A program made the translations under genes and the position numbers. A stretch of 64,000 nt of DNA. Origin: a virus. The DNA lies in the IMG/VR virus record IMGVR_UViG_3300024999_000004, positions 29,596 to 93,595 of that record. One strand, given 5' to 3'. The notes under the pieces were generated by a model, which was not told the DNA's origin, made no database searches, and worked only from the letters and a program-made list of their open reading frames with translations. Positions within the stretch are counted from its first letter, which is position 1. Every line of letters begins with the position of its first letter. Shown here piece after piece: positions 1-64,000 of this stretch.

Positions 1-449
1 TGGTCATTCTCCCTCAGCTTGGCCTCCATGCGCTCGGCAAACCAGAGGACGGAAGGACGTGGCTTCCGGGAAAGCACAGGCTCAGGGGTCCAGTGCTTCC
101 ATTGGACGGGCGGGCCTGCGGAGGGGGTGCTTACATTGGGGCGAGGTAAATCAGGAGCAGGGGTCCATGGCATCGTGGGCTCGGGACTCAAGGAATCCAT
201 GGCTCTTGGCTCGCTGTCTACAAGTGAAGCAACCCATTTGCACAGCAACGCTTCCGTGCGTTGAATTGCTCCGTCGCTTTCTTCGAGAACATCTTCTACA
301 ATCTGCTCTGCAATTTCTCTTGGTGAACACGTTTCCACTTCCTTTGCATCCGTGGCTCGGGGCTCAAGGGTCTGGAGGTATTCGTCCATCTCGTCCTTTG
401 AATACACCGCTGTGGTTTCTCTTGCATAGAAGGGCTCGGGTCTCTTCAT
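1..449 (-). CDS. Partial phage hypothetical protein (runs off left edge), not in the ORF track
   Basis: ATG at 449 overlaps the stop of the upstream ORF (ATGA). Frame is open to base 1: MKRPEPFY...VYSKDEMDEYLQ...RPSVLWFAERMEAKLREND. Confidence 0.65.
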   Translation of the reverse strand, partial: MKRPEPFYARETTAVYSKDEMDEYLQTLEPRATDAKEVETCSPREIAEQIVEDVLEESDGAIQRTEALLCKWVASLVDSEPRAMDSLSPEPTMPWTPAPDLPRPNVSTPSAGPPVQWKHWTPEPVLSRKPRPSVLWFAERMEAKLREND

Positions 450-964
450 TCGGGGGCTCCTTGGGTCTTGAGTGAGGCGCGGGCTCTGACACGGATATCT
501 TCGAGTTGCACTAAATAGGACTCTTCTGCTTCGTGCGTTGTCATGCTCGGATTTGATGGGGCGTGGATGTGGGCAAAGTATTCCAGTGCCTCCCGCATCC
601 GATGAATCCGGGATTCAAGGGGCTCCCTTTTTTCCCTGTCCTGCCCCTCCATTCTCATCCGCAAATCCATCATTTCACGTAACCTGCGCACCTGCTCTTT
701 CAGATTCACAATTTCGAGGCTGGCTTCGTGGTACTGCGTTTCGAATGACGGGCAACCAATCCTGCCCTCCCTTTCGTCGTATAAGCACTTTACCGTCTCC
801 CCCGGAAGAATAAAACCCGGGCCGTAGTCTCCGTGGTGCTTGCATATCTCACGGCAATAAGCACTTCCAAGCATCACTGTCCCTGTCACTCCTTGGGCCT
901 TGTGCGGGCAGGGGACAAGGCATCTGCCGTTGAGCATGTCGTACGGAACTGGATATTCGTTCAT
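446..964 (-). CDS. Hypothetical protein, Cys/His N-terminus plus coiled coil
   Basis: ATG 964 is coupled to the stop of 961..1278; AAGGAAG SD. Confidence 0.7.
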   Translation of the reverse strand: MNEYPVPYDMLNGRCLVPCPHKAQGVTGTVMLGSAYCREICKHHGDYGPGFILPGETVKCLYDEREGRIGCPSFETQYHEASLEIVNLKEQVRRLREMMDLRMRMEGQDREKREPLESRIHRMREALEYFAHIHAPSNPSMTTHEAEESYLVQLEDIRVRARASLKTQGAPE

Positions 965-1278
965 ATTTTCTTCCTTTGTACGTTGCTCATACAACCACGC
1001 ATATTTGCTCTAACCCACCACCACACGCTTCTGCCGCTCGACTCTATCAGCTTCGCGTTCTGCAGTAGCCATTCCCCGCGTTCTGCTGAAATCTTTTTTA
1101 CTCTGCGGAAACCGTTCCCTCTGAATAGCTTGCCGTTTGAATCCACGATGTTATGGCGCGGGGGCTCATGGGCGGTCAAGGATTCGTAAAAGCCCACGGC
1201 CCAATGGTCCTGTGGGTCGCCATCGACGTACTTTGTGGCGAGGACGTAATCGCCTTTCTGGAGATTAGGCGCGTTCAT
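961..1278 (-). CDS. Phage hypothetical protein
   Basis: GGAG SD; ATGA coupling at both ends; GDYVLATKY-DGDPQD-W motif. Confidence 0.75.
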   Translation of the reverse strand: MNAPNLQKGDYVLATKYVDGDPQDHWAVGFYESLTAHEPPRHNIVDSNGKLFRGNGFRRVKKISAERGEWLLQNAKLIESSGRSVWWWVRANMRGCMSNVQRKKI

Positions 1279-1472
1279 CCGAGGGCTCCTTGGCTCTTGC
1301 TGGTCAATTCATCCACAATGAAAGAAAGTTTGTGCTGGGGCTCGGGGGGTCCTTGAGGCGGGGAATCCGTGGCCACGGATTCAAAGGCCCGTTGGAGGCA
1401 GTCATTAATAGTGCGGGACTTCCCGTTCCTTCTTCCGAGGCAGAAAATACGTGATTCATTGGCTCCGTGCAT
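1275..1472 (-). CDS. Hypothetical protein
   Basis: AAGGAGCCACAGATG start cassette; coupled to the next gene. Confidence 0.55.
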   Translation of the reverse strand: MHGANESRIFCLGRRNGKSRTINDCLQRAFESVATDSPPQGPPEPQHKLSFIVDELTSKSQGALG

Positions 1473-1519
1473 CTGTGGCTCCTTGTGGCGTTGGGTCGGA
1501 GAATCCGGGCTCGGGGGCT

Positions 1520-1678
1520 TTATACATTCCCATCAAGCACCTTTTGAATTGCCTCAAAAATGGCGTTGTATTGCCCGACGGTAAGATTTGGCTCTCTTCT
1601 TTCCTCCATATTCTTTTTTGCTTCTTCGAATATCACCCGAGTCATTACGCGAATCTTTCGATTCAGATTACCTTCCAT
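1520..1678 (-). CDS. 52-aa hypothetical protein, first gene of the leftward unit (not in ORF track)
   Basis: AGGAG SD, directly downstream of the promoter at 1707-1735; MEGNLNRKIRV...GQYNAIFEAIQKVLDGNV. Confidence 0.65.
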   Translation of the reverse strand: MEGNLNRKIRVMTRVIFEEAKKNMEERREPNLTVGQYNAIFEAIQKVLDGNV

Positions 1679-1706
1679 CCTGTTACTCCTTGTCCTACTT
1701 TACTAT

Positions 1707-1735
1707 ATATTACCACATAAACCATTGCCTGTCAA
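1707..1735 (-). promoter_or_regulatory. sigma70-type promoter
   Basis: TTGACA-17bp-TAATAT with TG extension on the minus strand. Confidence 0.75.
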
Positions 1736-1867
1736 GTCCCTTCTGTCAGGAAAAGTGCACATACTCCTGACAAACGAATAAGCGGCCTGTCCTCCGTCTT
1801 CACGTACATGAAGTGTATAAAATGCTCAGACTGTTCCTAACTACGGAGGGGATGAATCCGGCCCCAC

Positions 1868-2085
1868 CTATAGCGTCGGTCCATACCCCCTCCCCTCCTA
1901 CGCTATAGGTAGCGCCCCGAGCCCTTGAACCTTCGCACTACAACACCATAGCTAGCGTATACCTATGTATAGTATGACCCTACGCTACATGTAGCGTAGG
2001 CCCCAGGTTCACTGAACCCATTCACCTAAATATCGGTTACTGAACCCATTCATTGAACTAGACTCACTGAACCCATTCACCTAAA
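1868..2085. repeat. Palindrome and direct-repeat block (candidate genome end, packaging site or origin)
   Basis: IR CCTATAGCGT/ACGCTATAGG; perfect 22-bp palindrome CCTACGCTACATGTAGCGTAGG at 1979-2000; ACTGAACCCATTCA at 2011, 2039 and 2066. Confidence 0.8.
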
Positions 2086-2143
2086 CAGCCCCCATGCGTC
2101 GCTTGATCCTCTAATAAATCGAATCGAATTCTCCTTTATTTAC

Positions 2144-2171
2144 TTGCGCTTTTCGCGGTATCGTGTATAAT
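2144..2171 (+). promoter_or_regulatory. Candidate early promoter
   Basis: TTGCGC-16bp-TATAAT upstream of the first rightward ORF. Confidence 0.5.
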
Positions 2172-2208
2172 GATTATAGGTGATTAGAGCTTACTTGGGG
2201 GTGACGAG

Positions 2209-2382
2209 ATGAACCAAAATACAGAGTTGACTATATCGCAATTGCGTTTTTCGGAAACCTGGCTTGCGCAGTCTTTGCGCGCAGTAACTCCGGTATATTT
2301 CGAGCACGAAAAAGCCGCCTTTGAACGGTTGACGTGCGAGCTTGCGCAGGTACGTGCAGAGATTGCAACGCGGAGGGCGTAA
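2209..2382 (+). CDS. 57-aa early hypothetical protein (not in ORF track)
   Basis: GGGGGTG SD; MNQNTELTISQLRF...; abuts the next ORF. Confidence 0.55.
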   Translation: MNQNTELTISQLRFSETWLAQSLRAVTPVYFEHEKAAFERLTCELAQVRAEIATRRA

Positions 2383-2383
2383 A

Positions 2384-2572
2384 ATGCAACACACTAACCC
2401 GACCATAGCCCCCGCGATGCAATCCGCCATTGACCGCCTTCGTTCCGCTCTTGCACACGGTGCGAGCATGGACCGCGACTATGCGGACGAATGGGCGCGC
2501 ATGAGGCGAGCGAGCGCGCGGAATAACGGAATTGCGTACCGTAGTGCGCGCATAGCGCAAGAGGCGGACTAA
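2384..2572 (+). CDS. Early hypothetical protein
   Basis: GGAGG SD; tight packing. Confidence 0.6.
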   Translation: MQHTNPTIAPAMQSAIDRLRSALAHGASMDRDYADEWARMRRASARNNGIAYRSARIAQEAD

Positions 2573-2734
2573 ATGGAATACGCTATAAGCATGATCGAAT
2601 CGCACGGGTACCGCGTAGTGTCGCTAGATGCCTTGATATTCGCGGTACTCCATCGCGGACTATTCTATAATGCGATGGACCTTTATTCTGATTTATCCGC
2701 AAGCTTGCGCGATGGAATTATTGAAGAGAGCTAG
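2573..2734 (+). CDS. 53-aa early hypothetical protein (not in ORF track)
   Basis: Starts immediately after the previous stop; MEYAISMIESHGY... Confidence 0.5.
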   Translation: MEYAISMIESHGYRVVSLDALIFAVLHRGLFYNAMDLYSDLSASLRDGIIEES

Positions 2735-2789
2735 GGACCATGGGCGCGCCGTATGGCGTCGCCTTAGCTTGAGCATAGGAAGGCATAAA

Positions 2790-3074
2790 ATGACTTACTT
2801 TGTAGGCATGATGCAAACGCATAACAAACGGTGGAACAACTTGACGCGAGAACTTGAAACCGTTCCGGAATACCTTATCGATTGCATGGGCTCCGATAGC
2901 TATACAACGGTTGACGGGAGACTCTCCCGCGACCATGCGATCATGGAAGCGCATAGCGTAGCGGCGAAGCGCGGAAGGCCTGCCTTCTTTGTTATCAAGG
3001 CTTCCAGCTTCCATAATTTTCTTGACTTGCGGGATTCAGGGAAAGGGAAATTCATCCGGACGGTGACAAGATGA
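2790..3074 (+). CDS. Early hypothetical protein
   Basis: AGGAAGG SD; MGSDS...VDGRLS motif. Confidence 0.65.
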   Translation: MTYFVGMMQTHNKRWNNLTRELETVPEYLIDCMGSDSYTTVDGRLSRDHAIMEAHSVAAKRGRPAFFVIKASSFHNFLDLRDSGKGKFIRTVTR

Positions 3075-3313
3075 AACCGCTCATCCGAGATGGAATCTCC
3101 ATGATTCAATCGAATTCCGGCTTGATCAAAATCAAATTCCCCGATAACCGCGAAGCATCCCTCCTTTCCAACGGTCGCCGCCTCTCATGGGATACCTTCG
3201 ACGGCTTCCTCCGCGCGGCCCATCGTCCGGAAGGATCAAAGGGGAAAGTATTCGGGAAGAGCGAACGGTACGCGGAAAACGTGAGCGCAGGAATCAGGGA
3301 GGCGCGGAGATGA
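3071..3313 (+). CDS. Early hypothetical protein
   Basis: ATGA coupling at both ends. Confidence 0.6.
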   Translation: MKPLIRDGISMIQSNSGLIKIKFPDNREASLLSNGRRLSWDTFDGFLRAAHRPEGSKGKVFGKSERYAENVSAGIREARR

Positions 3314-3681
3314 TGAACCTTGAAGCAAAGGCCCTTTTCGATCAATTCGGACGCAAACTTGAAACAGGGAAGCGGGAATTTTACCGCAAGATCCGCGCCA
3401 TAAAGGAAGGCCATATCAACGCGGCAGACTTCCCCGCTACTTTCGCCTGGGAAAGGTCCTGCTATCGCGGACCGGCATATAATGAGGTAGCGATGCACGC
3501 ACTTTCCGAATTGCTTGAATGCTACGGCGTAGAATCCATAGACTCAAGCGAAACAAAAAACGGAGAGTATATTGACTACCTGAACGTAGGCGATCCTTAC
3601 ATACCGACCGTTGTAAGGTGTACCGCATGGACCCATGAATTCAGACTCGCAAAAGGAGGATACGCGGAATTCGTGAAATAG
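3310..3681 (+). CDS. Early hypothetical protein
   Basis: GGAGG SD; LLECYGVE...YLNVGDPY motif. Confidence 0.7.
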   Translation: MMNLEAKALFDQFGRKLETGKREFYRKIRAIKEGHINAADFPATFAWERSCYRGPAYNEVAMHALSELLECYGVESIDSSETKNGEYIDYLNVGDPYIPTVVRCTAWTHEFRLAKGGYAEFVK

Positions 3682-3779
3682 TGCGCTTGCGGGATTCTCT
3701 TTATGGTTTATACTATAAAGGGAATGATGCAATCGAACTATGAGCGATTGAAGTCTAAGCGAGAAGGAAGGTATTGAAT

Positions 3780-4154
3780 ATGAAGGCAAAAAGAGTCTAT
3801 GACTTCAGGGGCTTTGAAGGTCCGGACGCTTCGCTTGAAATATCACTTTTTGAGTATGGCCTCGCTTGGAAATGCACAAGCAAAACAAAGCAAGATTATT
3901 GCTTTGTATACGGCGTGCGCGCAAGCGATAAGGGAGAATATGACCGCTTCACCTATGCTACTCTTTCCCTTGACGACTGGAAGTCAATTGTCAATGAATC
4001 ATGGTTCAAGGCGGAATCGGTAGGAAATTACTTCGAACGTTCCGCCGAAACCTTGATAGAAGGATTCCCTGAATCTTTGCATGAGGGCGTGATATACCAT
4101 GGAACGGAGAATATTTTCGGTTCTTGCTACCATGAAGGGTTTGTAATAGTATGA
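3780..4154 (+). CDS. Early hypothetical protein
   Basis: GAAGG SD; DASLEISLFEYG motif. Confidence 0.7.
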   Translation: MKAKRVYDFRGFEGPDASLEISLFEYGLAWKCTSKTKQDYCFVYGVRASDKGEYDRFTYATLSLDDWKSIVNESWFKAESVGNYFERSAETLIEGFPESLHEGVIYHGTENIFGSCYHEGFVIV

Positions 4155-4330
4155 ACGCGCTGGCGAAATTCGAAGCGGAACCGTGTATCGGCGTACCGCT
4201 GGAATGGCTTCAACTGATAAAAGCCCACGCGCTTGAGCAAACACGGATTGCATTGATATCGCGCGAGCTGGACGATATGATCGATAGCGCGTGCCTTGAC
4301 AGCGACGAAGATTGAAAGGAGGGTAGAACC

Positions 4331-4624
4331 ATGAAAAGACAATTCAAGCCAGTACCTTGCAAGTATGGTGCACCTATGGGAAGGGATTCCTTCGGAGACC
4401 CGCGCAAAGTATCGGACAAGCGAATTTCACTTTTCCGCGTCCGTATGGTTGACGGAGACTATGACGACGGAGGCGCGTATTGGGGTGGATATCCTTCCTC
4501 TCCGCTCTACTGCGCAAGGACCGGCGACGGTTCAACCTATCGGGACTTCGCGCGCGCGAAAAGCCGGAAGGAAGCGGCGGAGATAATGGAAATTCCGGAC
4601 TCCAAGCTTAAAATAAGGGCATAG
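4331..4624 (+). CDS. Early hypothetical protein
   Basis: AGGAGG SD; YGAPMGR...GDYDDGGAYWG motif. Confidence 0.75.
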   Translation: MKRQFKPVPCKYGAPMGRDSFGDPRKVSDKRISLFRVRMVDGDYDDGGAYWGGYPSSPLYCARTGDGSTYRDFARAKSRKEAAEIMEIPDSKLKIRA

Positions 4625-4710
4625 AGGGCTTCCCTTTCCTTCCTTGTATAAAGGAAGGATGAGGAAACGCTTTATGCGCTTCATATCCATTTACTAAGGA
4701 AGGTACTATC

Positions 4711-4953
4711 ATGCGTTCCAAACGTTCCGACCTGATTCGCCGCGCCTTGCGCCTCCGATCCTCGGCCCTCCGCGCCTCCGACCCTCTCATGTGCGCGCTC
4801 CTGCTACGGCAAGCGAACGCATGTTTGCTTAAATCCGAGCGGCTTGACTCGATACTTCCGAGGAATCCGGTACGCGACTGCCGGGCGGCTATCATCGAAG
4901 GTCCCTATCGTGCCATGGCGCGGGCTTCAAGGTTCGCGGGAATAGAAGACTGA
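4711..4953 (+). CDS. Basic early hypothetical protein
   Basis: AAGGAAGG SD. Confidence 0.55.
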   Translation: MRSKRSDLIRRALRLRSSALRASDPLMCALLLRQANACLLKSERLDSILPRNPVRDCRAAIIEGPYRAMARASRFAGIED

Positions 4954-4969
4954 AGGAAAGGAAGGAAAC

Positions 4970-5362
4970 ATGAAAGCGGATATATCGAAGACTCAAGGAA
5001 TGGATAAGTTTTCCGTAGGAAACTATCGGGAAAAAGAATTGTACTACGGCTACAAATGCGTAGACAAGAAGGACGAGCGCGCAATCATCGATCTCCGCCT
5101 ATACGCTTCCCGGTCCGATAAGTACGGACGCAAATATGCGGTTATCTGGACGAAAGACGGAGCGGGGAAAGGATACGCGGGCGGTTACGGGTATGACAAG
5201 AAAAGCGCAGCCGTAAGCTCCGCGATAGAAGACGCGGGGATAAGCTTGAGCGAAAGGATCGACGGGGTAGGGGAAGATGCAATCCGCTCCGCGCTTTCCG
5301 CGATCATGGAAGCATACGGCTATACGCCGGAGGCTTGGATTCTCGTCGAATTCTACGCGTAG
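4970..5362 (+). CDS. Early hypothetical protein
   Basis: SD; GYAGGYGYDKKSAA motif. Confidence 0.75.
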   Translation: MKADISKTQGMDKFSVGNYREKELYYGYKCVDKKDERAIIDLRLYASRSDKYGRKYAVIWTKDGAGKGYAGGYGYDKKSAAVSSAIEDAGISLSERIDGVGEDAIRSALSAIMEAYGYTPEAWILVEFYA

Positions 5363-5449
5363 AACGCTTCGCCTGCCTTCCAGTACCTATTGGAAGGCGG
5401 ATCGAATCGCTTTATACACGATTCAATATATTCTCGCAAGGAGCGTACT

Positions 5450-5833
5450 ATGGAAGCAAGGAAAGCAATCGAACAGATCCGGAATGAAGCCTATCACAAG
5501 GAACAAAAGAAGGAAGCCCGCAAAGCCCTGAAGGCCAAAATCGGCTTCATCCCCAAAACCATCGATATTCAAGGCAAGGAATGGTTCGATAAAACGTACG
5601 GCAATTCTTACTTCTCCGCCGTCGTAACGCTCGATTATCTCCTTCCTACGCAAAAAACCATCGTCCTGCCCTTCCAGTACGGCTACGGGGATTCCTACAC
5701 GCAAGCGGCAGCCGAGGCCCTGGGGCTCAAGGCTCCCCTGTCATACTCCGCAAGGGAGGCGGGGATCATGCTGCGCGCGAATATCGAATGCGGATGCCTC
5801 CAGAGGGATGTCAAGAGGTGGGGGAGGGAATGA
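5450..5833 (+). CDS. Early hypothetical protein
   Basis: AAGGAG SD; EWFDKTYGNSYFS...PFQYGYG motif. Confidence 0.75.
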   Translation: MEARKAIEQIRNEAYHKEQKKEARKALKAKIGFIPKTIDIQGKEWFDKTYGNSYFSAVVTLDYLLPTQKTIVLPFQYGYGDSYTQAAAEALGLKAPLSYSAREAGIMLRANIECGCLQRDVKRWGRE

Positions 5834-6255
5834 AGGAAGATCCCCGCGCAAAATTCAAGGAAGAATTCGACAACGAATGGAAGGCCGAAATATTCTCTCC
5901 ATACGAGGATATCCCCCTCCTTTACTCTCCCGATAACCTGGAGCGCTTCAAGGAGCGTGTGAAAGTAGCTGCGCTCCTCCGCTATCGGCCTGACGATGAG
6001 GGAGTCCCGATCAACTGGTTCGCAGTCATTCAGGATTTAGGGATCGATTATACGTACATCATAAGGACACCGGAATTCATGGTCCAAAGGATCGAGGGCT
6101 ACATGGACCGGCTATATGAATCGGAAGGAGCCTTGATCCGGCTATACAACGGCGGGGCTATAGATATCATGGGGCTTGATTCCGTCAATGCTCGGATTCT
6201 CCCGGAGATTCTACGGGAGATAGCTTTGTACGAGGAAAGGAGCGTATCAAGATGA
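5830..6255 (+). CDS. Early hypothetical protein
   Basis: GGAGGG SD; ATGA coupling. Confidence 0.7.
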   Translation: MKEDPRAKFKEEFDNEWKAEIFSPYEDIPLLYSPDNLERFKERVKVAALLRYRPDDEGVPINWFAVIQDLGIDYTYIIRTPEFMVQRIEGYMDRLYESEGALIRLYNGGAIDIMGLDSVNARILPEILREIALYEERSVSR

Positions 6256-6467
6256 AGGAAGCCCGCTGGAAAACTGCAGTGAAGGAAGAGGCGAAGAAAG
6301 GAAAGGAGGGCTCTTTTATTCCGGCAATAAAGGAGCACAGAAAATTATGGGCAAGAATCCATGAATCCTGCCCCCTGATTCCTATGCCGCTACTATCAAA
6401 AAGCAAGGAAACCATAGAACGATACGCCCTGAAGCAAGGGCTTGTGTTTGTGCGGTTCAGGAGCTAG
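6252..6467 (+). CDS. Early hypothetical protein
   Basis: AGGAG SD; coupling. Confidence 0.55.
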   Translation: MKEARWKTAVKEEAKKGKEGSFIPAIKEHRKLWARIHESCPLIPMPLLSKSKETIERYALKQGLVFVRFRS

Positions 6468-6490
6468 ACCCTACTAAGGAGCACAAGGAA

Positions 6491-6604
6491 ATGAAGAATT
6501 CCATCGTAGTAGACGGGAAGAAGCGAGCTTGTCTTATGAAGCAAGGCAACAAATTCAAGGAACTATTCGACAAAGAATGGCAAGGAGAGTGCTATAATGA
6601 ATAA
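6491..6604 (+). CDS. 37-aa chimeric mini-ORF built from the starts of two neighbouring genes
   Basis: First 35 nt identical to 6907-6941; KFKELFDKEW resembles KFKEEFDNEW of the 5830 gene. Confidence 0.5.
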   Translation: MKNSIVVDGKKRACLMKQGNKFKELFDKEWQGECYNE

Positions 6605-6812
6605 GGCTTATGTTATTCGAAACAATAAAGGATATATACGTATCTACGAAGATGCGGGATGCTTTGAAGTAGTAGAGGATATCTCTGATGCTACATTCTA
6701 TGACTCCGAAACCTTTGCGTATGAGGGGCTGCTCAAACTAGGAAACGCCCTTCGCAGTTTTTCCGTTGAATTCTACCTAATACAATGCGTGGCTATAGTC
6801 TACGCGCGATAA
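6597..6812 (+). CDS. Early hypothetical protein
   Basis: AGGAG SD. Confidence 0.6.
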   Translation: MNKAYVIRNNKGYIRIYEDAGCFEVVEDISDATFYDSETFAYEGLLKLGNALRSFSVEFYLIQCVAIVYAR

Positions 6813-6906
6813 CCACAAGGAGGCCGCAGCGACAATATGCACAGTCATAAAATCAGCTTATAGGCGGCGAATTCACCCACAAGAATACAAGAAGGAGCAT
6901 ATCAAG

Positions 6907-7203
6907 ATGAAGAATTCCATCGTAGTAGACGGGAAGAAGCGGACATGCGTCATTTACGACAACGGAGGGCCGGACGCGCCCGACGGCTCCATAGACCGCT
7001 ATACCGTCATCCTCCGGGCCTATCGGGACAAGGGGCTAGGATGCATGGTATATCCCTACCTTGCGTGCTCGGAATCCCCCTTCCAGTCATTCGGGCAGAA
7101 TGGGGATTCATACGAATCAATCCGTGGTAAGCATCTAGGAAAGCGCGTCACCTTCGAAGACGCTCCAGAAGACGTGAAGGCGTTCATACTTCAGGAATTC
7201 TAG
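6907..7203 (+). CDS. Early hypothetical protein
   Basis: AAGGAG SD; YDNGG...DRYTV...HLGKRV motif. Confidence 0.75.
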   Translation: MKNSIVVDGKKRTCVIYDNGGPDAPDGSIDRYTVILRAYRDKGLGCMVYPYLACSESPFQSFGQNGDSYESIRGKHLGKRVTFEDAPEDVKAFILQEF

Positions 7204-7252
7204 CGCCCTCCCCTGCATAGGGAGGGAATCAAAGGATCAAGGAAGGAAAACG

Positions 7253-7564
7253 ATGGAAGCGACAAAACTAGCGGGAATACTCGCAGAACATGCAGCATGG
7301 TTGAAAGACCTCACGAAAGGAGAACGCGCGAACCTCCGGGGCGCGAACCTCCGGGGCGCGAACCTCCGGGGCGCGAACCTCGATTTTTCCTGTTTCCCCC
7401 TCTGGTGCGGGGGGACAAGATTCAAGGCGGGTGACAAGTTGATCATGCAGGTTCTGGCGCATCTTTGCTCCTGGGAAGTATCAGAGGAGGCGAAGGAAGA
7501 ACTCGACAAAGTAAGGGAGTATGCGAAAAAGTCGCATAGAGCGGAGGAATGCGGTATCCTCTAG
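7253..7564 (+). CDS. Pentapeptide-repeat protein
   Basis: (ANLRG)x3 encoded by the 15-bp tandem repeat GCGAACCTCCGGGGC, followed by LDFSCFPLWCG. Confidence 0.85.
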   Translation: MEATKLAGILAEHAAWLKDLTKGERANLRGANLRGANLRGANLDFSCFPLWCGGTRFKAGDKLIMQVLAHLCSWEVSEEAKEELDKVREYAKKSHRAEECGIL

Positions 7565-7595
7565 CCCGCGCGGCTTAATAAGGAGAAAACCTTAT

Positions 7596-8003
7596 ATGGA
7601 TCTAGCTATAGGCTACTTATTGTTCCTCGCATTCGTCCCGCAAACAGAAAACGCAACCTTCCATCCTGTCTACGGGGGCTTTGAACAAAGCATTACAGAA
7701 CCCGCGTTCGTAGCATCCATGGGCCTTAAGTTCACTCTAGGAAGATTCACGCTCTCCCCTACCATAGAAACGTACACAATGAAAAGCAAGGAATCTCCGT
7801 TTTTCAACCCCTTCCGCTCGGACTATGAAATCAGGGCGGAATTCCGGCTCTCCGATAAGGACGCGCCAACGCAAGTAACGGCGGGCGCATGGCATGAATG
7901 CGTGCATCCCGTGGACTCCGGGGACCTCCCCTCCGTTGTCAACAGATACGCGGGAGGGGAAACGCGATTTTATCTCAAGATTCAAGGGCTCACGGGTCCC
8001 TAG
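7596..8003 (+). CDS. Putative exported or beta-strand-rich envelope protein
   Basis: AAGGAG SD; hydrophobic N-terminus; alternating hydrophobic strands. Confidence 0.55.
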   Translation: MDLAIGYLLFLAFVPQTENATFHPVYGGFEQSITEPAFVASMGLKFTLGRFTLSPTIETYTMKSKESPFFNPFRSDYEIRAEFRLSDKDAPTQVTAGAWHECVHPVDSGDLPSVVNRYAGGETRFYLKIQGLTGP

Positions 8004-8100
8004 GAGGCCGCAGCGACAATATGCACAGTATATAGAAGGAAGTTGATCCAACTCACGCCTATAGGCCCGAAATTGCCTCCCTGGGCGGCGACTTCGCCCA

Positions 8101-8248
8101 TAAAAGACCCCGCGCATGGGGATAAAAGACCCCGCGCATGGGGATAAAAGACCCCGCGCATGGGGATAAAAGACCCCGCGCAAAGGGCAAAAGACCCCGC
8201 GCATGGGGATAAAAGACCCCGCGCAAAGGGCAAAAGACCCTATACGGG
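8101..8248. repeat. Tandem array of seven 21-22 bp hairpin units (T/C)AAAAGACCCCGCGCA(TGGGGA/AAGGG)
   Basis: Units start at 8101, 8123, 8145, 8167, 8188, 8210 and 8231; no spacers. Confidence 0.95.
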
Positions 8249-8271
8249 AGTACAAGAAGGAGCACAGACAA

Positions 8272-8790
8272 ATGAAATTCGAAGAAGGCAAGAGCTACAA
8301 AATAATAAAAAGTGCGACGAATCCCCCCGGCCCTCCTGTCAGTCTACACGACGGCTCACCTCATCTCTGCACCAAAGCCGTACCCGAAAGTGCGAACGTA
8401 CACGCAAGCTTCGATTGCGACGAATCCCCGGCCCTTATGACGATCTACACGCCGGAGGATATGGCGGACTTTCAGGAGGTGGCCACCGCCCGCAACGGAG
8501 TATTCATGGAAGCTTCCTACTTGGAAGCAGGCAACGAAAGCAACAAATTATTCGGGGTAGATGCGAACCACCTGAAGGACAAAACCATCGAAGTCCTCCG
8601 CATAGGGGAAGGAGAAAACACGGAAACGGCCGTCCTGATGGCCATAAGGAGCGGGGTCCTCACGTCCCGGGATCTTGCGGCCTTCACGGCGTATACGATC
8701 AGCGAAGCCTACGGAAAGGCTCAGATGAGGGAAGCCGCCCCGGATTCGCTCACGGCCCTCATGGAAGCCCTGAAGGGATATCGAGGATGA
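8272..8790 (+). CDS. Early hypothetical protein
   Basis: AAGGAG SD after the repeat array. Confidence 0.7.
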   Translation: MKFEEGKSYKIIKSATNPPGPPVSLHDGSPHLCTKAVPESANVHASFDCDESPALMTIYTPEDMADFQEVATARNGVFMEASYLEAGNESNKLFGVDANHLKDKTIEVLRIGEGENTETAVLMAIRSGVLTSRDLAAFTAYTISEAYGKAQMREAAPDSLTALMEALKGYRG

Positions 8791-9083
8791 AAACCACGGA
8801 AGCAAGGATATTCTGCGGCAGAGATGCCGAAGGCCCTATCATCATGGTCGGGGGGACGAAGGAAAAAATCTGCGGCATAGACGTGATTCAATACTTCCAG
8901 AAGCCTCCCTACAAGGAGGCTGCGAAGCATACAAAGTATGTATGCTGGGAAGGAAGAATCCGGACGGATATCGTCCCGGGAACCATGCTGGAGGAATCAA
9001 CGGAAGACTGCGCAGACCTGATCGAAAGGTTCTTCCCCTACGCCACAATAAAATACGTCACCTTGGAGGAGGTGCTGCAATAG
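8787..9083 (+). CDS. Early hypothetical protein, last of the cluster
   Basis: ATGA coupling. Confidence 0.65.
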   Translation: MKTTEARIFCGRDAEGPIIMVGGTKEKICGIDVIQYFQKPPYKEAAKHTKYVCWEGRIRTDIVPGTMLEESTEDCADLIERFFPYATIKYVTLEEVLQ

Positions 9084-9096
9084 GTACAGGGAATCA

Positions 9097-9143
9097 GAGG
9101 CCCCGGAGGCAAGGAATCCATGAATCCGGGGCCTCCATTTTAA
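9097..9143 (+). terminator. Terminator-like hairpin closing the early cluster
   Basis: GAGGCCCCGGA...TCCGGGGCCTC followed by CATTTTAA. Confidence 0.6.
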
Positions 9144-9323
9144 TACAAAATCAAGGATAACTTGGCATGAAAACCCTCGAACGAATTTTTACGATTTTTT
9201 ATTTTTTCTTCGCGTATAGAAGGTGTAAGTGTATGATTTTTCATACGCCTGACGATATTTCGACATTCATCGAAATCTAAATATAGAAAAATTCATCGGT
9301 ATGGACATTTTGGAGATAAAAGT

Positions 9324-10291
9324 TAAGTCCTTATATAGAAACAAGTTACGTGAGATTTTGGCGGAAAAATGCATAAAATGAGTTTATTTTAAAGTCATAC
9401 AGGGTAAGGAGTTACGCTAAGTTTTTCGTACATATAGAAAATAATATACTGTAAGTCCTTACTGGATAAGGAATTAAGAAAACATTACAATCATTATAAT
9501 TATAATGTTCACATACAGTGACGAAAAACGTAACTCTTTACTGGATAAGGAATTACGTTTTTCTTTGGTGAAAAAATAATTTACTTTTCTGGCAAGAGTG
9601 GTGTAACTCTTTACTATGCAAGGAATTATTTTACACCGGAATCTGGGTTTTTGGCGCATTTTGCGTGGACGCTAATTCCTTTCTATGTAAGGAGTTATGC
9701 ATAGGCACTAAAAATTCCTATCTTTTCCCCAAGATATGCGTAGTTTATACACCAAATTCGGAAACGACCTATGTAAATCCTTACAGGGAAAGGAAATATT
9801 CGTTTGTGTTTTATGCATAAAATATACAGAAAATAGGAAGGTTTGCACTGAATGAGCAAGAGTCAGGGGAGCATAAGAACTCGGGTTCAAAGTAAAGCTA
9901 CACCTAACAAGGAGTTATGAAAAAGAGAGTCCGGGGGTCCAGAGGCAGAAATTCAAAGAATACGGGAAAAACGCATACAATTATGCAGTGAGTGGAGATG
10001 AAGAAAAATAAAATTCGGGGCTCGGGGCTCGGGGGTAGCAAGAATCGTACCAAGCGGGAATCTTAGACAAGACTAACAATGAAATAACTCTTTATGTAGC
10101 AAGGATGTGGGGGCCCTATAGGGAGGGTTTTCAATTATTTTTCTTTTTATTTATATTTTATTACCAAATATGAACATTTCTGAAAAAAGCAAAACATTAT
10201 AATTGTAATGTTTTGAAAAAAGTTTTGATTTGGTGAAAAGATATAAATAAACATAATTTTTCGCTGTAATTCGTGGCTATGTATAGAGTTA
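9324..10291. repeat. Ten dispersed 25-bp imperfect palindromes TAAnTCCTT-N7-AAGGAnTTA
   Basis: Copies start at 9324, 9390, 9452, 9531, 9604, 9673, 9774, 9893, 10085 and 10267 in an AT-rich non-coding region. Confidence 0.9.
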
Positions 10292-10476
10292 AGGTGTTTT
10301 TCTGTTGTTTTTGTTTTCCCTTCTAATGCCTTTTGGCGGAAAAATAGACGTTTTGTCGTATGCATTTTGGAGCCCCGAGCCCCGAGCCCCGAGCCCCGAG
10401 CCCCGAGCCCCGCCAACCAGTAGTCAAGAGCCCCGAGCCCCGAGCCCCGCCCACCAGTATTCAAGAGCCCCCGAGC
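10016..10476. repeat. Divergent GAGCCCC heptamer arrays
   Basis: Minus-oriented copies at 10016-10034; plus-oriented 6+3+1 copies at 10370-10476 separated by a repeated GCC(A/C)ACCAGTA(G/T)TCAA linker. Confidence 0.95.
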
Positions 10477-10493
10477 TAAAAACTTAAAACTTC

Positions 10494-10522
10494 TTGACAA
10501 AAAATAAATTAAAGAGTATATT
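10494..10522 (+). promoter_or_regulatory. sigma70 promoter
   Basis: TTGACA-17-TATATT. Confidence 0.8.
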
Positions 10523-10549
10523 ATTTAAGTATTAATTACACCGCGTTTG

Positions 10550-10750
10550 ATGGAAGCCAAGATGCACGAAGGCAGAAAAGAAGTTAAGGTATTGAAAGTT
10601 CCGGAGGGCGATGATTTTGTTCTCGGCTTGCCGCGTTACTTCGTCCGGGACCTGCACAACCGGGGAGTGGAGTATGTACGTTTCACTGTGAAAGGGGCAG
10701 TCATAACCATCGAGCCAATGAACCCCGGATTCCTTGCTCCCTCTCATTGA
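10550..10750 (+). CDS. AbrB/MazE-like swapped-hairpin DNA-binding protein
   Basis: KVxKVPEG..FVLGLP...VRFTVKG.VITIEP pattern. Confidence 0.6.
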   Translation: MEAKMHEGRKEVKVLKVPEGDDFVLGLPRYFVRDLHNRGVEYVRFTVKGAVITIEPMNPGFLAPSH

Positions 10751-10762
10751 TGAGGGCATTAA

Positions 10763-10996
10763 ATGATCAATTTTCACAGTGACTCTCTGGGGGTAGACGG
10801 GACAGTAGACAAGACCGTCAAGATCCCGGAAGGCCGCAGCAAGCAGTTTGTCCTCTCCCTTCCCGTAGCTGCGGTAGACGCCATGAGAGACCTTGGAGCC
10901 AAGAAGGTCAGTGTTATTGTGCTGAAGGAAGGCGGCATACTCATTGTCCCCGTGAATCCTCCCATAAACCATAACCCCTATAAGTTTCCTTCCTAG
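10763..10996 (+). CDS. AbrB/MazE-like protein, paralog of the preceding gene
   Basis: KTVKIPEG...FVLSLP...GGILIVP. Confidence 0.6.
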   Translation: MINFHSDSLGVDGTVDKTVKIPEGRSKQFVLSLPVAAVDAMRDLGAKKVSVIVLKEGGILIVPVNPPINHNPYKFPS

Positions 10997-11011
10997 CACG
11001 ATAGATATTCC

Positions 11012-11040
11012 TTGACATAACATCTATTGTATGATAAGAT
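11012..11040 (+). promoter_or_regulatory. sigma70 promoter
   Basis: TTGACA-17-TAAGAT with TGn extension. Confidence 0.8.
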
Positions 11041-11077
11041 AGCCATATATTCCTTGTAAGCCCAGGAGGCTACTACA

Positions 11078-12253
11078 ATGAGCGTGCCCGCAACGAAAGA
11101 TATTTCTATTGTCAAGACAATCCTTTCCCACGGAGGGGACTGTGGATGTTTTCCTTGTGTTGAGTGTCCTTTGTCCCAACCAGAGGGCGAATGCCCCCGT
11201 GAAGGTGCTGATGACGACACTCTAAAGCTCGCGCAGGAGTGGCTGAAGAAGCACTCGCCCTCTTCCATTGTCGAGGTCGTAATCGCGCAGGAGGGGGAGT
11301 GCCTTGGGTTTTCTTGTTTCTCCTGCCCTTTGGAGGGCGAATGCGAACTAACTGACGCTTCCTCTTTCTCTGCGGCACTGAAGTGGATGGAGGAAAATTC
11401 GCCTTCCCCCCGCGCGGGCGTCAGCAGCTGGACGAACAACCAAGGCGAAGTCTTCCATATAGGAGACGAAGTTACAGGAGCGGCCTCCCCCGGAATCAGA
11501 GGGCGTATTCATTGTCAGAGCCACGCGCCGGATTTGGTTGTCGTTGTCCTCAGCGGGGATACTGCCCGGGGGTGGGGGAAAAGCCACAGCGACTTCCCGA
11601 AGGATCTCCCTCCTGAAGCAAAGTGCTGGAATGTCGCGGCGGAGTGTTTACGCAAAGCGCCTGCTGTTCTCTCCGGAGTAGAGGGATTCCGCGACAGCCT
11701 CGGAACTCCTATTGCTATCGGAGCCCGGATTCTCTGCTCCGATGCATCCGCTGCCTCCGCAAAGGCGGGGGTGGAAATCCATACCTTTGTGGGGATGCTT
11801 CCGGACGGAAGATACAAGGAAGATCGGGATTTTGGGTGGAGGTATTGCGTTGCAGTCTCCACCCCTCCGGTGGAGGGCGAGGGCTCAGAATTCAAGCCCG
11901 GGGATTTCGTGAGAAGCGAAGACTACCCTAACTTGAGGGGCTATATTCACTGTATGAAAGCAGACGGTGCTTATATTGTCATCCGCACCGACGGGGAGGG
12001 GTGGGACAAGAGCACGGAAGCCCTGACACAGGATCTCCCGGAGGGGACGAAATGCTGGAAGGTGAGTGCGGGGAGTTTAAGGAAAGCTCCTGCTTCGGAT
12101 TATACCTCCCGAGGAGTAGGAGGGTCGATGCACGCGCAACTGCTTGCCGGAGGGGAGCGAATAACTCTTGTTTGTCGCCCTTCTCCTACTCCTCTTCTTT
12201 CTACTACTCAGTCTTTTGACGAAATCCGGCTGCAGCTGCTCAGGGGGATGTAG
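11078..12253 (+). CDS. Modular protein: two Cys-rich repeats plus SH3/KOW-like GW-K...LPEGTKCW domains
   Basis: AGGAGG SD; internal repeats; C-terminus FDEIRLQLLRGM. Confidence 0.75.
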   Translation: MSVPATKDISIVKTILSHGGDCGCFPCVECPLSQPEGECPREGADDDTLKLAQEWLKKHSPSSIVEVVIAQEGECLGFSCFSCPLEGECELTDASSFSAALKWMEENSPSPRAGVSSWTNNQGEVFHIGDEVTGAASPGIRGRIHCQSHAPDLVVVVLSGDTARGWGKSHSDFPKDLPPEAKCWNVAAECLRKAPAVLSGVEGFRDSLGTPIAIGARILCSDASAASAKAGVEIHTFVGMLPDGRYKEDRDFGWRYCVAVSTPPVEGEGSEFKPGDFVRSEDYPNLRGYIHCMKADGAYIVIRTDGEGWDKSTEALTQDLPEGTKCWKVSAGSLRKAPASDYTSRGVGGSMHAQLLAGGERITLVCRPSPTPLLSTTQSFDEIRLQLLRGM

Positions 12254-12330
12254 AGCATTCTTGCCTGTGGGGTGTTTCCTGCTCGGTGGGGCGAAGTCGG
12301 TGACTACAGGCGAAAATTTGGAGGATTCAA

Positions 12331-12891
12331 ATGGGCTGGAAGAACACTTCAGGGTATTGTTTCAACATAGGCGATATTGTGGAGGACGCAGAAGATCCCT
12401 TGGTCAACGGGAAGGTTGTGGCTGTAGACTCCTCGGGGAATAATCTTGTCATCATTCGTTCCGATGGGAGGGGGTGGCCCAAGGAAGATCACGATTACAC
12501 GCAGCATCTCCCGGAGGGAACGAAGTGCTGGCATGTTTTGTTGGATGACTTGAGGCCACACAGTACGGAAGCTTCCGGATTCAAGGTCGGAGACTTCATC
12601 TGCGACAAGAGCAGCAATAATGTCATTGGGCGTATTCTCCTTGTCGATGAGGTCGGGGATTATCTGACAGAACGTGCCGAGCACCTGCCGAAAGGAACGA
12701 AGTGCTGGGGGGTACTGAAGAAGAACGCAGCCATGAGTACGCGGCCATGGCAGGAGATGTCCTTTGCAGGCCACGTCGGGAGCGAGCATATTATCCCCCT
12801 CCTGCGGCGTACCCAAGCAGAAATGAGAAGCGCCCGCGTAGTGGCGGACACCTTTGATAGCATCCGCCTGCAACTTCTCCGTGATTTGTAA
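12331..12891 (+). CDS. Paralog of the 11078 protein (LPxGTKCW domains)
   Basis: GGAGG SD; C-terminus FDSIRLQLLRDL. Confidence 0.75.
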   Translation: MGWKNTSGYCFNIGDIVEDAEDPLVNGKVVAVDSSGNNLVIIRSDGRGWPKEDHDYTQHLPEGTKCWHVLLDDLRPHSTEASGFKVGDFICDKSSNNVIGRILLVDEVGDYLTERAEHLPKGTKCWGVLKKNAAMSTRPWQEMSFAGHVGSEHIIPLLRRTQAEMRSARVVADTFDSIRLQLLRDL

Positions 12892-12918
12892 TAGCCTACC
12901 GTTCATTATAAATAGTAC

Positions 12919-12947
12919 TTGACATTACATACAATACATGGTATAGT
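12919..12947 (+). promoter_or_regulatory. sigma70 promoter
   Basis: TTGACA-17-TATAGT with TG extension. Confidence 0.85.
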
Positions 12948-13020
12948 GAATCCGGCATCCTGTATGGGCGTGCCTTAGTTTTGTACCGCCCCTGACCTAG
13001 GGTAGGGGCATGGAGCCAAC

Positions 13021-13341
13021 ATGAAAATGATCGAGTTCATCCGCAAGACCACCGCCGAAGTCATTGACGACATGAAAGCCCCGTTTCGCATGAGCATGAT
13101 CTCCCGGACCTTCGATTCCCTGATCGACAAGGCCGAGGAGACCCGCCTGGACGTGGAAACGAGCCTCTTGGACGAGCGGAAGGCGCTGTCGCTCTCCTCC
13201 GACGAGATCGAGGCGAAGGCGCACATCAAGCAGATCGTCGAGCTTCAGATGAGGCTCGCGGCTGCGGAGGCGAATGCCAAGGCCGTGGGGGCCGAGAAGG
13301 TCTTCGAGTTCGGGGATGCTCCCGCTGGCGGGCAGAAGTAG
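13021..13341 (+). CDS. Helical/coiled-coil hypothetical protein
   Basis: GGAG SD; strong GC3 codon bias. Confidence 0.75.
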   Translation: MKMIEFIRKTTAEVIDDMKAPFRMSMISRTFDSLIDKAEETRLDVETSLLDERKALSLSSDEIEAKAHIKQIVELQMRLAAAEANAKAVGAEKVFEFGDAPAGGQK

Positions 13342-13408
13342 GGGGCAATTCGGGGCTCCTGCCTGTTTTATTTCTTCCGCTGTATCTCTTGACTTGAAAG
13401 GAGTAAAA

Positions 13409-13816
13409 GTGAGCTATTTCAAGGAAGAATTCGAGGATGCTGTCGGTATCAAGTGGACCAAACGCATCATGGTTGCGGTGGCCGTCCTCGCGGTGTACAT
13501 TGCCATCTCTTTCTTTTCCGGCATCTGGCCCTTCTCTGTTGCGTCGGGCCTTGCCAAGGCCGTGGTGAACGAGAAGGCCATCATCCACAACTACGAATGG
13601 TTCTACGACCAATTCTCTTCCATTGTCGCGCAGGAGGCCAACGTCGCCGCCATGGAAGGAACCCCTGAGCAGCCGCCGATGATCATGGTCCTGAACAATG
13701 CAATTGCCGAGTACAACAGCAAATCGCGTATGGCTATGACGCGAACCCTTTGGAAGGCGGACGACCTTCCCTACCAGATCCCGTTCTATACCCGCACTAC
13801 AAGGAGCCCTGAATGA
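13409..13816 (+). CDS. Membrane-anchored hypothetical protein
   Basis: AAGGAG SD with GTG start; one TM; NYEWF...YN motif. Confidence 0.7.
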   Translation: MSYFKEEFEDAVGIKWTKRIMVAVAVLAVYIAISFFSGIWPFSVASGLAKAVVNEKAIIHNYEWFYDQFSSIVAQEANVAAMEGTPEQPPMIMVLNNAIAEYNSKSRMAMTRTLWKADDLPYQIPFYTRTTRSPE

Positions 13817-14367
13817 AGAAATTCTTCTCCCTCGTTTTGTTTGTCGTTTTCGCGCTTTCCCTCAACGTCTGCCCGGTTTTAGCCGAAGGCACCCCCGACG
13901 CCCGTTCTCAGGCTGTCACGCAATCACAGGCTACGGCACGTACTGCGAGGACAGCGGTACCCATTCCTCAGCTTTCCTACTTCCAGGAACTCAAGACGGC
14001 GGCGCGGTGGGCGGAAAGATGGGACAAGCCCTCGGTAGTCACCTTTGTCTACCTTGTGTCCTTCGGAAAGGTCTTGGGGTACTACGTTGCCGACGGAAAG
14101 CCTGCGTCCACGAGATCTTATATAACTCCGGAAAGCCACATTGGGGGCGGAGGTACGGCAGGGTACTATGAGGAATCCCTTCCTGATCTCGATGGCACCT
14201 ACGGAGAGAACAATGTCGGCATACGATTCTTCACCGCAGAGGGAGTTGCTTCCGAGTGGGGCGGAAACGGGATGTGTTATTTGTACACCGACGCTCCCGC
14301 AGACTTCGGGTACGAGGTTCCCCGGCTTTATAAGAAGGCAGGCGCAGGAGCTGCGGGGAAGAAGTAG
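13813..14367 (+). CDS. Secreted hypothetical protein
   Basis: Signal peptide; YVYL/GYY/GK.S/PD.DGTYG motifs; coupled to the upstream gene. Confidence 0.75.
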   Translation: MKKFFSLVLFVVFALSLNVCPVLAEGTPDARSQAVTQSQATARTARTAVPIPQLSYFQELKTAARWAERWDKPSVVTFVYLVSFGKVLGYYVADGKPASTRSYITPESHIGGGGTAGYYEESLPDLDGTYGENNVGIRFFTAEGVASEWGGNGMCYLYTDAPADFGYEVPRLYKKAGAGAAGKK

Positions 14368-14441
14368 AAAGGCAGGCCCCGGCAGGATATGTCGGGGCGA
14401 AGTCGGCGACTACAGGCGGATTTTTTGAAGGAGGCCTTCCT

Positions 14442-14708
14442 ATGTTGTTCGAAATATCCGATGAGGACATCAGGACCCTTGAGGAGGCTTCCTTTGAACT
14501 TGCTTGGGACACAGCCTACGGGAACGTGGGGGCACGCACAGCCATGAGGTCACTTGACGCCCTCGCACGAAGGATGCGTGAAGCCCAAAGAGAAACCGTT
14601 CGTGGCTCCTCCCGAGCCCGGATTCTTGGAGCCGTCGCATACTTGCTCCTTGCCATGGCCGGTATCCTCGGCGCTTGCTGGTTATATACTCTATCTCTTC
14701 CGAAGTAG
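14442..14708 (+). CDS. Hypothetical protein with C-terminal TM
   Basis: AGGAGG SD. Confidence 0.6.
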   Translation: MLFEISDEDIRTLEEASFELAWDTAYGNVGARTAMRSLDALARRMREAQRETVRGSSRARILGAVAYLLLAMAGILGACWLYTLSLPK

Positions 14709-14760
14709 CCGCCTGCCTCGCGGGTAGGGGCTGGTTATTTGCCTTCAGTAAAAGGAGCCT

Positions 14761-15345
14761 ATGATGCAGGATTCACAGATGCTTGACCCCCACGCCGTGT
14801 TTTGTTCCCTTTTTCGTGGAGGAAGCAAGGCTCACGGTCAGCTTCTTCGCGGTAAAGTTTACTCCACGATCTTTGGGCCGACGACCCCCGCCGACTACGC
14901 CTCTCATCTGGCGGGGCACATAAGCCTCGGGATCGTCCCTGTTCTTGACGACGGATCTTGCCGTTTCGGAGTCATCGACGTGGATTTGATTCCGTCCATT
15001 TCCTCGGGAGGGGAGGCGCATTTGATCCGCGAAGCGTGGAAGCTCGGGCTCCGCCCGTTCCGGTCAAAAAGCGGAGGGCTTCATTTGTACGCTTTCTTTC
15101 GTGTCACGGAAGCTGCGGAGGAAATTCGTGACTATCTTCTTGAACTTTGTCAGGAACTCAGTCTCCCGCAAAATACCGACATTTTCCCTCGGACATCAAG
15201 GGACTTCCTGTCATGGGTCAATCTCCCTTATTTCGGGGATACCCGACGCATGATTATGCAGGATGGGTGTGAGGTCTCTTTTCATGAGGCCATGGAATCT
15301 CTATCCCGATTTCTGCCTTCAGTAAAAGGAGCCACAGATGCTTGA
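14761..15345 (+). CDS. Stand-alone AEP (primase-polymerase) catalytic domain, paralog of the 40882 primase N-terminus
   Basis: HLxG..LGI.P...CxFGxIDVD, PFRSKSGGLH, IFP and WVNLPYFG motifs shared with 40882..42588. Confidence 0.8.
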   Translation: MMQDSQMLDPHAVFCSLFRGGSKAHGQLLRGKVYSTIFGPTTPADYASHLAGHISLGIVPVLDDGSCRFGVIDVDLIPSISSGGEAHLIREAWKLGLRPFRSKSGGLHLYAFFRVTEAAEEIRDYLLELCQELSLPQNTDIFPRTSRDFLSWVNLPYFGDTRRMIMQDGCEVSFHEAMESLSRFLPSVKGATDA

Positions 15346-15934
15346 ACTCCGTATCGTCACTTTCGTGTTTATCTTGTGGGGAGTCGCTTCCCTGTCCTTC
15401 TCGCTCGGGTTTATCTTGTGCTCTTTGTTCAAAATATCCCCGCCGGAGCCAGACTCCCCTGTAACCAGCGGGGAGATCGAAGTCGGCTCCCGTGTCTCTT
15501 TTAAGTCGGCTGGCGGCTACTGTTGGAGCGTTCCTCATCAGAATTTCTACGGGATCGTGGAAGAGTTGGGGGCAACTTCCTGCAATGTCGCCATCTACGA
15601 CAGGAGAACAGGGAAGAGAAGCCAGATTCTTGACTCCCGGCATCCCGAGCCATGGACCTTCCTGTTTTCGGAGATTGGGTTGGAGGAAAAGCCGAAACTC
15701 GATCCGAAATTCAAAGTCGGAGACAAAGTTGTTCCGATCAGCAAGTCAGTGGGGGATACTTTGGAAGGGTCCTTCGCGTGGAAAGAGGCCAAGGCAGGAA
15801 GAGGCTTCCTTGTTTTTGAGGGAATCGACATTGATATTCCTTGTCTCGTCTGCGACGGCGATTTCTTCCTCGAAGAGGATCTTGTTTTGTACGATCCTCC
15901 GGCCTCGGGGCCTGTGCATCTTCACGAAAACTGA
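15338..15934 (+). CDS. Hypothetical protein, N-terminal TM plus FKVGD SH3-like modules
   Basis: AAGGAG SD. Confidence 0.6.
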   Translation: MLELRIVTFVFILWGVASLSFSLGFILCSLFKISPPEPDSPVTSGEIEVGSRVSFKSAGGYCWSVPHQNFYGIVEELGATSCNVAIYDRRTGKRSQILDSRHPEPWTFLFSEIGLEEKPKLDPKFKVGDKVVPISKSVGDTLEGSFAWKEAKAGRGFLVFEGIDIDIPCLVCDGDFFLEEDLVLYDPPASGPVHLHEN

Positions 15935-15987
15935 TTTTCAAGTTTTTCTTTGTTTGAAGTCGCCGCGTAAGAACGAAGATAATTGTA

Positions 15988-16016
15988 TTGACATAACATC
16001 TACTACATGATACAAT
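15988..16016 (+). promoter_or_regulatory. sigma70 promoter
   Basis: TTGACA-17-TACAAT with TG; spacer nearly identical to the 11012 promoter. Confidence 0.85.
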
Positions 16017-16042
16017 AGAGTCTAAGATTCAGGAGGCCCTAG

Positions 16043-16420
16043 ATGGATAATTTGTTCGAGAAAGCGCTGCGCATGAAACTCCGGTTCCCGCTCCTGGGAA
16101 GTCTCACCTGCGAGGACCTGTGGGATGTCGGCGTGGAGCAGCTTGACGCCTGCTTCCAGCTCCTTAGTCCTAAAGGGGTAGCCGGGGTATCTTTGCTCAA
16201 ACCCGAGGGCTACAAGGACGAGAAGCTTGAGCTTCAGCTTGAAATCCTCCGCCGTGTCGTGGAGGTAAAGCTGGCGGAAGCACAGGCCAAGACCGAAGCC
16301 AAGGCCCGCAAGGCCAAGCGGCAGAAACTCATGGAAGTCCTCGAATCCAAGAAGGAAGGGGAACTCCTCGGGAAGACGACCGAGGAACTCCAGAAGATGC
16401 TGGACGATCTCGAAGGCTGA
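16043..16420 (+). CDS. Conserved phage protein (LRF...EDLWD family)
   Basis: AGGAGG SD; LFEKAxRxKLRF...EDLWD and a C-terminal coiled coil. Confidence 0.8.
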   Translation: MDNLFEKALRMKLRFPLLGSLTCEDLWDVGVEQLDACFQLLSPKGVAGVSLLKPEGYKDEKLELQLEILRRVVEVKLAEAQAKTEAKARKAKRQKLMEVLESKKEGELLGKTTEELQKMLDDLEG

Positions 16421-16432
16421 GGAAAAGGCCGG

Positions 16433-16470
16433 AGCGCCCCTTCCGAGCAAACGGCGGGGGCGCTATTTTT
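16433..16470 (+). terminator. Terminator/attenuator-like hairpin
   Basis: AGCGCCCC...GGGGCGCT followed by ATTTTT. Confidence 0.55.
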
Positions 16471-16486
16471 GCAAAGGAGTAAATCA

Positions 16487-18682
16487 ATGGAATTCAAGCA
16501 GTTCAAGAAGGCTCTTCAGGACCACGTTGCGGTTATGTTGTCAGGAGGGGATCAGCTCTTCCTTGTCAATATCCCCGACTTTCCCCCTGTGCCGGGGAAC
16601 ACCGCACCCGGGGCCAATTCTCGCCTGTGGAACACCTACCTCAACACCTTCCCCGCAGGCACCAACGAAATCTTCCGCGAGCGAAGGGAGTACGATTGCA
16701 GTGCCTGCAGATCCTTCATCAAGGAGCACAACGGCACCGGGCTCTCCTCCGGGGGTATCGGCAACGTAGTCACGATCAAGGAAGGGAAGATAACTTCCAT
16801 TTGGGACTTCTGGGATTCCTTGCCCGAAGACAGCGAGTACAAGCCCTCGGTAAAAGCAATGTCCGCTATCGTGCGTCATGCTGCCATGGCCGAGGACGGG
16901 ATCTCCGATGTCTTTGTCTATCAGTCCCCCTCCTTCGGCATCGACAAGAACAGGGAGGAGGCCACAGACGGGAGTATCCTCACTTGGGAGCACCTGCACG
17001 TGAAGCTCCCTCCCGCCTACGCTTCCAAATGCTCCTCTTCCGTCGCCCCCGCGACAGCGGCCTTCCGCGACGCCCGCAACGTCTTCAAGCGTTCCCTGGA
17101 CGAGATCACCATCGATTCCACAGAGACCGTGCTCGAACTCATCGCATCCAATTCCCTGTACAAAGGAGAGGAAAATACCGGCCTTCTTCAGGCCTTCCTT
17201 GCCCTCCAGAAGGAGTACAACAACCTTCATGCGGATGGTCCTGCGCGTTCCCTGTACGCTTGGGAGAAATCCGTCCTCATAGGACCCGCGCTCGCCAAGA
17301 TCCGGAATCACGCCATCGGGACGCTCCTGACCGACATATCCTGCGGAGTAGACTTGGACGAAGCCGTCCGCAAGTTCGAGGCCATGGTCGCCCCCGCCAA
17401 CTACAAGCGGCCCAAGGCCATCTATACACAGGCGATGCTCAAAGCTGCCGAGGAGACCGTCTCCTCCCTCGGGTATTTTCCTTCCCTGAAGCGCCGCCAT
17501 GCGAAGCTGGACGACATCTCGGTCGGCAACGTTTTGTTTGCCGACCGAGATGCCGCGCCCTTGATAGCAGGGGACGTATTTTCCTCCATGAAGGAAGAAG
17601 CCGCTGCGGTAAACCCCAAGAACTTCTCCAAGGTGGAGGAAGTGGGCATCGATACCTTCGTATCCGACATCCTGCCGTCCTCGGCTTCCTGTTCCCTGCT
17701 TCTCGAAGCCCGCCATTGCGGCAACCTCGTCTCCCTCATCGCCCCCGAGGATAAGGACGCGCCTTCCATGTTCAAATGGCCCAACGGCTTCTCCTGGGCC
17801 TACGCGGGCAACATGGCCGATTCCATGAAGCAAAGGGTCAAGGAAGCCGGAGGGAAAGTGGACGGGGACCTCCGATTCTCGATCCAGTGGAACGATGACC
17901 CACAGAATCCTTTGGCTGACCAGAATGATCTGGACGCGCACTGCATCGAACCCGGAGGCAATGAAATCTACTACGGCACGGCGAAGGGCAGAGCCATTCA
18001 TCGCTCGGGAGGAGAGCTGGACGTGGATATCCGCGTTCCCGGAATGTCTGTCGCCGTGGAGAACATCACGTGGCCGGACAGGGACCGGATGCCCGAGGGT
18101 GTCTACAAGTTGTTCGTCCGTAATTTCGACCATCGCGGAGGCAGGACCGGCTTCAAGGCCGAGGTCGAATTCGACGGCCAGATTCATTCCTTTGTCTACG
18201 GGAAGGAAGTGAAGCAAGCCCAGAACGTTCAGGTAGCCGAGGTGATGTACAGCAGATTGGGGGGTTTTGATATCGTCGAGAAGATTCCCTCCGAACTGGG
18301 GGCGGGCTCTTCCCGCAAGGTGTGGGGCGTCAACACCAATACCTTTGTTCCCGTGGTCGCGGCCATGCACAGCCCGAATTTCTGGCTTGATTTCTCCAGT
18401 GATGAAGCAGAGCGGGCCTTACGAACGGGAGTCGGCAACAAGCACTTCTTCTTCATGCTCAAAGGTTGCGTCAATCCCGAGCAGCCCAACGGCTTCTTCA
18501 ACGAGTACCTGAAGGAAGAGTTGATGCAGCACAAGCGGGTCTTCGAGGCCCTGGGCGCGAGGATGAAGGTGGCGGAGAGTCCTGATCAGCTCTCGGGAGT
18601 TGGATTCAGCTCCACGCAGAGGAACCATTTCTTTGCGAAAGTAGAGGGTCGGGTGGCTCGGGTTCTCAAGGTCATGGTTTGA
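16487..18682 (+). CDS. Large conserved phage protein with a YfaP/DUF2135-like C-terminal domain
   Basis: YDCSACRSFIK; DLDAH..EP.G.EIYY...GGELDVD...VENITW motif. Confidence 0.75.
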   Translation: MEFKQFKKALQDHVAVMLSGGDQLFLVNIPDFPPVPGNTAPGANSRLWNTYLNTFPAGTNEIFRERREYDCSACRSFIKEHNGTGLSSGGIGNVVTIKEGKITSIWDFWDSLPEDSEYKPSVKAMSAIVRHAAMAEDGISDVFVYQSPSFGIDKNREEATDGSILTWEHLHVKLPPAYASKCSSSVAPATAAFRDARNVFKRSLDEITIDSTETVLELIASNSLYKGEENTGLLQAFLALQKEYNNLHADGPARSLYAWEKSVLIGPALAKIRNHAIGTLLTDISCGVDLDEAVRKFEAMVAPANYKRPKAIYTQAMLKAAEETVSSLGYFPSLKRRHAKLDDISVGNVLFADRDAAPLIAGDVFSSMKEEAAAVNPKNFSKVEEVGIDTFVSDILPSSASCSLLLEARHCGNLVSLIAPEDKDAPSMFKWPNGFSWAYAGNMADSMKQRVKEAGGKVDGDLRFSIQWNDDPQNPLADQNDLDAHCIEPGGNEIYYGTAKGRAIHRSGGELDVDIRVPGMSVAVENITWPDRDRMPEGVYKLFVRNFDHRGGRTGFKAEVEFDGQIHSFVYGKEVKQAQNVQVAEVMYSRLGGFDIVEKIPSELGAGSSRKVWGVNTNTFVPVVAAMHSPNFWLDFSSDEAERALRTGVGNKHFFFMLKGCVNPEQPNGFFNEYLKEELMQHKRVFEALGARMKVAESPDQLSGVGFSSTQRNHFFAKVEGRVARVLKVMV

Positions 18683-18777
18683 GAGTAGTGGTGTGAAGGG
18701 AGGGAGGAGATTGTTTTGTGGTCTCCTCCCTTTGTTTGAAGTCGCCAAATAGTAGCAGATTTTTCAGGAGGAAACTC

Positions 18778-19107
18778 ATGTTGTACTTTGTTTTCGGAAT
18801 CGTTGCGGCTATCGTTTTGCTCGCCCTGCTTGTGTGGTTGGCAAACGATGCTTGCGAATGGTACAATATCATGGCGGGTGTGCTGGCATTCGTCCTCGGC
18901 GCGTTCATGTTTATCATCCTCGTATGTTACTGCGTCTTCCTGAAAGACTGGATCGGCTCCGAGTACAAAGCCACCGTCTTGAATAGGGAGTATGGGGCCT
19001 CCTACACCCGGGAGGAGATATTCTACGCCTCCGATGTCATTGATACCATTCGGCAGCTTGACCGGACGCGGATGGAGATAAATGGGGATCTGATGAAGAA
19101 AGAGTAA
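18778..19107 (+). CDS. Two-TM membrane protein
   Basis: AGGAGG SD; two hydrophobic helices. Confidence 0.7.
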   Translation: MLYFVFGIVAAIVLLALLVWLANDACEWYNIMAGVLAFVLGAFMFIILVCYCVFLKDWIGSEYKATVLNREYGASYTREEIFYASDVIDTIRQLDRTRMEINGDLMKKE

Positions 19108-19188
19108 GGCGGGATTCCCCGCGCAGGATCTTGAAGGGAGTGTGCGGAGAATTCTTTGCTTGAGGTTGTCGTCTGAGAAAGAATCTTA

Positions 19189-19217
19189 TTGACATCCAAT
19201 CTCTGATGTGATACACT
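19189..19217 (+). promoter_or_regulatory. sigma70 promoter
   Basis: TTGACA-17-TACACT with TG. Confidence 0.8.
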
Positions 19218-19239
19218 ATCTCTATATGGAGGCCCTAAG

Positions 19240-19632
19240 ATGAAGCACCAGCTCTACAAGAAACAACCGAAGTCGAAGAAAACAAAGAAAGGCACCTACC
19301 CCAAGCTTTACCTCGAAGCGGAAGGCCCCGGCAGGAAGGAAACCCGGAAGCGTTGGAGCATGGCCGGACGCATGTCCTCTACGGGAAAGTTCTTCGGCGG
19401 AGTCAAACCCAAAGCGCTCGCGGGCGAGTTCCTCATGAACAGGTACCTCTCAGGGCGGAACATGGCCTCCTTCCCCTCGTGGTTCGGGTGGAAGAAGAGT
19501 TCCACGATATCCGCCGCCTCCGGGGGGAAGGATGAATACAGGGAGCGGATGAAGGCGGCGCGGGGGCGGTCGTGGTGGTACGATAAAAGGACGGTGCGGC
19601 ATCCTGCTCCGGTGCGGAAGGCTTCAGTCTAG
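19240..19632 (+). CDS. Very basic hypothetical protein
   Basis: GGAGG SD; K/R-rich. Confidence 0.6.
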   Translation: MKHQLYKKQPKSKKTKKGTYPKLYLEAEGPGRKETRKRWSMAGRMSSTGKFFGGVKPKALAGEFLMNRYLSGRNMASFPSWFGWKKSSTISAASGGKDEYRERMKAARGRSWWYDKRTVRHPAPVRKASV

Positions 19633-19673
19633 GAGCCCGGATTCTTTGCACCACGAAGGAAGGAGACCTGAAG

Positions 19674-20672
19674 ATGCTCGCAGCCAAAGCCATACTTGCA
19701 GCAAAGAAACCTGAAGACATCTTCTCTTCTCCTGCCTCTGAAGATTCCTTGAAGAAGGAATTCCGGGCTTTGGCGAAGAAGTGGCATCCTGATGCTTCCG
19801 CCTCACCCCACGTCTCCTTAAACGGTGAAGTGTTCTCCCACATTGCCTCATTGTACGGAAAGGGCCTTGACAAGATTGCTTCAGGCACTTGGGGCGCGGA
19901 GGGGTTGCTCGTATTGGCGGGCAAGAAATACCCCTACCTGTCTAGTTCCCCCACGGATTCCGGAGATGTCTTTGTCGGTGATTCTTTCCTCGCTTACTTT
20001 GTGAAGAAGGAGTATTTCTCTCTCCTGAAGAACATCCCTATGTTGAAGTACAAGGATTCTTCCATGGAAAAGGAGATGAGTCGTTTCTTTGGGAGGGAAA
20101 TATCCGCAACCGCCATAGCGAGGGCCTCCGCACCTGACGGCACCTACCTCCTTTACGAGAAACAGAAGGGTGAGTTTCTTCTCTCCGACGTTGTAAAAGC
20201 AGGCACCATTCCCCCCAAACAAGCGGCATGGATTCTCAGTCGCTTGTACAACATCTCCTGCTATCTTCAATGGAGCGGCCTCGTTCATTGCGACATCAAT
20301 AGCGGCACGATCTTGATTGACCCCGCGAACCACGGACTCCGGCTTGTAGGTGGCTGGTGGAACTGCCACAAGGAAGGAGAGCACCTCTCTTCCTTGCCTT
20401 CCAAGACGTACTCCGTGCTCCCGCAGCGGCTTCTTGAAAAGAAGGAAGCTGTTCACGTTTTCGTGCAGGAGCAGATAAAGGCGGCGGGGAGGGAGATATT
20501 TACCGGGTCGGATGTTCCTGCGGCAATCAGGAATTTCCTCGAACTACCATGTGCCTCGGACAAGTCAGCGCAGTTTTATTTCTCGAAGTGGTATGAGGAT
20601 ATTCTTGGCAAGGCCTTCGGCCCGAAGAAATTCGTGCCCTGGGATCTTTCGGACAAGGATGTGTACAAGTAA
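19674..20672 (+). CDS. J-domain (HPD) fused to a protein-kinase-like domain
   Basis: LKKEFRALAKKWHPD; kinase-like LVHCDIN..TILID; LVGGW at the DFG position. Confidence 0.8.
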   Translation: MLAAKAILAAKKPEDIFSSPASEDSLKKEFRALAKKWHPDASASPHVSLNGEVFSHIASLYGKGLDKIASGTWGAEGLLVLAGKKYPYLSSSPTDSGDVFVGDSFLAYFVKKEYFSLLKNIPMLKYKDSSMEKEMSRFFGREISATAIARASAPDGTYLLYEKQKGEFLLSDVVKAGTIPPKQAAWILSRLYNISCYLQWSGLVHCDINSGTILIDPANHGLRLVGGWWNCHKEGEHLSSLPSKTYSVLPQRLLEKKEAVHVFVQEQIKAAGREIFTGSDVPAAIRNFLELPCASDKSAQFYFSKWYEDILGKAFGPKKFVPWDLSDKDVYK

Positions 20673-20725
20673 GTACTCCCGTACGGGGGTGCTGAGTTTT
20701 CTGATCAGTGAGAAGGAGTAACATT

Positions 20726-20854
20726 ATGGGTTTGGGAATTGACGAGGGATTCAAGGATTACGGCAGTGCCGAAGCGTCCGTGCAGGCTGCCCCGGTAGCC
20801 ACAGAAACCGCCGCAGAAGAAGCCACAGAAACCGCCGTGGAAGGGGAGGCCTGA
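20726..20854 (+). CDS. 42-aa acidic Ala/Glu/Thr-rich peptide (not in ORF track)
   Basis: AAGGAG SD; MGLGIDEGFKDYGSAEASVQAAPVATETAAEEATETAVEGEA; stop 1 nt before the vWA start. Confidence 0.65.
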   Translation: MGLGIDEGFKDYGSAEASVQAAPVATETAAEEATETAVEGEA

Positions 20855-20855
20855 T

Positions 20856-21782
20856 ATGGGAGGAGGAAGCTGGAGCCCGAGTTCATGGGCCACTCACGCA
20901 ACCGCTACCGCGTCGATGTCGCGCTCGGCATTGTACTCAAGCCGGGGCATCAAGAAGGAACTTGACCCCAAGGGCGTTGCCGTCAGGGAATCCCGGGACT
21001 CCACGGAGCACCCTGAATCGACGGCCATTGCCGTGTTCCTCGATGTCACCGGGTCCATGGGGTTCATCGCGGAGAAGATCGCCAAGGAGGGCCTCGGAAC
21101 CTTGTTCCAGGAAATCCTGGACCGCAAGCCCGTGCCCGATCCGCAGCTCCTGTTCGGGGCCATCGGCGACGTAAGGTGCGACAGCGCCCCGCTTCAGGTG
21201 TCCCAGTTCGAGTCCGACAACAGGATCGTGGAACAGCTCACCGGCATCTACCTCGAAAGCGGCGGCGGCGGAAACGACACGGAAAGCTACGATTTCCCTT
21301 GGTACTTCGCGGCAAAGCACATGGCCGCAGATTGCTTCGAGAAGCGTGGCAAGAAGGGTTATTTGTTTACCGTCGGCGACGAGTCCACCCCCGCAGGAAT
21401 CTCCCCGGAGCATCTGAAGGAGTTCCTCGGCAGCGCAGAAGAAATCACCGAGGAACTTTCCGCCGAGGAGCTTCTGGCCATGGCGGAGAAGAAGTGGAAC
21501 TGCTATCACATCATCGTCGAGGAAGGGAACTATTGCAGCTTGCGCGGGCGTGATGCCGTCCTCCGCAAGTGGCAGGATCTCATGGGCCAGCGGGCCGTTC
21601 CCCTTTCTGACTACACCAAGCTTCCTGAAGTCATCATCTCCCTGATCCAGCTTTCCGAAGGAGCTGACAAGAAGAAGGTGGTGGATTCGTGGGACGGTTC
21701 AACGTCGGTAGCGGTCGCCGCTGCTTTGGACGGGATAGTAGCCCGCTCGGGCGGCTCGGGCGCGGGCATGGTCGCCCTTTAG
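20856..21782 (+). CDS. vWA-domain protein
   Basis: MIDAS DVTGSM; GGGGN..ESY; FTVGDE. Confidence 0.88.
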   Translation: MGGGSWSPSSWATHATATASMSRSALYSSRGIKKELDPKGVAVRESRDSTEHPESTAIAVFLDVTGSMGFIAEKIAKEGLGTLFQEILDRKPVPDPQLLFGAIGDVRCDSAPLQVSQFESDNRIVEQLTGIYLESGGGGNDTESYDFPWYFAAKHMAADCFEKRGKKGYLFTVGDESTPAGISPEHLKEFLGSAEEITEELSAEELLAMAEKKWNCYHIIVEEGNYCSLRGRDAVLRKWQDLMGQRAVPLSDYTKLPEVIISLIQLSEGADKKKVVDSWDGSTSVAVAAALDGIVARSGGSGAGMVAL

Positions 21783-21799
21783 GACATAAGGAGAATCGA

Positions 21800-22969
21800 A
21801 TGAAAGGAATCGCCGTCATAGGAGCCAACTACGGAGACGAGGGGAAGGGTCTTATGACGGACTTCCTTTGTGCAAGGGAAGCCAAAGCAGGAAAGCAGGT
21901 ATTCGTTGTCCGGCACAACGGAGGCGCACAGGCGGGGCATACTGTGGTGGCTCCTGCCTCAGAGGGGGGCTTCCGGCATGTCTTCCATCACTTTGGTAGT
22001 GGAACCCTGCAAAGCATCCCCACAATCCTCGCCAAGGATTTCATTCTCAACCCCATATTGTTCCGGAAGGAATACGAGGAGCTTGAAGCTGCGGGGTACG
22101 CTCCCGAGGTTTTCGTAGACGTAAGATGCCGGATAACAACTCCGTGGGACATGGTGTACAACCAAGCACAGGAGGAAGCTAGGTCCCCCGCTGTGGCGGG
22201 AGGAGAGCGGCACGGAAGCTGTGGCGTCGGAATCAACGCCACGGTGGACAGGAATGAGGTGATTCCTTTCACTCGTGAGTCGGGTTGCCTGAGTTCGTTG
22301 GAGAGGATATCCGGGCACTACAAAAACAAGATGTTCCCTGCAGGGGTGCCATCAGAAGCCGAGAATTCTCGATTTTTTATGTCTCCGGGACTGGAAGAGG
22401 TGGGCCACGCATTCAGCTCTGATCTGTACTTCCTGATTAGGCACACTTCCGTCATGGATTATCCTCTTTGTCAACACCCCAATGCGGACAGCTTCACCTT
22501 CATCTTCGAAGGAGCCCAGGGCCTCGGACTCGATGAATATATGGGCTCCTACCCCCATGTCACGAGGTCCAATACGGGCCTGCGGAACGTCGTCGATTTC
22601 TGCCGGGAGCACAAGATAGACCTTGACGAGATTGTCTACGTGACCCGGAGCTACCTCACGAGGCACGGGAATGGGCCCATGGAAGGAACCCTATATTCTG
22701 AAGAAGCGTATTTCGAGGACAAGACGAATGTTCCGAACCCGTGGCAAGGGACTCTTCGTCAGAGTGCCATGGATGAGGAAGCCTACTTCAATATGGCGGA
22801 AAGAGTTGCATGGGATACTCAGTCAGTGGGAATGGGAAGCAAGCCGATATCTTTGGCTATCACTCACAATGACCAATTAACGTCCGAAGATTGGGAGTAC
22901 TCACTTATTCCTGTCAAGTACAAAAGCTTCGGGGAGACGAGGGAAGATGTGAAGGAGACCAAAAAATGA
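21800..22969 (+). CDS. purA: Adenylosuccinate synthetase-like protein (divergent PurA clade)
   Basis: GANYGDEGKG, GGAQAGHT, EGAQG, PHVTRS and TRHGNGP motifs. Confidence 0.88.
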   Translation: MKGIAVIGANYGDEGKGLMTDFLCAREAKAGKQVFVVRHNGGAQAGHTVVAPASEGGFRHVFHHFGSGTLQSIPTILAKDFILNPILFRKEYEELEAAGYAPEVFVDVRCRITTPWDMVYNQAQEEARSPAVAGGERHGSCGVGINATVDRNEVIPFTRESGCLSSLERISGHYKNKMFPAGVPSEAENSRFFMSPGLEEVGHAFSSDLYFLIRHTSVMDYPLCQHPNADSFTFIFEGAQGLGLDEYMGSYPHVTRSNTGLRNVVDFCREHKIDLDEIVYVTRSYLTRHGNGPMEGTLYSEEAYFEDKTNVPNPWQGTLRQSAMDEEAYFNMAERVAWDTQSVGMGSKPISLAITHNDQLTSEDWEYSLIPVKYKSFGETREDVKETKK

Positions 22970-23241
22970 ACAAAACGCCTGTTACTGAACAGGAAATAAA
23001 AGAAATATTCCACTCTTTCCTTCGAAGTAGAATTTCTGCAGGTGGATGGGAAGGCTATGCTTATACTGAATTCTGGAAATACCGAAGCGCATGCAACGAA
23101 TTTCTCGAAGAACATGGTTATAAAGCCAGTTGGGCGTACTTTGAACAAACCCTGTGGGGTAATGGTGGGTGGGGGTACAAGGACAAGATGGCTTGCTACT
23201 TGCGGGTAGTCCCTGCCCACAGTCACTGTGAGACCAAGTAA
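22966..23241 (+). CDS. Hypothetical protein
   Basis: AAGGAG SD; coupling. Confidence 0.6.
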   Translation: MNKTPVTEQEIKEIFHSFLRSRISAGGWEGYAYTEFWKYRSACNEFLEEHGYKASWAYFEQTLWGNGGWGYKDKMACYLRVVPAHSHCETK

Positions 23242-23278
23242 GCCTCTCCTCCGTCCGCCTTCATAAAGGAGCCCACAA

Positions 23279-23773
23279 ATGTCTGATACCGAAGAAAAGA
23301 AACTGATCTGGGTCCCCGCATCATGGGCCACCGAATTCGAGGCCGCTGCTAACGAGGCTGCCCAGCGTAAAGTGATCGACGATATCCTTGCAAACACCAA
23401 GACCTCCATGCGCGGAGACCTCGAACAACTGGAAGAAGATGCCCTCCGATTCAGGGGCCTGCTCCTGGGGTACAAGGAAGCATACTCCAAGGCCCTTCAG
23501 GAACACTTCGACGCCAGCTACAAGGTATGGGAGGATCTGGATTCCAAGATGCCTTCCATGAAGGCGAGTGCGGACAAGCTGTTGCGCGAGTTTTCGGAGG
23601 TCAAGCCTGCGGTGGAGGAGGTTGCCTCCCGAATAGCGATTATTGCAAGGGGAATGGAGAGCGTCAACACGTATCATCTGACCAGGATGATCGATCTTAT
23701 CAAGGCCATCGAAGGCTGCGACGAGAAGACAAAGGATGTCCTGCGGAGGGTGCTTTCGCAGCCTTCTGTTTGA
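23279..23773 (+). CDS. Helical/coiled-coil hypothetical protein
   Basis: AAGGAG SD. Confidence 0.7.
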   Translation: MSDTEEKKLIWVPASWATEFEAAANEAAQRKVIDDILANTKTSMRGDLEQLEEDALRFRGLLLGYKEAYSKALQEHFDASYKVWEDLDSKMPSMKASADKLLREFSEVKPAVEEVASRIAIIARGMESVNTYHLTRMIDLIKAIEGCDEKTKDVLRRVLSQPSV

Positions 23774-23811
23774 AGTCGCAGACTATAGACGGGATTTTTA
23801 AGGAGCCTATC

Positions 23812-24243
23812 ATGGGAACAAACTACTACTGGTACCCCGAGCCCCCGTGCCCTTGCTGCGGGAGGAGACCTGAGCCCGTGCATATCGGGAAATCGAGCGG
23901 AGGCTGGTGCTTTGCTTTGCACGTGTATCCCTTCTCGGAGGACAGCGAACCGGGAACTTTCTCTGTTGATTCTCTCGAAGCATGGAAGAACAGGTTCGAA
24001 ACGGAAGGCTCTTTCATCGAAGATGAATACGGAGATCTTGTATCTGTGGAGACCCTGCTGCAGGCTATAACAGAAAGGAGCGCAAGGACTCCCGATTCTG
24101 CGTATCCGTATTCTTGGTACGAGCAAAACCACGCCGTTCCCGGACCCAACGGCCTTGCGCGTCGTCAGATAGACGGGGACTTCTGCATCGGCCATGCGCC
24201 GGATGACGGGACCTGGGATATTTGCATCGGGGAGTTCTCGTGA
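23812..24243 (+). CDS. Conserved phage protein (MGTNYY...HIGKSS.GW)
   Basis: AAGGAG SD; motif; IEDEYG; ends EFS. Confidence 0.8.
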   Translation: MGTNYYWYPEPPCPCCGRRPEPVHIGKSSGGWCFALHVYPFSEDSEPGTFSVDSLEAWKNRFETEGSFIEDEYGDLVSVETLLQAITERSARTPDSAYPYSWYEQNHAVPGPNGLARRQIDGDFCIGHAPDDGTWDICIGEFS

Positions 24244-24664
24244 TTCTGAGGTTTCCTTTGGATAGCTTTTACTCGGCGCTCAATCCGGGGGATGTGGTTG
24301 ATTACTACGGAGTTTTTCATAAGGTAGTCAGCAATTGCTTGGAAGAAGATGAGGAAGGCATGCTTGTTTGTGCGTTTCAGATGGAGGAAACGTTTCCTGT
24401 CCCGACTCCTCTTTTGAGGGTAAGCAAGAGAGAAATCACTTTTGATATCTGAAGAAGGAGCAAACCATGATCTATAGCGTCGTGATCGGAAGGGCCACAC
24501 GAAAAGGGTCCGAACCCCTTGTTACCAAGTCATGACGGCGCACTACGAGCAGGAACTTGTGAAGGAAGTGAAGAAGATGGCGGACGAGCTGAAGTCACGG
24601 ATTCCCGCAACTATTGCCGAAGAGATATCCAAGACGGTGGTGAAGTATCTCAAGTAGGAGGAGC

Positions 24665-25228
24665 ATGAAATCAAAACGTATGGCTTTATTTCTGGCAGTG
24701 GTATTAATGGCCTCCCGGGCATTCGCCTCCCCTCCCGAGCTTCCGCAGCACCCTCAACCTTTGTCAGAGCCCTATTACTCTTTCGTGATCGATCTCTGCA
24801 CCAAAAATCATCTGGCTTCCACCTACACCCTGAACCTGATATGGGCCGAGAGCCTTAACAACCCGAAAGCCGAGAACTGGAACTACCGGTGGATCAATAC
24901 TTCCAACACAGGAAAAGACGGGAAAACAAAATGGATATGGCGCTATCTCCCCGTATCTTGGGATCGTGGATTCTTCCAGCTCAATCAGGACTCCCTCCCC
25001 GATTTCTCTGTCCGATACAATGGAGGGAAGCCCATAGATCCTTTTGACTGGAAGACCAACCTGAGAGTGGGGATAGCCCATCTCGCATATTGCAGGAAAA
25101 TGACGGGATCGATGTTCGGAGCCGTGGCATCCATGAACATGGGGGAGAGGGGGTATGCCGAGTGGCTGGAAGGGAAGAGGGAGATGAGGTACTCGACCAA
25201 GAGGTTGTTGGAACTGGTGTTTCAGTAA
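24665..25228 (+). CDS. Exported lytic transglycosylase (SLT-like)
   Basis: Signal peptide; catalytic AES; DRGFFQLN; ASMNMG. Confidence 0.75.
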   Translation: MKSKRMALFLAVVLMASRAFASPPELPQHPQPLSEPYYSFVIDLCTKNHLASTYTLNLIWAESLNNPKAENWNYRWINTSNTGKDGKTKWIWRYLPVSWDRGFFQLNQDSLPDFSVRYNGGKPIDPFDWKTNLRVGIAHLAYCRKMTGSMFGAVASMNMGERGYAEWLEGKREMRYSTKRLLELVFQ

Positions 25229-25255
25229 TGCCACTATTTTGAGAGGGAGGACTAG

Positions 25256-26326
25256 GTGGAAAAGATAAGAACTGAAGTAAGACATTCACAGACAAAAGAT
25301 GCTTGGAATGTTATAGGAACCCAAGTCGGTGGAAAATACAAAATTGCCAGAGTTCCCTATCAGGTTGTCCCGGGCAGTGAGATATGCACGACTCGCAACA
25401 AGCACGAGGCGATGGAGCACGCACTTTTTATAAGCAAATGTTTCAATGAATATACCGACACCTAACAACTACCACAACATGATGGAGCCCTGAATGGACG
25501 AACACGGATACCCCGAGGCCCAAGACATTGCGCATCTGAAAGAAGAGCTTTCGCACATGGATTTCCACCGGGGAGCAAACGCCATAGCGCAGCTTATCGA
25601 AGCAACAGGCTACGGCACCGCGTCCCTGCTGGGGGCCAGTGGAACAAACCCCGGAAGACTCGAAGTTTCTACCGGAGGCTGGTCGGGATGCGAAGAGATT
25701 CTTTCCGCAACACACAATACCTTGTGGAGGATGGCGTTTTGGGAATCCGTGCATCGTGGAGGCCTTGAGGTTTTCGTAGACGCTCACGGCATAGGGGGCA
25801 GCCAATGAAATCCTTCCTTAAACTCCTCGCAGAAAAAGGCGTAACGGAAATCCGGAACACCCTGACTTCCTTGTATGCCAGGTACAATGATGTTTATGTG
25901 GATATAACAAAAACACCTTCACAGTCAGCTGCTTCTTCATGGCACATGGAGGTTGTGGACTTTGCAGGACCGAATTTGATGCGCAGGCGCAAATGGGACG
26001 GCTCCGTGAAAGAGCTTCTCGTTGTTCTGCAGCGTATTGATTTTGATTAAGGTATTCAGGAGGCCCTGATGGACGATATGCGAATGGACTGCATGGTGCG
26101 GATATGCAAAGCCTACTACGACATGCCCGAGCACGGAACCGGAGGAAGTCTTCATATTGTACTGGACGACGACAACGTAGACCATGGCAGTGTTCTCTCT
26201 TGCATCAAGTTTGCGGAAGAAGAGGGGGATATTATCGGGCAGGGAATAGGGCTCATGCTCTCCCGGATGACGCGGATAGAACGCTCACGGTTGGTGTCCC
26301 GCTACAAAGAATATGCACTCTCGTAA
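25256..26326 (+). CDS. Four small hypothetical proteins (25256..25465, 25494..25808, 25805..26050, 26069..26326)
   Basis: Each has an SD. Motifs include AWNVIG...GGKYKIARVPY; STGGWSG.E...W...RGG; GGSLHIVLDD.N. Confidence 0.7.
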
Positions 26327-26333
26327 GTTTTGA

Positions 26334-26362
26334 TTGACACCAGAGAGTATACGTGATATAAT
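26334..26362 (+). promoter_or_regulatory. Consensus sigma70 promoter
   Basis: TTGACA-17-TATAAT with TG. Confidence 0.9.
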
Positions 26363-26387
26363 TGCGCGTTAACAGGAGAACAACAGA

Positions 26388-26603
26388 ATGCTTTGTTTCC
26401 AAGACCGCACCTTCTGCCCTTTTTATGAGACCTGCACCAAGGGCGTTACTTGCAGGGCCGCTCTGACTGAAGAGATTGTGGCGGCTGCGGAGGAGTGGTT
26501 CGCCTCCTGGGTCAAAGACAGAAGGCCGGGGGAGCAGGCTCCGGTGATGGTTCATTCTTCGGAGCCTTCTTGTTTTGTGCCTGCTGCGGGGGAGGACCAA
26601 TGA
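26388..26603 (+). CDS. Small Cys-containing protein
   Basis: AGGAG SD; CFQDRTFC...C...C. Confidence 0.7.
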   Translation: MLCFQDRTFCPFYETCTKGVTCRAALTEEIVAAAEEWFASWVKDRRPGEQAPVMVHSSEPSCFVPAAGEDQ

Positions 26604-27562
26604 AACTTGAAGATATTGGATTCTACTCCCTGTCTGATGCCCGCGCCGCTTCCGTGACGTGGGAGAGTGATCTTCAAAGGTGTGAGTTGATCCTGACCGA
26701 TAGATGCAATTTTCGCTGTACTTATTGCAGGGGCATCGGGGAGGATCTTCGCGGCGACCTCCCCCTTGAACAAGCGAAAGAGGTGATCGATATTTGGGCA
26801 TCAGGGAACCTCCGCAACGTAAGGTTTTCGGGAGGAGAACCTGCTGTGTGGAAAGACCTTCTTGCCCTCGTGAAGTACACCCGAAGCTTCCCTTGTTTCG
26901 AGCATATTGCCTTATCCACCAACGGCAGCTTCCCTATCGCATACTACCATGAACTTCTTCTTGCGGGGATCAATGACTTTTCCATCTCCTTGGACGCTTG
27001 CTGTTCCAAGACTTCCGATGCCATGGCAGGAGTAAACTCTCACTTTGATCACATCTCCGAAGTAATCCGTTATTTGTCAAAGCTGACCTACGTCACTGTA
27101 GGGGTCGTGCTTGACCGGCAGAACAAGGAAGAATTGAAGGATATCGTAGAGTACGCTTCCAGTCTGGGCGTCTCGGATATCCGCATAATCCCTTCAGCTC
27201 AATCAAACCATTTTCTCGACATTGATATTGAGACAGACCTTCCTATATTGAGGTATCGAATAACTCACCTGAAGCAAGGACGGCATGTTCGCGGACTTTC
27301 CGAATCAGATTGTCACAAGTGCCATCTGGTGAAAGATGACATGGTGGTCCTTCACGGAAAGCATTTTCCTTGTGTTGTCTACATGAGGGAGCAGGGGCCT
27401 GCCATAGGGGATGTGTACGGAAAGACTCTTGCTCAAATAAGGCAGGAGAGGAAAGAGTGGTTCGAGCGGACGGATACACATAAGGAAACGATATGCAAGA
27501 GGAATTGTCTTGATGTGTGCATTGACCATAATAAGTGTGCGGAGAAGGAGGAGATGCAATGA
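26600..27562 (+). CDS. Radical SAM enzyme (MoaA/NifB/PqqE-like) with a C-terminal Cys cluster
   Basis: CNFRCTYC; SGGEP; STNG; ISLD; CxxC and C-terminal CKRNCLDVC. Confidence 0.9.
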   Translation: MKLEDIGFYSLSDARAASVTWESDLQRCELILTDRCNFRCTYCRGIGEDLRGDLPLEQAKEVIDIWASGNLRNVRFSGGEPAVWKDLLALVKYTRSFPCFEHIALSTNGSFPIAYYHELLLAGINDFSISLDACCSKTSDAMAGVNSHFDHISEVIRYLSKLTYVTVGVVLDRQNKEELKDIVEYASSLGVSDIRIIPSAQSNHFLDIDIETDLPILRYRITHLKQGRHVRGLSESDCHKCHLVKDDMVVLHGKHFPCVVYMREQGPAIGDVYGKTLAQIRQERKEWFERTDTHKETICKRNCLDVCIDHNKCAEKEEMQ

Positions 27563-27753
27563 AAGCCTTTTTCAATTCCATGGGTGCTCTCGTCCTTGCT
27601 CCGGAAGACAATACGGAAAAGTATGCTTTAGGTAAATGGGTCAATGAAAACAGCTCGGGGAATTCCTGCGGCCACGGTGTATTTCTTTTCACCGGCAGAA
27701 TTCTTTCAGCGGAAGAGCTGAAGGTGGAAAAGGGGGAGACTTCATGTTCATAA
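27559..27753 (+). CDS. Small protein, paralog of 29416..29601
   Basis: KAFFN...PEDNTE.Y.L..W shared. Confidence 0.65.
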   Translation: MKAFFNSMGALVLAPEDNTEKYALGKWVNENSSGNSCGHGVFLFTGRILSAEELKVEKGETSCS

Positions 27754-28898
27754 TGCAAGGAAAGCACAATATCGCCCGCGTGATGCTGAAGGACGAATCT
27801 TTTCTTGACGGGCCCTCCCGAGCCCAGATTCAGGGATTCCTGAATTCCCCTGCCTTTGCAGGAAAGCCCATAACAATCATGCCCGACGTGCACTACGGGA
27901 AAGGCTCCTGCGTGGGCTTCACGATGCCTCTGTCTTCGCATATCCTGCCAGCTCAAATTGGGGTAGATATTTCCTGTGGCGTACTCGCAGCAAATTTCGG
28001 CCAAATCAGCGTCTCCGTGGAAGCTTTCGATTCTTTTGTCAGGGAAAACATTCCCTCCGGGCACAAGATAAATACCGACCCCGTGTACATGCACAAGGTA
28101 TTTGACAGCTTTCCCGGAGCGCTCGTGGATCTGATTGATTTGGCTGGAGCAAACCACGACAAGGCAGCGGGCGCTGTAGCCTCCTTCGGCTCAGGCAACC
28201 ATTTTTTGGAATTGGACCGCGACGAAGACGGGAACCTTTGGTGCGTCCTGCACTCAGGAAGCCGGAATCTCGGGCTCCGCGTAGCCGAGCACTTCATGAC
28301 CAAGGCACAGGAAAATCTTGCAAGGTATTTTATTGAAGTTCCCAAGGACGAGGCATGGATTCCCCTCGAAGACCCTTTGGCTGTAGCTTATCTTGAGGCG
28401 GTCAAGCTGATGCAGGGGTATGCGGAGCGCAACAGGAATGAGATGATGTGGAGGGTAGCTTCTTTCGTTCGCAGAGGTCCTCTTGAAACAGTACAATCTA
28501 TCCATAACTATATTGATTTCTCCGGAGTAGGGGGCTCCGCAATCATCCGAAAAGGAGCGATCTCCGCAAAGAAGGGCGAACGCTGCATCATCCCTTTCAA
28601 CATGGCCGAGGGCTCTGCAATCTGTATCGGAAAAGGAAACCCCGAGTGGAACTTCTCCGCTCCTCACGGAGCCGGGAGACTTCTGAGCAGGACCAAGGCG
28701 AAGGCAAGCCTCAATGTAGAGTCTTTTGTCTCCCAGATGGCGGAAGCCGGGGTCTACAGTACTTCGGTAGGAGCAAGCACCTTGGACGAAGCCCCGGGGG
28801 CCTACAAGGACAAGCAGATGATCCTCGACGCCATCGCGCCCACGGTATCCGTGGTTTCGTGGCTCAAGCCGTTCTATAATTTCAAGGCTTCTTCTTAG
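27744..28898 (+). CDS. rtcB: RNA ligase RtcB
   Basis: MPDVH, GVDISCG, GSGNHF, HSGSR, HNY, RKGA, SAPHGAGR and DEAPGAYK motifs. Confidence 0.95.
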   Translation: MFIMQGKHNIARVMLKDESFLDGPSRAQIQGFLNSPAFAGKPITIMPDVHYGKGSCVGFTMPLSSHILPAQIGVDISCGVLAANFGQISVSVEAFDSFVRENIPSGHKINTDPVYMHKVFDSFPGALVDLIDLAGANHDKAAGAVASFGSGNHFLELDRDEDGNLWCVLHSGSRNLGLRVAEHFMTKAQENLARYFIEVPKDEAWIPLEDPLAVAYLEAVKLMQGYAERNRNEMMWRVASFVRRGPLETVQSIHNYIDFSGVGGSAIIRKGAISAKKGERCIIPFNMAEGSAICIGKGNPEWNFSAPHGAGRLLSRTKAKASLNVESFVSQMAEAGVYSTSVGASTLDEAPGAYKDKQMILDAIAPTVSVVSWLKPFYNFKASS

Positions 28899-28917
28899 AG
28901 AGGAGAAAAGGAGTATC

Positions 28918-30731
28918 ATGCACACCGTATACGGAATGCTCGCTTCAGGATCTTGGGCTTTTGCCGTGGGTGATGATGGAGCAATTTTTCATCGTCTGTT
29001 TGCAGGAGAAGCACCACCTTATGGCCTTGATTTCCCTGAGTCCGTTGAAAGGTTTGATTCCCGGTACGGAAAGGGCTGCTGGAAGCTGGTCTTCGTGGAA
29101 GACGAGGACGCTTCGTATGACAAAGTTCTGCAAGACCTTGTGGAAGGGTCTTTTATATGGGAAGAGGGAAAATGACCCTCACAGATGCTTCCTTATGGGA
29201 CTTCTCAGAACCCCTGACCCCGGATTCTTCGGTCCAATGCCCCGAGTGCCATGAGTGGTCCCCGATCGCAGATTGGAGGGAAGGATCGGTTTACTGTGAA
29301 ATTTGCAGCGAGCATACAGCAATTGTTTGCCCGAAGTGCTTGGAGCAGTTTGATTGGCTGGATGAGGATATTGTTTTTGAGGTGCGTAGCAGGTCAACAG
29401 AGAAGGAGGTGTAACTTGAAAGCATTTTTCAATAGAGACAAGGTGTTGGTGATAGTTCCTGAAGACAACACGGAAAGGTATGTCTTGCATCAATGGAGCA
29501 ATCCTCGTACTTATCATGGTGGACCTTCTCACGGGCCTCTTTTTGTTACGGATGTCATTCTTTCAGAAGATGAAATTTTGGCTGAGATGAAGGAGACATA
29601 GAGTTATGATAATCACAAGACTCCGTTGCTGGACCACGAATCCCGGAGAGAGCGAAAGAATAGAAGAGGAGTCCCTCTCCGCCCTCGGGCGCAGGATCGG
29701 ACTCCCCTCCCTCTCCAAAGCCCGCAAGGGCCGCTCCGTATTTGACCATCAGGGATTCAGGATTCACGTGATCTCCTCCCCCACCGGAGGAAGAGGAGCC
29801 GAAGCCGACCTCGGACCCACGGAAGCACAGATGCGGAAGCTGGCGCAAGAGGCGGAGCTGAAGAGGAAGGTTGCGAGGAATCTGGCGGCTTCGTGCAGGA
29901 AGTATAATAAAGAGGGAGAGAGCAACGCACGAAAAGATGGCCCACTTTTGAGGGGGCTCGTGACTCATGGGCTCGGGCAGCTTTGGCGATATTGAATGAG
30001 AGCCATACTACGAGCATTCCTGATTTTGTCTCTTTCGTTTGCTGTTATTTACGGGGAGTACCAGATATTTGTCAAAGGACCCGAATATGCAAAACCGCAT
30101 AGCGGCACCGTGCTATCTTCCTATGAATCAAAAGGCAGGGGCTCTTGCTGGTTTTCTGTGGTTGACTTTGATAACGGCGACGTGCAGGAGGTCAACACAG
30201 GCCACACAGAGTATAGAGCAGGAAGCCGCTTTACCGGAAAACTCTCGTGGAATCCTTTGCTCGGAGTTTCCGGAACCGCGTATAGCTGGAATCCGGGAGA
30301 CTGGCTCATATTTGTGTCCATGCCCGCTATAGTATTCAATGTAATGCTGTTCGTTGGCGGGATAACAGCAATCTTTGTTTTTGCTTTCGGAAAACAAGGA
30401 AAGAAGGAGGAAGCATGAATTATTCCTTGTCTCTGCTGGCTTACTTCTGTATTTTGGCTCAGGTTCTTACGCTCTTCCTAGGCAAGTTGGAAGTCACAAA
30501 CGCAACTTTGTTTACGACCGTCGTTCTAGGCATCGTGGCAATTATGTGCAAACTTGGGCACATGATGGAAAAGAAGGAGTCGAAATGAAAATGGTATTGT
30601 TCTTCGTCTCTTACGGAGGTCTTATCCTCTTCCTTATTGTGGCGGCGGTAGAAAAAACAGAGGTGACAAACCTGCATCTCCTTGCTGCTATGGTCGCTGG
30701 AGTCACCACAATTCTCTACAAACCCGAGTAA
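28918..30731 (+). CDS. Run of small hypothetical and membrane proteins (28918..29175, 29172..29414 Zn-ribbon, 29416..29601, 29606..29995, 29996..30418 two-TM, 30585..30731)
   Basis: SD motifs and tight coupling; three CxxC pairs in 29172..29414. Confidence 0.6.
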
Positions 30732-30742
30732 GGAGGCACGAA

Positions 30743-31018
30743 TTGAGTGGATGCTACGGCGATAGCGAAGAAGACAGAGGCAGAGCTGCTCAGCTCGATC
30801 GTCATTTACTGGAAGAGTTCCGAGAAGTTCCTTGTGCCGGATGCCACTACTTGTTCGAGGCATCCGAGCTTGACGAGGACGACTTCTGCAAAGACTGCGC
30901 GGAGCAGGATGACGAGCTGGATGATATTGAAGAAGATCAGGATTCCTCGGATGAGTTTGGCTTTGATCCTGATTTGAAGCAGAAAGATTTTGCGCCCAGT
31001 ACGGAGGAACTGAAATGA
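30743..31018 (+). CDS. Highly acidic Zn-finger-like protein
   Basis: AGGAGG SD with TTG start; CxxC...CxxC; D/E-rich tail. Confidence 0.65.
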   Translation: MSGCYGDSEEDRGRAAQLDRHLLEEFREVPCAGCHYLFEASELDEDDFCKDCAEQDDELDDIEEDQDSSDEFGFDPDLKQKDFAPSTEELK

Positions 31019-34000
31019 CACCAAAAGAAATCGCGCACGGAATAATTGACTCAGGGGGCTGTTGCCCGACTCCCAAAGGCGACACAGTTTCCTGTAGGAC
31101 ATGCCCAGCTACCAACGCTACGAGCTGGGGAGGTTGCGGAAGCGATGACCGTGATGAAGACCGTCAACGTCGTGTCGAGGTATGCCGGAGTTTTCTGAAG
31201 GTCTTGGGAGTGGACAAACCCAAGAAGAATCCCCGCCCCACAGTCAGGCAGTTGTACAAGATGGCAGTAATCTCCTCCGGAAGATTTGAGGGTGGGGATT
31301 CCGATGAGGTTGCGATCTGGGTCGGAAGGGTGGCGGACTCGCTGTTGCAAGAGGACAAGGAATGAACCTCGCCCCCTCCTACCTTCACTGCAACGAACCC
31401 AAGCCCGGCGTCCTCCTTGTGTGCGACATACGGAACGAACTCACGTTCGAGGAATCTTTGGAAGCTGTCGCGCAGTTCAAGCGGGAGATTCTTGAAGAGC
31501 AGCAAATAGGAGCGAGCATGTACACCGAAGACGAACTTCTCGACAAAGCAAGCGACCTGTTCAGAAGGCTCGGAGGGATCGGAAACTCCGACGCCCGTAT
31601 TGTCCGGGGCCTCATCGAGAGAACGGAGCGCAAACCCTGTATTGGTGGTTATCTATCCCCCTCCGGAACTCCTCCGATGTGGATCAACTTCGAAAACGAG
31701 GACTTCACGTGGGACGAGTTGGCGGAGGTCCTTGCGAAGAGGTTCGGGAAATCCGACATCGAAGAACTTATTCGCTTATTGGGGGAGAGGCTGAATCCTG
31801 ATACTGAAGTTTCCTGCCGAACATGCGAGCATGACGGGCAACAACATTTGTACCGCGTCGCTTGTACAGGCTGCGGTACGGAAGAGGAATCCCGGAACTA
31901 TTCCCGAAAGGTACTATTTCTTGACCCTCTACATAAGACCTGACCCCCGGACCTTCGATTCCCCGTCCATGGGCTCTGTGGAGTGGAAGATCCTCACGCC
32001 GTCGAGAAGGATTGCTTCGGGGCTCCGCGCGGATCTTGCGAAGGCTTTGAATGATTCGCACGATGTGTATGTGCGGAGGGAAGAGGTGGAAGAAGCAGAG
32101 GATATTTTGGAGGAAGACGAATGAGCACCTACTATGCCCAAAAAGAAATCACAGGTCGCGTGAAATCCGTGGCCTTTGATTCCGGACGCATTGATCTTGC
32201 GGACAAGGAAAAGACGGTTCTTTTCTGCCCTTCGAGTTTGTTGTTGTCCTTATGCAAGGAGATCATGGACCGACCCATTCTTACCTTTGTCATTGACGGG
32301 AAAATTGTGGTATCTTTCAGGCAGCATAGCTATGAGGAGATAAACCGATGGAAAAGCCTGAACCACTCACCCTTACGCGAACAGGGTTGATCGAGACCAG
32401 TTGGGAGGTTGACTCGGAGTTTTCGTATTACTCGGTCAATGAGATGGACGCCTACCTCGCCGACCTTGAGGCAAAGGTTATTCGCGCTGAAGCTGCGGCA
32501 AAGCGCGAGGCAGGTGACTGCGAGAAGGTACAAGAGGAAAACAAACGAATGCGGAACGCGCTGGCGTACGTAATTTGCTGCGACGTAGACCCGCGCACAA
32601 GCACTCTTACTGCAACTTCCCGCTTGAGGTTGGCGGCAGAAAGAGCCCGCGCCGTATTGAAAGGAGCCTGAATAACATGCCTCCCTCCCTCCTTCCCCCC
32701 ATGCTCCGCGCCCTCACGCTAGCCCGGGACTCCGCGATCCTCCTCCCCCCGAGAACCGCTGTCCTGAAAGAAAGGTTCATGGACCTCCACTACAAGTGCG
32801 GCAAACATTCCGATGTCCAGACCAGCGAAAACATCCCCATAGAGAGGCACCTGAAAACCATTGACAGGATCAGCAGGAGCGGGAAGGGCCTCCGGGAGGA
32901 TATCATGGAGTACATGAAAGGCCACCACCTTCTCCCGGGAGAGGCCCAGACATATAATATGAGGCTATGGGCAAGATATGAGCTGGAAGAGGATGAGGGG
33001 GATGATGGATTCGGAACCTCTGTATATCCCAGTTTCGGCTCCCTCATCATGGCCTACGCCCATAAGAAGATTGGAACGGAAGGCACGGAGCGTATCCGTC
33101 TGAAGGCCACGAATCTGTGGTATCTCTATGGGCTTCCGAATGAGGGGGCCGAAGATGGGCTCTCATCAGGAGATCCTGTCTTCATTGACAACGTGAATGA
33201 GTGGAGCGCAAGGAACCCAGGAGTCTTGCCGTATGACAGGGCATGGACAAAACGGCCAACGAGGATGTCTTTTGTTTTGTATCAGGGACTCATTCCCTTG
33301 AACGAAGAACACCCCGAGAGGAGGGTGGCCACAAGAAAAGGGCATTCGGGGTTCAGGGCTCCGGATGGTGGGGTATTTTCTCTTGATGAATTCCAGGTCT
33401 CGGGGTTGTTCCGGGGGAAGCACAAGAGGTGACATAAGGTAGGGAGCAAAGATGAAAAAGCAATCACGTATTTTTGACTGGGAGTTTATCCGGCACGATA
33501 GCTGGGTACAACTCGTCGGAACTTCTTGGGGGGACCCAAGATTCCCTGACGGAGAACGCATCAAGACCTCCATGGTGGAGAGGGTGGACTTCGTTGCGGG
33601 TTTTGCAGAGACAAAGAACACGATCTATTCACTGGAATGGGGGCACGGATGCTGATCAACCTGACCTATTTCAAGAAAAGCGGAAAGTACTACGGAGAGG
33701 GGGCATACGAGTCGAACTTCGAGCAGATGTTTGAGGTATTCGATGAAGTACGAATTTTGCCGTTTCACCCGGGTCTTTCCGGAAGATGGGATGGTCCCAT
33801 CCTTGTGACATGCGACAGTGAAACAGGCTGCCCGGGGCTGGTGAATCTGGGCTCGGTGCGTAGCAATACAGCGAAGTAGGGAGACAAAATGAAACAGGCA
33901 ACACCAACAGTTCGTGCCAACGGGTTATGGAATCATTTTACAGGGAAAAAGAGATGGGTAATCACTTGTGGGGAATGCGCGCACACATGGGCGGAGAAGG

Positions 34001-34513
34001 TATTCATTGTCGAGCCTTCCTCCGCAATTTGTCCTTGCTGCCATACACAGAATGTGTGGTCTGCGGCTGCGTTTGAACGGGCGTATGAGGAGACAAAATG
34101 ACAGATGATGAGAAAGCCGAGAAACTTCAGCTAACTCGCTTGTGCGAAGACAGGGCGAAAAAACTCCTGAAAGAGGGAGATCGCGTAGGATGTACAAAAT
34201 GCCCGGGAACAAAACGCATATTTACTTTTGTTGGTTGGGCAGGTCATTGGATGTTGTCGAAATCAGGCATTGATGATCTTCATCCTTGGAACGTATACTC
34301 GGTCAATGGAGTCCCGATGGATTTCAAAGAGGGGCCACAATGACCAAGAAACCCCAAGATATTTCCTTCCTCGAAGCCGCCCGAATCCTCGAAGAGTACG
34401 CAATGAAAGTCACGACCCGGGAGTGCAGGCTCCGCGCCGCCGCCCGCGTCGTGCTTCAGGAGGCTTTGAGGCAGGAGCCTCCCTGCTGCGGTCAGGAGGC
34501 GGCATCTCCTTGA
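31015..34513 (+). CDS. Run of hypothetical proteins (31015..31365, 31362..31943, 32121..32390, 32348..32671, 32677..33432, 33452..33655, 33649..33879, 33889..34101, 34098..34343, 34340..34513)
   Basis: Co-oriented, SD-preceded, mostly ATGA-coupled ORFs. Confidence 0.6.
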
Positions 34514-34538
34514 CACCACAGACAATATGTGCTAATAT
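34510..34538 (+). promoter_or_regulatory. sigma70 promoter of the replication module
   Basis: TTGACA-17-TAATAT with TG. Confidence 0.8.
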
Positions 34539-34568
34539 ATCCGTATTCTGAACGCAAAAGGACATACC

Positions 34569-34916
34569 ATGGGAGAAGAGAAACAAGCAACCGCCTCAGC
34601 GGCAACAGAGAGCATAGACGGAATTCCGTGCTTCACTGTCACAGCCTTCGCATCCGCGACCGACAGGACCCCGCATTCGGTGTACCAGATGATCAGCGGC
34701 AAGAGCGCAGGGCTCCGTCCCCTGAAGGTTATCAAGAAGGGAACGCAGTATTTCATTCCGGTGGAAGAGATGAGAAATTATCCCTTCATCCGGTCTGGGC
34801 GATACGGGGCGGATCATCCGTACAGGTATTCGGCCCCCGGAGTCAAGGAACCCTATCCTCTTGATGAGTTGCAGAAGGATCTGAGACAAAGCGGGAAAAC
34901 AGGAGAAAACAATTGA
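34569..34916 (+). CDS. Putative winged-HTH (excisionase/MerR-like) DNA-binding protein
   Basis: TVTAFA..TDRTPHSVYQMI...GTQYFIP pattern. Confidence 0.55.
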   Translation: MGEEKQATASAATESIDGIPCFTVTAFASATDRTPHSVYQMISGKSAGLRPLKVIKKGTQYFIPVEEMRNYPFIRSGRYGADHPYRYSAPGVKEPYPLDELQKDLRQSGKTGENN

Positions 34917-35695
34917 GCAAAGCAAAAGCGCCCGCCGCAACTACCCCAACTATCGTAGACAAATCCCTCCTCATCACCTCCTCGATCCTCGACGCCTACG
35001 ACTGGTACAAGTCAGCTCCTCCCTCTACCAAGAAGGGAACTTCAATTACATGGCAGGAATCCGCAGCCACGGATTTCCGGAATGCCCTATTCAAGACGCC
35101 ATACGAAATCGATCCCGCAGCCAAGCGCGGAATAGACTTCGAAGCCAGGATCTGCCGGGACCTGTACATGCAGAGGAGCACCTTCCTTGCCCGTCACGGG
35201 GACCTGCTGACTACCGAGTTCTACGACAAGTGCGCAGGTGGCCTGCAACAAGAAGTCGTGAAGTACGTCTACAAGATCGATGGGCAACTGTATTGCCTGT
35301 ACGGAAAGAAAGACATCTCTTTCCCTGTAGGAAGCGCGAAGCACCCGAAGGGAAAGACCATCGACATCAAGACGACAAAGGAATGGAAGGGCCACAGCAA
35401 GTACACCGGAAGAAGCCAGCACCCCCTGTACATCGCGGCGGGAGGGATCGAGGAATTCGAGTACCTTGTGGCGGTGGGGGAAGATCGGGAGATAGCTCCG
35501 GCCTGCGTCAGCGAAACCGGCGTGCGTACTGCCGCAAAGGTTGAATGGACCGTGGATTCCGTGATTCCGGTGGTCGCTACGCTCAGTCGTGATGATGCCT
35601 TTGCGATCATTGAGAGTAAAATAAGGGCCTTCGTGGCTTTCTTGAGTACGGAGCCGGAGCTGGAGAAGGCGTATCGGACGATTTTCACAAAATAA
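34913..35695 (+). CDS. PD-(D/E)XK (Cas4/RecB-like) exonuclease
   Basis: RGIDFE, GKKDI, IDIKTT and QHPLY motifs. Confidence 0.7.
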   Translation: MSKAKAPAATTPTIVDKSLLITSSILDAYDWYKSAPPSTKKGTSITWQESAATDFRNALFKTPYEIDPAAKRGIDFEARICRDLYMQRSTFLARHGDLLTTEFYDKCAGGLQQEVVKYVYKIDGQLYCLYGKKDISFPVGSAKHPKGKTIDIKTTKEWKGHSKYTGRSQHPLYIAAGGIEEFEYLVAVGEDREIAPACVSETGVRTAAKVEWTVDSVIPVVATLSRDDAFAIIESKIRAFVAFLSTEPELEKAYRTIFTK

Positions 35696-35750
35696 GTAGA
35701 CTCTCCCGGCCTCTAGAAGATAAGGGGCCGGGGCACGAAGGAGCAAATAA

Positions 35751-37415
35751 TTGCCTGAACAAAGTAGCACCCCCCTTATCTTGCCTCCCTACATGAAAAC
35801 AACCCCCTTCAAGCACCAGGAAGAAGGCATCGGCTTCGCGGAAGGGAAGAACTTCTTTGCCTACTTCCTTGAGCAGGGGTTGGGGAAGACTAAGCTGATC
35901 ATTGATCAGGCAACAAAACTCTTTCAAGAAGGCAAGATTGATGCCGTGCTGTACATAGGACCCTCCACCATTTGCTCCCAGTTCATTAACGAGCAGCTCC
36001 CTCTCCACTCTGCGATCCCTTACGACGTGCTCATGTTCAAGAAGGGAGGAACGAAGAAGTTCGACAACGCCTTCAGGTTGTTCCTCGAAGCTGATTCCAG
36101 ATCAGAAGGCAAGCTGAAGTGGCTTGTCACCAACACGGAAGGCTTCTCACGGGATACCTATATTCCGTACATGCGCTTCTTTCTGAAAGGTAACACATCA
36201 CTTGTGATCATCGATGAGGCGCACGGTGTGAAATGTCCCTCCGCACAGCGCACAAAAAACATAATTCAGGGCCTCTCCACCATCACGAAGCTCGGAAACA
36301 GGGTAACAAAGGTAGCCCCTCTCTCGGCCTACCGCGCCGTCCTGACGGGTACTCCCGTTGCCAATACTCCTTTTGATCTGTATTCGGTATTTGAATTCCT
36401 GCAACCCGGATTCTGGGGAATGCCGTTCTCCTCATTCAAGAGCCGCTATGGCCTTGAACGCACGGATACTGTGCCGGGCGGAGCTAAAATCTTCAGGCGC
36501 AAACTTTCCTTGAAGGAAATGAAGTTCATCCGCTCCGCAGCGGCCCGCAACGTCCCCCTCGACAAGATATCCATGATGTACATGGTAAGTTCACAGGATG
36601 TCGCCTACTTGTTGCAGCACCCCGATGTTCAGACCCCGTTCAAGAACCTTCCCGAGCTGAAGGCAAGGATTGCGCCGTATGCCTTCATCAGGAAAAAGAT
36701 TGATTGCCTCGACCTCCCTGAGAAACTGTACGAGAAAGTCTACGTTGAAATGAACGCGGAACAAATTTCATTGTATGCCAAGATGGTGGACGACCTTGAG
36801 GCGGAATACGAGGGCGTGGAGATGACGGCCTTGAATTCCCTTACCCTCCTCGTCAGGTTGGCGCAGATAACCAGCGGGTTCATGCCGCGTAGTGCTACGG
36901 CTGTAGGGGACGAACCCACGGTTCAGATAGGCAAGTCCAACCCCAAGATCGACGCCCTTCTTGAACAGATGGAGGAGTACGCGGAATTCCCGGCTATCGT
37001 TGTCGGGCATTTTGTCGCGGAGATACATCTTGCGGCGGAACAAATAAAAGCCAGATTCCCCGATCTTGTCGTGGAAGTCATGACCGGAACCGTCTCCCAG
37101 GAAGACAGGACGGACATCCTTGAACGGTTCAAGGAGGGGGACGTGGATGTTCTGTGCGGGACGCAACGGGTCATTGGAACAGGCTTGAACCTGCAACGAA
37201 GCTCCATAGAGTATACCCTCTCCAATTCCTATTCCTTCATCGACCGCGCTCAGACTGAAGACCGCATCCACAGGCCAGGGCAAGAGCATGCCTGCACCTA
37301 CGTTGACTTCATAGCAGAGGGAACCGTTGACGAGAGGATCTACGAAGTCCTGCTCCAGAAAAAAGACCTTCTTGACTACATGCGGGGGAAGTCGTTTGCG
37401 GAGTTCTTGCGGTAG
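35751..37415 (+). CDS. SNF2-family (SF2) helicase
   Basis: EQGLGKT, DEAH, LTGTP, GTGLNL and QTEDRIHRPGQ motifs. Confidence 0.93.
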   Translation: MPEQSSTPLILPPYMKTTPFKHQEEGIGFAEGKNFFAYFLEQGLGKTKLIIDQATKLFQEGKIDAVLYIGPSTICSQFINEQLPLHSAIPYDVLMFKKGGTKKFDNAFRLFLEADSRSEGKLKWLVTNTEGFSRDTYIPYMRFFLKGNTSLVIIDEAHGVKCPSAQRTKNIIQGLSTITKLGNRVTKVAPLSAYRAVLTGTPVANTPFDLYSVFEFLQPGFWGMPFSSFKSRYGLERTDTVPGGAKIFRRKLSLKEMKFIRSAAARNVPLDKISMMYMVSSQDVAYLLQHPDVQTPFKNLPELKARIAPYAFIRKKIDCLDLPEKLYEKVYVEMNAEQISLYAKMVDDLEAEYEGVEMTALNSLTLLVRLAQITSGFMPRSATAVGDEPTVQIGKSNPKIDALLEQMEEYAEFPAIVVGHFVAEIHLAAEQIKARFPDLVVEVMTGTVSQEDRTDILERFKEGDVDVLCGTQRVIGTGLNLQRSSIEYTLSNSYSFIDRAQTEDRIHRPGQEHACTYVDFIAEGTVDERIYEVLLQKKDLLDYMRGKSFAEFLR

Positions 37416-37437
37416 TGCGGATTCGGAGGCAAGGGTA

Positions 37438-37466
37438 TTGACTTTACTGACAATACATGATACTAT
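37438..37466 (+). promoter_or_regulatory. sigma70 promoter
   Basis: TTGACT-17-TACTAT with TG. Confidence 0.75.
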
Positions 37467-37487
37467 AGCAACGGATAGGAGACCGAC

Positions 37488-37748
37488 ATGAAAGAAGATC
37501 GGAGCATGGGTGGCGTGTGCATCATGGAGCCCCCGGACTGGGATGGAACCTTCTATCTTGAAGGCATTTCAAAAGTGAAGAAAGGCGACGTATTTTTTGT
37601 TGTGGAGCCTGGATACCCTGAAGGATACATGAGTACGCTTCGAAGGGCGGAGGAAGACGCAAGAGAGGTCGAAACCATATTGAGAGACGGAACAAGGGTG
37701 TCTTCATGGCACGTCAAGACAGACCCTAATTTCCAGTCAAACTTTTAA
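37488..37748 (+). CDS. Hypothetical protein
   Basis: AGGAG SD. Confidence 0.6.
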   Translation: MKEDRSMGGVCIMEPPDWDGTFYLEGISKVKKGDVFFVVEPGYPEGYMSTLRRAEEDAREVETILRDGTRVSSWHVKTDPNFQSNF

Positions 37749-37758
37749 GGAGATCAAT

Positions 37759-38364
37759 ATGAACAAGACAAAGCCGAGTACAAAGAAACCCCGAGCAGCA
37801 AGAAAAGCCAAGAAAACCGTAGCCCCCGACCTCTCCTTCCTCGACGATTCCGCCCAAACCCTGACCGCCAAGGACGAGCTTCTCGATTACGTCCACGCCC
37901 TTGAGAAGATGGACGCGGAAGTCCTCCTTGCCTCCGATCGCTTATCCGAAATCAAAGCAAGACGCGAGAACTTCGTAAGAAATGTACTCCCCCTTGCCAT
38001 GCAGGGATTCGACGAGATCAAGCTGGAAGGCGGAAAATCCCTGACAATCAAGGAAAAGCTGTATGCGAAGGTCCCCGAGGACCCGTTCAAGAAGCAGGCG
38101 GTGTTCAAGTGGCTGCGCAAGAACGGCGGCGGACCCAAGATCCAGAAGGAACTGGTGGTTGACGATCCGTCCGAAGATACGATAAAGTTGCTCTTCGAGA
38201 GCGGCGTGGGATTCACGCCCAAGGAATTCGTGCATCCGGCGTCCTTGACGGCCTTCCTGAAGGAAGTCCTGGGGCTGAAGAAGAACTCGATAGCTACGGT
38301 AGCCATTGCGGATGTTCCGAAGGAACTCAATCTGTTCATTGTAAGGGAGGCGGAGCTTGGGTGA
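37759..38364 (+). CDS. Conserved replication-module protein that typically precedes the phage SSB
   Basis: LP.AM...KLEGG; FKWLR.NG; VHP.SL.AF.KE motifs. Confidence 0.7.
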   Translation: MNKTKPSTKKPRAARKAKKTVAPDLSFLDDSAQTLTAKDELLDYVHALEKMDAEVLLASDRLSEIKARRENFVRNVLPLAMQGFDEIKLEGGKSLTIKEKLYAKVPEDPFKKQAVFKWLRKNGGGPKIQKELVVDDPSEDTIKLLFESGVGFTPKEFVHPASLTAFLKEVLGLKKNSIATVAIADVPKELNLFIVREAELG

Positions 38365-38620
38365 CTCAAGTACGGGAGGAGGTGTGTTGGTGGTTGTTTT
38401 GGTGGCTCTTGGCGGTATTGCTCTGGTAGGGGCGTTATCACTTTTCTCTGGAACGTTTGTCTGGCTTCTGTGGCCTGTGGCAATACCCGCAGCCTTCCCT
38501 GCTCTCGTGGAAAGCGGAGTCCTTGCGGCCAAGCTGTCTTGGTGGGCGAGCGTTTGTTTGTCGTGGATATTTGGGCTGCTTGTGAAGGCAAGTCAATCAG
38601 TCAGCGCCAAGACAAAGTAA
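38357..38620 (+). CDS. Small membrane protein
   Basis: Two to three hydrophobic segments. Confidence 0.6.
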   Translation: MGDSSTGGGVLVVVLVALGGIALVGALSLFSGTFVWLLWPVAIPAAFPALVESGVLAAKLSWWASVCLSWIFGLLVKASQSVSAKTK

Positions 38621-38627
38621 GGTACCT

Positions 38628-38699
38628 GCGGCCATAGGCAAGCGGTCAAGCCGGGTGTCTGCAAAACACCTATCCCCGGTTCGACTCCGGGTGGTCGTT
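38628..38699 (+). tRNA. tRNA-Cys(GCA)
   Basis: Cloverleaf: GCGGCCA/TGGTCGT acceptor; GGTGT-CTGCAAA-ACACC; CCCGG-TTCGACT-CCGGG; no encoded CCA. Confidence 0.9.
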
Positions 38700-38704
38700 A
38701 TCTT

Positions 38705-38786
38705 GCTCCGGTATCCCGTAATCGGAAGCGGACCTGACTGTAAATCAGGCGCAATCGCTCAGGGGGTTCGACTCCCTCACGGAGCA
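38705..38786 (+). tRNA. tRNA-Tyr(GTA)
   Basis: CCTGA-CTGTAAA-TCAGG anticodon arm; long variable arm; GGGGG-TTCGACT-CCCTC; one acceptor mismatch. Confidence 0.85.
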
Positions 38787-38799
38787 TCCCTATTTTATT

Positions 38800-39044
38800 C
38801 GGAGGACAAGCGGCGGGCCGGGCGGTTCCGTGGGCTTGTGGTGGCTCAGACCCACCGTCTTCCAGAGCCTGCGTATGCATGGAACAAGTGACTTGTTGAA
38901 GGCAAGCCGCCCATGTATCAAGGGCACCGTGGCACCGGGCAGACGGTGCATACATTCTCAAGGGAACTAGGTGTTGCGGCGCACACACGGAAACGATACT
39001 AGTTGACGCTCGTGAGGAGAAGGGTTCGACTCCCTTCATTCCCA
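38800..39044 (+). ncRNA. Candidate structured ncRNA ending in a tRNA-like T-arm and acceptor
   Basis: Stems GGGCGG/CCGCCC, GGTGG/CCACC, AACAAGT/ACTTGTT, GCACCGT/ACGGTGC, AACTAG/CTAGTT; AAGGG-TTCGACT-CCCTT-CATTCCCA. Confidence 0.55.
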
Positions 39045-39065
39045 TAGGCCTAGGAGGGCCACTAT

Positions 39066-39314
39066 ATGCACTACAGGAACGGAAGAGAAGCCAAAAACGG
39101 AGACAAGATCGTATCATTGGGTTTCAACGGAGGGAACGTCACGGCATTCGGTGTGCTATACGACGCGGTACCGGGAAACGATTTCTGCAACGGGAACATC
39201 GCCCCCGCGCAGGCGTCGAAGGAAGGAGCGTGCATGTGTGACTGTCTGCACGTAGACGACATTTCCGCCATGCTTGCTGAAAAGGGACTCGATAAGCGTC
39301 CGGAAGGAAAATAG
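39066..39314 (+). CDS. Conserved small phage protein (MHYRNGREAKNGD)
   Basis: AGGAGG SD; DFCNG...CMCDCLHVDD. Confidence 0.8.
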   Translation: MHYRNGREAKNGDKIVSLGFNGGNVTAFGVLYDAVPGNDFCNGNIAPAQASKEGACMCDCLHVDDISAMLAEKGLDKRPEGK

Positions 39315-39354
39315 ACTTGTGTTGCCCCGGTAATACGGGGCGTTAATGAAGATT

Positions 39355-39426
39355 GCGGAATTAGTTCAGAGGCAGAACACTGGCCTTCCAAGTCAGTTGT
39401 CATCGGTTCGATCCCGATATTCCGCT
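39355..39426 (+). tRNA. tRNA-Gly(TCC)
   Basis: GCGGAAT/ATTCCGC acceptor; CTGGC-CTTCCAA-GTCAG; ATCGG-TTCGATC-CCGAT. Confidence 0.92.
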
Positions 39427-39510
39427 TCTACAAAGGAGGTCGCCCTTCAGAATTTCCGGTTCCTCCCCTAGAGGAGGAAATAAGCCCTAATTTGTTACAA
39501 AGGAACCAGA

Positions 39511-40392
39511 ATGGCAAAAGCCAAAGCTACCAACACGCAAGAACCCAAAGCAACCACGGAAGACCAGAAATTCGCCGACGCCCTCGCCAAAGAAGCCGCC
39601 GCTGCGGCTGCAGACTCCGATTTCCTCGACGACAGCGCGGGACAGGGATACGAGGATGTCAGGTCCAAGACTCCGATGCTCAAGATCCTCATCGCCACTT
39701 CCCCGCAGGTCAATGAGGAGGACAAAGAAGAGTACATTCCGGGAGCCAAGCCCGGATACTTTTTCAACACCGTGACGAAGAAGGTGTACAAGGAACTTAC
39801 CTGCTCCATTGTCCTTGCCAAGAGAGCGTGGACCCTCTGGGTCCCGAAAGAAGACGGCGGAGGATTCAAGGGTCGCGTGGCTCCGGATTCCATCCGTGTT
39901 ACCGGAAGTTTCTACAAGAAGGATAAGGAAGGCGCTTTTTCCGATGAGGGATACGAGGTTCACGACACCATAGAAATCTACGTTCTCGTCAAAGGCGAGG
40001 AGAAGGATGGCCCTGTCCTGTTCCCCTTCACCAAGGGGCATATCCCCCATGCGGATAGGTGGCTCCAAGCAAATCGCCTCGTAAAGACACCCAAGGGCAA
40101 CGTACCTCCGCTCTGGGGATCGTACTGGAGAATCTGGGCTTCCTTGAACAAAGCAAACATAAAAGGCACGGGTCCGACCCAGTGGTACCACATCGGAAAC
40201 GATGAGGCCAAGACCACGAACTGCGAGTGGGTGCGCTTCATCAGCAAAACCGAGAATCTGGAGTTCGTGCAGCCCAACCTCAAGTTCCTTGAGTCGGCGG
40301 CGAAGTTCCAGATGCGGGGGGCGGGGGCTCCGAGGCTTCTTACGGACAGCACGCCCGAGGATGGCGCGGATGGGGAGAACGTTCCGTTCTAG
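39511..40392 (+). CDS. Putative phage single-stranded DNA-binding protein
   Basis: P.LKIL...SPQV...YIPGAKPG.FFN; W.PK..GGGF; acidic tail ending DGENVPF; replication context. Confidence 0.7.
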   Translation: MAKAKATNTQEPKATTEDQKFADALAKEAAAAAADSDFLDDSAGQGYEDVRSKTPMLKILIATSPQVNEEDKEEYIPGAKPGYFFNTVTKKVYKELTCSIVLAKRAWTLWVPKEDGGGFKGRVAPDSIRVTGSFYKKDKEGAFSDEGYEVHDTIEIYVLVKGEEKDGPVLFPFTKGHIPHADRWLQANRLVKTPKGNVPPLWGSYWRIWASLNKANIKGTGPTQWYHIGNDEAKTTNCEWVRFISKTENLEFVQPNLKFLESAAKFQMRGAGAPRLLTDSTPEDGADGENVPF

Positions 40393-40455
40393 TTTGTAGC
40401 CTTTCCGGAGGCTTCCTTCTTTGCAAGGAGTCTCCGGATTTCCGAAGGAGGAAAA

Positions 40456-40740
40456 ATGTACTACCCCCGAAGCTATCTTGAATTCTTCCTTTTGTTCCAC
40501 AAACAGAAAAAGTATCTTGTGTTTCGTAGGGAGGCAGCAAGCCACGACATTCCTTTGGTGTTCTGGTTTGAGCAAACGTCAACAGCACAGCGGAGGGAGC
40601 TGGAGTGGGTCATGGACCGTGTTGTTTCTGCGGAAGGAATTTTTGTAGGACATTTTGTTCCGGAAGGCTACGAGGAAGTGCATAGTTTGTCCGAAGAAGC
40701 CATAAAGCTTCTGACTTCCGAGCCTTCCCTTGACGACTAA
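40456..40740 (+). CDS. Hypothetical protein
   Basis: AGGAGG SD. Confidence 0.6.
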   Translation: MYYPRSYLEFFLLFHKQKKYLVFRREAASHDIPLVFWFEQTSTAQRRELEWVMDRVVSAEGIFVGHFVPEGYEEVHSLSEEAIKLLTSEPSLDD

Positions 40741-40881
40741 TATGTGCTAAACTGAAGATCGTTCCCGAAGGCAGGAGTTTCTTGCCTGAGTTTCCCAAAG
40801 GTGGGGCTCCTGCCTTCTCGTCTCCAAAGGAGTGATTTCAAGTTATGCGCACCCTAATATTGACCCAAAGGCCCCTATAAC

Positions 40882-42588
40882 ATGCCCGCAGCATCCCCCA
40901 TAGAAGTAGATTCGTTCATGCGCCTGTTCCACGGAAGGGAGTCCGCCTACGGCGTCCACGTACCTTCCGGGGAGATTGACGCGAACGGAAAACAGAAAGG
41001 CCTGAACAAAACCGTGACGGCATGGGTCAGTCCGGAGATGTACTCCAAGCACCTGTACGGACTCGCTGGCATAGGCATCATCCCCATAAATGAGCAGGAC
41101 CAATGCTTCTTCGGAGCCATCGATGTGGACGAGGAGCAGTATTCAGAGTCTCCCCAGCAGGCTGCGGAGGTAAAAAAGCCGAAAGGGAGGCCTAAAGCTG
41201 TACAAGAGGCTCCTCCTGCCGAAGCGATTCAGTCCTCCCCCGCAACTTCGGCAGGCCTCAACGCAAAACAAATGAAGGTCGTGGACATCCTCTATCGAAC
41301 GGGTATGCCCCTTCTCCCCTTCAGGTCAAAATCGGGGGGCCTGCATCTTTTCATGTTCTTTGCGGAGGCTACCCCCGCTTCAGTTGTCATTCCGATATTG
41401 CAGGAATTCCGGGATCTCCTGGGTCTTCCGGTCAAGACAGAGATATTTCCCAAACAACGCTCGGTCAACGGAGGCACAGGCAACTGGATCAACCTACCTT
41501 ATTTCGGGGAATCCAACAGGAAAATGATAGATTCCGAAGGGAATTTGGTGGAGTCTTTCCATGATGCATTGGCTTTGATGGAGCAGAACCGGACGAGCGA
41601 GGAGATCCTCACCCGCTTTATGAGGGAGCTTCCGTTTTCCGACGGGCCTCCGTGTCTTCAAATCCTGACCCTGCAGCAGTCCATGGAAAACTGGAATAAT
41701 TTTTTGTTCTCCGTTGCCCGTTATTACAAATCAAAAACAGGGACCTTCGAAGAACAGGTACGGGAGATGAACGCGGCTATCCCCGTACCGATCCCGGATC
41801 ACACTCTTGAGGCAACCATATTTTCTTCCCATAGGAAGAGGGATTATTCCTATAAATGCAAGGACGCACCCCTTTTCGCCGTATGCAACAAAAGCAAGTG
41901 CAAGGAGAGGATGTACGGAATCGGTGGCTCGGAGGTAAGTGATCTGAGCTTCGGGGCCATGACGCAACATCTCACGGAAGATGTGCCTGTATACACATGG
42001 ATAATCAACGGCAAGGAGTTCAAATTCTTCTCCGAAAGCGAGATCATCAAGCAGGATTCGTTCATCGAGCAAAGCTTCCGTCAGCTTCACAAGAAGCCTC
42101 CGAAACTCAAGAGCTTCCAGTGGGACAAGATCATGCAGACTGCGCTTGACAATTGCGAGGTCGTGGCTTCCGATCCCACGAATACCTTTGACGACGTATC
42201 GACTTTGCGCGAGTATATTGCCGAATACTTGATGGAACTTCCCTCGGGAGTGAGCAAGAAGCATCTGCGGGTGGGAAGGACATGGCGCGAGTACAGCGAA
42301 GAGTACAAGGACAATATCTACATATTCAGCCCCAAGGAGCTGAAGAAGTTCATATTCACGGACAAGCAATTCCGTGCGTACACACCCACTCAATTGGCAG
42401 CAAAACTCGTGGAGATGGGAGCAACGCACCGCAAGATGTTCATAGATGAAGAGGCACCGAACTTGACGGTGTGGATAATGCCGGAGAGGTCGCTGGAGAA
42501 CTACAACGTGAAGAAGATCAAGATGGGAGAGGATGAAGTGGATTTCTCGTATCTTGATAAAGAGGGAGAGGGGAAGACGGAGTTCTAA
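40882..42588 (+). CDS. AEP-family DNA primase with a PriL-like Cys region
   Basis: FGAIDVD, RSKSGGLH, EIFPKQ, GNWINLPYF, GPPCL and YKC...C...C motifs. Confidence 0.85.
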   Translation: MPAASPIEVDSFMRLFHGRESAYGVHVPSGEIDANGKQKGLNKTVTAWVSPEMYSKHLYGLAGIGIIPINEQDQCFFGAIDVDEEQYSESPQQAAEVKKPKGRPKAVQEAPPAEAIQSSPATSAGLNAKQMKVVDILYRTGMPLLPFRSKSGGLHLFMFFAEATPASVVIPILQEFRDLLGLPVKTEIFPKQRSVNGGTGNWINLPYFGESNRKMIDSEGNLVESFHDALALMEQNRTSEEILTRFMRELPFSDGPPCLQILTLQQSMENWNNFLFSVARYYKSKTGTFEEQVREMNAAIPVPIPDHTLEATIFSSHRKRDYSYKCKDAPLFAVCNKSKCKERMYGIGGSEVSDLSFGAMTQHLTEDVPVYTWIINGKEFKFFSESEIIKQDSFIEQSFRQLHKKPPKLKSFQWDKIMQTALDNCEVVASDPTNTFDDVSTLREYIAEYLMELPSGVSKKHLRVGRTWREYSEEYKDNIYIFSPKELKKFIFTDKQFRAYTPTQLAAKLVEMGATHRKMFIDEEAPNLTVWIMPERSLENYNVKKIKMGEDEVDFSYLDKEGEGKTEF

Positions 42589-42610
42589 GCCCTGCGGGGG
42601 AGGAGAAGAC

Positions 42611-43495
42611 ATGATAAAGTACAAAGCAAGCTACTACTGGCAACCAAAAATAGAAAAAGTTCTTGTGGAAAGAGAAACAGTAAATTCCGTATGGGTAAAA
42701 GGCAGGAGGGAGGCCAAAGCAACCCAGAGCCATATCTTCTTGGCCACTTTCGAAGAAGCTAAAGACTTTTTGGAAGGCGTGTTTGCAGAGAAAGCGGAGA
42801 CTGCACGAAGAAGGCTGCACGAAGCAAACGACACATTAGGGAGAGCAAAGGCACTTAAAGAAGAGGGGGAGGAGAAGTCATGACCGACAAAGAACAGCAG
42901 GCAAAAGATAATTATGACTTGGCGTGGAAAGATTGGTACTACTGGTCTATGTTCGACGAGGAAGGACAAAAAGAAGCAAAGAAGAGGCTAGACGAAGCGG
43001 GCAAAGAACTCATGCGCATCAAAGGAACCCTGGCATGAAATCCTGCAATAACTGCCCAAGTAAACCTGCGGACAATCTGTGTGTTCAGTACCTTGGAGAA
43101 GCCTGCGGATGGAAGTGGATGAACAGGACCGATGAGTCGGCAGACAATTGTCATTATAATTACACGGAAGAGAGCGAAAATGATCCTTATGCGTATATAC
43201 GAAAGAAAGGAGACTTAAAATGAAGAGCATCTGGAAGTTCCCTATAGACCTCCTCGATAGACAAGAAATATCACTCCCCTCAGACGCACGGATTCTTTGC
43301 GTCCAGACTCAGAGCGGCCTTCCCTTCATGTGGGCTAAGGTTGATACGGAAGCACAAAAGGAGAAGCGGACGTTTCGTTTGATCGGGACCGGGCACCCTA
43401 TTGAAGATGATTCCCTGTCTTATATCGGAACGTTTCAAATATATAATGGCTCTTTGGTGTTTCATTTGTTCGAAGAAACGTCGCCTTTTGGTTGA
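42611..43495 (+). CDS. Small hypothetical proteins (42611..42883, 43035..43223, 43220..43495)
   Basis: SDs; the last has the common phage motif IWKFP...GTGH...YIGTFQ...VFHLFE. Confidence 0.65.
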
Positions 43496-43520
43496 CATTA
43501 CGCACAATATATGATAGACT
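43492..43520 (+). promoter_or_regulatory. sigma70 promoter
   Basis: TTGACA-17-TAGACT with TG. Confidence 0.8.
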
Positions 43521-43540
43521 AGCGCGCAAAGGAATACAAC

Positions 43541-44122
43541 TTGTATGCAGGGATAGGCGGAAACCGGAAGCTGTGGACTGATTGTGAGGTGACGGCTGTG
43601 GAGCTGGACCCCGCTATTGCGGAAGTCTATTCCAAGCTATACCCTCAAGATGAAGTGATCGTTGCAGACGCCCACGAGTTTTTGGAGAAACATTTCTCAG
43701 AATACGCTTTCATCTGGGCTTCCCCTCCTTGTCCTTCCCCTGGGCAATATCGCCACAACGTAGGGGTGCTCGGGAAAGGCTTCGACCCCATCATGCCCGA
43801 TATGAAGCTGTATGCGGAGATTGTGTTCCTTTCCACATATCACAAAGGATTCTTTGTTGTCGAGAACGTCAAGCCTTATTACGAGCCTTTGATCCCTCCG
43901 TCCTTCGAGCTTCAGCGCCATCTTTTCTGGTCCAATTTCAAGGTAGGTCACGCTGATTTTGAGGGAAGCAAGATACGCAGCAAGAACAAAATCTCCGATT
44001 TCGATGGTTACGAAATCGTCAGGGACAGCAAGATCGGGAACAAACGACAGGTGCTGCGCAATTGCGTGGACCCTCTTGTGGGGAAGCACATCTTCGATGA
44101 GCTGGGCAAGGCACGGTTTTAG
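43541..44122 (+). CDS. Short C5-cytosine DNA methyltransferase (N-terminus possibly truncated)
   Basis: YAGIGG (motif I), WASPPC (IV), VVENV (VI), QRH and RNCV. Confidence 0.8.
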   Translation: MYAGIGGNRKLWTDCEVTAVELDPAIAEVYSKLYPQDEVIVADAHEFLEKHFSEYAFIWASPPCPSPGQYRHNVGVLGKGFDPIMPDMKLYAEIVFLSTYHKGFFVVENVKPYYEPLIPPSFELQRHLFWSNFKVGHADFEGSKIRSKNKISDFDGYEIVRDSKIGNKRQVLRNCVDPLVGKHIFDELGKARF

Positions 44123-44353
44123 GTATGAAACAACCACTCCTCCCCGGACATCACTACCAAACCCTTCCCGGTCTCGAAGCCGCCATAGGCAAAGACCTCC
44201 CCTCCCATAGCGTCTCAATAGACCGCGTGAAATTCTACGCTCTCGACGTATTTCCTTCCTACGTCCTCGCCGACATTCCCTTCATCCCTGTTCCCGTGAA
44301 GATCCCGAACGCCTTCGTATCCCAATTGAATCCCTCCACAAGGAGTCAAAATC

Positions 44354-45502
44354 TTGAGGAAGCCTGACACCCCCGAAGCTCCTCCCGAGCGCCGAAATTC
44401 CGTACTGACAAAAATCTTCGCCTTCTGCCTCGTGGCCCTCGGAACCCCCCTTGAGGCGTACTATTATTGGTACTCCCTGACGAAAGAAGGGGCTCCGACG
44501 CCAGTGGCGTTGATGTCTGCCTGTGCCCTCATCCTGCTTCTTTCTGTTGCTGTGTATTGCTCCAAGTACTCCTCAAAGTGGTACCTTCTTGCCTTCTTTG
44601 TCGCAATCTACAGCGTATCCGCCACTTCGACGGGTCAAGGAATTGCCTTTGTAGAGTCCTCCGTAGGCAAGAAGAACGCAGCAACGAGTATCTCTTACGC
44701 GGAAGCTGATATTGCGGCTCTGCAGAGGGACAAGGAACGGGTAGAGACAGAATATGAAAGGCTGGACGAACAGTGGAAGTTCAACGAAGAGGAAATCACC
44801 GACAAGAGATTGTCGATAAAATCTCTTGATGTAGTCTATCCTGCCCTAACGGATACGGCGGAAGGAATAAGCCGAAAGCCTGAGCGCGACTCCAACCGTC
44901 TGCAAAGACGTGACCTTGACAGAAGCGTTCTTGCTTTGGAGAAAACAAATAAAACATTGCTTGCGCAGAAGGAACAAAGAATCCTTGAAATAGAAGCAAT
45001 CAAAGAAAGGGAAGACGCCAAACGTGCTGAGTTGGCCTCAAGCAATATAGAGGAGTCCTACGATATCTACGGCTACTATTCCGATATTCTCAGCGGAAAA
45101 CTTCCGCCAGAGGAGTTATTGCGTTTGGTGCGCCACCTTTTCCTCAGCCTTCTGCTCATGCTTCTCTCGCCTGTGGGAGTCAAGTTGTGGGAGAGCGGGC
45201 AAGGAGGGGCTCCTGCTATGGTCACAAAGGAAAAAAGGAAATTCTTTTGGCAAAATAAAAAAGAGGACAAGATTACAAAGAAGGAGCCTCGGGCAAGCAG
45301 CACAATAGTGCTGAATCGAGCGGACCTCTGGGCCATGCTCCCCGATCCCGCGCCTCTTCGGGCGGCGGCGAAAGCGGTGGGGGTTTCGCACACGTTGTTG
45401 TATGATTCAGCCGCTGTGGGGGCTCTTCGCATTGTGGGGAATCCGAAGAAGGTGGAGAAGAAGGAGTTGCTGAGGTTCATGGAGGGGAGGAAAAGGAGTT
45501 AA
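44354..45502 (+). CDS. Multi-TM coiled-coil protein with a C-terminal HTH-like segment
   Basis: Three N-terminal TMs; coiled coil; a further TM; LRAAAKAVGVSHTLLY. Confidence 0.65.
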   Translation: MRKPDTPEAPPERRNSVLTKIFAFCLVALGTPLEAYYYWYSLTKEGAPTPVALMSACALILLLSVAVYCSKYSSKWYLLAFFVAIYSVSATSTGQGIAFVESSVGKKNAATSISYAEADIAALQRDKERVETEYERLDEQWKFNEEEITDKRLSIKSLDVVYPALTDTAEGISRKPERDSNRLQRRDLDRSVLALEKTNKTLLAQKEQRILEIEAIKEREDAKRAELASSNIEESYDIYGYYSDILSGKLPPEELLRLVRHLFLSLLLMLLSPVGVKLWESGQGGAPAMVTKEKRKFFWQNKKEDKITKKEPRASSTIVLNRADLWAMLPDPAPLRAAAKAVGVSHTLLYDSAAVGALRIVGNPKKVEKKELLRFMEGRKRS

Positions 45503-45503
45503 T

Positions 45504-46119
45504 ATGCTTGGACTACCAACAGAAGAGTTGTATCGTTATGGGGAATGGGCAGGAAACCCGAAAGGGCAGAAAGAAGATGTCACCTGTTGTAGGTATGAAG
45601 TTTGGCCGAACGAAAGAGGACCTATTCCACACCAATGTAGAAGAAAAAGAGGGCATGGGTATAAGGGATGGTTTTGCACGCAACACGCAAAACTTTATCC
45701 TGTAGATTACAAAGAGAAATAGAGAAGATTCAGGAGGGGAGGAAAGCAAAATGAAGGAATACGTAATAGCGGCTTTTAGACATACCGGATCTGGACATTA
45801 TGCTATTTGCCTTTGGGGCCCAAATAATTGCGGGTATACCCCAAACTTGGATGAGGCCGGAGTATACGACGAATCGGTTCTTGAACGATTCAAGAATAAT
45901 CTTCAAGATAATTTTCCGATAGAGTTGAATATGGCAAGAAGCATGTCCGTTGAACGGGAGTACAATTACTCAGGATGGAAGTCTGGTCATTTTATCCAGA
46001 ATGACGAGCTTTTTAGAAATACTTTCAACCTAAGCAAGAAAATATTCTATAAGAGCCCTTCGGACAGGCAGTACTACAGGTTCAAGAAAAACGCTGGGGA
46101 GACAAGTAGATGTCAATGA
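45504..46119 (+). CDS. Two hypothetical proteins (45504..45722 C3H Zn-finger-like; 45751..46119)
   Basis: SDs; C..QC.RK.GHG...FCTQH; W.PN.CGYT..L..AG.Y. Confidence 0.65.
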
Positions 46120-46820
46120 ATAGGATGGACGCAGAAGGCAGATATATTCCCATGACTGAGCAGGAAAGGGAAGAGTCTTCCGTAAAGGACATTGCCCTAC
46201 ACAAGGAGCCAAAGCCCACAATGAACAACGTCATGCTCGACCTTGAGACGATGGGCAACACCAAGCAGGCGGCGATCATTGCCATCGGGGCGGTAAGGTT
46301 CGATGAAAATGGCTTGGGTGATTCCTTCTACCGGAAGGTCTCGCTTCAGTCGTCAGTTGACGCGGGGATGAAGATGGATGCCTCCACGGTGCTGTGGTGG
46401 TTGGGGCAGGAGGATGCTGCGCGATTACCGATGGCACATGAGTATGATGCGATAAACGGAAGGGAGTCAGTAGCCTTGCCTGATGCGCTGTCCCACTTTG
46501 CTTCGTGGCTGCATCGTTCGGAGGGAGGCCCTCTCCCTGAACCAGTGGTCTGGGGCAATGGTTCCGACTTCGACAACGCCATTCTTTCCGAAGCGTATAT
46601 GCTTTGTGGGAACGAGGCTCCGTGGGCCTTTTGGAACAACAGGTGCTACCGGACCATGAAGTCATTGTTTCCTTCCGTCAAGAAGCCCGATCCTGATTCG
46701 GTCGAGGGCGTTAAGCACAACGCACTGTATGACGCGAAGTTTCAGGCGATGCATTTGATTGATATACTGAAACACCTGAGAGGCACGGGATTATCTTTGT
46801 ACAAAGTGAAGGAGACCTGA
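46110..46820 (+). CDS. DEDDh 3'-5' exonuclease (Rv2179c-like)
   Basis: MLDLETMG, WGNGSDFDN, RCYRT and HNALYDA motifs. Confidence 0.9.
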   Translation: MSMNRMDAEGRYIPMTEQEREESSVKDIALHKEPKPTMNNVMLDLETMGNTKQAAIIAIGAVRFDENGLGDSFYRKVSLQSSVDAGMKMDASTVLWWLGQEDAARLPMAHEYDAINGRESVALPDALSHFASWLHRSEGGPLPEPVVWGNGSDFDNAILSEAYMLCGNEAPWAFWNNRCYRTMKSLFPSVKKPDPDSVEGVKHNALYDAKFQAMHLIDILKHLRGTGLSLYKVKET

Positions 46821-47105
46821 ATGGACATGGAAAACTTCGGCTTAGGTATTGAACAGAACGGTGACATTTTCATCTCCCGCTTCCGCGAAGGCAAGTGGCA
46901 CGGAGCCAGGAAACAAGTCAACAACGAATTCCTGACCCTCATGCTCTTGAAGTTCGAGCCCGATGTCGAGTATTCGCTGGACATTGGAGGGAAGCCAGCG
47001 TTCTCTCTTCTCATACAAAAGATCGCGCAAGTCCCGGAGGAGCACCCGGCGCAGATCAATCTGTTCAAGGAAGATGGCGTTCTTGACGCGGAGGTAGTTT
47101 CTTGA
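46821..47105 (+). CDS. Hypothetical protein with a QINLF clamp-binding-like motif
   Basis: AGGAG SD; QINLF near the C-terminus. Confidence 0.6.
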   Translation: MDMENFGLGIEQNGDIFISRFREGKWHGARKQVNNEFLTLMLLKFEPDVEYSLDIGGKPAFSLLIQKIAQVPEEHPAQINLFKEDGVLDAEVVS

Positions 47106-47147
47106 GTTTTTCCTCTATTGCGCTACTTCATACAAAGGAGCTTCCCG

Positions 47148-47621
47148 TTGAGCAAACAACTACAGCCACCGAAGCGCGTATCCCAAACAACGATAGCTCC
47201 TCCCGTGAGGCCAAAGTTGCCCCCTAAGAGCAAGAAGCGTTCCTCCTACGCACGGAAGGAGGCGGCACGGCTTCACGCGACCCGGAGGGCCTTCGAGCGA
47301 TGGGGCGTAACACTGACCCGGGCCGATATAGATAGAATAGTGGCTCTTATACAGAAGGGGCCTCAGAAAGATGGTGGAGCGGAGCTTCTCGTGAAGCAGA
47401 GTTGCAGCAGGACGCTGTTCAATATTCCTTGGAAGGATGGGGCCGGGGAGGGGATACTACTTCCATGCGTTTTTCATACGAAGTGCAAAATGTTGTGTAC
47501 GGTGTTGCCTCGTAATTGGAGGGATAACTATGACTCCTTTGTCCTTGACGGTCAGGGGAACTCTTGGTTGCATGGGGAGAGAAGTGATTTGTCTGACGAG
47601 AATCTGAGCGACGGAGATTAG
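47148..47621 (+). CDS. Putative RelE/BrnT-like fold protein
   Basis: HATRRAFERWG (HAxxRxxER) motif and TVLP. Confidence 0.5.
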   Translation: MSKQLQPPKRVSQTTIAPPVRPKLPPKSKKRSSYARKEAARLHATRRAFERWGVTLTRADIDRIVALIQKGPQKDGGAELLVKQSCSRTLFNIPWKDGAGEGILLPCVFHTKCKMLCTVLPRNWRDNYDSFVLDGQGNSWLHGERSDLSDENLSDGD

Positions 47622-47847
47622 GGGATACGCAAATGAAAAGAAACACAAGACGCAGGATAAGGTATTGGTACCTCACTTTTCAGGCGGATGATGCTGTATG
47701 GTCGGGGCTGTCCTGCTGTGAAGGAGATGCTTCGGACGCCCTGAGTTCTCTCCATAAAGAGCCCCTCCTTGAAGGGAAGAAGTTAGCATTGAAGTACATA
47801 AAAGAACTTACCCACAGGGAGTACAACAGGCTTCAAGCAGGAACTAT

Positions 47848-48360
47848 TTGATGCCCCGCACCACCGGAATGGGAGGCCACCAATCCTCCGCAATGAAGAA
47901 CGATGAATGGCTTACCCCTCCTGAAATTATCCGCGCTCTCGGGCCTTTCGACCTTGATCCCTGCGCCCCCATAGTCCGCCCGTGGGACACCGCAAAACAG
48001 CACTTCACCAAAGAGGATGACGGCCTTGCTCTTCCGTGGCAAGGAAGGGTATGGTGCAATCCTCCTTATGGCAAGGAAGCGAGGGCGTGGCTTGAAAAGC
48101 TGGCGGACCATGGGAATGGAATAGCTTTGGTATTCGCCAGGACGGAAACGGAAATGTTCTTTTCGCAAGTTTGGAACAGGGCCGACTCAATCTTGTTTAT
48201 AGAAGGAAGGCTGTACTTCTACAATGTACTTGGGGTGCAGGCGTCGGCGAACAGCGGTGCGCCATCGTGTCTTGTGGCCTATGGAGAGGCAAATACGGAA
48301 GCTCTTAGGCGCTGTGGGATAGGCGGGAAGTTGGTTGTACTGAAGGAGGGAATGATATGA
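47848..48360 (+). CDS. Phage N6-adenine DNA methyltransferase (Dam-like, PF05869-type)
   Basis: DEWLTP, FDLDPC, DGL..W, WCNPPY, ARTET and GRL.F motifs. Confidence 0.9.
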   Translation: MMPRTTGMGGHQSSAMKNDEWLTPPEIIRALGPFDLDPCAPIVRPWDTAKQHFTKEDDGLALPWQGRVWCNPPYGKEARAWLEKLADHGNGIALVFARTETEMFFSQVWNRADSILFIEGRLYFYNVLGVQASANSGAPSCLVAYGEANTEALRRCGIGGKLVVLKEGMI

Positions 48361-49142
48361 AGAAGTATACCAGTGTGGACCAGATAGTTATAAGAGCCAA
48401 GGATTCTAGGTTGACGGGGCTTTCGATAGTGAGAGAAAAAGGCAAAGAAGTTATGGTTGTGTGTAGATGCACGTGTGGAAACGTGAAGACTATTCGGTTA
48501 GCACACGTTATCAGCGGACGCGTAAGATCCTGTGGTTGTCTTTATAAAGAAGGACCTGTACACCATGGGTATGCAAGACGCGATAAATCAAACGCTACGT
48601 ATCATTGTTGGGTAGACATGAGAGCTAGATGCTACAACGAAAGAAGGGAGCAGTATAGAAATTACGGTGCGAGAGGAATAAGTATCTGCACGGAATGGGA
48701 TGTATTCGAAAACTTCTTACGGGATATGGGAGAACGACCATCAAATACATCCTTAGATAGAATAGATGTTGATGGAAACTACCAGAAGAACAATTGCAGA
48801 TGGGCATCCCAGAAGCAGCAGTGCAGGAACAAGAGAAACAACGTACTGGTTACTTTTGAGGGAGTGAAGTTACCCCTCGCGGAGGTGGCAGAGAGGGTAG
48901 GAATGCCTTACGGGAGGTTTTATAACAGGATAGTTAGATTTGGGTGGAGCGTGGAAAAAGCAGCCACCCAAGCGAAGCCAAAAGAACACGGGTTGATTAC
49001 GTATGAAGGGGAAAAGATTACCGTTAAAGAATTATCAAGGAGAATAGGAGTACCTTATCCGAGACTTTGGGCTAGAATATTTATTTGTGGCTGGAGTGTA
49101 GAAGACGCAGTACAGAAACCTTCCCAACGCGGACATGTGTAG
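48357..49142 (+). CDS. Free-standing HNH homing endonuclease with C-terminal DNA-binding repeats
   Basis: CRCTCG, SCGC, YGARGI and SLDRIDVDGNY..NNCRWA motifs. Confidence 0.85.
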   Translation: MKKYTSVDQIVIRAKDSRLTGLSIVREKGKEVMVVCRCTCGNVKTIRLAHVISGRVRSCGCLYKEGPVHHGYARRDKSNATYHCWVDMRARCYNERREQYRNYGARGISICTEWDVFENFLRDMGERPSNTSLDRIDVDGNYQKNNCRWASQKQQCRNKRNNVLVTFEGVKLPLAEVAERVGMPYGRFYNRIVRFGWSVEKAATQAKPKEHGLITYEGEKITVKELSRRIGVPYPRLWARIFICGWSVEDAVQKPSQRGHV

Positions 49143-50790
49143 TATGCCGCCTAAAATTTCCCGAATTTATGGTCCGCCCGGTTGTGGTAAGACCTACGAA
49201 ATACTTACGAAAATAGAAGCACTTTTGGAATCCGGCGTCCCAAAGTCAAGAATTGCTTTTGTCACCTTCACGGTGGCGGGAGCCGAGGAAGGTGTTCTCC
49301 GCGCGCAAAAGAAATTTGGGGGAGAGCTGTCTGACTACCCGTTTTTCTCCACGTTGCACGCTCTGGCGTTTAAGCAATTGAAACTGAGTCGCGCCAACGT
49401 CATGGACCAACGAAAATTTCGGCTCTTTGCGAAATGCCCTCAGCTCAACAAAAAATTCCTCGGATACACCACGGATGAGTATGTAGCAGGTGGGGACAAA
49501 TTACTTTTTTTCGATCAGCTATACAGGAATAATCGTCGGGCTGCTCAAAAAAAAGTATGGGAGCATAAGCTCCCTCCTGCGGAGCTTCACGAAGTCCGCA
49601 AAATCTACGAGGCTTTTAAACGACACATAAATGCCTATGACTTCACGGATATGCTCGAACAATTCGTAGCGAGGGGAGAGCCCGTCCCTGTTGACTACGC
49701 CTTCGTAGACGAAGCACAAGACCTTTCAAGTCTGCAGTGGGAGGTTGTTCGCGTAGCGTTCTCTTCCGCCAAGATTCTTGTAGTTGGAGGCGACGACGAT
49801 CAGGCTGTATTTTCCTGGTCCGGGGCCGACATCCACAAATTCCTGCATCTGAAGTCCGATCTTCCCCCGATCTATTTGAAGCACTCCTTCCGGCTACCAG
49901 AAGCCGTGCTTCAAGTTGCCCGTAGTGTGACCGACCAGATGTCCGACCGCATAGACAAACCCTACGAAGGCACAGGGAAGGAAGGCTCCGTTGCTTTCGT
50001 GAATGATGTGGAGGACGTGGTATTCGACCCAACCAAGACCTACTATTTCCTTGCCCGCAACAATATCTTCCTTGCCGCAGCAGAGGCATATCTTAAAAAG
50101 CGCGGCATTATTTATGAGGATCGTAACAAAGCCTCCGTGTCCCTCTCCGACTTCAAACTTATCCGGCAGTGGGAGCAACTACGCACGGCAGGAGGAGAAC
50201 TCCCCTCATGGATGTCCCCCATGGGCCAGAACCTCGTTGAAGGCGCGGAAACCAGGCAGCCGTGGTACGAAGCCTTCAGCTGGGAAGAGGACGACATAGT
50301 TTACTACAAGGACCTGATCGACAAATATACAGACAGCGCCGGAGTTATTGCGTGGGACGCGCTGGAAGCACGGATACGCGAGCCCCCGAAGGTCAAGCTG
50401 AGTTCAATTCACCGCGCAAAAGGTAAGGAAGCCGATGTTGTCGTCCTGTTCCTTGCCATGTCCCGCAAGACGTGGAGCACCTACCGGAAAAATCCTGATA
50501 GCGAACTCAGGGTCCTGTACGTTGGCGTCACTCGGGCCAAGGAAAGCCTGATCATGGTCCACAGCAAGACGAAGTATGAGTACTCGCTTTTGAAGGATGG
50601 TATTGGAAGGGACGGGAGGAAGAGGTCGCCTTTTGATGCGCCGGATAAAGCGAAGCCTCCACGCAAGAAGAAGCCTGCGGACGCTAGGCCGGGGGCGCGA
50701 GAAATGATCTGGAATAGTGAAAACAACGAGGATGCGAAAGCAATGATTCTTGGGAGCAGTGGAAGCAGGATTCCGAAGGGAGGGAAGTGA
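49135..50790 (+). CDS. UvrD/Rep-like SF1 helicase
   Basis: GPPGCGKT, STLH, VDEAQD, GDDDQA, SIHRAKG.E and YVGVTRAK motifs. Confidence 0.93.
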   Translation: MCSMPPKISRIYGPPGCGKTYEILTKIEALLESGVPKSRIAFVTFTVAGAEEGVLRAQKKFGGELSDYPFFSTLHALAFKQLKLSRANVMDQRKFRLFAKCPQLNKKFLGYTTDEYVAGGDKLLFFDQLYRNNRRAAQKKVWEHKLPPAELHEVRKIYEAFKRHINAYDFTDMLEQFVARGEPVPVDYAFVDEAQDLSSLQWEVVRVAFSSAKILVVGGDDDQAVFSWSGADIHKFLHLKSDLPPIYLKHSFRLPEAVLQVARSVTDQMSDRIDKPYEGTGKEGSVAFVNDVEDVVFDPTKTYYFLARNNIFLAAAEAYLKKRGIIYEDRNKASVSLSDFKLIRQWEQLRTAGGELPSWMSPMGQNLVEGAETRQPWYEAFSWEEDDIVYYKDLIDKYTDSAGVIAWDALEARIREPPKVKLSSIHRAKGKEADVVVLFLAMSRKTWSTYRKNPDSELRVLYVGVTRAKESLIMVHSKTKYEYSLLKDGIGRDGRKRSPFDAPDKAKPPRKKKPADARPGAREMIWNSENNEDAKAMILGSSGSRIPKGGK

Positions 50791-51533
50791 TGGGCATTAC
50801 TATGACGCTGTGGCACGGAGACTGTCTTGATCGGATGAAAGATATCCCTGACGGAAGCGTGGACATGGCTTTGGCGGATCTCCCTTACGCAACCACCCGA
50901 AATAAATGGGACTCCGCAATTGATCTCCCCGCCCTTTGGGCTCAATACAAAAGAATCATCAAAGCCAACGGAACTATTTGTTTGTTTGCCCAGACGCCTT
51001 TCGACAAAGTGTTGGGAGCATCAAATTTAGCTATGTTGAGGTATGAGTGGATATGGGAGAAGACTACTGCCACAGGACACCTGAATGCGAAGAAGATGCC
51101 GATGAAGGCGCACGAGAACATCCTTGTATTCTACCAGAAACTTCCTTGCTACACCCCACAGAAGACTCAAGGGCACGAGCGCAAAGTATCCACAGCACAG
51201 CATAAAATAAATTGCGTGAAGACAACCAACTGGGGAGAGCACGGGCTGACTTCGTACGACTCTACTGAAAGGTATCCCAGGGACGTGTTGAAGTTCTCTA
51301 CAGACAAACAAAAAACATGCTTTCACCCTACCCAAAAACCTGTGGCCCTCCTTGAATATCTTATTCGTACCTATACTCTTGAAGGAGAGACGGTTCTTGA
51401 CAACACCATGGGCTCCGGCAGTACGGGAGTTGCCTGTCTGAACACAAACAGGAACTTCATTGGTATTGAAAAAGATGAGAAGTATTTCGATATAGCGAAG
51501 AAACGTATAGTAGATGCGGGAGGGAGCAGGTAA
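50787..51533 (+). CDS. Beta-class N4C/N6A DNA methyltransferase
   Basis: GDCL, DLPY, HPTQKP and LDNTMGSGST motifs. Confidence 0.92.
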   Translation: MMGITMTLWHGDCLDRMKDIPDGSVDMALADLPYATTRNKWDSAIDLPALWAQYKRIIKANGTICLFAQTPFDKVLGASNLAMLRYEWIWEKTTATGHLNAKKMPMKAHENILVFYQKLPCYTPQKTQGHERKVSTAQHKINCVKTTNWGEHGLTSYDSTERYPRDVLKFSTDKQKTCFHPTQKPVALLEYLIRTYTLEGETVLDNTMGSGSTGVACLNTNRNFIGIEKDEKYFDIAKKRIVDAGGSR

Positions 51534-52138
51534 TGGGAAAGAACTACTCCGGAAACACCGGAAGGGTGAACGGAACCCGTAAAGATAGCGACGCATACCC
51601 TACGCCCTACAGCCTCACGAGGCTCCTGCTTCAGAAGGAAAGTTTCTTCTCTCCAATCTACGAGCCCGCGTGCGGGGAAGACAAAGCAATCGTAAAGGTG
51701 CTGGAGGAACATGGGTACGACACGGAATTCTCTGACCTGCTCTATGGGGATGACTTTCTTCAAGCAAGCGACAAAAATCCCGTGGCCTCCCTCGTGACAA
51801 ATCCGCCGTACAGTCTCGCTTTTGAGTTCATCCAAAAGGCAAAACAAATAGCACAGCGTCAGATAGCCATGCTTCTTCCCCTCTCGTACCTGCACGGACA
51901 GCAGAGGTATGAACAAATATGGCAGGATACGGTGTTTCCCTTAGCAAGGATTTGGGTGTTCACGAGATATCCGATGCTCGGGGATGCTCTCAGGGAAGAC
52001 GGGAAAGTGCGAACGGGGATGCAAGTATATGCGTGGATGATTTGGGAGAAGGGGCATGTCGGACCAGCTACTCTTGGGTGGCTGGACTTGCAGCCGTATA
52101 TTCTGGGGAAGAAGGATTCAAAGGAAGGCACAAAATGA
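51533..52138 (+). CDS. Short amino-DNA methyltransferase
   Basis: D.YPTP, EPACG, DFL and TNPPY motifs. Confidence 0.85.
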   Translation: MGKNYSGNTGRVNGTRKDSDAYPTPYSLTRLLLQKESFFSPIYEPACGEDKAIVKVLEEHGYDTEFSDLLYGDDFLQASDKNPVASLVTNPPYSLAFEFIQKAKQIAQRQIAMLLPLSYLHGQQRYEQIWQDTVFPLARIWVFTRYPMLGDALREDGKVRTGMQVYAWMIWEKGHVGPATLGWLDLQPYILGKKDSKEGTK

Positions 52139-52530
52139 AGTTACCCTTCTTTCGTCTTGTGTACCAACACGAGGAAACAGGTGTGATCTGTTTCAAATAT
52201 ATCTACCTCGGGGATTCTTTGAAGGTTCTCGACGGATATTCGTTTATCGCTGTGGACCAACAAATATATGGGGTCAAGGACGAGCTGAAAGACAACCTGT
52301 TCGAGAACGATATTCTTCTTGTTCCGCGCGGATTTTCGGGAGACTACAACGTTCCCGAGCATTACGATACGATAGGAAGTCTCTCCTCCGACGTGTACCC
52401 TGAGCAGGTAGGTGTTTCCGGAGGAGATGGCCTCCAGTTCAAAGACTGCCTGAAGATAGGCAATGAATACGAGGACAGGCATAGGTTGGACTACGAAGAG
52501 GCGTTGGAGGAATTGGGGAAGCAGAAATGA
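52135..52530 (+). CDS. YopX-like protein
   Basis: G.KD....LFENDIL...IGNEYE pattern. Confidence 0.55.
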   Translation: MKLPFFRLVYQHEETGVICFKYIYLGDSLKVLDGYSFIAVDQQIYGVKDELKDNLFENDILLVPRGFSGDYNVPEHYDTIGSLSSDVYPEQVGVSGGDGLQFKDCLKIGNEYEDRHRLDYEEALEELGKQK

Positions 52531-53062
52531 AAGGCCGAAAAACTCCCTACACGTCAAAAGGCATTACCAGAATAAAATGCTTCCGCTGCGGAAAGCCTGC
52601 GTCAGAGCAGTGGCAGATATGCTCGGACGACAATGTGTATAGGGGCATTTGTACGGAGTGCGATGTCGCGCTGAATGAGGTGGTTCTTCGATGGTTTGGT
52701 TTTGAGGATTGGAAGGAGAAAATTCGCGCCTATAGGGAGAGGATGGGAATATGACAAAGGAAGAATTCGCACAGAAGATCAAAGAGATAGAGGCATTCAA
52801 CGCCGAGCTGGACTTGCTGAATGAGCACCTTGGGGCTTTGTGCCCTGGGGGGATATGCTCCTTCGGGGGAAAGTTCATGGATGATTATATCAGGCTTTTG
52901 TCTCAAACGGTTGGCGACGAGGATGGGTGGGTTGCGTATTACGTCTGGGACTGTGAATTCGGTCGAAAAGGGCTTGAGGCGGGGTATAAAAGGAAACTGT
53001 CACAAATTGACAGTATCGATAAGCTGTGGGATTTGATAGAACAGGGAAAAGAAAGGGTGTGA
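52527..53062 (+). CDS. Two hypothetical proteins (52527..52754 Zn-finger; 52751..53062)
   Basis: CFRCG...QWQIC...C..CD; W..YY.WDCEFG. Confidence 0.7.
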
Positions 53063-53078
53063 TCTTAGTGAAGGTCTA

Positions 53079-53107
53079 TTGACAACGAAGCCTGATTATG
53101 GTATGCT
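53079..53107 (+). promoter_or_regulatory. sigma70 promoter
   Basis: TTGACA-17-TATGCT with TG. Confidence 0.75.
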
Positions 53108-53122
53108 CTACGGGAGGAACAA

Positions 53123-53353
53123 ATGATATCGATGATTAAGGATGCCAGGATAGACAGGGGACTCACTCAGCGGCAAGCAGCCAAACTTATTGGCATAACT
53201 CCAGAATATTTTTCAAACTTGGAATGCTCACGATACGTCCCCTCGATAAGTAGCGTCGGTGACAGGATTGCAGAGGTGCTTGGGCTGGACAAGGACGAGC
53301 TGGCGCTTGAGTTCTTCAAACTAGGAAGAGAGAAGAAACGAAAGAAGGAGTGA
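53123..53353 (+). CDS. XRE-family HTH regulator
   Basis: RIDRGLTQRQAAKLIGIT..Y.S.LE. Confidence 0.85.
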   Translation: MISMIKDARIDRGLTQRQAAKLIGITPEYFSNLECSRYVPSISSVGDRIAEVLGLDKDELALEFFKLGREKKRKKE

Positions 53354-53356
53354 GGG

Positions 53357-54175
53357 ATGGCTACGATCAAGATATCAGGGTACGACGTACTTGTAGATGA
53401 AGAGGACGTTCAGAGAATAACTGACGCAGGGCCTTGGTTCATAAACGCCTACTCGGATGCACAAAAGAGAAACGCCAGCGCTAGATTCGTAAATGCCAAT
53501 AACGAGTACCTTCATATCTTTATTTTTGATGGGTACACTAAGCCCAAAGCAAAAACAAAATTTCTTAATGCGAATAGATTTGACTGTCGAAAAGAAAACC
53601 TTTCAAGAAAGCCAATTAAAATTGCGCGCGTGGTAACGTCCCTGAAATTGGACCCAGTAGGTTCTTGTAGAATATTTCTGGACCCGGATGAAGTTTTAGT
53701 GGATACGGAAGACTGTGAGCGAATACTGAGTAGTGGCCCTTGGTTTCTTTTGACGGATGGAAGACTACTAGAAGGTAACTTAAGATACTACTTTAGGCAC
53801 GTGCGTGTAGGTGGAGTACACACGACAGAAAGATTGCATAGGTTCCTTATTGGTGCGAAGAGAGGGGACGTGGTGGACCATATAGTTCCAAGCAACACCT
53901 TGGACAACAGAAAATCAAATCTGCGAATAGTTACGCCGAGAATTAATAGTTACAATTCGAAGATGAGCAAGAACAACACAAGTGGCTTTAAGGGTGTGAC
54001 ATGGTCCTGCAGAGACAAAAAATGGGCGGCGCAACTAATGGTTACTAGAGTAAACATGCAAAGAAAAAGTTTTCAGGAAAAAGAGGATGCTGTGGCGTAT
54101 AGGGCCTACTTGGAACAAAAGTACGCTCCTGGTGTACTGATGGGCGTCACCGGGCGTGAGGCAGAAATTGACTAG
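53357..54175 (+). CDS. HNH-AP2 homing endonuclease (degenerate duplicated N-terminal HNH)
   Basis: LHRF...VDHI..NTLDNRKSNLR; NTSGFKGV.W...KW.A. Confidence 0.85.
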   Translation: MATIKISGYDVLVDEEDVQRITDAGPWFINAYSDAQKRNASARFVNANNEYLHIFIFDGYTKPKAKTKFLNANRFDCRKENLSRKPIKIARVVTSLKLDPVGSCRIFLDPDEVLVDTEDCERILSSGPWFLLTDGRLLEGNLRYYFRHVRVGGVHTTERLHRFLIGAKRGDVVDHIVPSNTLDNRKSNLRIVTPRINSYNSKMSKNNTSGFKGVTWSCRDKKWAAQLMVTRVNMQRKSFQEKEDAVAYRAYLEQKYAPGVLMGVTGREAEID

Positions 54176-56153
54176 AAAGTGGTTATCATGGGACACCGAA
54201 ACCTACGAAGAGGATATCAAGACATGGGGTGCGGGATTCCATCTGGGAAAGGGCCACCTGATCGGCATATCCTTTGCCGATGATACGGGATGGTCCACAT
54301 ACCTTCCCCTCGCTCATCCCGAAACTACGCCTCAAGAGCGGGCAAAGAACATAGCAATAGCCAAGGAGATATACGAGGAAGACTGCCTTCACCTTGCCCA
54401 TAATTCCTTGTACGACCTCGTATACATGACCAACGAGCTTGGGTTCAAGATACCCAAGAAGATCCACGATACCCAGTATACGGAAGCGCTTCTTGACGAG
54501 TACCGTGGGCGTTATGGCGGGCCAGGGTATACCCTTGATGCGGTATCCTTTGACTACACAGGAAACAAGAAGGAGAAAACGGCAATCGAGGAGTATTGTG
54601 AGGCAAGAGGCTGGAAGGGAGATCCAAGATCCCATTTATGGAAAATGCCCGCTTCCGTAGTAGCCCCGTATGCACGAATGGATACGGAACTTCTCATGCC
54701 TATTTGTGAAAAGCAGATGGTCAGGATTCACAAAGAAGAACTCGATGACATCTACAGTGTGGAGAGCAGACTCATCCCTGTCCTGAACAAGATGAACAAA
54801 ACAGGCATGAGGGTAAGCTCCAAGAGAAGGCAGGAAGTATCCGAGCTGTTGCACAGAAGAGCAGGGGAGCTGAAAGCACAGCTCCACGAGGAACTCGGGG
54901 AGTGCAACTACAACAGTTCCGCCCAACTTGCCAAACTTCTCTCCAAGAAAGGCATAGAGATACCCAAAACCCTCAAGGGCAACGATAGTGTAAATAACGA
55001 ATTTGTGGAGAGCCTCGCCCACCAAGGGTATTCTTTCGCTCATAAATTGGTACAATGGCGCAAAACCACAAAGGTACTGGACACATTCATTGACGGTGCT
55101 TTTGTGGAGTTCCAAGGAGCGGATGGAAAGATCCACGGAACGCTGCTTCCTGTGGCGATGGACGACTCCGGAACGGTGAGCGGACGCACGGCTTTCGTGA
55201 AACCGAACTTGCAACAGGTCCCTTCCAAAGATGGGGATACCTTACAGGGGGACCTGCCTCTGGGCTCCTTGTCACGGGATATATTCATTCCTGAAGAGGG
55301 CTGTTTCTTGGGGAGTTCGGATCTGTCACAGATAGAGCTGCGCTGCTTGGTTCACCTTGGAGTGCCTCCGGGGAAAACACAAGTACGGAACAGGTATTCT
55401 CAACTTCGAATGATGGGTAAAAGTCATGAGATGGCGGAGAAGCTGGCTGTGGAGGAGAGAGACTACGTAGCCAGAGTGCTTGGAGAGATACGGGAAGAAT
55501 TCCGGGCGAACCCTTACCTTGACTATCATGAGATGGTATCGGGAATGACTGGACTGACTAGAGGTGATTCGAAGGCTATTACGTTCGGTCTAGCTTTCTC
55601 GATGGGGAAGGCGAAGATGATGAAAAAATACGGATGGTCCGACGAGAAGGCCACCGGAATTCTGGACACATACTTCGAGAAGCTCCCCTTCATCAAATCG
55701 ACGAGAGAGCGAATAATTGAAGTTGCGGTGGAGAGAGGGTACATAAAAACAGTCGGGGGACGACACGCACATCTGGCTCCCTACATGAAGACAGGCCCCG
55801 TAAGAGACCGAAAATTGTACCGTATGAATAACAGGGCTCCGCAAGGATCAGCTGCGGACATAGGAAAGAAGGCAATGGTAGACGCGGACGAGAAGGGGCT
55901 GTGGGAAATTCTTTCTCTTGGATTATTTTTGCACGACGAGCTTGTGATGTCAGTTCCAAAAACAAGAGAGGCCGTGGATGCCTTTGAGGAAGTGCAACAT
56001 TGCATGGAGAACGCCTATCAATTGAATATTCCTGTGATGAGCGAGTCAGAGTTCGGAAGTTCATGGGGAAGTACAAAAGGTAGATTGAAAAGGGAAGACG
56101 GGAGCAAGGAAACTTCAAAAGAGTTCTTTGACCGGCTTCGTAGCCTGTGCTAA
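54156..56153 (+). CDS. polA: Family A DNA polymerase with 3'-5' exonuclease
   Basis: DTET, HN..YD, YARMD; SGR...PNLQQ; DLSQIELR; K.ITFG; QGSAAD; HDEL. Confidence 0.95.
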   Translation: MRQKLTRKWLSWDTETYEEDIKTWGAGFHLGKGHLIGISFADDTGWSTYLPLAHPETTPQERAKNIAIAKEIYEEDCLHLAHNSLYDLVYMTNELGFKIPKKIHDTQYTEALLDEYRGRYGGPGYTLDAVSFDYTGNKKEKTAIEEYCEARGWKGDPRSHLWKMPASVVAPYARMDTELLMPICEKQMVRIHKEELDDIYSVESRLIPVLNKMNKTGMRVSSKRRQEVSELLHRRAGELKAQLHEELGECNYNSSAQLAKLLSKKGIEIPKTLKGNDSVNNEFVESLAHQGYSFAHKLVQWRKTTKVLDTFIDGAFVEFQGADGKIHGTLLPVAMDDSGTVSGRTAFVKPNLQQVPSKDGDTLQGDLPLGSLSRDIFIPEEGCFLGSSDLSQIELRCLVHLGVPPGKTQVRNRYSQLRMMGKSHEMAEKLAVEERDYVARVLGEIREEFRANPYLDYHEMVSGMTGLTRGDSKAITFGLAFSMGKAKMMKKYGWSDEKATGILDTYFEKLPFIKSTRERIIEVAVERGYIKTVGGRHAHLAPYMKTGPVRDRKLYRMNNRAPQGSAADIGKKAMVDADEKGLWEILSLGLFLHDELVMSVPKTREAVDAFEEVQHCMENAYQLNIPVMSESEFGSSWGSTKGRLKREDGSKETSKEFFDRLRSLC

Positions 56154-56169
56154 AAGGAGCGCAAACATA

Positions 56170-56565
56170 ATGTCCCTGCAGAAACTTCTTGAAGATCAGA
56201 TCCTATGGTCCATGAAAACGTTCGGACCGGCTTACCGCACGGAGGGCATCCTCCGCCATATCGAGAAAGAATGTAACGAAGCGCGTGCGGCCCCCTTCGA
56301 CCTCTCAGAATACGTAGATATCATAATCCTGGCAATGGATTTGTACTGGAGACACGGGGGGATGCCGGATGAACTGGAAGAGGCAATAGCAAAGAAGCAG
56401 GAAATCAACAGAGGCCGAACATATAGAGTGACGGATGACGAGACTCCGAGTGAGCATGTGAGGGAGGAACCTGAGCATTCTTGTGATACGTGCATAAACA
56501 GAGAGGTTAACCCCGATGCTTGCTTTCCTTGCCAGAACGGGGAAGACCAGTGGAGCCTTACTTAA
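56170..56565 (+). CDS. DUF550 (MazG-like dATP/dGTP pyrophosphohydrolase) protein
   Basis: WS.KTFGP..R..G...HIEKE..E....P.DLSEYVD..ILA.D...K..IN..R. Confidence 0.8.
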   Translation: MSLQKLLEDQILWSMKTFGPAYRTEGILRHIEKECNEARAAPFDLSEYVDIIILAMDLYWRHGGMPDELEEAIAKKQEINRGRTYRVTDDETPSEHVREEPEHSCDTCINREVNPDACFPCQNGEDQWSLT

Positions 56566-56994
56566 ATGCCCAAGCCCGAAAACACCTTCCGCGCCTCCTG
56601 CAACAAGGGCTACCGGCTCTTGGGAGCCAAGGTCCAATCAATCGAATCCGCTGCGGTCGGCTTGGGAATCCCCGATTCCTACCTCGCCCACAGCTACCAA
56701 ACTGGCCTCCCCCTCCTCGCATGGATCGAGTACAAGGTAGACCCGAAAGCGGACTGGCCCTGCGACCACAAGATCACGTTCCGCCCGGGGCAGCACGCAT
56801 GGCTGAAGGACAATTGGAAGAAAGGAGGGCCTTCGTTTGTTTGCGTCAAGTACACTAACGGCGTACTTTTGACGCATATCGAGGATGTTGACGTAAATAC
56901 GAAGAGACCGGAGAAGGGCTCTGGTCTGTTTATGAAGAGGTTCGACGCGGGACTGGCGTTGAAGTGGATGCATACGTTTGTAAAAGGAGTTTAG
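56566..56994 (+). CDS. PD-(D/E)XK resolvase / VRR-NUC-like nuclease
   Basis: IES....GIPD...WIEYK...FRPGQ.AW...GG. Confidence 0.75.
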   Translation: MPKPENTFRASCNKGYRLLGAKVQSIESAAVGLGIPDSYLAHSYQTGLPLLAWIEYKVDPKADWPCDHKITFRPGQHAWLKDNWKKGGPSFVCVKYTNGVLLTHIEDVDVNTKRPEKGSGLFMKRFDAGLALKWMHTFVKGV

Positions 56995-56995
56995 G

Positions 56996-58728
56996 ATGTT
57001 GATCGCAAAATGGTCGGCTGGTGGGGACAGGGAATTGCGGGTAAAAAGGATAGGGGAGGTCAATACATTCTATGTTGCGTCTTTCCGGCAGAGGGTAGAT
57101 TACGCATATCCAGACAATTTTGTTTTTAGCCCAAACAAAACATACAGGATTGAGCTGAAAGAGGATGCTTTCGAGTTGTATGAATATACAAAGGGAGGAA
57201 AAGATATGACATGTCTTGTCTGTGGCAATGAATTATCCTCGGCTGACACGAGCAGCATCTGTCGTATTTGCCAACGCAAGATGGTGGAACCGAAGCCGAC
57301 ATACTACCAGACAGGGTGGGTATGTCCAAAGTGCGGGTCTGTCTACGGACCGATGACGACGGAATGCTCGCGGTGCTGCCCTCCCCTGAAGATAACATGC
57401 GGAGGCACGACATAAGTTGAAGTTAGTTATTGACATAGAAACAGTAACCTCGTTCCCGGACAACGACGAGACAATAGCTCGTGTTTTTTATCCTGACGAA
57501 GGCAGCAGAATCTACATCACAAAAGGGCTGTCAAAGACGTATGTGGAGGACTCCATATTCCACGAAATAGGCCACGTAATTGACTGGTATTTAAGTGAAG
57601 GGAAGCAAGCAGAAGACACAGGAATAAGGGAGAAGTTGGCTGACGAGATAGGCGACGGCCTACACAAGTGTTTTAATGGGGAGGCACGACGTAAAATGGA
57701 ATTCTTCCAGCAACTGACCATCGACGGAGACACAAGTTTATCCGAACTCCTGCACCAAGCCTACAGCAGGGGATGGTGCGACGGGTACAAAGAGAAAGGC
57801 GTGGAGTTTGATTGGATCGACGAGGGCTTCGCTGCTTTTGTCGCGGAACGGTTTCAGAAGGAGAAGGAGAAGGAGAAGGAGAAGGAAGCATGACCATTAT
57901 TTGTTTGTTCGCCCAAATGAAAGAACGCTACGCCGGGGAGTACGCTCCGGACCTGCGAGGAGCAATTGACAGTTACGGAAATGACGATAACCCTGATTAC
58001 TTGAACAACTTGGAGAAGGATCTTTCAAAGGACTCCTCCATCGCTTTCGTCCGCCGTATGGTGATAAACGTTCCGGACAAGGAGTTCGACCATGTGTTCT
58101 ATGGGGAAGAGCTGGAAGGGAAGGTGGAGGAGAAAGAAGCATGAAAATAAGTCTGCCTTACATGTTATTTTTTGATGTTGCGTGGGATGCAGCAACCGAA
58201 ACGCACAAGCAATGGTCTGAAATAGCGGAAAAGTACGGATTTACTGTTGACGAACCGTCTGTGTATGATATAGGAGTAATCGAAAACATACGTTCCGTTT
58301 TCGTTACACGAGATAGAAAGGAGACCTGAATGGAAGTTGACCTCGCGGAACTCAAACATTGCGTGGAATACATACGCGGCATAAACAAAGAAGATTTCTC
58401 GTCTATCAAATGGACGCTGAATGGCGTGGAGCAACTCCCTCAGACAGAGGACCTTCAGGAGGTGCAAGGAAAGTTTGAGTTCTTGGGTCTGTGCAACACA
58501 GACTATGGCAAAATGTTGCTCGGGATATTCTAAAGGAGGCACTTCTTGGACATTACTTTTTCCGTGAATCTGCACGACTCCGACGGAGACGTTTATGACG
58601 AGTGTTTGTTACTCCATATCGGGGATACTGCAATTATCCGTCTTGAAAGAGATGGCCTACCGCAGTTTATAAAACAACTGAAGAGGATAGACAAAGAAAT
58701 AAAGGAACTTCCCATGGAAAACTATTAG
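56996..58728 (+). CDS. Terminal run of hypothetical proteins (56996..57415 Zn-ribbon, 57417..57893 HExxH, 57890..58144, 58141..58329, 58330..58533, 58546..58728)
   Basis: SDs and coupling; GWVCPKCG; FHEIGH. Confidence 0.6.
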
Positions 58729-58770
58729 CCTCCTAGGGTATAGACTCAAGCTATACCCTATAGGCACTTT
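58728..58770. terminator. Hairpin at the convergence of the two transcription units
   Basis: TAGGGTATAG-7nt-CTATACCCTA between convergent stops. Confidence 0.7.
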
Positions 58771-58771
58771 C

Positions 58772-59203
58772 CTATCGATCCGGCCCCGCTCCCCCCGAAG
58801 CCCTCCGATCCAGTTCCTTCTCGACAATCACTGCCGCCTTCTGAAGATGCGGAATCCCTGATCTCCCGTCCTCCAGCTCCGCCAGCCACAGTTCAAACAA
58901 AGCGTCCCCCTGATACTTGGGGGAAGCCTCGGATACCCTGACCGCCTTCGCCGTGATCTTGTCGAGCGCCTCTTTTTCTTCCCTGTGCGCTATCTCGATC
59001 CTGATATATTGAAGGGCCTTTCGGAGGTCAAGGAAAGGGTCGGAGTGCTTCTCTTCATTTCTAAAGAGATACTTGTATGCATTGCCCACCGAATAGCCCA
59101 TGTGCTTGTTCACATCAAGGCACTCGACCCCGGACGGGTGTACATTGTAGTGTTTGGGCTTGTTGACCTGATCGTACCCTACCGAATCCCTTCCCTCACT
59201 CAT
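58772..59203 (-). CDS. DUF3310 (SaV-like) protein
   Basis: DQVN.P.HY...ECLD...GNAYKYLFR...DLRKA..Y. Confidence 0.85.
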   Translation of the reverse strand: MSEGRDSVGYDQVNKPKHYNVHPSGVECLDVNKHMGYSVGNAYKYLFRNEEKHSDPFLDLRKALQYIRIEIAHREEKEALDKITAKAVRVSEASPKYQGDALFELWLAELEDGRSGIPHLQKAAVIVEKELDRRASGGAGPDR

Positions 59204-59441
59204 CGCTCTTCCCTCCCTTATTCTCCGTCAAATATCGATACCTCGCATTCAAGGTATCTTTAGAACATCCGATTTCCTTTGTCAGCACGTAGCGCGGCGT
59301 CACGTTGTACGCAAGCAATATTTTCTGGTCCATGAGAGGAGTGAAGTGGAAGCAGCGCGTGCCCACCCTCTTCTTCGGCAAGGACGCAAGCCAAGCCTTC
59401 AGCTCTTCCGAGGCCTCTTCTACTACAATATCATCGGCCAT
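59196..59441 (-). CDS. Small HTH-like protein
   Basis: FTP.MDQ.IL...LTKEIGCS..TL..RY. Confidence 0.55.
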   Translation of the reverse strand: MADDIVVEEASEELKAWLASLPKKRVGTRCFHFTPLMDQKILLAYNVTPRYVLTKEIGCSKDTLNARYRYLTENKGGKSDE

Positions 59442-59916
59442 TTGAGAACTCCTTTTCATTGTCAAACACATCCGACCGAAGAGACCAATACCGCATAAGC
59501 CCTAATCTGGATAATTGATACCTCTCTTCTTCGGTGAATTTGCGGGAGGCTTGGCGTAGTTTTGCCTGTCGCAATATCTTACATCTTCTTGACTTTCCTT
59601 TGAATGAGTTCTCACAAACACACAAAACCCCTATATCTGCCTCTATGTGAGTAAGAGCAAAATCCCCGAGCGTGTCGGGAACAGCAAACCACAACGCTTT
59701 TATTTTGTTGCTGTGATGTTTATGATACTTGTCCGAGTCTCGAAGAAGATCGCTTTTACTTACTTTTATTTCCACTTCCGAAGCATAGCCTGCATCTGAG
59801 AGTATAAGCAAGTCACATTCGTGCAAGTTGAGTCCCCATGACACCCTCGGCACAATCAGGTTTCTGCGGTAGTCGAAATGATTGGCCACAGCAACCTCTA
59901 CGTCCCTAGTTTTCAT
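59431..59916 (-). CDS. MmcB-like PD-(D/E)XK nuclease
   Basis: HECDLL...EVEIKVSKSD..RD..K...WFAVP. Confidence 0.75.
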   Translation of the reverse strand: MKTRDVEVAVANHFDYRRNLIVPRVSWGLNLHECDLLILSDAGYASEVEIKVSKSDLLRDSDKYHKHHSNKIKALWFAVPDTLGDFALTHIEADIGVLCVCENSFKGKSRRCKILRQAKLRQASRKFTEEERYQLSRLGLMRYWSLRSDVFDNEKEFSNGR

Positions 59917-60716
59917 TTGCTCCCCTCCGCACTTGAGAACTCCTCCCCACTGCATATTTCCTTGTATTCTCTTCGTTTCACGACTTTAAGCGGCATGAGT
60001 ATGGGCTGATATTCCCAATCCGTGCTACTGCGAACCACCAGCTTCCCGATTCCCATGTCGTAGTACATCCCCCGGCACGTCCTTCCGAATACAGAGTCAG
60101 GGTACTCCATGCACGGAGCCGAGATTGCCGTCCGCTTTCCGATTGTCATCCTGCAGGAATAATGGACGTGCCCCCGGATCACGATATCAGCGGGCTCCTG
60201 ATCCGAAAGTGTGGCGTCCACCAGATCCCGTATGCTCTCGCGGAACAGAGGCGTTCCCTGCCCGTAGGCGGTATCACTTCTTCCAAGGGCATGACGGAGA
60301 TGCAATTTGAGGCCGAGAATGGAAACTAGTTGTTCGTTTTCGATGGATGCCCCGAGAGCTTTGGCAAGAGGATCTTCGTAGTTGTAGGTGCCGGAACTGT
60401 GGAAGGGGGTGCCTCTGACAAAGTACATGTTTTGTTTTTCTATTCCGGGGGCGGCGTATATTTCCTCTTGGGAAGCGGCTTGCTCTAAAGTGTCGGGGAT
60501 CACGGTATCCATGGTTCCCTTCTTCCCCTCGCCATCTGTTGCGTCTCCGGTGAACAATCCAACATCCCAAGGCCCGAATTCCGTAATTGCTTCAAGCCAC
60601 CATCCGTAGGCCAAAGATTGCATCACCTTCAGTTGCTCGGACCAATATGAAGGCGGCAACAGACCTCCCGCCGCGCCCCCATGCGTGTCTCCCATGATCA
60701 GTACGTTGACTGCCAT
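59913..60716 (-). CDS. Calcineurin-like metallophosphoesterase
   Basis: GDTH, GDATDG, GTPFH, H and GHVH motifs. Confidence 0.85.
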   Translation of the reverse strand: MAVNVLIMGDTHGGAAGGLLPPSYWSEQLKVMQSLAYGWWLEAITEFGPWDVGLFTGDATDGEGKKGTMDTVIPDTLEQAASQEEIYAAPGIEKQNMYFVRGTPFHSSGTYNYEDPLAKALGASIENEQLVSILGLKLHLRHALGRSDTAYGQGTPLFRESIRDLVDATLSDQEPADIVIRGHVHYSCRMTIGKRTAISAPCMEYPDSVFGRTCRGMYYDMGIGKLVVRSSTDWEYQPILMPLKVVKRREYKEICSGEEFSSAEGSK

Positions 60717-60743
60717 TAGTTGTACTCCTCTATAAGGGCTGCA

Positions 60744-61337
60744 TCAGAAGATAACTGCCACGATGCTGATCGCGGAAAGAACGACAATTACAACGGCTTC
60801 CGCGCCCGCGACAAACTGCCAGAATTCAATGTCCCTTTTCAGTTTCTTGATAGAGCCTTCTAATTTTCGAAAGTTCGATGCCAAGGTCATGTATGATCTC
60901 TCCGTTTCTTCCAGTTTCTCCAAGAGATTCCGTGATTGCTCCATCGAGAGCTTCCCGGATTCTGTCGCTTTCCGCAAGTCCTCTTTCAAGAGCAGTAATT
61001 GTGTCTCTATCCTTTGCTTCTCTTTCACGGCTTCGTCGTAACTGTTCTTCAATTGAAGCAACTCTTCCCTCTGCGCGCTCAAGCTCTCTTTGTTTTGCGC
61101 CAAGAGTTTCAAGGAGTCCTGAAGCCATGACTCTTGCTTCTTGTTCGAGTCGTCCAAGCTCTGCAAGAGCGCGTTTACTTTCGCCCATCTCAGCAGTAAT
61201 TGCTCGGAGGTTTCTTGAGGATTGGATATATTTGTAGCCGAGGATGCTTCCTGCGGCCACAAGGGAGATAAGGATGACAACAACAAAAGCAGCATTACGG
61301 ATAGTGCCAAAGGAAGAAGCGTTCGGTTTTCCCACAT
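60744..61337 (-). CDS. Spanin-like protein A: signal peptide, coiled coil, C-terminal TM
   Basis: ATG at 61337; hydrophobic N- and C-termini; heptad core; no Cys. Confidence 0.7.
   Translation of the reverse strand: MWENRTLLPLALSVMLLLLLSSLSPLWPQEASSATNISNPQETSEQLLLRWAKVNALLQSLDDSNKKQESWLQDSLKLLAQNKESLSAQREELLQLKNSYDEAVKEKQRIETQLLLLKEDLRKATESGKLSMEQSRNLLEKLEETERSYMTLASNFRKLEGSIKKLKRDIEFWQFVAGAEAVVIVVLSAISIVAVIF
60826..61335 (-). CDS. Spanin-like protein B in the overlapping frame: N-terminal TM plus coiled coil
   Basis: GTG at 61335 shares the GGGAG SD; 169 codons open inside protein A. Confidence 0.6.
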   Translation of the reverse strand: MGKPNASSFGTIRNAAFVVVILISLVAAGSILGYKYIQSSRNLRAITAEMGESKRALAELGRLEQEARVMASGLLETLGAKQRELERAEGRVASIEEQLRRSREREAKDRDTITALERGLAESDRIREALDGAITESLGETGRNGEIIHDLGIELSKIRRLYQETEKGH

Positions 61338-61339
61338 TG

Positions 61340-61651
61340 TCACTCCCCGGGTTTGGTCTCAGGTTTCGTCTCAGGTTTCGTATCTTTGATGAACATACCC
61401 AGCTCTCCCCAAGTAGTGAAGAACAGGAGAACAAGGACTGCGGCAACAGGTACCACAAGGAGCCCGCCGAGGACAAGGGAGAGAATTACCCAGCTTTCGA
61501 CCGAGAGGAAATAGGAGAGTTTGCAGAGCACTCCAATTGAAGACCCTATGAAGTTGAGCGTGAACACGGCAGCAAGGACCCTGCGGATGGAAAAAGGAGT
61601 GTCGGAAAGACCTTCGCGCAGGCAAGTAGAGAAATCAAGCAACGCCTTCAT
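61340..61651 (-). CDS. Holin-like two-TM protein
   Basis: Two hydrophobic segments; charged C-terminus; lysis context. Confidence 0.6.
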   Translation of the reverse strand: MKALLDFSTCLREGLSDTPFSIRRVLAAVFTLNFIGSSIGVLCKLSYFLSVESWVILSLVLGGLLVVPVAAVLVLLFFTTWGELGMFIKDTKPETKPETKPGE

Positions 61652-61864
61652 CTAGTCCTCCCCAAAGAATTCCGCGTCGTCCATTTCATCGCTGAGTTCC
61701 ATCATTTCCCACCAAGGCATATCGTGACCCGGAAGCTCTACACACTTGCCTGTCGCAAGATCGTCAATAATGGATTCGAAGTGGTCGGGCATGGAGTTGG
61801 CAGGATCAAAGATCGCATATCTTCCTGACATAATCAGCCTCCCGTGAGCTGTCGCGCTATTCAA
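61652..61864 (-). CDS. Small acidic hypothetical protein
   Basis: ORF packed between lysis genes. Confidence 0.5.
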   Translation of the reverse strand: MNSATAHGRLIMSGRYAIFDPANSMPDHFESIIDDLATGKCVELPGHDMPWWEMMELSDEMDDAEFFGED

Positions 61865-61890
61865 AAACGCCGCCGTTCCTAAGCAGGGAC

Positions 61891-62424
61891 TTACTCATCC
61901 TTGACCACAAGACTTATCTTTCTCCCTGCAGCAGTCTCCTGCTCCACAAGAGCAGCCAGCGCGAGCGCGTCTTTCTCCGACCTCAGCCGACCGCACCCTT
62001 GCGTGGTTTTGGAGTCCCTTGCAAAGTGGAATCCGTACCCGACATCTTTGACGATTCCGAAAGTCTCGGCTTCATAGCCTCCGGTTTTGTCGAGTTTCCA
62101 GATGGGTAGCATAAGCTCAGCATCGGTCTGGATGAAGGCAGGTCCAAGATACCCATATTCAGGATCAGTAGCCTCTCTTCGTCTGACTCCGAGGATTTCC
62201 CACTCCCTGCTACCGTCGGTGACAGGAAACGGACGGGGCATATAAGGATAGGCTCCGGGAATCGTGCGCACGACCTCACGGGGCTCGTGGAGCTTCCGTC
62301 TCCCGTTCAGCTCATTCCGGACATCCGAGGTACAATGAAAAACAAGAACCTGCGGAATTCCGTTGTAGACGGTTCCGGTATCCACTATCAACTCTTCCGT
62401 TTTTCTCAGGAATGTCCATTTCAT
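61891..62424 (-). CDS. L,D-transpeptidase (YkuD)-fold enzyme, candidate endolysin
   Basis: GYGFH......TTQGCGR (H...TxGC catalytic motif); GGAG SD before MKWTF. Confidence 0.6.
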   Translation of the reverse strand: MKWTFLRKTEELIVDTGTVYNGIPQVLVFHCTSDVRNELNGRRKLHEPREVVRTIPGAYPYMPRPFPVTDGSREWEILGVRRREATDPEYGYLGPAFIQTDAELMLPIWKLDKTGGYEAETFGIVKDVGYGFHFARDSKTTQGCGRLRSEKDALALAALVEQETAAGRKISLVVKDE

Positions 62425-62495
62425 TTTACGTAGGGCTCCTTTGTTCCTCAGATAGTCTGATATCAGGGCTTTTACTGAAAGAAAAGGCTGTAGGC

Positions 62496-63149
62496 TCACT
62501 CAAGGTACTCCCTGTACTTCGCATGATTGGCTGCGGAGGGAAGTGATAAGGGACCTATCCTAGCCGTCCTTCCTTCGGTAACGTAGCCAAATATTGCCGG
62601 AGGTACTTTCGTCACAATATCTCCTTGCACAGCAATATTATATACCTGCAGGAAACGTTTGTCAATTTCTCTGTTCAGTCTGAAGGGATTCCATACAACA
62701 CGCGGACTGCCGAAGGTAACAGTATTCGGGCGGATGCCTCTGAAGTACAGATCCTCGTGAGCAAGGGTAGCGAGAGCGCCGCCTTGGGAATACCCTGCAA
62801 CGATGGAGGGGGTGGAGCCCGAGAGGGCGGACATGATTTCGTCTTGTACGGACTTCCACAGGCGGAGGAAGCCCTCGTGGGCGTACCAGCGGGAACCTTT
62901 GTACGCGCGTACCGCCTTCGGGCAGAACAGGAAATTGTGTTTCCAGTCGGAATGGCTGGCGGAGCATTGGAAATAGAGTCCATTGTCGGAATCCAGACGC
63001 CACTGGACATCAAGAGGAGATGTCCTCCATGGCCCATGGGTGCATTTGTTGTAGAGATCGAGGTACGTTGCGCCCCATGTGGACGTTGTGGTTTTTGCGC
63101 TCACGGTGCTCACGGTGCTCACGGTGCTTACGGCGCTCACGGCGCTCAC
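62496..63149 (-). CDS. Class 3 lipase (alpha/beta hydrolase)
   Basis: AHEGF, GYSQGG nucleophile elbow, TFGSPR, DIVTKVP and C-terminal His. Confidence 0.88.
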   Translation of the reverse strand: MSAVSAVSTVSTVSTVSAKTTTSTWGATYLDLYNKCTHGPWRTSPLDVQWRLDSDNGLYFQCSASHSDWKHNFLFCPKAVRAYKGSRWYAHEGFLRLWKSVQDEIMSALSGSTPSIVAGYSQGGALATLAHEDLYFRGIRPNTVTFGSPRVVWNPFRLNREIDKRFLQVYNIAVQGDIVTKVPPAIFGYVTEGRTARIGPLSLPSAANHAKYREYLE

Positions 63150-63151
63150 GG
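63098..63151. repeat. 9-bp tandem repeat x6 at the lipase start (VSA/VST)
   Basis: GCTCACGG(T/C) units; most carry GTGA on the minus strand. Confidence 0.9.
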
Positions 63152-63556
63152 CGCGGCCTTGGGGAACAGATTCCCGACCAAAGCGAAAACCCCGCCTCCG
63201 ATGGCAGCGGCGAAGGCGAAAACAACGGCATCCCACATCTTCGATGGCCTGCTTTCTATGGTTCCGATGCGCTCCGACAATACACGGAACGCCTCTTTCA
63301 TCTCGTCCGTGTAGGTCTTCAGCATTTCCTTGATCTCGGCAAGAACCCTGTCGATGTTCTTGTCCCTCTCTTCGCGGGCGGAAAGGTCATTCTCTATGGC
63401 GCTGACTTGCCCTTCGAGACAGGAAACCGAAGTCTGAAGGGACTGAATGGCGGGGGGAAGATGCACAAGAACCAGTTCAAGTTCCCGTATCTTCTTGTCG
63501 AGGCTTTCCGCGAGTCTTTCGAGGGACTCGAATCGCATCAGCTCTGTTGCATCCAT
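63146..63556 (-). CDS. Coiled-coil protein with C-terminal TM (XhlA/holin-like)
   Basis: GGAGG SD; heptads then a hydrophobic C-terminus. Confidence 0.7.
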   Translation of the reverse strand: MDATELMRFESLERLAESLDKKIRELELVLVHLPPAIQSLQTSVSCLEGQVSAIENDLSAREERDKNIDRVLAEIKEMLKTYTDEMKEAFRVLSERIGTIESRPSKMWDAVVFAFAAAIGGGVFALVGNLFPKAAP

Positions 63557-63605
63557 TCTTGGGCCTCCGGATTAAGGGGGTGTCTATAGGCGGTACCTAG
63601 GGGAG

Positions 63606-63646
63606 AGTATAGCACAGGAGAGGGGGGATGTCCACCTCCTGTGCTA
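63606..63646 (-). promoter_or_regulatory. Hairpin overlapping an extended -10 element upstream of the lysis genes
   Basis: TAGCACAGGAG/CTCCTGTGCTA IR; minus-strand TGcTATACT. Confidence 0.45.
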
Positions 63647-63664
63647 ATTCAATGGGGGGAGGAT

Positions 63665-64000
63665 CTATCCTGTCAGGGTCCGGGAGTAGGGTTTAGAGAG
63701 AGCGAAGGCGAAGCGGTAGAGGCGGAGGTCTTCGTCTGTGTCATCGATGAAAGCAACATCTGTGCCGTTCAGGGCAGCGAGGGCGGGGAAACCTCCGCCT
63801 ATATTAGTACTTCCAGCAGAGGCTAAGTGAGCCCACACGGTACCGTTCCAACGATACATGCGGAGATCATCGTTAGTCGCATCAATAAATGCCACATCTG
63901 TTCCGTTCATGGCCGCAAGAGCGGGGGCACCTATCCCTGGAATATTGAGTTCACTGCCCGCAACATAAGCCCACACGGTACCGTTCCAACGATACATGCG
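63665..64000 (-). CDS. C-terminal part of a repeat (beta-propeller-like) virion/tail protein
   Basis: About 46-aa repeats ALAA.NGTDVAFID.T..DLR.YRW.GT.W; 32-bp DNA repeat at 63831 and 63969. Confidence 0.65.
   Translation of the reverse strand, partial: RMYRWNGTVWAYVAGSELNIPGIGAPALAAMNGTDVAFIDATNDDLRMYRWNGTVWAHLASAGSTNIGGGFPALAALNGTDVAFIDDTDEDLRLYRFAFALSKPYSRTLTG

Follow-up and report, generated by a model that had tools for sequence, protein, structure and literature searches.

The window (the whole stretch of 64,000 nucleotides that was analysed) contains, at about 2300..8200, a compositional island delimited by word counts and change points, in which the four words CAG, CTG, CAC and GTG occur at less than half their density elsewhere, and which spans the promoter-proximal 19 ORFs of a rightward early operon of the host-polymerase type. 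This island is either the product of real selection at the DNA level or an inherited signature in an early cassette. The reading that we favour, tentatively and without calling it probable, is that DNA-level selection acted against the four words in that segment of the early cassette which is exposed and expressed first; staged entry of the island DNA is plausible.

Organization of the Early Operon and Its Flanks

The operon starts next to the late (terminase-side) operon, at a region of divergent promoters. On the minus strand, a consensus scan revealed a sigma-70-like promoter at 1707..1735 (TTGACA, 17 nt, TAATAT, with TG before the second hexamer), from which the minus-strand genes run on to those for terminase, portal, capsid and tail (PHROG matches identify the terminase, portal, capsid and tape measure genes). 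The adjoining non-coding divergent region (1840..2100) harbors inverted repeats at 1860-1916, a palindrome near 1980-2000 and three 22-bp direct repeats at 2009-2085. On the plus strand, reading of the sequence suggests a candidate early promoter at 2144..2171 (TTGCGC, 16 nt, a perfect TATAAT), missed by the consensus scan because of its weak -35 hexamer. The 1.9-kb palindrome block that an earlier note on this DNA had placed here consists mostly of five minus-strand ORFs, the non-coding part with repeats being limited to about 1679-2208.

The island itself embeds 19 small plus-strand ORFs of 37-145 aa (2209..8003), which are unrelated and not paralogs, and to hardly any of which Pfam or PHROG assigned a function. 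One of them (5450..5833, plus strand) codes for a 127-aa protein of phrog_6246, a widespread family of phage proteins of about 100 aa, whose AlphaFold model is confident (pLDDT 94.7) and has no clear match to a solved fold. Another (7253..7564, plus strand) codes for a pentapeptide-repeat protein (Pfam PF00805, E 7e-8), and its gene carries a 15-bp tandem repeat that is expanded in a related contig, L085. At the right edge of the island, a 22-bp hairpin unit is repeated in tandem about 6.5 times (8102..8253, plus strand), an array mostly missing from L085. Then come the last two ORFs of the operon (8272..9083, plus strand; 172 and 98 aa), which have a normal word content, and a terminator-like 19-nt inverted repeat followed by a T-run (9097..9135, plus strand), where the early operon ends. 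With 21 ORFs called, the earlier description of a block of about 20 small ORFs is borne out, as is its reading as an early gene block: it is an early operon, near its promoter, made up of small orphan genes. For none of the ORFs of the block did Pfam or PHROG yield an anti-defence function.

The right boundary is also as previously described, the hairpin and T-run being followed by a palindrome array. This belongs to a 1.3-kb AT-rich (37% GC) non-coding repeat region (9140..10490) with palindromes, heptamer arrays and an AT-rich core, in which we found at least six spaced 26-nt palindromic sites and opposed GAGCCCC heptamer arrays (10015-10034 and 10370-10476). It has the appearance of an origin or operator; the DnaA box TTWTNCACA has no match in 9100-10600 and one in the whole genome. 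A strong sigma-70-like promoter, also revealed by the consensus scan (10494..10522, plus strand; TTGACA, 17 nt, TATATT), heads the next gene block.

Extent and Reality of the Word Deficit

The four words total 149 copies in about 2300-8200, versus 325 ± 32 in the other 5.9-kb windows (minimum 280, n = 291), with island-to-rest density ratios of 0.47 for CAG, 0.46 for CTG and 0.45 for both CAC and GTG. Hence, the depletion that the earlier note had read from manual counts survives a full count. Those manual counts were exact at 4921-5400 (5 CAG/CTG, 0 CAC/GTG) and nearly so at 16021-16500, where about 16 and about 6 had been given and we counted 15 and 6. Windows of 480 bp with five or fewer CAG/CTG are rare (37 of 1552). 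Of these, 34 fall in 2266-7846; the other three are at about 10000 (two) and at 59026.

The depletion had been assigned to 2209-9135, a block with 15.9 CAG/CTG and 12.6 CAC/GTG per kb (genome-wide, 28.8 and 24.1). Cumulative-sum change points and per-gene z-scores set its limits at about 2300 and about 8200: in 17 of the 19 island ORFs the z-score for the four words, controlled for amino acids, is -1.6 or lower, whereas the last two ORFs of the operon (8272-9083) are not depleted (z -0.9 and 0.0). The small genes to the left have a normal four-word content. The deficit shows a gradient that starts at the promoter, with its greatest depth in the first 3 kb (22, 27 and 14 copies per kb versus 55).

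The shortage is not a consequence of protein sequence. [quoted passage not shown] The depletion thus withstands the control for amino-acid content, and neither this content nor codon choice alone accounts for it. Moreover, the deficit is the same on both strands, is present in all three codon phases, and is as strong in the 836 non-coding bases of the island (22.7 copies per kb versus about 53-55 elsewhere) as in the genes; this implies that the bias acts on DNA itself. However, about 150 copies are still in the island and the purge is only about two-fold, so that it would confer no immunity to an enzyme cutting at a single trinucleotide.

The word deficit, although real, is one facet of a broad compositional shift, in which CA/TG and AC/GT steps are low and their one-transition neighbours CG, TA, AT and GC are high (CG 1.29x, TA 1.31x), alike at codon positions 1-2, 2-3 and 3-1. 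CCA/TGG, ACA/TGT and GT are also low, while GCGC/CGCG are raised 3.5-3.9x and CTAG about 3.7x (3.65x) relative to the rest. Taken together, all CA/TG stand at 0.8 of the rest, with CAA, TCA, GCA and CAT spared. Codon use is also shifted: CAA 71% in the island versus 36% in the rest, GAA 74% versus 49%, CAT 68% versus 44%, GTA 43% versus 21% and GCG 43% versus 26%. No core motif of five or more bases behind the deficit was found in the island.

Possible Forces Behind the Deficit

According to the reading that we favour, the island would be the segment first exposed and expressed in the cell, so that its DNA would itself have been selected against the four words, and the rise of CG, TA and CTAG might be a by-product of synonymous replacement. 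The words might be read by a host defence, or by a nuclease that the phage makes and that acts while the remainder of its genome is still safe. In addition, related phages may exchange the island as a cassette that keeps its signature.

A different explanation, which we consider rather less likely, is that the island is a mosaic cassette, that is, an accessory early-gene module moved by recombination that keeps the signature of its native lineage, the word shortage having no present function. The dinucleotide signature is distinct in each of the codon phases, a classic mark of imported DNA, and almost all the ORFs are orphans. For the protein encoded at 5450..5833, other samples contain homologs that are 87-90% identical, and 922 homologs sharing about 50% identity are spread over hundreds of unrelated phages. 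In addition, L085, which begins at window position 7192, so that the comparison covers the right edge, is 97% identical over 7192-8133 and 77-92% (about 82%) over 8787-15938, and it lacks 8134-8786, an insertion/deletion lying exactly at the island's right edge. That edge is a recombination junction in L085, and plain mosaicism fits this too. However, searches for a donor with the island's signature found none, the deficit shows a gradient from the promoter end, and the shift resembles the terminal-repeat early regions of unrelated coliphages, which would not be expected of an arbitrary foreign signature. Furthermore, the island lacks the same 6-bp palindromes as the genome (CCGCGG, GGATCC, GCATGC, TCATGA and others; 0 versus 2-5 expected from its own composition, and for CCGCGG 0 versus 5.2). 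The same restriction pressure has thus acted on the island as on the rest, and any donor must have faced the same restriction enzymes.

The mechanism put forward in the earlier note, which we judge improbable, was a first-step-transfer (FST) segment of T5 type in a long terminal repeat, purged of type I, type III or BREX half-sites so that anti-defence proteins precede the remaining DNA. The layout is T5-like, the terminase is distantly related to those of T5, My1 and pVp-1, and 52% of the half-sites of published type I systems contain CA/TG, versus 34% expected (site list in PMC3874165). A set of 37 published type I specificities gave a control result that this case adds: the T5 FST (33 sites versus 50.1 ± 7.2) and the island of the Wifcevirus ECML-117 (3 versus 11.6 ± 3.3) are both depleted, so that the principle works in the controls, but the present island is not, with 42 sites versus 36.6 ± 4.6 elsewhere. 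As the panel is mostly enterobacterial and may not suit the host of this phage, this result weighs against the proposed avoidance of type I half-sites without being decisive. Palindromes of 6 bp are not rarer in the island either (16 per kb versus 8.3 in the rest). Type II sites are purged across the whole genome, the island being no exception, and later DNA is thus not exempt; moreover, there are no homologs of the T5 genes A1, A2 or dmp, and the repeat region is without DnaA boxes. As for the genome ends, a 104-bp repeat at the contig ends is part of a minus-strand ORF longer than 1410 aa and is hence an assembly overlap.

Finally, a cause at the level of translation or mRNA, with early codons fitting the host tRNA pool or RNA cleavage sites being avoided and the word loss as a side effect, is very improbable: codon choice does shift, and the coding strand of the island is A-richer with an extra shortage of GT and TGT, but the four-word deficit is equal on both strands, extends to codon junctions, all phases and non-coding spacers, and the control islands are unlike their host, E. 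coli, in whose DNA CTG and CAG abound (the ECML-117 island has 3 CAG/CTG per kb).

If the purge was selected, the DNA that is exposed first in uncultured phages, and with it their immediate-early, probably anti-defence, genes, could be recognized from composition alone; the purge would also point to an as yet unnamed factor that reads very short DNA words soon after infection begins. The phage described here contributes an unrelated example from outside the coliphages, in which the purged words are CAS/STG and not all CA/TG. The mechanism would be better sought in cultured coliphages.

Comparison with Known Systems

In T5-like phages, restriction, CRISPR and Ssp act only via sites in the first-entering DNA (PMC10644984). 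The FST of T5/BF23 (Tequintavirus), located in a 10.2-kb terminal repeat, likewise harbors small orphan genes with host-type promoters beside the terminase end of the late operon, and it is likewise followed by a terminator, more than 1 kb of non-coding repeats and palindromes, and then early/replication genes. It is also a compositional island of equal strength (3-mer distance 1.49 versus 0.9 in both phages), ending at the terminal-repeat border, with CpG and GCGC up and CAG/CTG down. The injection stop signal of T5 lies at 9140-10149 of the T5 record (10.1101/866236), and its place is occupied here by the non-coding repeat region 9140-10490. The 3-mer shifts of the island and the T5 FST are correlated (r about 0.48-0.49, and 0.43 at k = 4; null maximum 0.27), a likeness to which CGC/GCG alone contribute in part; correlations with the terminal repeats of My1, pVp-1 and SPO1 are weak (0.22-0.30).

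The likeness to T5 does not extend to gene content: a tblastn search of all proteins against T5 gave only the terminase (29% identity), the polymerase (22%) and two weak matches outside the block. Besides lacking A1, A2 and dmp homologs, the present phage differs in its repeat region, since that of T5 contains DnaA boxes; in having one shifted operon, where both operons of T5's repeat are shifted; in a CAC/GTG and ACA/TGT deficit absent from T5, My1 and pVp-1; and in the type I sites, depleted in the T5 FST and not in the island. Judging from sequence similarity, the large terminase is distantly related to the terminases of Demerecviridae (29-33% identity and E 6e-23 to 9e-28 to those of T5, My1 and pVp-1; no match to those of T7, SPO1 or N4), the best matches (44%) being to 36-kb Vibrio phages.

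A closer compositional parallel is offered by Wifcevirus (ECML-117, WFC, Ro157lw), with a terminal repeat of 3.7 kb (PMC6563267). The ECML-117-type island occurs in two copies in 72-kb records, 1.27-3.3 kb from the start, and it falls within the 3.7-kb terminal repeat, with about 1 kb separating it from the physical end; per kb, it has 39 CA/TG versus about 148, 3 CAG/CTG versus about 33, and 109 CpG versus about 57. Its shift correlates with that of our island (r 0.62 at k = 3, 0.54 at k = 4; null maximum 0.23): in both, CAG/CTG, CAC/GTG, CCA/TGG and ACA/TGT are down, CG, TA, CGC/GCG and CTA/TAG are up, CTAG is tolerated, and small ORFs lie at the head of the early genes. On the other hand, the purge is much weaker here (CA/TG 0.8 versus about 0.26), CAA, TCA, GCA and CAT are spared, the island measures 6 kb instead of 2 kb, AC/GT is deficient in addition, and GT has a deficit specific to one strand. 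There is no relationship between the phages, their terminases having no match, and the Wifcevirus island lies at the genome end, whereas ours is known from composition and gene layout.

The same kind of purge was thus measured in the terminal-repeat early genes of ECML-117 and in the T5 FST, stronger or partial. One may speculate, although we think it unlikely, that a still unnamed activity reads short CA:TG-based words (here CAS/STG) in the first minutes of infection, that T5, Wifcevirus and this siphovirus-like phage were purged independently, and that the island is a T5-style leading segment outside the Demerecviridae. Such an activity could belong to a host defence of wide occurrence or to a nuclease with which the phage degrades host DNA; A1 of T5 is said to have been proposed as such a nuclease by Davison.

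Lastly, foreign accessory modules ('morons', the lambda b region) resemble the island, a block of orphan genes with sharp borders, a dinucleotide and codon signature of its own and, at one edge, a recombination junction in a relative. They differ from it in that the signature found here is not arbitrary and matches the first-entering regions of other phages.

Depletion of CAG, CTG, CAC and GTG at the head of the early operon

The earlier note had drawn attention to a scarcity of CAG/CTG and CAC/GTG in the early gene block at 2209-9135. Its word counts were exact on recount, and the depletion survives both a full count and control for amino-acid content. Indeed, CAG/CTG occur at 15.9 per kb in the block vs. 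28.8 genome-wide, and CAC/GTG at 12.6 vs. 24.1. A cumulative-sum plot together with per-gene tests placed the limits of the depleted part (hereafter, the island) at about 2300-8200, where the four words (CAS/STG) total 149 copies, compared with 325 +/- 32, and a minimum of 280, in 291 other 5.9-kb windows; the ratio of the island to the rest is 0.47 for CAG, 0.46 for CTG, and 0.45 for both CAC and GTG. Only 37 of the 480-bp windows have at most five CAG/CTG, and of these 34 fall within 2266-7846, two near 10000, and one at 59026.

Back-translation of the block proteins with rest-of-genome codon frequencies gives an expectation of 289 +/- 12 copies, against 167 observed (z -9.9). Shuffling the synonymous codons of the block itself still predicts an excess of words (223 +/- 8, z -6.7), and therefore the avoidance extends to codon junctions. 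The non-coding DNA inside the island (836 bases) is equally poor, with 22.7 copies of the four words per kb. The deficit is shared by most genes (z <= -1.6 in 17 of the 19 ORFs of 2209-8003), and the word content is normal in the final two ORFs of the operon (8272-9083) and in the leftward genes. Within the island, a gradient starts from the promoter, with 14-27 copies per kb in the first 3 kb and 27-32 further on. An expansion of paralogues was rejected as the cause, since no paralogues exist among the ORFs. These data establish a DNA-level bias limited to the 6 kb of the early operon nearest its promoter.

The shift is broader than the four words. CA/TG and AC/GT steps are low in the island relative to the rest (on the coding strand, GT is at 0.57 and TGT at 0.30 of the rest), the self-complementary steps are raised (CG 1.29, TA 1.31, AT 1.29, GC 1.21), and CCAC/GTGG, CCAA/TTGG, and ACAG/CTGT fall to about 0.25-0.3 of the rest. 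CGCG, GCGC, and GCGCG are enriched 3.4-, 3.1-, and 5.5-fold, respectively, and the density of CTAG is 3.7 times that found elsewhere. Against the island's own lower-order composition, CAG/CTG stand at 0.67 (z -5.4) and CCAA/TTGG at 0.34. The pattern is what would be expected if CA:TG and AC:GT steps were avoided, with CG, TA, AT, and GC, each one transition away, increasing in their place. Single-motif causes were discarded: after correction for lower-order composition, no word of at least five bases is prominent; a Chi-like polar motif was rejected, as GCGCG-type words have no strand bias outside tandem arrays; and the GAGCCCC heptamer has no polarity genome-wide.

Organization of the genome and of the early block

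The window corresponds to positions 29596-93595 of a 93,595-bp IMG/VR record. The 104-bp end repeat of this record sits within an ORF of more than 1410 aa, which is on the minus strand, crosses both contig ends (genome 1-4232 plus window 63665-64000), and probably encodes a tail fibre or another large virion protein. Therefore, the repeat reflects an overlap produced by assembly, and the record has been circularised. According to the gene map, which is crude and takes its functions from PHROG and Pfam matches, a late operon (small genes, large terminase, portal, capsid, tape measure, and tail) runs leftward from about 1678 on the minus strand, and a plus-strand gene run extends from 2209 to about 58700, with the block at its head and the replication genes next; these include a primase, helicases, a family A polymerase, RtcB, a PurA-like enzyme, three tRNAs, and an N6-adenine methylase. 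Thus, the block is the leading part of the unit transcribed rightward, and it starts at a region of divergent promoters. A primase-like ORF of 194 aa at 14761-15345, lacking in the related contig L085, is a paralogue of the N-terminus of the 568-aa primase (40882-42588). The 731-aa protein encoded at 16487-18682 (phrog_1735, without Pfam match), whose function is not known, shares about 50% identity with proteins of Bacillus, Salmonella, Klebsiella, Caulobacter, and many other large phages, with homologues in 543 phage records and 107 IMG/VR loci, an unusually high conservation for an uncharacterised phage protein.

No relatives were found at the DNA level among 50,697 phage records, nor in IMG/VR using a 391-aa protein, the query protein P0002, the portal, or a 28-nt repeat, and a protein atlas consulted for a hint of the host returned only the label "Viruses".

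The boundaries proposed in the earlier note hold in part. The "1.9-kb palindrome block" on the left consists mostly of five minus-strand ORFs with good ribosome-binding sites; repeats are nevertheless present in the non-coding stretch at about 1679-2208, which carries inverted repeats and three 22-bp direct repeats. This stretch includes a perfect TATAAT with a weak -35 (2166-2171, plus strand) ahead of the first ORF at 2209; a leftward promoter, TTGACA-17-TAATAT, is at 1735-1707 (minus strand). On the right, the terminator and the palindrome array are where they had been placed: a 19-nt inverted repeat with a T-run (9097-9135) closes the operon, followed by a 1.3-kb non-coding region (9140-10490, 37% GC) with spaced 26-nt palindromes, an AT-rich core, and opposed GAGCCCC arrays, and then by a strong promoter at 10494. 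The architecture of 9140-10490 is origin- or operator-like, no DnaA box was found in it, and it is 82% conserved in L085. The right edge of the island (8102-8253) carries a tandem array, mostly absent from L085, in which a 22-bp unit containing a CCCC...GGGG hairpin is repeated about 6.5 times; each unit is terminator-like by score on the minus strand. An exact 28-nt repeat, beginning AGGAGGCCGC, follows a block ORF at both 6818-6845 and 8002-8029 and occurs in L085 too, and two ORF starts (6476-6525 and 6892-6941) are near-identical duplicates.

As for the encoded proteins, no anti-defence function was identified for any of the 21 block ORFs. A pentapeptide-repeat protein is encoded by one of them (Pfam E 7e-8), and five match PHROGs of unknown function (E <= 1e-5). 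The ORF at 5450-5833 belongs to a large family of phage proteins of about 100 aa (922 homologues, 150 cultured-phage records); its structure model, although confident (pLDDT 94.7), has no clear match among solved structures (best Foldseek E 0.013, VIA Z 4.2), the best ones sharing a generic three-strand/helix arrangement. On position and gene size only, the block ORFs are candidates for host-takeover or anti-defence functions.

Possible selection on first-exposed DNA or possible inheritance of a cassette

Which force(s) might have emptied the island of these words? Tentatively, we suggest that the DNA first exposed in the cell may have been under selection against the four words, exerted by some factor recognising them (a reader). 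The strand symmetry of the deficit, its gradient from the promoter end, the T5-like layout, and the resemblance of the island to early regions in two genuine terminal repeats were counted in favour of this idea. A two-fold thinning cannot shield DNA from an enzyme cutting at one trinucleotide; it could count only for readers requiring two sites, longer composite sites, or a certain site density. A different kind of reader might be a nuclease of the A1 type, by analogy with Davison's proposal that the T5 A1 nuclease cuts sites absent from first-entering DNA (10.1101/866236).

The island might instead be a mosaic cassette that keeps an inherited signature, which we consider possible though doubtful. 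It finds some support in L085, an 8,346-bp contig recovered by a metagenome scan, which is 97% identical to window 7192-8133, lacks 8134-8786, and shows 82%, 77%, 83%, 92%, and 90% identity in successive stretches across 8787-15938; thus, the right edge of the island is a recombination or insertion/deletion junction. The normal composition of the final two operon genes and the orphan gene content are also in agreement with a cassette. Selection on first-exposed DNA and an inherited signature both remain and, being compatible, are not mutually exclusive.

Restriction sites and DNA modification

The mechanism originally put forward, that is, a T5-type two-step entry with avoidance of restriction half-sites, appears improbable for this phage. 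Loenen et al. (PMC3874165, Table 1) list 38 type I recognition sequences, of which 37 were countable (MpuII, GA-N7-TAY, was left out), and their sites were scored on both strands. They are scarce in the compositional island of the Wifcevirus coliphage ECML-117 (3 vs. 11.6 +/- 3.3) and in the first-step-transfer (FST) DNA of the T5 terminal repeat (33 vs. 50.1 +/- 7.2), none of the equal-size windows being as low in either case; therefore, the half-site principle holds in two coliphages, in agreement with experiments on T5-like phages (PMC10644984). CA/TG is found in 52% of the panel half-sites, vs. 34% expected. The island studied here is not purged of type I half-sites (42 vs. 36.6 +/- 4.6 in equal-size windows), by a panel that is mostly enterobacterial.

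Type II sites also speak against this mechanism, since their purge is genome-wide. The avoidance is extreme: observed vs. expected numbers are 0 vs. 33 for CCGCGG, 0 vs. 22 for GGATCC, 0 vs. 19 for GAGCTC, 0 vs. 18 for CTCGAG, 0 vs. 17 for GGCGCC, 0 vs. 15 for TCGCGA, 3 vs. 23 for AGATCT, 66 vs. 171 for CCWGG, 1 vs. 39 for CCTNAGG, 0 vs. 14 for GGTNACC, and 3 vs. 21 for CCA-N5-TGG. GTCGAC, GACGTC, and GCCGGC are likewise missing, the expectation for the absent 6-bp sites being 10-33. This provides a ready-made list of the restriction enzymes of the host population. When interrupted palindromes built on CAC, CAG, or CCA half-sites were compared, CCA-N5-TGG was the one avoided across the genome. 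The island shows the same absences (CCGCGG 0 vs. 5.2 expected from its own composition) and is no more purged than the rest: its 6-bp palindromes reach 0.72 of the Markov expectation vs. 0.64, and they are twice as dense per kb. Therefore, the island has been exposed to the same restriction pressure as the genome, and later-entering DNA is not exempt from type II enzymes. Lastly, the pre-early genes and DnaA boxes are missing.

Modification of the phage DNA was considered as the reader and set aside: the phage encodes a beta-class N6-adenine DNA methylase (50790-51533; nearest solved relatives DpnA, CcrM, and M.RsrI), a second methylase-like ORF (43541-44122), and a radical SAM protein (26600-27562), and no link between them and CAS/STG emerged. 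A 2-aminoadenine Z-genome was also rejected, since the PurA-like adenylosuccinate synthetase (phrog_1211, 21800-22969) retains GDEGKG at its N-terminus and would thus not be PurZ, if Ser at the Asp position is taken as the mark of PurZ. Finally, a translational cause of the deficit is very improbable, and the dinucleotide shift is equal at codon positions 1-2, 2-3, and 3-1.

Comparison with T5 and Wifcevirus

The left terminal repeat of T5 adjoins the terminase end of the late operon. Its two pre-early operons are followed by a terminator and by the non-coding injection stop signal (9140-10149), after which come the early genes; this layout matches that of our phage. In the T5 record (NC_005859), positions 1-10219 form a sharp compositional island (3-mer distance 1.49 vs. 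0.91, and about 0.9 at the end of the repeat), with CG at 1.83x, CGC/GCG at 3.4x, GCGC at 6.6x, AGAG at 0.18x, and CAG/CTG at 0.71; we found no description in the literature of this island or of its shortage of type I sites. The log-ratio vectors of our island and of T5 FST DNA correlate at r 0.49 (3-mers) and 0.43 (4-mers), compared with at most 0.18 and 0.27 for other segments. The T5 shift is common to the annotated terminal repeat of My1 and to an island beside the terminase of pVp-1 (r 0.81-0.90), to which our island is weakly similar (r 0.25-0.30), as it is to the SPO1 repeat and the T7 early region. What it shares with the T5 group is mainly the enrichment in CpG and GCG, whereas the deficit in CAC/GTG and ACA/TGT is its own. 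The gene content is not T5-like, since matches to T5 are limited to the terminase (29% identity, E 6e-23) and the polymerase. Terminase matches extend to My1 and pVp-1 (E 1e-27) but not to T7, SPO1, or N4; nickie and B1VFA, the large phages nearest to this phage by terminase, have neither a comparable island nor a portal match, and in the early regions of T7 and N4 such an island is slight or absent.

A stronger purge exists in ECML-117 (JX128258), where the region at about 6.3-8.3 kb has 39 CA/TG per kb vs. about 148, 3 CAG/CTG vs. about 33, and 109 CpG vs. about 57, with CTAG present. In the 72-kb records Ro157lw and SP13 this DNA is found at 1270-3269 in two copies and hence within the terminal repeat of 3.7 kb that has been described in WFC and WFH (PMC6563267). 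Between this island and ours, the correlation of the shift vectors is r 0.67 (k=2), 0.62 (k=3), and 0.54 (k=4), the null maximum being 0.23. Compared with the ECML-117 purge, that of our island is weaker and differs in part: it spares CAA, TCA, GCA, and CAT and adds the AC/GT deficit.

T5-like and T7-like phages are known to lack restriction sites in the DNA that enters first, and we found no paper describing a purge of trinucleotides or dinucleotide steps in early or terminal-repeat DNA. The island described here represents a weaker example of such a purge, in an uncultured phage that is not kin to the coliphages with which it was compared.

What the first reader, a model, noticed from the sequence alone, without database searches (positions are those of the whole stretch)
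9140..10490. 1.3-kb control region: ten spaced palindromes, divergent heptamer arrays and an AT-rich core
Seen: ten TAAnTCCTT-N7-AAGGAnTTA sites with an invariant 7-bp spacer (one extended by GAAAAACG/CGTTTTTC). GAGCCCC arrays point away from each other at 10016-10034 and 10370-10476. Between them lie the palindrome CCCTATAGGG (10114), a very AT-rich tract (10131-10270) and the near-palindrome AAAACATTATAATTGTAATGTTTT, which is echoed at ~9479. Inference: either a bidirectional origin (binding-site array plus unwinding element) or an injection-stop signal like the one ending the T5 first-step-transfer segment. The site array could also titrate a host dimeric protein.
Basis: partly seen in the sequence, partly recalled or inferred. 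Interest (0 to 1): 0.78.

Follow-up and report, generated by a model that had tools for sequence, protein, structure and literature searches.

The report
Phage origin-like region with host-oriC palindromes
A 1.35-kb gene-free stretch of an uncultured 94-kb phage combines the least stable DNA of the genome with an array of a 25-base palindrome that also sits inside the chromosomal replication origin of a group of planctomycete bacteria, so it is most likely where the phage starts copying its DNA with help from a host origin protein.

Summary
The gap 9136-10493 has no supported gene. It holds 8-9 copies (5 strong) of TAAnTCCTT-N7-AAGGAnTTA (0.26 expected by chance) and no other copy lies in the 93.6-kb genome. 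It also holds inverted GAGCCCC arrays, an 82% A+T core and a repeated AT palindrome.

New here:
- The palindromes show no pairing covariation and fold weakly, so they are protein sites, not hairpins.
- The core is the least stable DNA of the genome (about 5 sd).
- The same palindrome family lies in the dnaA-dnaN spacer (predicted oriC) of five related planctomycete genomes with the phage's G+C. One copy sits between inverted DnaA boxes, and spacing is 67-71 bp.
- An unrelated phage contig has its only two copies beside a DnaA-box cluster.
- Many other phages carry the palindrome as pairs 53 bp apart between small genes. No protein is shared with this phage, which points to a host reader.

Best reading (0.4): a phage replication origin built on sites for a host origin-architectural protein. 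This is inferred, not shown. Rivals are a T5-like injection-stop region, an operator hub and a decoy. No close relative's DNA could be fetched.

The parts
9097..9135 (+). Strong terminator-like hairpin that ends the + strand early operon (last ORF 8160-9083)
   Evidence: The inverted repeat has 19-nt arms (I21). The RNA fold is -29.9 kcal/mol with z -5.0, and CAUUUUAAU follows.
9324..9798 (.). Main array of seven 25-bp palindromes (9324, 9390, 9452, 9531, 9604, 9673, 9774). Start-to-start spacing is 62-101 bp and the DNA between them is AT-rich.
   Evidence: Position 4/22 is never a Watson-Crick pair in any copy (read). The RNA hairpins are weak, -5 to -7.5 kcal/mol with z -0.5 to -1.1.
9523..9563 (.). 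Extended palindrome around site 9531 (GAAAAACG ... CGTTTTTC)
   Evidence: I22. The fold is -18.5 kcal/mol with z -4.8.
9479..9509 (.). AT-rich palindrome AAAACATTACAATCATTATAATTATAATGTT, the first copy of the element at 10190-10213
   Evidence: D9, D17, I12 and I19 (90% identity).
9893..9917 (.). Degenerate palindrome. Its right half AAGGAGTTATG doubles as a ribosome-binding site plus ATG for a 24-codon basic ORF (9917-9991).
   Evidence: 3 mismatches. The sequence was read.
10015..10034 (+). TCGGGGC x2.9, the left heptamer array, with the G-rich strand on +
10085..10109 (.). Palindrome copy at the left edge of the AT-rich core, followed by CCCTATAGGG (10114-10123)
10131..10270 (.). AT-rich core, the candidate unwinding element. 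It holds imperfect 46-nt inverted arms (10141-10186 / 10211-10256) around the palindrome at 10190-10213.
   Evidence: It is the most AT-rich window of the 93.6-kb genome at window sizes of 60, 100, 140 and 200 bp (at 400 and 1000 bp the top window starts at 9184/9272, still inside the region). The 100-bp duplex energy is -107 kcal/mol against a genome mean of -143 (sd 7.4). The ssDNA fold has z -2.0.
10267..10291 (.). Very degenerate palindrome look-alike at the right edge of the core
   Evidence: D1 (80% to the reference copy). It is not found at 3 mismatches or fewer.
10331..10345 (+). TTTTGGCGGAAAAAT, identical to 9356-9370
   Evidence: D5.
10370..10476 (+). GAGCCCC arrays (6+3+1 copies within a 37-bp super-repeat), with the G-rich strand on -. 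They hold the only two canonical G-quadruplex motifs of the window.
10494..10522 (+). Near-consensus sigma-70 promoter TTGACA-17-TATATT that drives the next operon
   Evidence: 11 of 12 positions match.
10547..10996 (+). Two small paralogous proteins (10547-10750 and 10763-10996). They are possible AbrB/MazE-like DNA binders and the first genes after the region.
   Evidence: They share 40% identity. There is no Pfam or PHROG hit. The AlphaFold2 model has pLDDT 63.5 and no fold match. The nearest ESM Atlas models are MazE/AbrB/PrlF at TM 0.46-0.52.

Best explanation
The region is most likely the phage's replication origin, or at least its replication-control region. It is built from docking sites for a host protein that also works at the host's chromosomal origin.

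Shown: an array of 25-bp two-fold-symmetric sites of the dsDNA protein-binding type lies next to the least stable duplex of the genome. The array sits between a terminator and a strong promoter. The same site family is a conserved part of the dnaA-dnaN origin spacer in one planctomycete lineage. It also lies beside a DnaA-box cluster in a second, unrelated phage.

Inferred:
- A dimeric host architectural protein, possibly of the IHF/HU kind, binds the sites and bends or wraps about 0.8 kb of DNA.
- This strain helps open the AT-rich core at 10131-10270.
- The phage's own primase, helicases and polymerase, encoded downstream on the same strand, load there.
- The inverted G-rich heptamer arrays that flank the core may stabilise the open state, by G-quadruplex or R-loop formation when transcribed towards the core. 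Alternatively they bind one of the two small proteins made from the adjacent promoter.
For: 1. The site array is far beyond chance and confined to this region.

2. The sites behave as protein sites, not hairpins. In 136 copies from other phages, the Watson-Crick fraction at the four variable symmetric pairs equals the shuffled expectation, and the same holds across paired copies. In this phage, position 4/22 never pairs and the hairpins fold weakly.

3. The core at 10131-10230 is the least stable 100 bp of the 93.6-kb genome, about 4.9 sd from the mean. The region holds the top AT-rich windows at every scale tested.

4. Host origin link. Genome G005 (4.7 Mb) has only 3 sites at 2 mismatches or fewer, and 2 of them lie in the dnaA-dnaN spacer; a looser pattern finds 4 there. 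Matches lie 300-600 bp downstream of dnaA on the same contig in G005, G082, G083, G086 and G087. The aligned spacers show one palindrome between inverted DnaA boxes. In G005 and G086 three more follow at spacing 194-195/71/67 bp; G083 keeps two of these and G082 and G087 fewer. The anchors TAA....TT-N7-AA....TTA are kept while the inner bases drift. The G+C there is 0.50-0.52, against 0.52 for the phage.

5. Second phage. Contig G090 has only two copies, at 156 and 231. They lie in a 900-bp non-coding stretch with 5 DnaA-box-like 9-mers within 210 bp, against a background of 0.26 per 800 bp.

6. No phage protein is shared between this phage and other carriers of the palindrome, which fits a host-encoded reader.

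7. Precedent from the literature. IHF binds between DnaA boxes R1 and R5M in E. coli oriC and promotes unwinding (PMC10325909). The HU/IHF-family protein Hbb binds a specific, partly palindromic site in the dnaA-dnaN spacer of B. burgdorferi (PMC2811001).

8. Replication genes follow on the same strand: AEP primase pieces, two helicases and a family-A polymerase.
Against: - Cumulative GC skew rises straight through the region. Its turns coincide with the switches of transcription direction near 1.5 kb and 58.5 kb, so skew gives no support.
- No initiator gene is recognisable next to the region.
- There is no DnaA-box cluster inside it.
- Site spacing (62-101 bp) is wider and less regular than in classical iteron origins.
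- A second candidate control region with 3 x 28-bp direct repeats lies at the divergent promoter region (1860-2090).
- In other phages the same palindrome occurs 20-30 times between genes. The site itself is therefore not origin-specific.
- That the host is a planctomycete of that lineage is not shown.
- The motif is lineage-restricted even within the phylum: 3 of 61 genomes carry it.
- No homologous region from a relative could be fetched.
Confidence: 0.4

Rival explanations
1. The region is a T5-like injection-stop or transfer-pause region. The early operon 2210-9083 would be first-entering DNA. The non-coding repeat field after its terminator, loaded with host origin-type protein sites, would halt DNA entry until early proteins are made. 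It might also lie at the inner end of a long terminal repeat that the assembly collapsed.
For: The T5 record has the same layout: + strand genes 6495-9157, a terminator, a non-coding 'injection stop signal' at 9140-10149, the end of the terminal repeat at 10219, and further non-coding DNA up to 10936. The T5 iss holds several families of spaced repeats and DnaA-box-like words (CTGTGGATAAC), which are host-oriC protein sites. TerL lies upstream on the other strand, so a physical end near 1.7-2.2 kb is plausible. TerL is distantly similar, about 28%, to terminases of T5-size phages.
Against: There is no sequence or gene kinship with Demerecviridae. The T5 repeats are direct and different in sequence. 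The genome ends and the direction of entry are unknown, because the record is a circularised assembly with a 104-bp overlap. The mechanism of the T5 iss is itself unknown. The nearest relatives of TerL are 36-kb Vibrio siphophages.
Confidence: 0.2
2. The region is a transcriptional switch hub. The palindromes, the heptads, or both would be operators for the two small paralogous proteins made from the promoter at 10494. These proteins would insulate the early operon from the next operon and autoregulate, in the way omega-protein heptad arrays work on pSM19035.
For: A terminator (9097-9135) and a near-consensus promoter (10494-10522) bracket the region. The contiguous 7-bp heptad arrays end 18 bp upstream of the -35 box. 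The first two genes are small paralogues whose nearest models are MazE/AbrB/PrlF DNA binders.
Against: DNA binding by these proteins is unproven: there is no Pfam hit, the model has pLDDT 63.5 and no fold match was found. Homologues of them are absent from the other phages that carry the palindrome. The palindrome also sits in a bacterial oriC. An operator hub does not need 1.35 kb or the least stable DNA of the genome.
Confidence: 0.15
3. The region is a decoy. The array would soak up the host protein that normally binds the palindromes in the host origin. This would block host initiation or free the protein's other targets, without itself being the phage origin.
For: The candidate host origin has up to 4 sites, while the phage region has 8-9, and that number multiplies as the phage genome is copied. 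The site family is very rare elsewhere in those host genomes, at 1-3 per genome.
Against: One incoming genome only about doubles the number of sites. This reading does not explain the extreme AT-rich core or the flanking G-rich arrays. No measurement of any kind bears on it.
Confidence: 0.1
4. The palindromes are recombination core sites of an integron-like or tyrosine-recombinase system, or RNA hairpins (terminators or processing sites) of a non-coding transcript.
For: The 9-7-9 geometry equals that of tyrosine-recombinase core sites. In other phages, pairs with a GC-rich centre separate small genes like cassette boundaries, and three of five such units fold as long hairpins.
Against: No tyrosine recombinase is found in five phage genomes, while the control search rings in 14 of 14 genomes. 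There is no pairing covariation within or across copies. No ORFs lie between the copies in this phage. The single-copy hairpins are weak. There is no Rfam family match.
Confidence: 0.05

Closest known systems
Bacterial oriC with an architectural-protein site among DnaA boxes (E. coli IHF site between R1 and R5M; B. burgdorferi Hbb site in the dnaA-dnaN spacer)
   Same: A sequence-specific site for a bending protein lies next to an AT-rich unwinding element. In the planctomycete spacers one palindrome sits exactly between inverted DnaA boxes (PMC10325909 and PMC2811001). The half-site anchors TAA-N4-TTR / YAA-N4-TTA fit the short core YAANNNNTTR of the IHF consensus. That consensus is from my own knowledge; the column frequencies are.
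   Different: The phage region has no DnaA-box cluster. It has 8-9 sites rather than one or two. The full IHF consensus WATCAA is not present. The inner bases GTCC are conserved, which the IHF consensus does not require. The reader protein is unidentified.
Phage and plasmid iteron origins (lambda ori with four dyad-symmetric O-protein sites plus an AT-rich tract; R6K and pSC101 origins with IHF sites)
   Same: There is an array of two-fold-symmetric protein sites beside an AT-rich, easily melted tract.
   Different: The spacing is 62-101 bp rather than about two helical turns. No adjacent initiator gene is recognisable. The sites look host-read rather than phage-read.
Injection stop signal (iss) of phage T5, NC_005859 9140-10149
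   Same: It is a non-coding stretch of 1 kb or more after the terminator of a + strand early gene set. It holds several families of spaced repeats and palindromes, host-oriC-type protein boxes and a G-skewed segment.
   Different: The T5 repeats are direct and unrelated in sequence. T5 uses DnaA boxes. Membership needs a long terminal repeat and two-step entry, and neither can be tested here.
omega-protein heptad arrays of plasmid pSM19035 (contiguous 7-bp repeats in direct and inverted orientation upstream of promoters)
   Same: Contiguous 7-bp units occur in arrays of 3-6 copies in both orientations. The larger array lies directly upstream of a promoter that drives small dimer-type proteins.
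   Different: The heptad sequence is GC-rich (GAGCCCC). The arrays flank an AT-rich core 335 bp wide. No ribbon-helix-helix or partition gene was found. The comparison rests on my own knowledge.

Membership tests
Replication origin (binding-site array plus unwinding element) | Cluster of repeated protein-binding sites | tested here: met
   There are 8-9 palindromes against 0.26 expected, all within 9324-10109. Their protein-site character is supported by the lack of pairing covariation.
Replication origin (binding-site array plus unwinding element) | Adjacent AT-rich tract of exceptionally low duplex stability | tested here: met
   10131-10230 is the least stable 100 bp of the genome, at -107 against -143 (sd 7.4) kcal/mol.
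Replication origin (binding-site array plus unwinding element) | Strand-composition turn at the site | tested here: not met
   Cumulative GC skew rises through the region and turns only where the direction of transcription changes. The test is confounded by transcription.
Replication origin (binding-site array plus unwinding element) | Initiator known or encoded beside it; replication start mapped | not testable with these tools
   The flanking proteins are orphans. No read data are available.
Sites shared with a cellular oriC | The same motif is conserved in a dnaA-dnaN origin spacer | tested here: met
   Five planctomycete genomes carry it, and in G005, G083 and G086 the copies keep orthologous positions (spacing 194-195/71/67 bp); G082 and G087 keep fewer. 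Whether these bacteria are the host is not shown.
T5-type injection stop signal | Non-coding repeat field after the terminator of the early gene set | tested here: met
T5-type injection stop signal | Lies at the inner end of a long terminal repeat that enters first | not testable with these tools
   The record is a circularised assembly with a 104-bp overlap. No reads are available.
T5-type injection stop signal | Kinship with T5-like phages or similarity of the repeats | tested here: not met
   There is no DNA match. The polymerase is about 30% identical to diverse phages. TerL is about 28% identical to T5-size phages over its ATPase half. The repeat words differ.
IHF/HU-family binding site | Consensus WATCAANNNNTTR | tested here: inconclusive
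   Only the core YAA-N4-TTR is matched. Positions 10 and 16, which the search did not fix, are R in 87% and Y in 86% of 136 copies. The WATC part is absent.
IHF/HU-family binding site | Bound and bent by an IHF/HU protein | not testable with these tools
   This needs EMSA or footprinting. Only one of five phage genomes searched for the family (PF00216) encodes an HU/IHF homologue.
Tyrosine-recombinase core site / integron attC | Cognate tyrosine recombinase present | tested here: not met
   PF00589 is absent from G000-G004, while the control search rings in 14 of 14 genomes.
Tyrosine-recombinase core site / integron attC | Folded-strand pairing kept by compensatory change | tested here: not met
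   The observed Watson-Crick fractions equal the shuffled expectation within copies and across pairs.
Intrinsic terminators / structured RNA | Stable hairpin with a U-tract, or a known RNA family | tested here: not met
   Single palindromes fold at -5 to -7.5 kcal/mol with z of -1.1 or weaker. There is no Rfam hit. Only 9097-9135 and 9523-9563 are strong hairpins.
AbrB/MazE/SpoVT fold (proteins 10547-10750 and 10763-10996) | Profile or fold match | tested here: inconclusive
   There is no Pfam hit and no PDB sequence hit. The AlphaFold2 model has pLDDT 63.5 and Foldseek gives E above 0.2. The nearest ESM Atlas models are MazE/AbrB/PrlF at TM 0.46-0.52.

The most novel reading that the evidence does not exclude
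A conserved 25-bp site, TAAsTCCTTR-N5-YAAGGAsTTA, is the docking site of a so far unnamed host origin-architectural protein. The protein may be of the IHF/HU kind, or a second DnaA-like protein. Bacteria of at least one planctomycete lineage use the site inside oriC. Unrelated phages have captured it for two purposes: as a clustered array at their own origin (this phage and G090), and as phased pairs 53 bp apart that bracket a GC-rich centre between early-gene cassettes (G001-G004 and a dozen other contigs). If so, one host protein would link chromosome initiation, phage replication and the architecture of phage early regions.
Probability: 0.25. Interest if true: 0.8.

Novelty: new variant of a known kind. 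Interest (0 to 1): 0.62.

Why it matters
Replication origins of uncultured lytic phages are almost never located, and origins of Planctomycetota have not, to my knowledge, been dissected. Here one short DNA word ties a phage control region to a bacterial oriC.

This gives three things:
- a testable origin for this phage;
- a candidate host lineage for an orphan 94-kb phage;
- a handle (the 25-bp site) for fishing out the protein that reads it.

The same word, arranged differently, marks gene boundaries in many other phages. The reader protein may therefore be a general target of phage genome architecture.

Tried and rejected
Relatives
- No DNA match for the region in the phage collection.
- No relatives in IMG/VR or JGI metagenomes of the flanking proteins (307 aa and 391 aa) or of the small protein's one homologue.
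- The big protein search found a 72%-identical relative on an 8.3-kb contig.
- The 107 loci that share the 737-aa protein are not syntenic upstream.

RNA and coding
- No Rfam family in the region or in other phages' elements.
- ORFs inside the region have no family support.

Origin markers and host
- No DnaA-box cluster in the region.
- Shared 10-mers between the region and the host oriC spacers are too few to count as evidence.
- The other host copies of the palindrome lie beside unrelated genes (HMG-CoA reductase, an aminotransferase, a TPR peptidase), so no regulon or reader gene emerged.
- No CRISPR-like or other specific DNA match of window 1-20000 to the planctomycete order. The hits were only a pentapeptide-repeat tract.
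- The scan of bacterial genomes gives mostly single sites just after tRNA genes. I set these aside because palindromic terminators are so common that this number is expected, and many of them are orthologous.

Literature
- Literature search for the motif words returned only noise.
- No paper on planctomycete oriC palindromes was found.

Candidate reader proteins
- The sigma factor shared by G001-G004 has no counterpart shared with this phage.
- MazE/AbrB family and tyrosine-recombinase searches were negative.
- The structure route for the small protein failed.

Packaging
- TerL relatives do not settle the packaging type.
Full report
WHAT THE WINDOW IS

The window is bases 29596-93595 of a 93,595-bp IMG/VR virus record with a 104-bp terminal overlap, that is, a circularised assembly. 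Terminase, portal and tail genes lie on the minus strand upstream of the window. From about 2.2 kb to 57.9 kb of the window nearly all genes are on the plus strand.

The plus-strand genes begin with an operon of orphan genes at 2210-9083, which includes a pentapeptide-repeat protein. After the region under study come AEP-primase pieces, helicases, RtcB and a family-A polymerase. The polymerase is only about 30% identical to any cultured phage's, so the phage is an orphan.

The gap from 9136 to 10493 has no ORF with any family support.

Palindromes. TAANTCCTT-N7-AAGGANTTA occurs 8 times at 3 mismatches or fewer, against 0.26 expected. The whole genome adds one more copy, at 9893, and none outside 9324-10109. 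Two copies are exact, three have one mismatch and the rest are weak.

Other features.
- The opposed heptamer arrays, TCGGGGC x2.9 at 10015-10034 and GAGCCCC 6+3+1 at 10370-10476.
- CCCTATAGGG at 10114.
- The AT-rich tract and the AT palindrome at 10190-10213, echoed at 9479-9509.

Bracketing signals. A strong terminator-like hairpin lies at 9097-9135 (-29.9 kcal/mol, z -5.0). A near-consensus promoter, TTGACA-17-TATATT, lies at 10494-10522.

PROTEIN SITES, NOT HAIRPINS

As RNA, the single palindromes fold at -5 to -7.5 kcal/mol, no better than shuffles. Only the extended copy at 9523-9563 is stable. In the phage's own copies, position 4 never pairs with position 22.

The decisive test used 136 copies of the same site from other phage contigs, found with a pattern that fixes only the ten anchor bases. 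At the four free symmetric pairs the Watson-Crick fractions are 0.45, 0.64, 0.46 and 0.42. Shuffling gives 0.47, 0.69, 0.47 and 0.42. The same absence of covariation holds between the two members of paired copies.

Positions 10 and 16 were not fixed by the search, yet they are purine in 87% and pyrimidine in 86% of copies. The site is therefore really TAAsTCCTTR-N5-YAAGGAsTTA. Two degenerate half-sites read on duplex DNA by a dimer fit these facts best.

THE CORE IS EXCEPTIONAL

The window starting at 10131 is the least stable 100 bp of the whole genome, at -107 against -143 +/- 7.4 kcal/mol. The region holds the top AT-rich windows at 60, 100, 140, 200, 400 and 1000 bp. The core is an imperfect 46-nt inverted repeat, and its single-strand fold has z -2.0.

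The heptamer arrays are unique in the genome. They give the only two canonical G-quadruplex motifs of the window, on the minus strand. The left array has its G-rich strand on plus. The G-rich strands therefore both run 5'-3' towards the core.

THE PALINDROME IS NOT PRIVATE TO THIS PHAGE

A scan of IMG/VR with the motif found many contigs with 10-30 copies each. In these contigs the copies come mostly as pairs 52-53 bp apart, which is five helical turns. Each pair brackets a GC-rich centre of about 28 bp. One pair occurs every 0.5-2 kb between small genes (median 84-92 aa), and the pairs are confined to a stretch of 20 kb or less.

These phages have 34-39% G+C and share essentially no protein with this one. 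Among themselves, the four I fetched whole share a small sigma factor next to the element field. None has a tyrosine recombinase. Only one of the five genomes searched for an HU/IHF homologue has one. The reader of the site is therefore probably a host protein.

THE KEY RESULT: THE SITE SITS IN A BACTERIAL oriC

The scan of 185,579 bacterial and archaeal species genomes gave mostly single sites, many just after tRNA genes. I discount these, because palindromic terminators are so common that this number is expected by chance.

One locus stood out, L241, from a planctomycete MAG (genome G005). Four copies lie in the 700-bp spacer between dnaA and dnaN. The whole 4.7-Mb genome has only three sites at 2 mismatches or fewer, and two of them lie in this spacer.

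In the same order I compared the motif positions with the positions of the DnaA C-terminal domain. A copy lies 300-600 bp downstream of dnaA on the same contig in G005, G082, G083, G086 and G087.

The alignment of the five spacers shows this order of elements:
- DnaA boxes of the TATTCCACA type.
- One palindrome exactly between two inverted boxes (CTGTGGAATAA ... GTATTCCACAG).
- In G005 and G086, three further palindromes at spacing 194-195, 71 and 67 bp; G083 keeps two of them, and G082 and G087 fewer. Their anchors are conserved while the inner bases drift.
- The dnaN promoter.

These spacers have 50-52% G+C, like the phage. The 67-71-bp spacing resembles the phage's 62-79 bp.

A second planctomycete genome (G006) has a single copy in 2.8 Mb, about 25 bp upstream of dnaA. 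The motif is lineage-restricted: only 3 of 61 sampled genomes of the phylum have a copy at 1 mismatch or fewer.

A SECOND PHAGE WITH THE ORIGIN-LIKE ARRANGEMENT

Contig G090 (30.4 kb) shares no protein with this phage beyond a weak polymerase match. It has only two copies of the palindrome, with the AAGGAATTA half-site typical of this phage. They lie at 156 and 231 in a 900-bp non-coding stretch. Five DnaA-box-like 9-mers, including a perfect TTATCCACA, follow within 210 bp. The background is 0.26 per 800 bp.

HOW IT MOST LIKELY WORKS

In three independent settings the site keeps company with origin hallmarks:
- DnaA boxes in a bacterial oriC.
- A DnaA-box cluster in phage G090.
- The least stable duplex of this phage.

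In E. coli, IHF binds between DnaA boxes R1 and R5M and promotes unwinding (PMC10325909). In B. burgdorferi, the HU/IHF-family homodimer Hbb binds a specific, partly palindromic site in the dnaA-dnaN spacer (PMC2811001).

I therefore read the palindromes as docking sites of a host origin-architectural protein. I read the region as the phage origin. In this reading, bending or wrapping of the array, together with transcription from the flanks and the G-rich arrays, opens the core, and the phage replisome loads there. All steps after 'protein-type sites next to an exceptional AT-rich core, shared with an oriC' are inference. I put this reading at 0.4.

RIVALS

T5-like injection stop. The T5 injection stop signal has a strikingly similar layout and also carries host-origin boxes. 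However, the ends of this genome are unknown and there is no kinship with T5.

Operator hub. The two small paralogous proteins after the promoter could read the sites. Their DNA-binding fold has only weak support, and they have no homologues in the other carriers of the palindrome.

Decoy. This reading cannot be excluded.

Recombination site or RNA hairpin. These readings are largely refuted.

Skew. GC skew gives no help, because it follows transcription.

LIMITS

- The host is not established.
- No protein has been shown to bind anything.

Noticed in passing
L204 (G001), L089 (G002), L144 (G003 162-181 kb), L097 (G004 25.5-32.4 kb); also L099, L150, L169, L172/L183, L195, L200, L132 (G091): There is a widespread composite element in phage contigs. 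Two 25-bp palindromes TAAGTCCTT-N7-AAGGACTTA lie 52-53 bp apart around a GC-rich centre of about 28 bp, with one unit every 0.5-2 kb between small genes. The units are confined to a stretch of 20 kb or less. There is no pairing covariation, no Rfam family and no tyrosine recombinase. The function is unknown.
   Followed up: partly
L241 6844-7201 (G005 contig C4); L349-L352: The dnaA-dnaN spacer of five related planctomycete genomes carries 2-4 copies of the same palindrome family; in G005, G083 and G086 the copies sit at orthologous positions. One copy sits between inverted DnaA boxes. This looks like an undescribed oriC component.
   Followed up: yes
L137 / L361 1-920 (G090): The start of an unrelated 30-kb phage contig looks like an origin. 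It holds an ATT-repeat tract, TATACATTT repeats, two palindromes (156 and 231) and five DnaA-box-like 9-mers at 376-584, including a perfect TTATCCACA.
   Followed up: partly
window 8100-8240: A 22-bp tandem array (6.5 copies, each a CCCC...GGGG hairpin) carries TTATCCCCA four times on the minus strand. This word is one mismatch from a DnaA box, and the same variant occurs in G090's box cluster. The array lies about 0.9 kb upstream of the region and overlaps the start of ORF 8160-9083.
   Followed up: no
window 1860-2175: A second repeat-rich control region lies at the divergent gene junction and the cumulative-skew minimum. It holds the palindromes CCTATAGCGT...ACGCTATAGG and TACGCTACATGTAGCGTA, three 28-bp direct repeats (2006-2085), and then the early promoter region ahead of the ATG at 2210. 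It is an alternative origin or packaging-end candidate.
   Followed up: no
window 12289, 14395, 15952, 18734, 23768 (+); 6845, 8066 (-): A 34-bp element, G(GGC/TTT)GAAGTCGCCG.CTA.AG.CG..TTTT, ends a few bases before a ribosome-binding site on the plus-strand copies. The two minus-strand copies lie antisense inside the early operon and have no ribosome-binding site after them. It looks like a phage-specific promoter or 5' leader rather than a replication-oriented word.
   Followed up: partly
window 9917-9991: A 24-codon, very basic ORF (MKKRVRGSRGRNSKNTGKTHTIMQ) has a ribosome-binding site that is the right half of a degenerate palindrome (AAGGAGTTATG). The same 11-mer occurs at 9689, followed by only 4 codons.
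   Followed up: no
window 7253-7564: A pentapeptide-repeat protein (Pfam E 7e-08) lies in the early operon. It is encoded in part by a perfect 15-bp x3.7 tandem repeat (7326-7381). It may be a DNA mimic.
   Followed up: no
G005 order, 21 genomes: Nearly every genome of this planctomycete order has two proteins with a DnaA C-terminal domain, one next to dnaN and one elsewhere. The second is a candidate for reading a different 9-mer.
   Followed up: no
G002 17907-18173 (-); G001 3817-4350, G002 22605-23255, G003 160082-160756, G004 35170-35850: G002 encodes an HU/IHF-family protein inside its palindrome field. All four fully fetched carrier phages share a small sigma-70-family factor at the edge of the field.
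   Followed up: partly

Follow-up and report, generated by a model that had tools for sequence, protein, structure and literature searches.

Gene content of the locus

The locus lies in a 94-kb phage genome, within a window (the whole 64,000-nucleotide stretch of DNA analyzed) that holds a tightly packed set of four ORFs on the plus strand. The first gene, K (19674–20672), encodes a 332-residue protein with an N-terminal J-domain (HPD at residues 38–40) fused to an atypical protein-kinase fold. It is followed by a terminator-like stem-loop hit (20672–20693, plus strand) and by a small ORF (20726–20854) for an acidic peptide of 42 residues. The next gene, V (20856–21782), encodes a 308-residue vWA-fold protein whose MIDAS is complete and whose N-terminal tail, MG-x-G-x-W, is conserved. 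The last, P (21800–22969), encodes a PurA-family ligase paralog of 389 residues counted from its ATG; the GTG listed as its start, at 21689, extends this ORF upstream. A previous sequence-only reading of this DNA had described the same four ORFs, and all of them were present.

The ATG of the small ORF is preceded at 7 nt by AAGGAG, and the stop codon overlaps with the start of V (TGATATG). The peptide contains the repeat ATETA, encoded by GCCACAGAAACCGCC at 20798–20812 and 20822–20836, so that both the Shine-Dalgarno sequence and the duplicated motif were as first read. In L180, a relative with 87% identity, the ORF remains open and differs by a 9-nt indel that keeps the frame. The N-terminal 14 residues are conserved there (MGLGIDEGFK.YG), in contrast to the tail and the ATETA repeat. 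A phmmer search against the 160 loci analyzed below matched only the phage's own genome. The suggestion that the peptide is a core component of the unit was not supported, and from these comparisons we regard it as a lineage-specific accessory. In four other lineages, small ORFs lying between K and V likewise begin with MG, and have in common an aromatic-x-acidic-Tyr/Met-small motif. The acidic C-termini of the small ORFs were considered as MIDAS ligands and set aside, because the Shine-Dalgarno sequence of V occupies those codons and forces Glu or Gly there. Inspection of the stem-loop in L180 by eye showed that pairing is still possible despite substitutions on both arms, and that the T-run is missing.

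K combines a J-domain with a kinase fold lacking canonical catalytic residues

K matched the Pfam DnaJ model with an E-value of 5e-05, at a score of 23.8 that is below the gathering score of 27.8, and matched phrog_3043, annotated 'kinase', at 1.7e-05. The fused architecture proposed earlier was confirmed by a confident AlphaFold2 model (pLDDT 91.6), in which helices 23–37 and 47–70 flank HPD 38–40. The best PDB match of the model in Foldseek was the human oncogenic DnaJB1–PKAc chimera (4wb7), followed by many kinases. Like DnaJ-family co-chaperones, K has the order helix II–HPD–helix III, continued, as in this chimera, by a bilobal kinase fold. It differs from the chimera in being a natural, conserved bacterial and phage architecture, and in lacking the canonical kinase catalytic residues. 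The HPD thus lies between helices II and III in the model, and recruitment of DnaK is a prediction from it.

The kinase-like domain keeps H205-C-D207, has no Asn at +5, and has lost DFG, as previously noted; GGWW stands in its place. A search of the K family at E ≤ 0.001 gave 1226 representatives, every one of full length, in which the HPD is conserved family-wide (H38 and P39 in at least 90%, D40 invariant), together with H205 and an invariant GGWW at the DFG position. The Asp after H205 (D207) is the commonest residue at its position in only about a third of members; this residue is Asp in the window phage and Ala in Mycobacterium phage Sebata. The family alignment contains no conserved β3 Lys, no catalytic-loop Asn and no DFG. 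Because the catalytic Asp, Asn and DFG are not conserved, K is probably a pseudokinase. The family nevertheless conserves an unusual His/Asp/Trp constellation, and K may be an enzyme of an atypical kind, not an inactive one.

V is a vWA-fold protein with an invariant MIDAS

V did not match any Pfam model, including any vWA or TerY model at E ≤ 1, and matched phrog_2971 at 6.5e-44. The vWA assignment was confirmed by an AlphaFold2 model (pLDDT 82.5), which matched integrin I-domain and vWA structures with a Foldseek probability of 1.00. The MIDAS residues (D63-x-T65-x-S67, T172 and D175) are invariant in the family, bearing out the description of V as a MIDAS vWA protein. Met-Gly opens the sequence in 114 of 120 V family members and is followed by a conserved, poorly ordered tail.

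P retains the catalytic core of PurA and lacks its aspartate loop

P matched PF00709 at 1.8e-37 over profile positions 1–278 of 416, and phrog_1211 at 1.7e-56. Its scores fell below the cut-offs of the PurA equivalog TIGR00184 (101.8 versus 395.55), of NF002223 (104.4 versus 402) and of the NCBIfam PurZ model NF038379 (48.3 versus 300). Residue statistics were compiled for 150 members of the P clade and for 6 canonical PurA sequences. P shares with PurA (EC 6.3.4.4; E. coli structures 1ADE and 1CG0) the fold, the GTP P-loop GDEGKG, Asp13, Lys16, His41, Gln224, Thr239 and the guanine-specifying Asp333 of the T-x-x-D motif. The P-loop, Asp13, His41 and Gln224 are conserved in 149–150 of the 150 clade members, with Asp at position 13 in 149. 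P differs from PurA at Asn38, Thr129, Arg131, Arg143, Val273, Thr301, Arg303 and Arg305, and in the C-terminal third, which is divergent.

The aspartate loop reads G-x-T-T-G-R-x-R-R in canonical PurA, is kept in 6/6 of the controls, and is [WFY]-Q-G-x-[LIF]-R in the P clade. Thr301, Arg303 and Arg305, which we take from the E. coli PurA structures to be the residues binding L-aspartate, are all lost: Thr301 is Gln in 150/150 members, Arg303 is replaced by Thr, Ser or Ala, Arg305 by Leu, Ile or Phe, and the loop is one residue shorter. The alignment of P in this loop contains a gap, and therefore one Arg may compensate. Val273 is His in 150/150. Among the contacts to the IMP 5′-phosphate, Thr239 is kept, Asn38 is replaced by Gln and Thr129 by Cys or Val, and Arg143 of the partner subunit is not conserved; a new Arg at position 240, present in 97 of the 150 members, might substitute in this site. 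Arg131 is also lost. The alignment thus points to a catalytic core that is kept, beside an aspartate loop and part of an IMP-phosphate site that have been rebuilt. One phage copy of P is interrupted by an intein, exactly between His41 and Thr42.

A canonical purA (about 590 bits) is also present in 5/5 bacterial carriers of the module, and P is therefore a paralog beside the housekeeping gene in the carriers examined. The sequence-only reading had proposed that P is not a simple purine-supply gene; we agree, because the aspartate loop is lost, the scores are below the PurA and PurZ cut-offs, and the bacterial carriers keep a normal purA. Retention of the phosphotransfer residues, loss of the aspartate loop and the invariant His273 place P outside both canonical PurA and PurZ. 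One reaction and its PurZ variant are known for the PurA family; the P clade, judged by its residues, is a third, large branch with a rebuilt acceptor site.

V and P form the core of a widespread module

Gene context was examined in 160 loci, of which 80 are viral and 80 bacterial. V followed by the PurA-like gene on the same strand was found in 156 of these independent loci, an order kept far beyond chance. The K gene lies upstream of V–P in 99/160 loci (61/80 bacterial, 38/80 viral). Fusion proteins of V and P also exist, in which V is the first part and its N-terminus stays free. The conserved order and the fusions support the earlier view that the genes are one unit. A neighborhood analysis of this PurA clade had been proposed as a check; the linkage to V stood, as did that to K in the proportion given above, and the small ORF had no phmmer match beyond its own genome.

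Five whole phage genomes carry the V/P core and have no K, which is therefore dispensable. The obligate core is V then P, with K as a frequent third member. A tblastn search of the phage collection with K gave no match at 1e-3. Sebata is laid out like the window phage (K–V–small–P order); pairwise BLASTP of K with Sebata gp260 gave 3e-9, and the HPD aligns there. The V and P homologs of Sebata are gp261 and gp263.

In the phage collection, V matched 219 records and P matched 238, with taxon tallies that agree: 201 of about 202 mycobacteriophages, 10 Rhizobium phages and 6 Vibrio phages. Essentially every one of the roughly 200 cluster C mycobacteriophages has the core. Overall it was found in about 220 isolated phages and at least 574 bacterial species, and its vWA partners number more than 5000 when clustered at 90%. 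Paracoccus homiensis, Massilia brevitalea and Acetobacter malorum are among the culturable carriers. The window unit is thus a phage copy of a widespread, conserved and uncharacterized module. A literature search for the K/V/P gene combination returned nothing relevant, and no paper on the function of the module was found. In a tree of P built with FastTree, well-supported branches force at least 6 switches between viral and bacterial labels. The flanks of the bacterial copies vary. A group of upstream ORFs near the module ('cluster 7') was rejected as probable spurious-frame ORFs in GC-rich DNA, on the basis of position and composition only.

Bacterial copies often adjoin an NrtR-type regulator

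An NrtR-type, ADP-ribose-sensing regulator (PF21906, 1.4e-18; weak NUDIX match) flanks 41 of the 80 bacterial loci, an association that the sequence-only reading did not contain. NAMPT is present in about 10 of the 80 viral loci, and in the Rhizobium phages PRTase and NMNAT/NUDIX genes lie a few kb from the module. The window phage has no NrtR, NUDIX or NAMPT gene and no NAD-salvage gene, so that for this phage the NAD link is borrowed from the bacterial copies. A search for NrtR operators turned up nothing beyond a palindrome specific to one lineage, the Competibacteraceae (TGTTAT-N6-ATAACA). Elsewhere in the window a single site matches it with 2 mismatches, at chance level. The neighbors recall the NrtR regulon and the phage NAD+ reconstitution pathways (NARP1–3), but no NARP enzyme is homologous to K, V or P, and the NARP3 paper does not mention them. 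The regulator would wire the bacterial copies to a sensor of NAD breakdown, which is central to the conflict between phages and bacterial immunity.

Proposed function and alternative explanations

We propose that P is a GTP-dependent purine-C6 ligase that uses an acceptor other than aspartate and acts in complex with V, and assign this reading a probability of roughly 0.55; we infer the substrate, acceptor and catalytic activity of P from the alignment alone. P would still phosphorylate O6 of a 6-oxopurine nucleotide using GTP, and would transfer the activated C6 to some amine that is not aspartate. V would bind P stoichiometrically as an activator, scaffold or acceptor. K would recruit host DnaK to the complex via its HPD, with the kinase-like domain serving only to bind, and the 42-residue peptide, whose N-terminus resembles the N-terminal tail of V, would be an optional add-on. 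The module would be expressed among auxiliary early or middle phage genes, and would most likely support replication while the nucleotide or NAD pools of the host are being attacked. Once found, the product of P would reveal a new chemistry for nucleotides or for protein modification, give a function to three gene families now labeled 'hypothetical', and set right the label '2-aminooxy adenylosuccinate synthetase', which is widespread in RefSeq for cluster C mycobacteriophages.

That label, shared by the PHROG annotation, would make P the PurZ or PurZ0 (2-aminoadenylosuccinate synthetase; 6FM1, 7ODX, 7VF6) of a phage with a Z genome (2-aminoadenine instead of adenine). P and PurZ are both phage-borne PurA-family paralogs in the same PHROG (phrog_1211), and the window phage has a family-A DNA polymerase (PolA). 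However, all phage PurZ/PurZ0 (100%) carry Ser in place of the catalytic Asp13 (PMC12884076), which P and nearly its whole clade retain. PurZ uses aspartate, whereas the P clade is without the aspartate loop; no solved PurZ structure was among the PDB matches of P; and no DatZ, MazZ (MazG/DUF550) or DutZ-type partner, nor any other MazG-type or HD-type partner gene, was found in the complete phage genome. The PurZ identity is almost certainly incorrect, ruled out by the defining residue Asp13, the NCBIfam score and the absent partner genes. P could instead be an ordinary auxiliary metabolic gene, a working adenylosuccinate synthetase that boosts the AMP supply of the phage, with V and K as unrelated neighbors. 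The PF00709 match, the retained Asp13, His41, Gln224 and Asp333, and GenBank annotators' naming of mycobacteriophage homologs of P as PurA-like all fit this reading. We consider it quite improbable, given the loss of the three aspartate-binding positions across the whole clade, the low TIGR00184 score, the strict pairing with a vWA gene and the V–P fusions, and the purA already present in bacterial carriers.

Two further alternatives start from the partners of P. The sequence-only reading had linked the locus to Ter-type stress loci, and a vWA gene adjoins a kinase-fold gene here as in the TerY-P triad (vWA, PP2C and Ser/Thr kinase). The module differs from the triad in having no phosphatase or TerY-type sequence match and an inactive-looking kinase, and in the added PurA-like enzyme. 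Neither a PP2C phosphatase nor another conserved neighbor was seen in the 160 loci; TerD/TelA, PP2C and TerY-type vWA genes were absent from the window and from the conserved neighbors of those loci. With V lacking a Pfam match, K a likely pseudokinase and many carriers without K, a phospho-signaling cassette of this type is very improbable, and was ruled out by the Pfam search and the neighbor survey. A bacterial conflict system, which would make a toxic or signaling purine derivative upon a rise in ADP-ribose and have been captured by phages as a decoy, regulator or superinfection-exclusion device, would agree with the variable bacterial flanks, the adjacent sensor regulator and the label switches on the P tree. 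Kinase or pseudokinase–vWA pairings are reported in plant immune receptors and offer no more than an analogy. V and P had no match in PADLOC, there is no effector-like toxin domain, and the near-universal retention in cluster C mycobacteriophages points to a function of benefit to the phage; we therefore think a conflict system rather unlikely.

A further and unlikely reading is protein N-terminal 'purinylation'. Here P would join the purine nucleotide C6 to the α-amine of the N-terminal Gly of V, and in some lineages to free-standing 'MG...' micro-proteins such as the 42-residue ORF in this phage. No free metabolite would form, and K and DnaK would load the acceptor or recycle it. Consistent with such a reaction, the P clade has lost exactly the residues that bind the aspartate side-chain carboxylate, V begins with Met-Gly and a conserved, poorly ordered tail, its N-terminus is free in the V–P fusions, and small ORFs starting with MG lie between K and V in the four other lineages.

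Genomic setting of the module

The source virus record is complete (93.6 kb, with direct terminal repeats), and the window spans its bases 29596-93595. Four plus-strand ORFs lie within a block of auxiliary and replication genes that also holds primase fragments and a phrog_1735 protein: K (19674-20672), with a J-domain and kinase fold; a small ORF of 42 aa (20726-20854); V (20856-21782), with a vWA fold; and P (21800-22969), of the PurA family. All four are present as the sequence-only reading described, each preceded by a strong Shine-Dalgarno sequence, and the stop of the small ORF overlaps the start of V. By blastn, three metagenome contigs are 87-92% identical across the module. A stem-loop immediately 3' of the K stop (20672-20693) remains able to pair in the 87% relative (L180), although both arms are altered there and L180 lacks the T-run; it resembles a hairpin that processes or stabilises the mRNA more than it does a terminator. 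A 91-aa ORF (22966-23241) starts within the stop of P, the two codons overlapping as ATGA, and has no Pfam match. The relatives L181 and L182, which are 90-92% identical, lack this ORF and have less space before the following gene. A few kb downstream of the module, the same block encodes a radical-SAM protein and an RtcB tRNA/RNA ligase (26495-28898), possible RNA-repair or counter-defence genes.

Conservation and distribution

K, V and P form a conserved module. A V profile search recovered 298 relatives in IMG/VR and at least 574 in GTDB species genomes, those listed from GTDB spanning Proteobacteria, Firmicutes, Acidobacteria, Melainabacteria, Chlorobiota and others. Among 160 loci kept from these relatives (80 viral, 80 bacterial), 156 have P after V on the same strand, and 99 have K upstream of V (61 bacterial, 38 viral). 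Some of the loci without P after V are cut off at a contig edge, but in L049 and L086 the sequence continues for several kb past V. Two natural proteins (P0275 and P0276, 652 and 715 aa) are V-P fusions with V N-terminal. In the phage collection, V matches 219 records and P 238, with agreeing taxon tallies (~201 cluster C mycobacteriophages, 10 Rhizobium phages, 6 Vibrio phages and one faecal phage). Phage Sebata has the order kinase (phrog_3043), V (phrog_2971), an 88-aa gene and P, and its kinase aligns to K from residue 3 on, HPD included. A literature search found no paper describing the module.

Structure of K and V

V had no Pfam match by sequence search. Its confident AlphaFold2 model from the family alignment (pLDDT 82.5) matched integrin I-domains and other vWA domains (probability 1.00), and D63-x-T65-x-S67, T172 and D175 are invariant in the family, bearing out the assignment as a vWA protein with a MIDAS. 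Of 120 V members, 114 open with MG-[SGA]-G-[SR]-W, and an aromatic-x-x-Tyr motif comes next.

Sequence search alone gave K weak matches to Pfam DnaJ (5e-05, below gathering) and phrog_3043 (1.7e-05). Its confident family-alignment AlphaFold2 model (pLDDT 91.6) has two long helices flanking HPD and a bilobal kinase fold, with the DnaJB1-PKAc chimera as the top PDB match, confirming the suggested fusion of a J-domain to a kinase fold. Across the family (1226 representatives, each ~335 aa), HPD, H205, H220 and GGWW are conserved, an Asp follows H205 in only about one third, and the catalytic Asn, DFG and beta3 Lys are all lacking. K is likeliest a pseudokinase, and may instead have an atypical activity. 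The source phage itself encodes no Hsp70.

K is dispensable to the module, because it is absent from five whole phage genomes carrying the V-P core alone (the positive control for this search recovered 4/4). Many K-less core phages instead encode, directly upstream of V, a Met/Gly-rich protein of ~230 aa (L002:4237-4950; L003:3735-4526; also L030, L031, L053, L065, L071 and L073). Its N-terminal VDGVVWD motif is conserved, its C-terminal half is rich in Met and Gly, and it carries a C-terminal FFD; it matches neither Pfam nor PHROG.

The small ORF

The 42-aa peptide had been described by its strong Shine-Dalgarno sequence and duplicated ATETA motif, both of which are present; the repeat is not conserved. 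In the DNA it is a direct repeat of 15-nt units recurring with a period of 24 nt (20798-20836), and the duplication is recent, because it is missing from L180. There the ORF stays open, with a 9-nt deletion that keeps the frame; the N-terminal 14 residues are conserved (17 codons show three synonymous and two replacement changes) and the tail has diverged. A phmmer search of the 160 loci found no homologue outside its own genome. Small ORFs in the same K-V slot of other lineages (the sisters L120 and L139, L042, L049, L056) begin MG, and an aromatic-x-acidic-Tyr/Met-small motif occupies their positions 9-13. This pattern matches 7 of 33,334 ATG-started ORFs, five of them in the slot; having been built after the members had been seen, it serves as a lead and not as a test.

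Relationship of P to PurA and PurZ

P scores far under the equivalog cut-offs of both PurA and PurZ. A canonical purA (~590 bits) occurs alongside the ~140-bit P-type paralogue in 5/5 bacterial genomes tested, which upholds the proposal that P is not a simple purine-supply gene. Comparison of 150 clade members with six canonical enzymes showed that Asp13, Lys16, His41, Gln224, Thr239 and, mostly, Asp333 are retained, whereas Asn38 is replaced by Gln, Thr129 by Cys/Val and Arg131 by hydrophobic residues, and Arg143 is not conserved. All 150 members carry Val273→His and Thr301→Gln, and Arg303 and Arg305 are gone from a loop one residue shorter. The score, the loss of Thr301, Arg303 and Arg305, and the separate purA in carriers set P apart from canonical PurA. 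Position 13 is Ser in all phage PurZ and PurZ0 sequences (PMC12884076), whereas P of the source phage has Asp; this, the sub-cut-off score and the absence of MazG-type and HD-type partner genes from the source phage genome exclude PurZ.

RefSeq names the product in cluster C mycobacteriophages (e.g. NC_041993.1 gp263) '2-aminooxy adenylosuccinate synthetase', a PurZ-type name; the clade bearing it retains Asp13 and fails the PurZ model, and the name is probably a propagated mis-annotation. One viral homologue (L073:3403-5925) is interrupted exactly between His41 and Thr42 by an intein bearing a LAGLIDADG homing endonuclease, which suggests that this motif is under strong constraint.

A divergent NUDIX and NrtR winged-helix regulator gene lies upstream of the module in 41 of the 80 bacterial loci, and NAMPT lies near ~10 viral copies; the source phage has neither a NUDIX nor a NAMPT gene of its own. 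A FastTree phylogeny of P groups the canonical PurA controls in a single clade (support 100); bacterial and viral labels are intermixed, with at least six forced changes. One locus labelled 'Acinetobacter phage MD-2021a' (L179, CAKLQH020000034.1) lies on a contig bearing alaS, epd, hisZ and canonical purA, and looks like a bacterial chromosome filed under a phage record.
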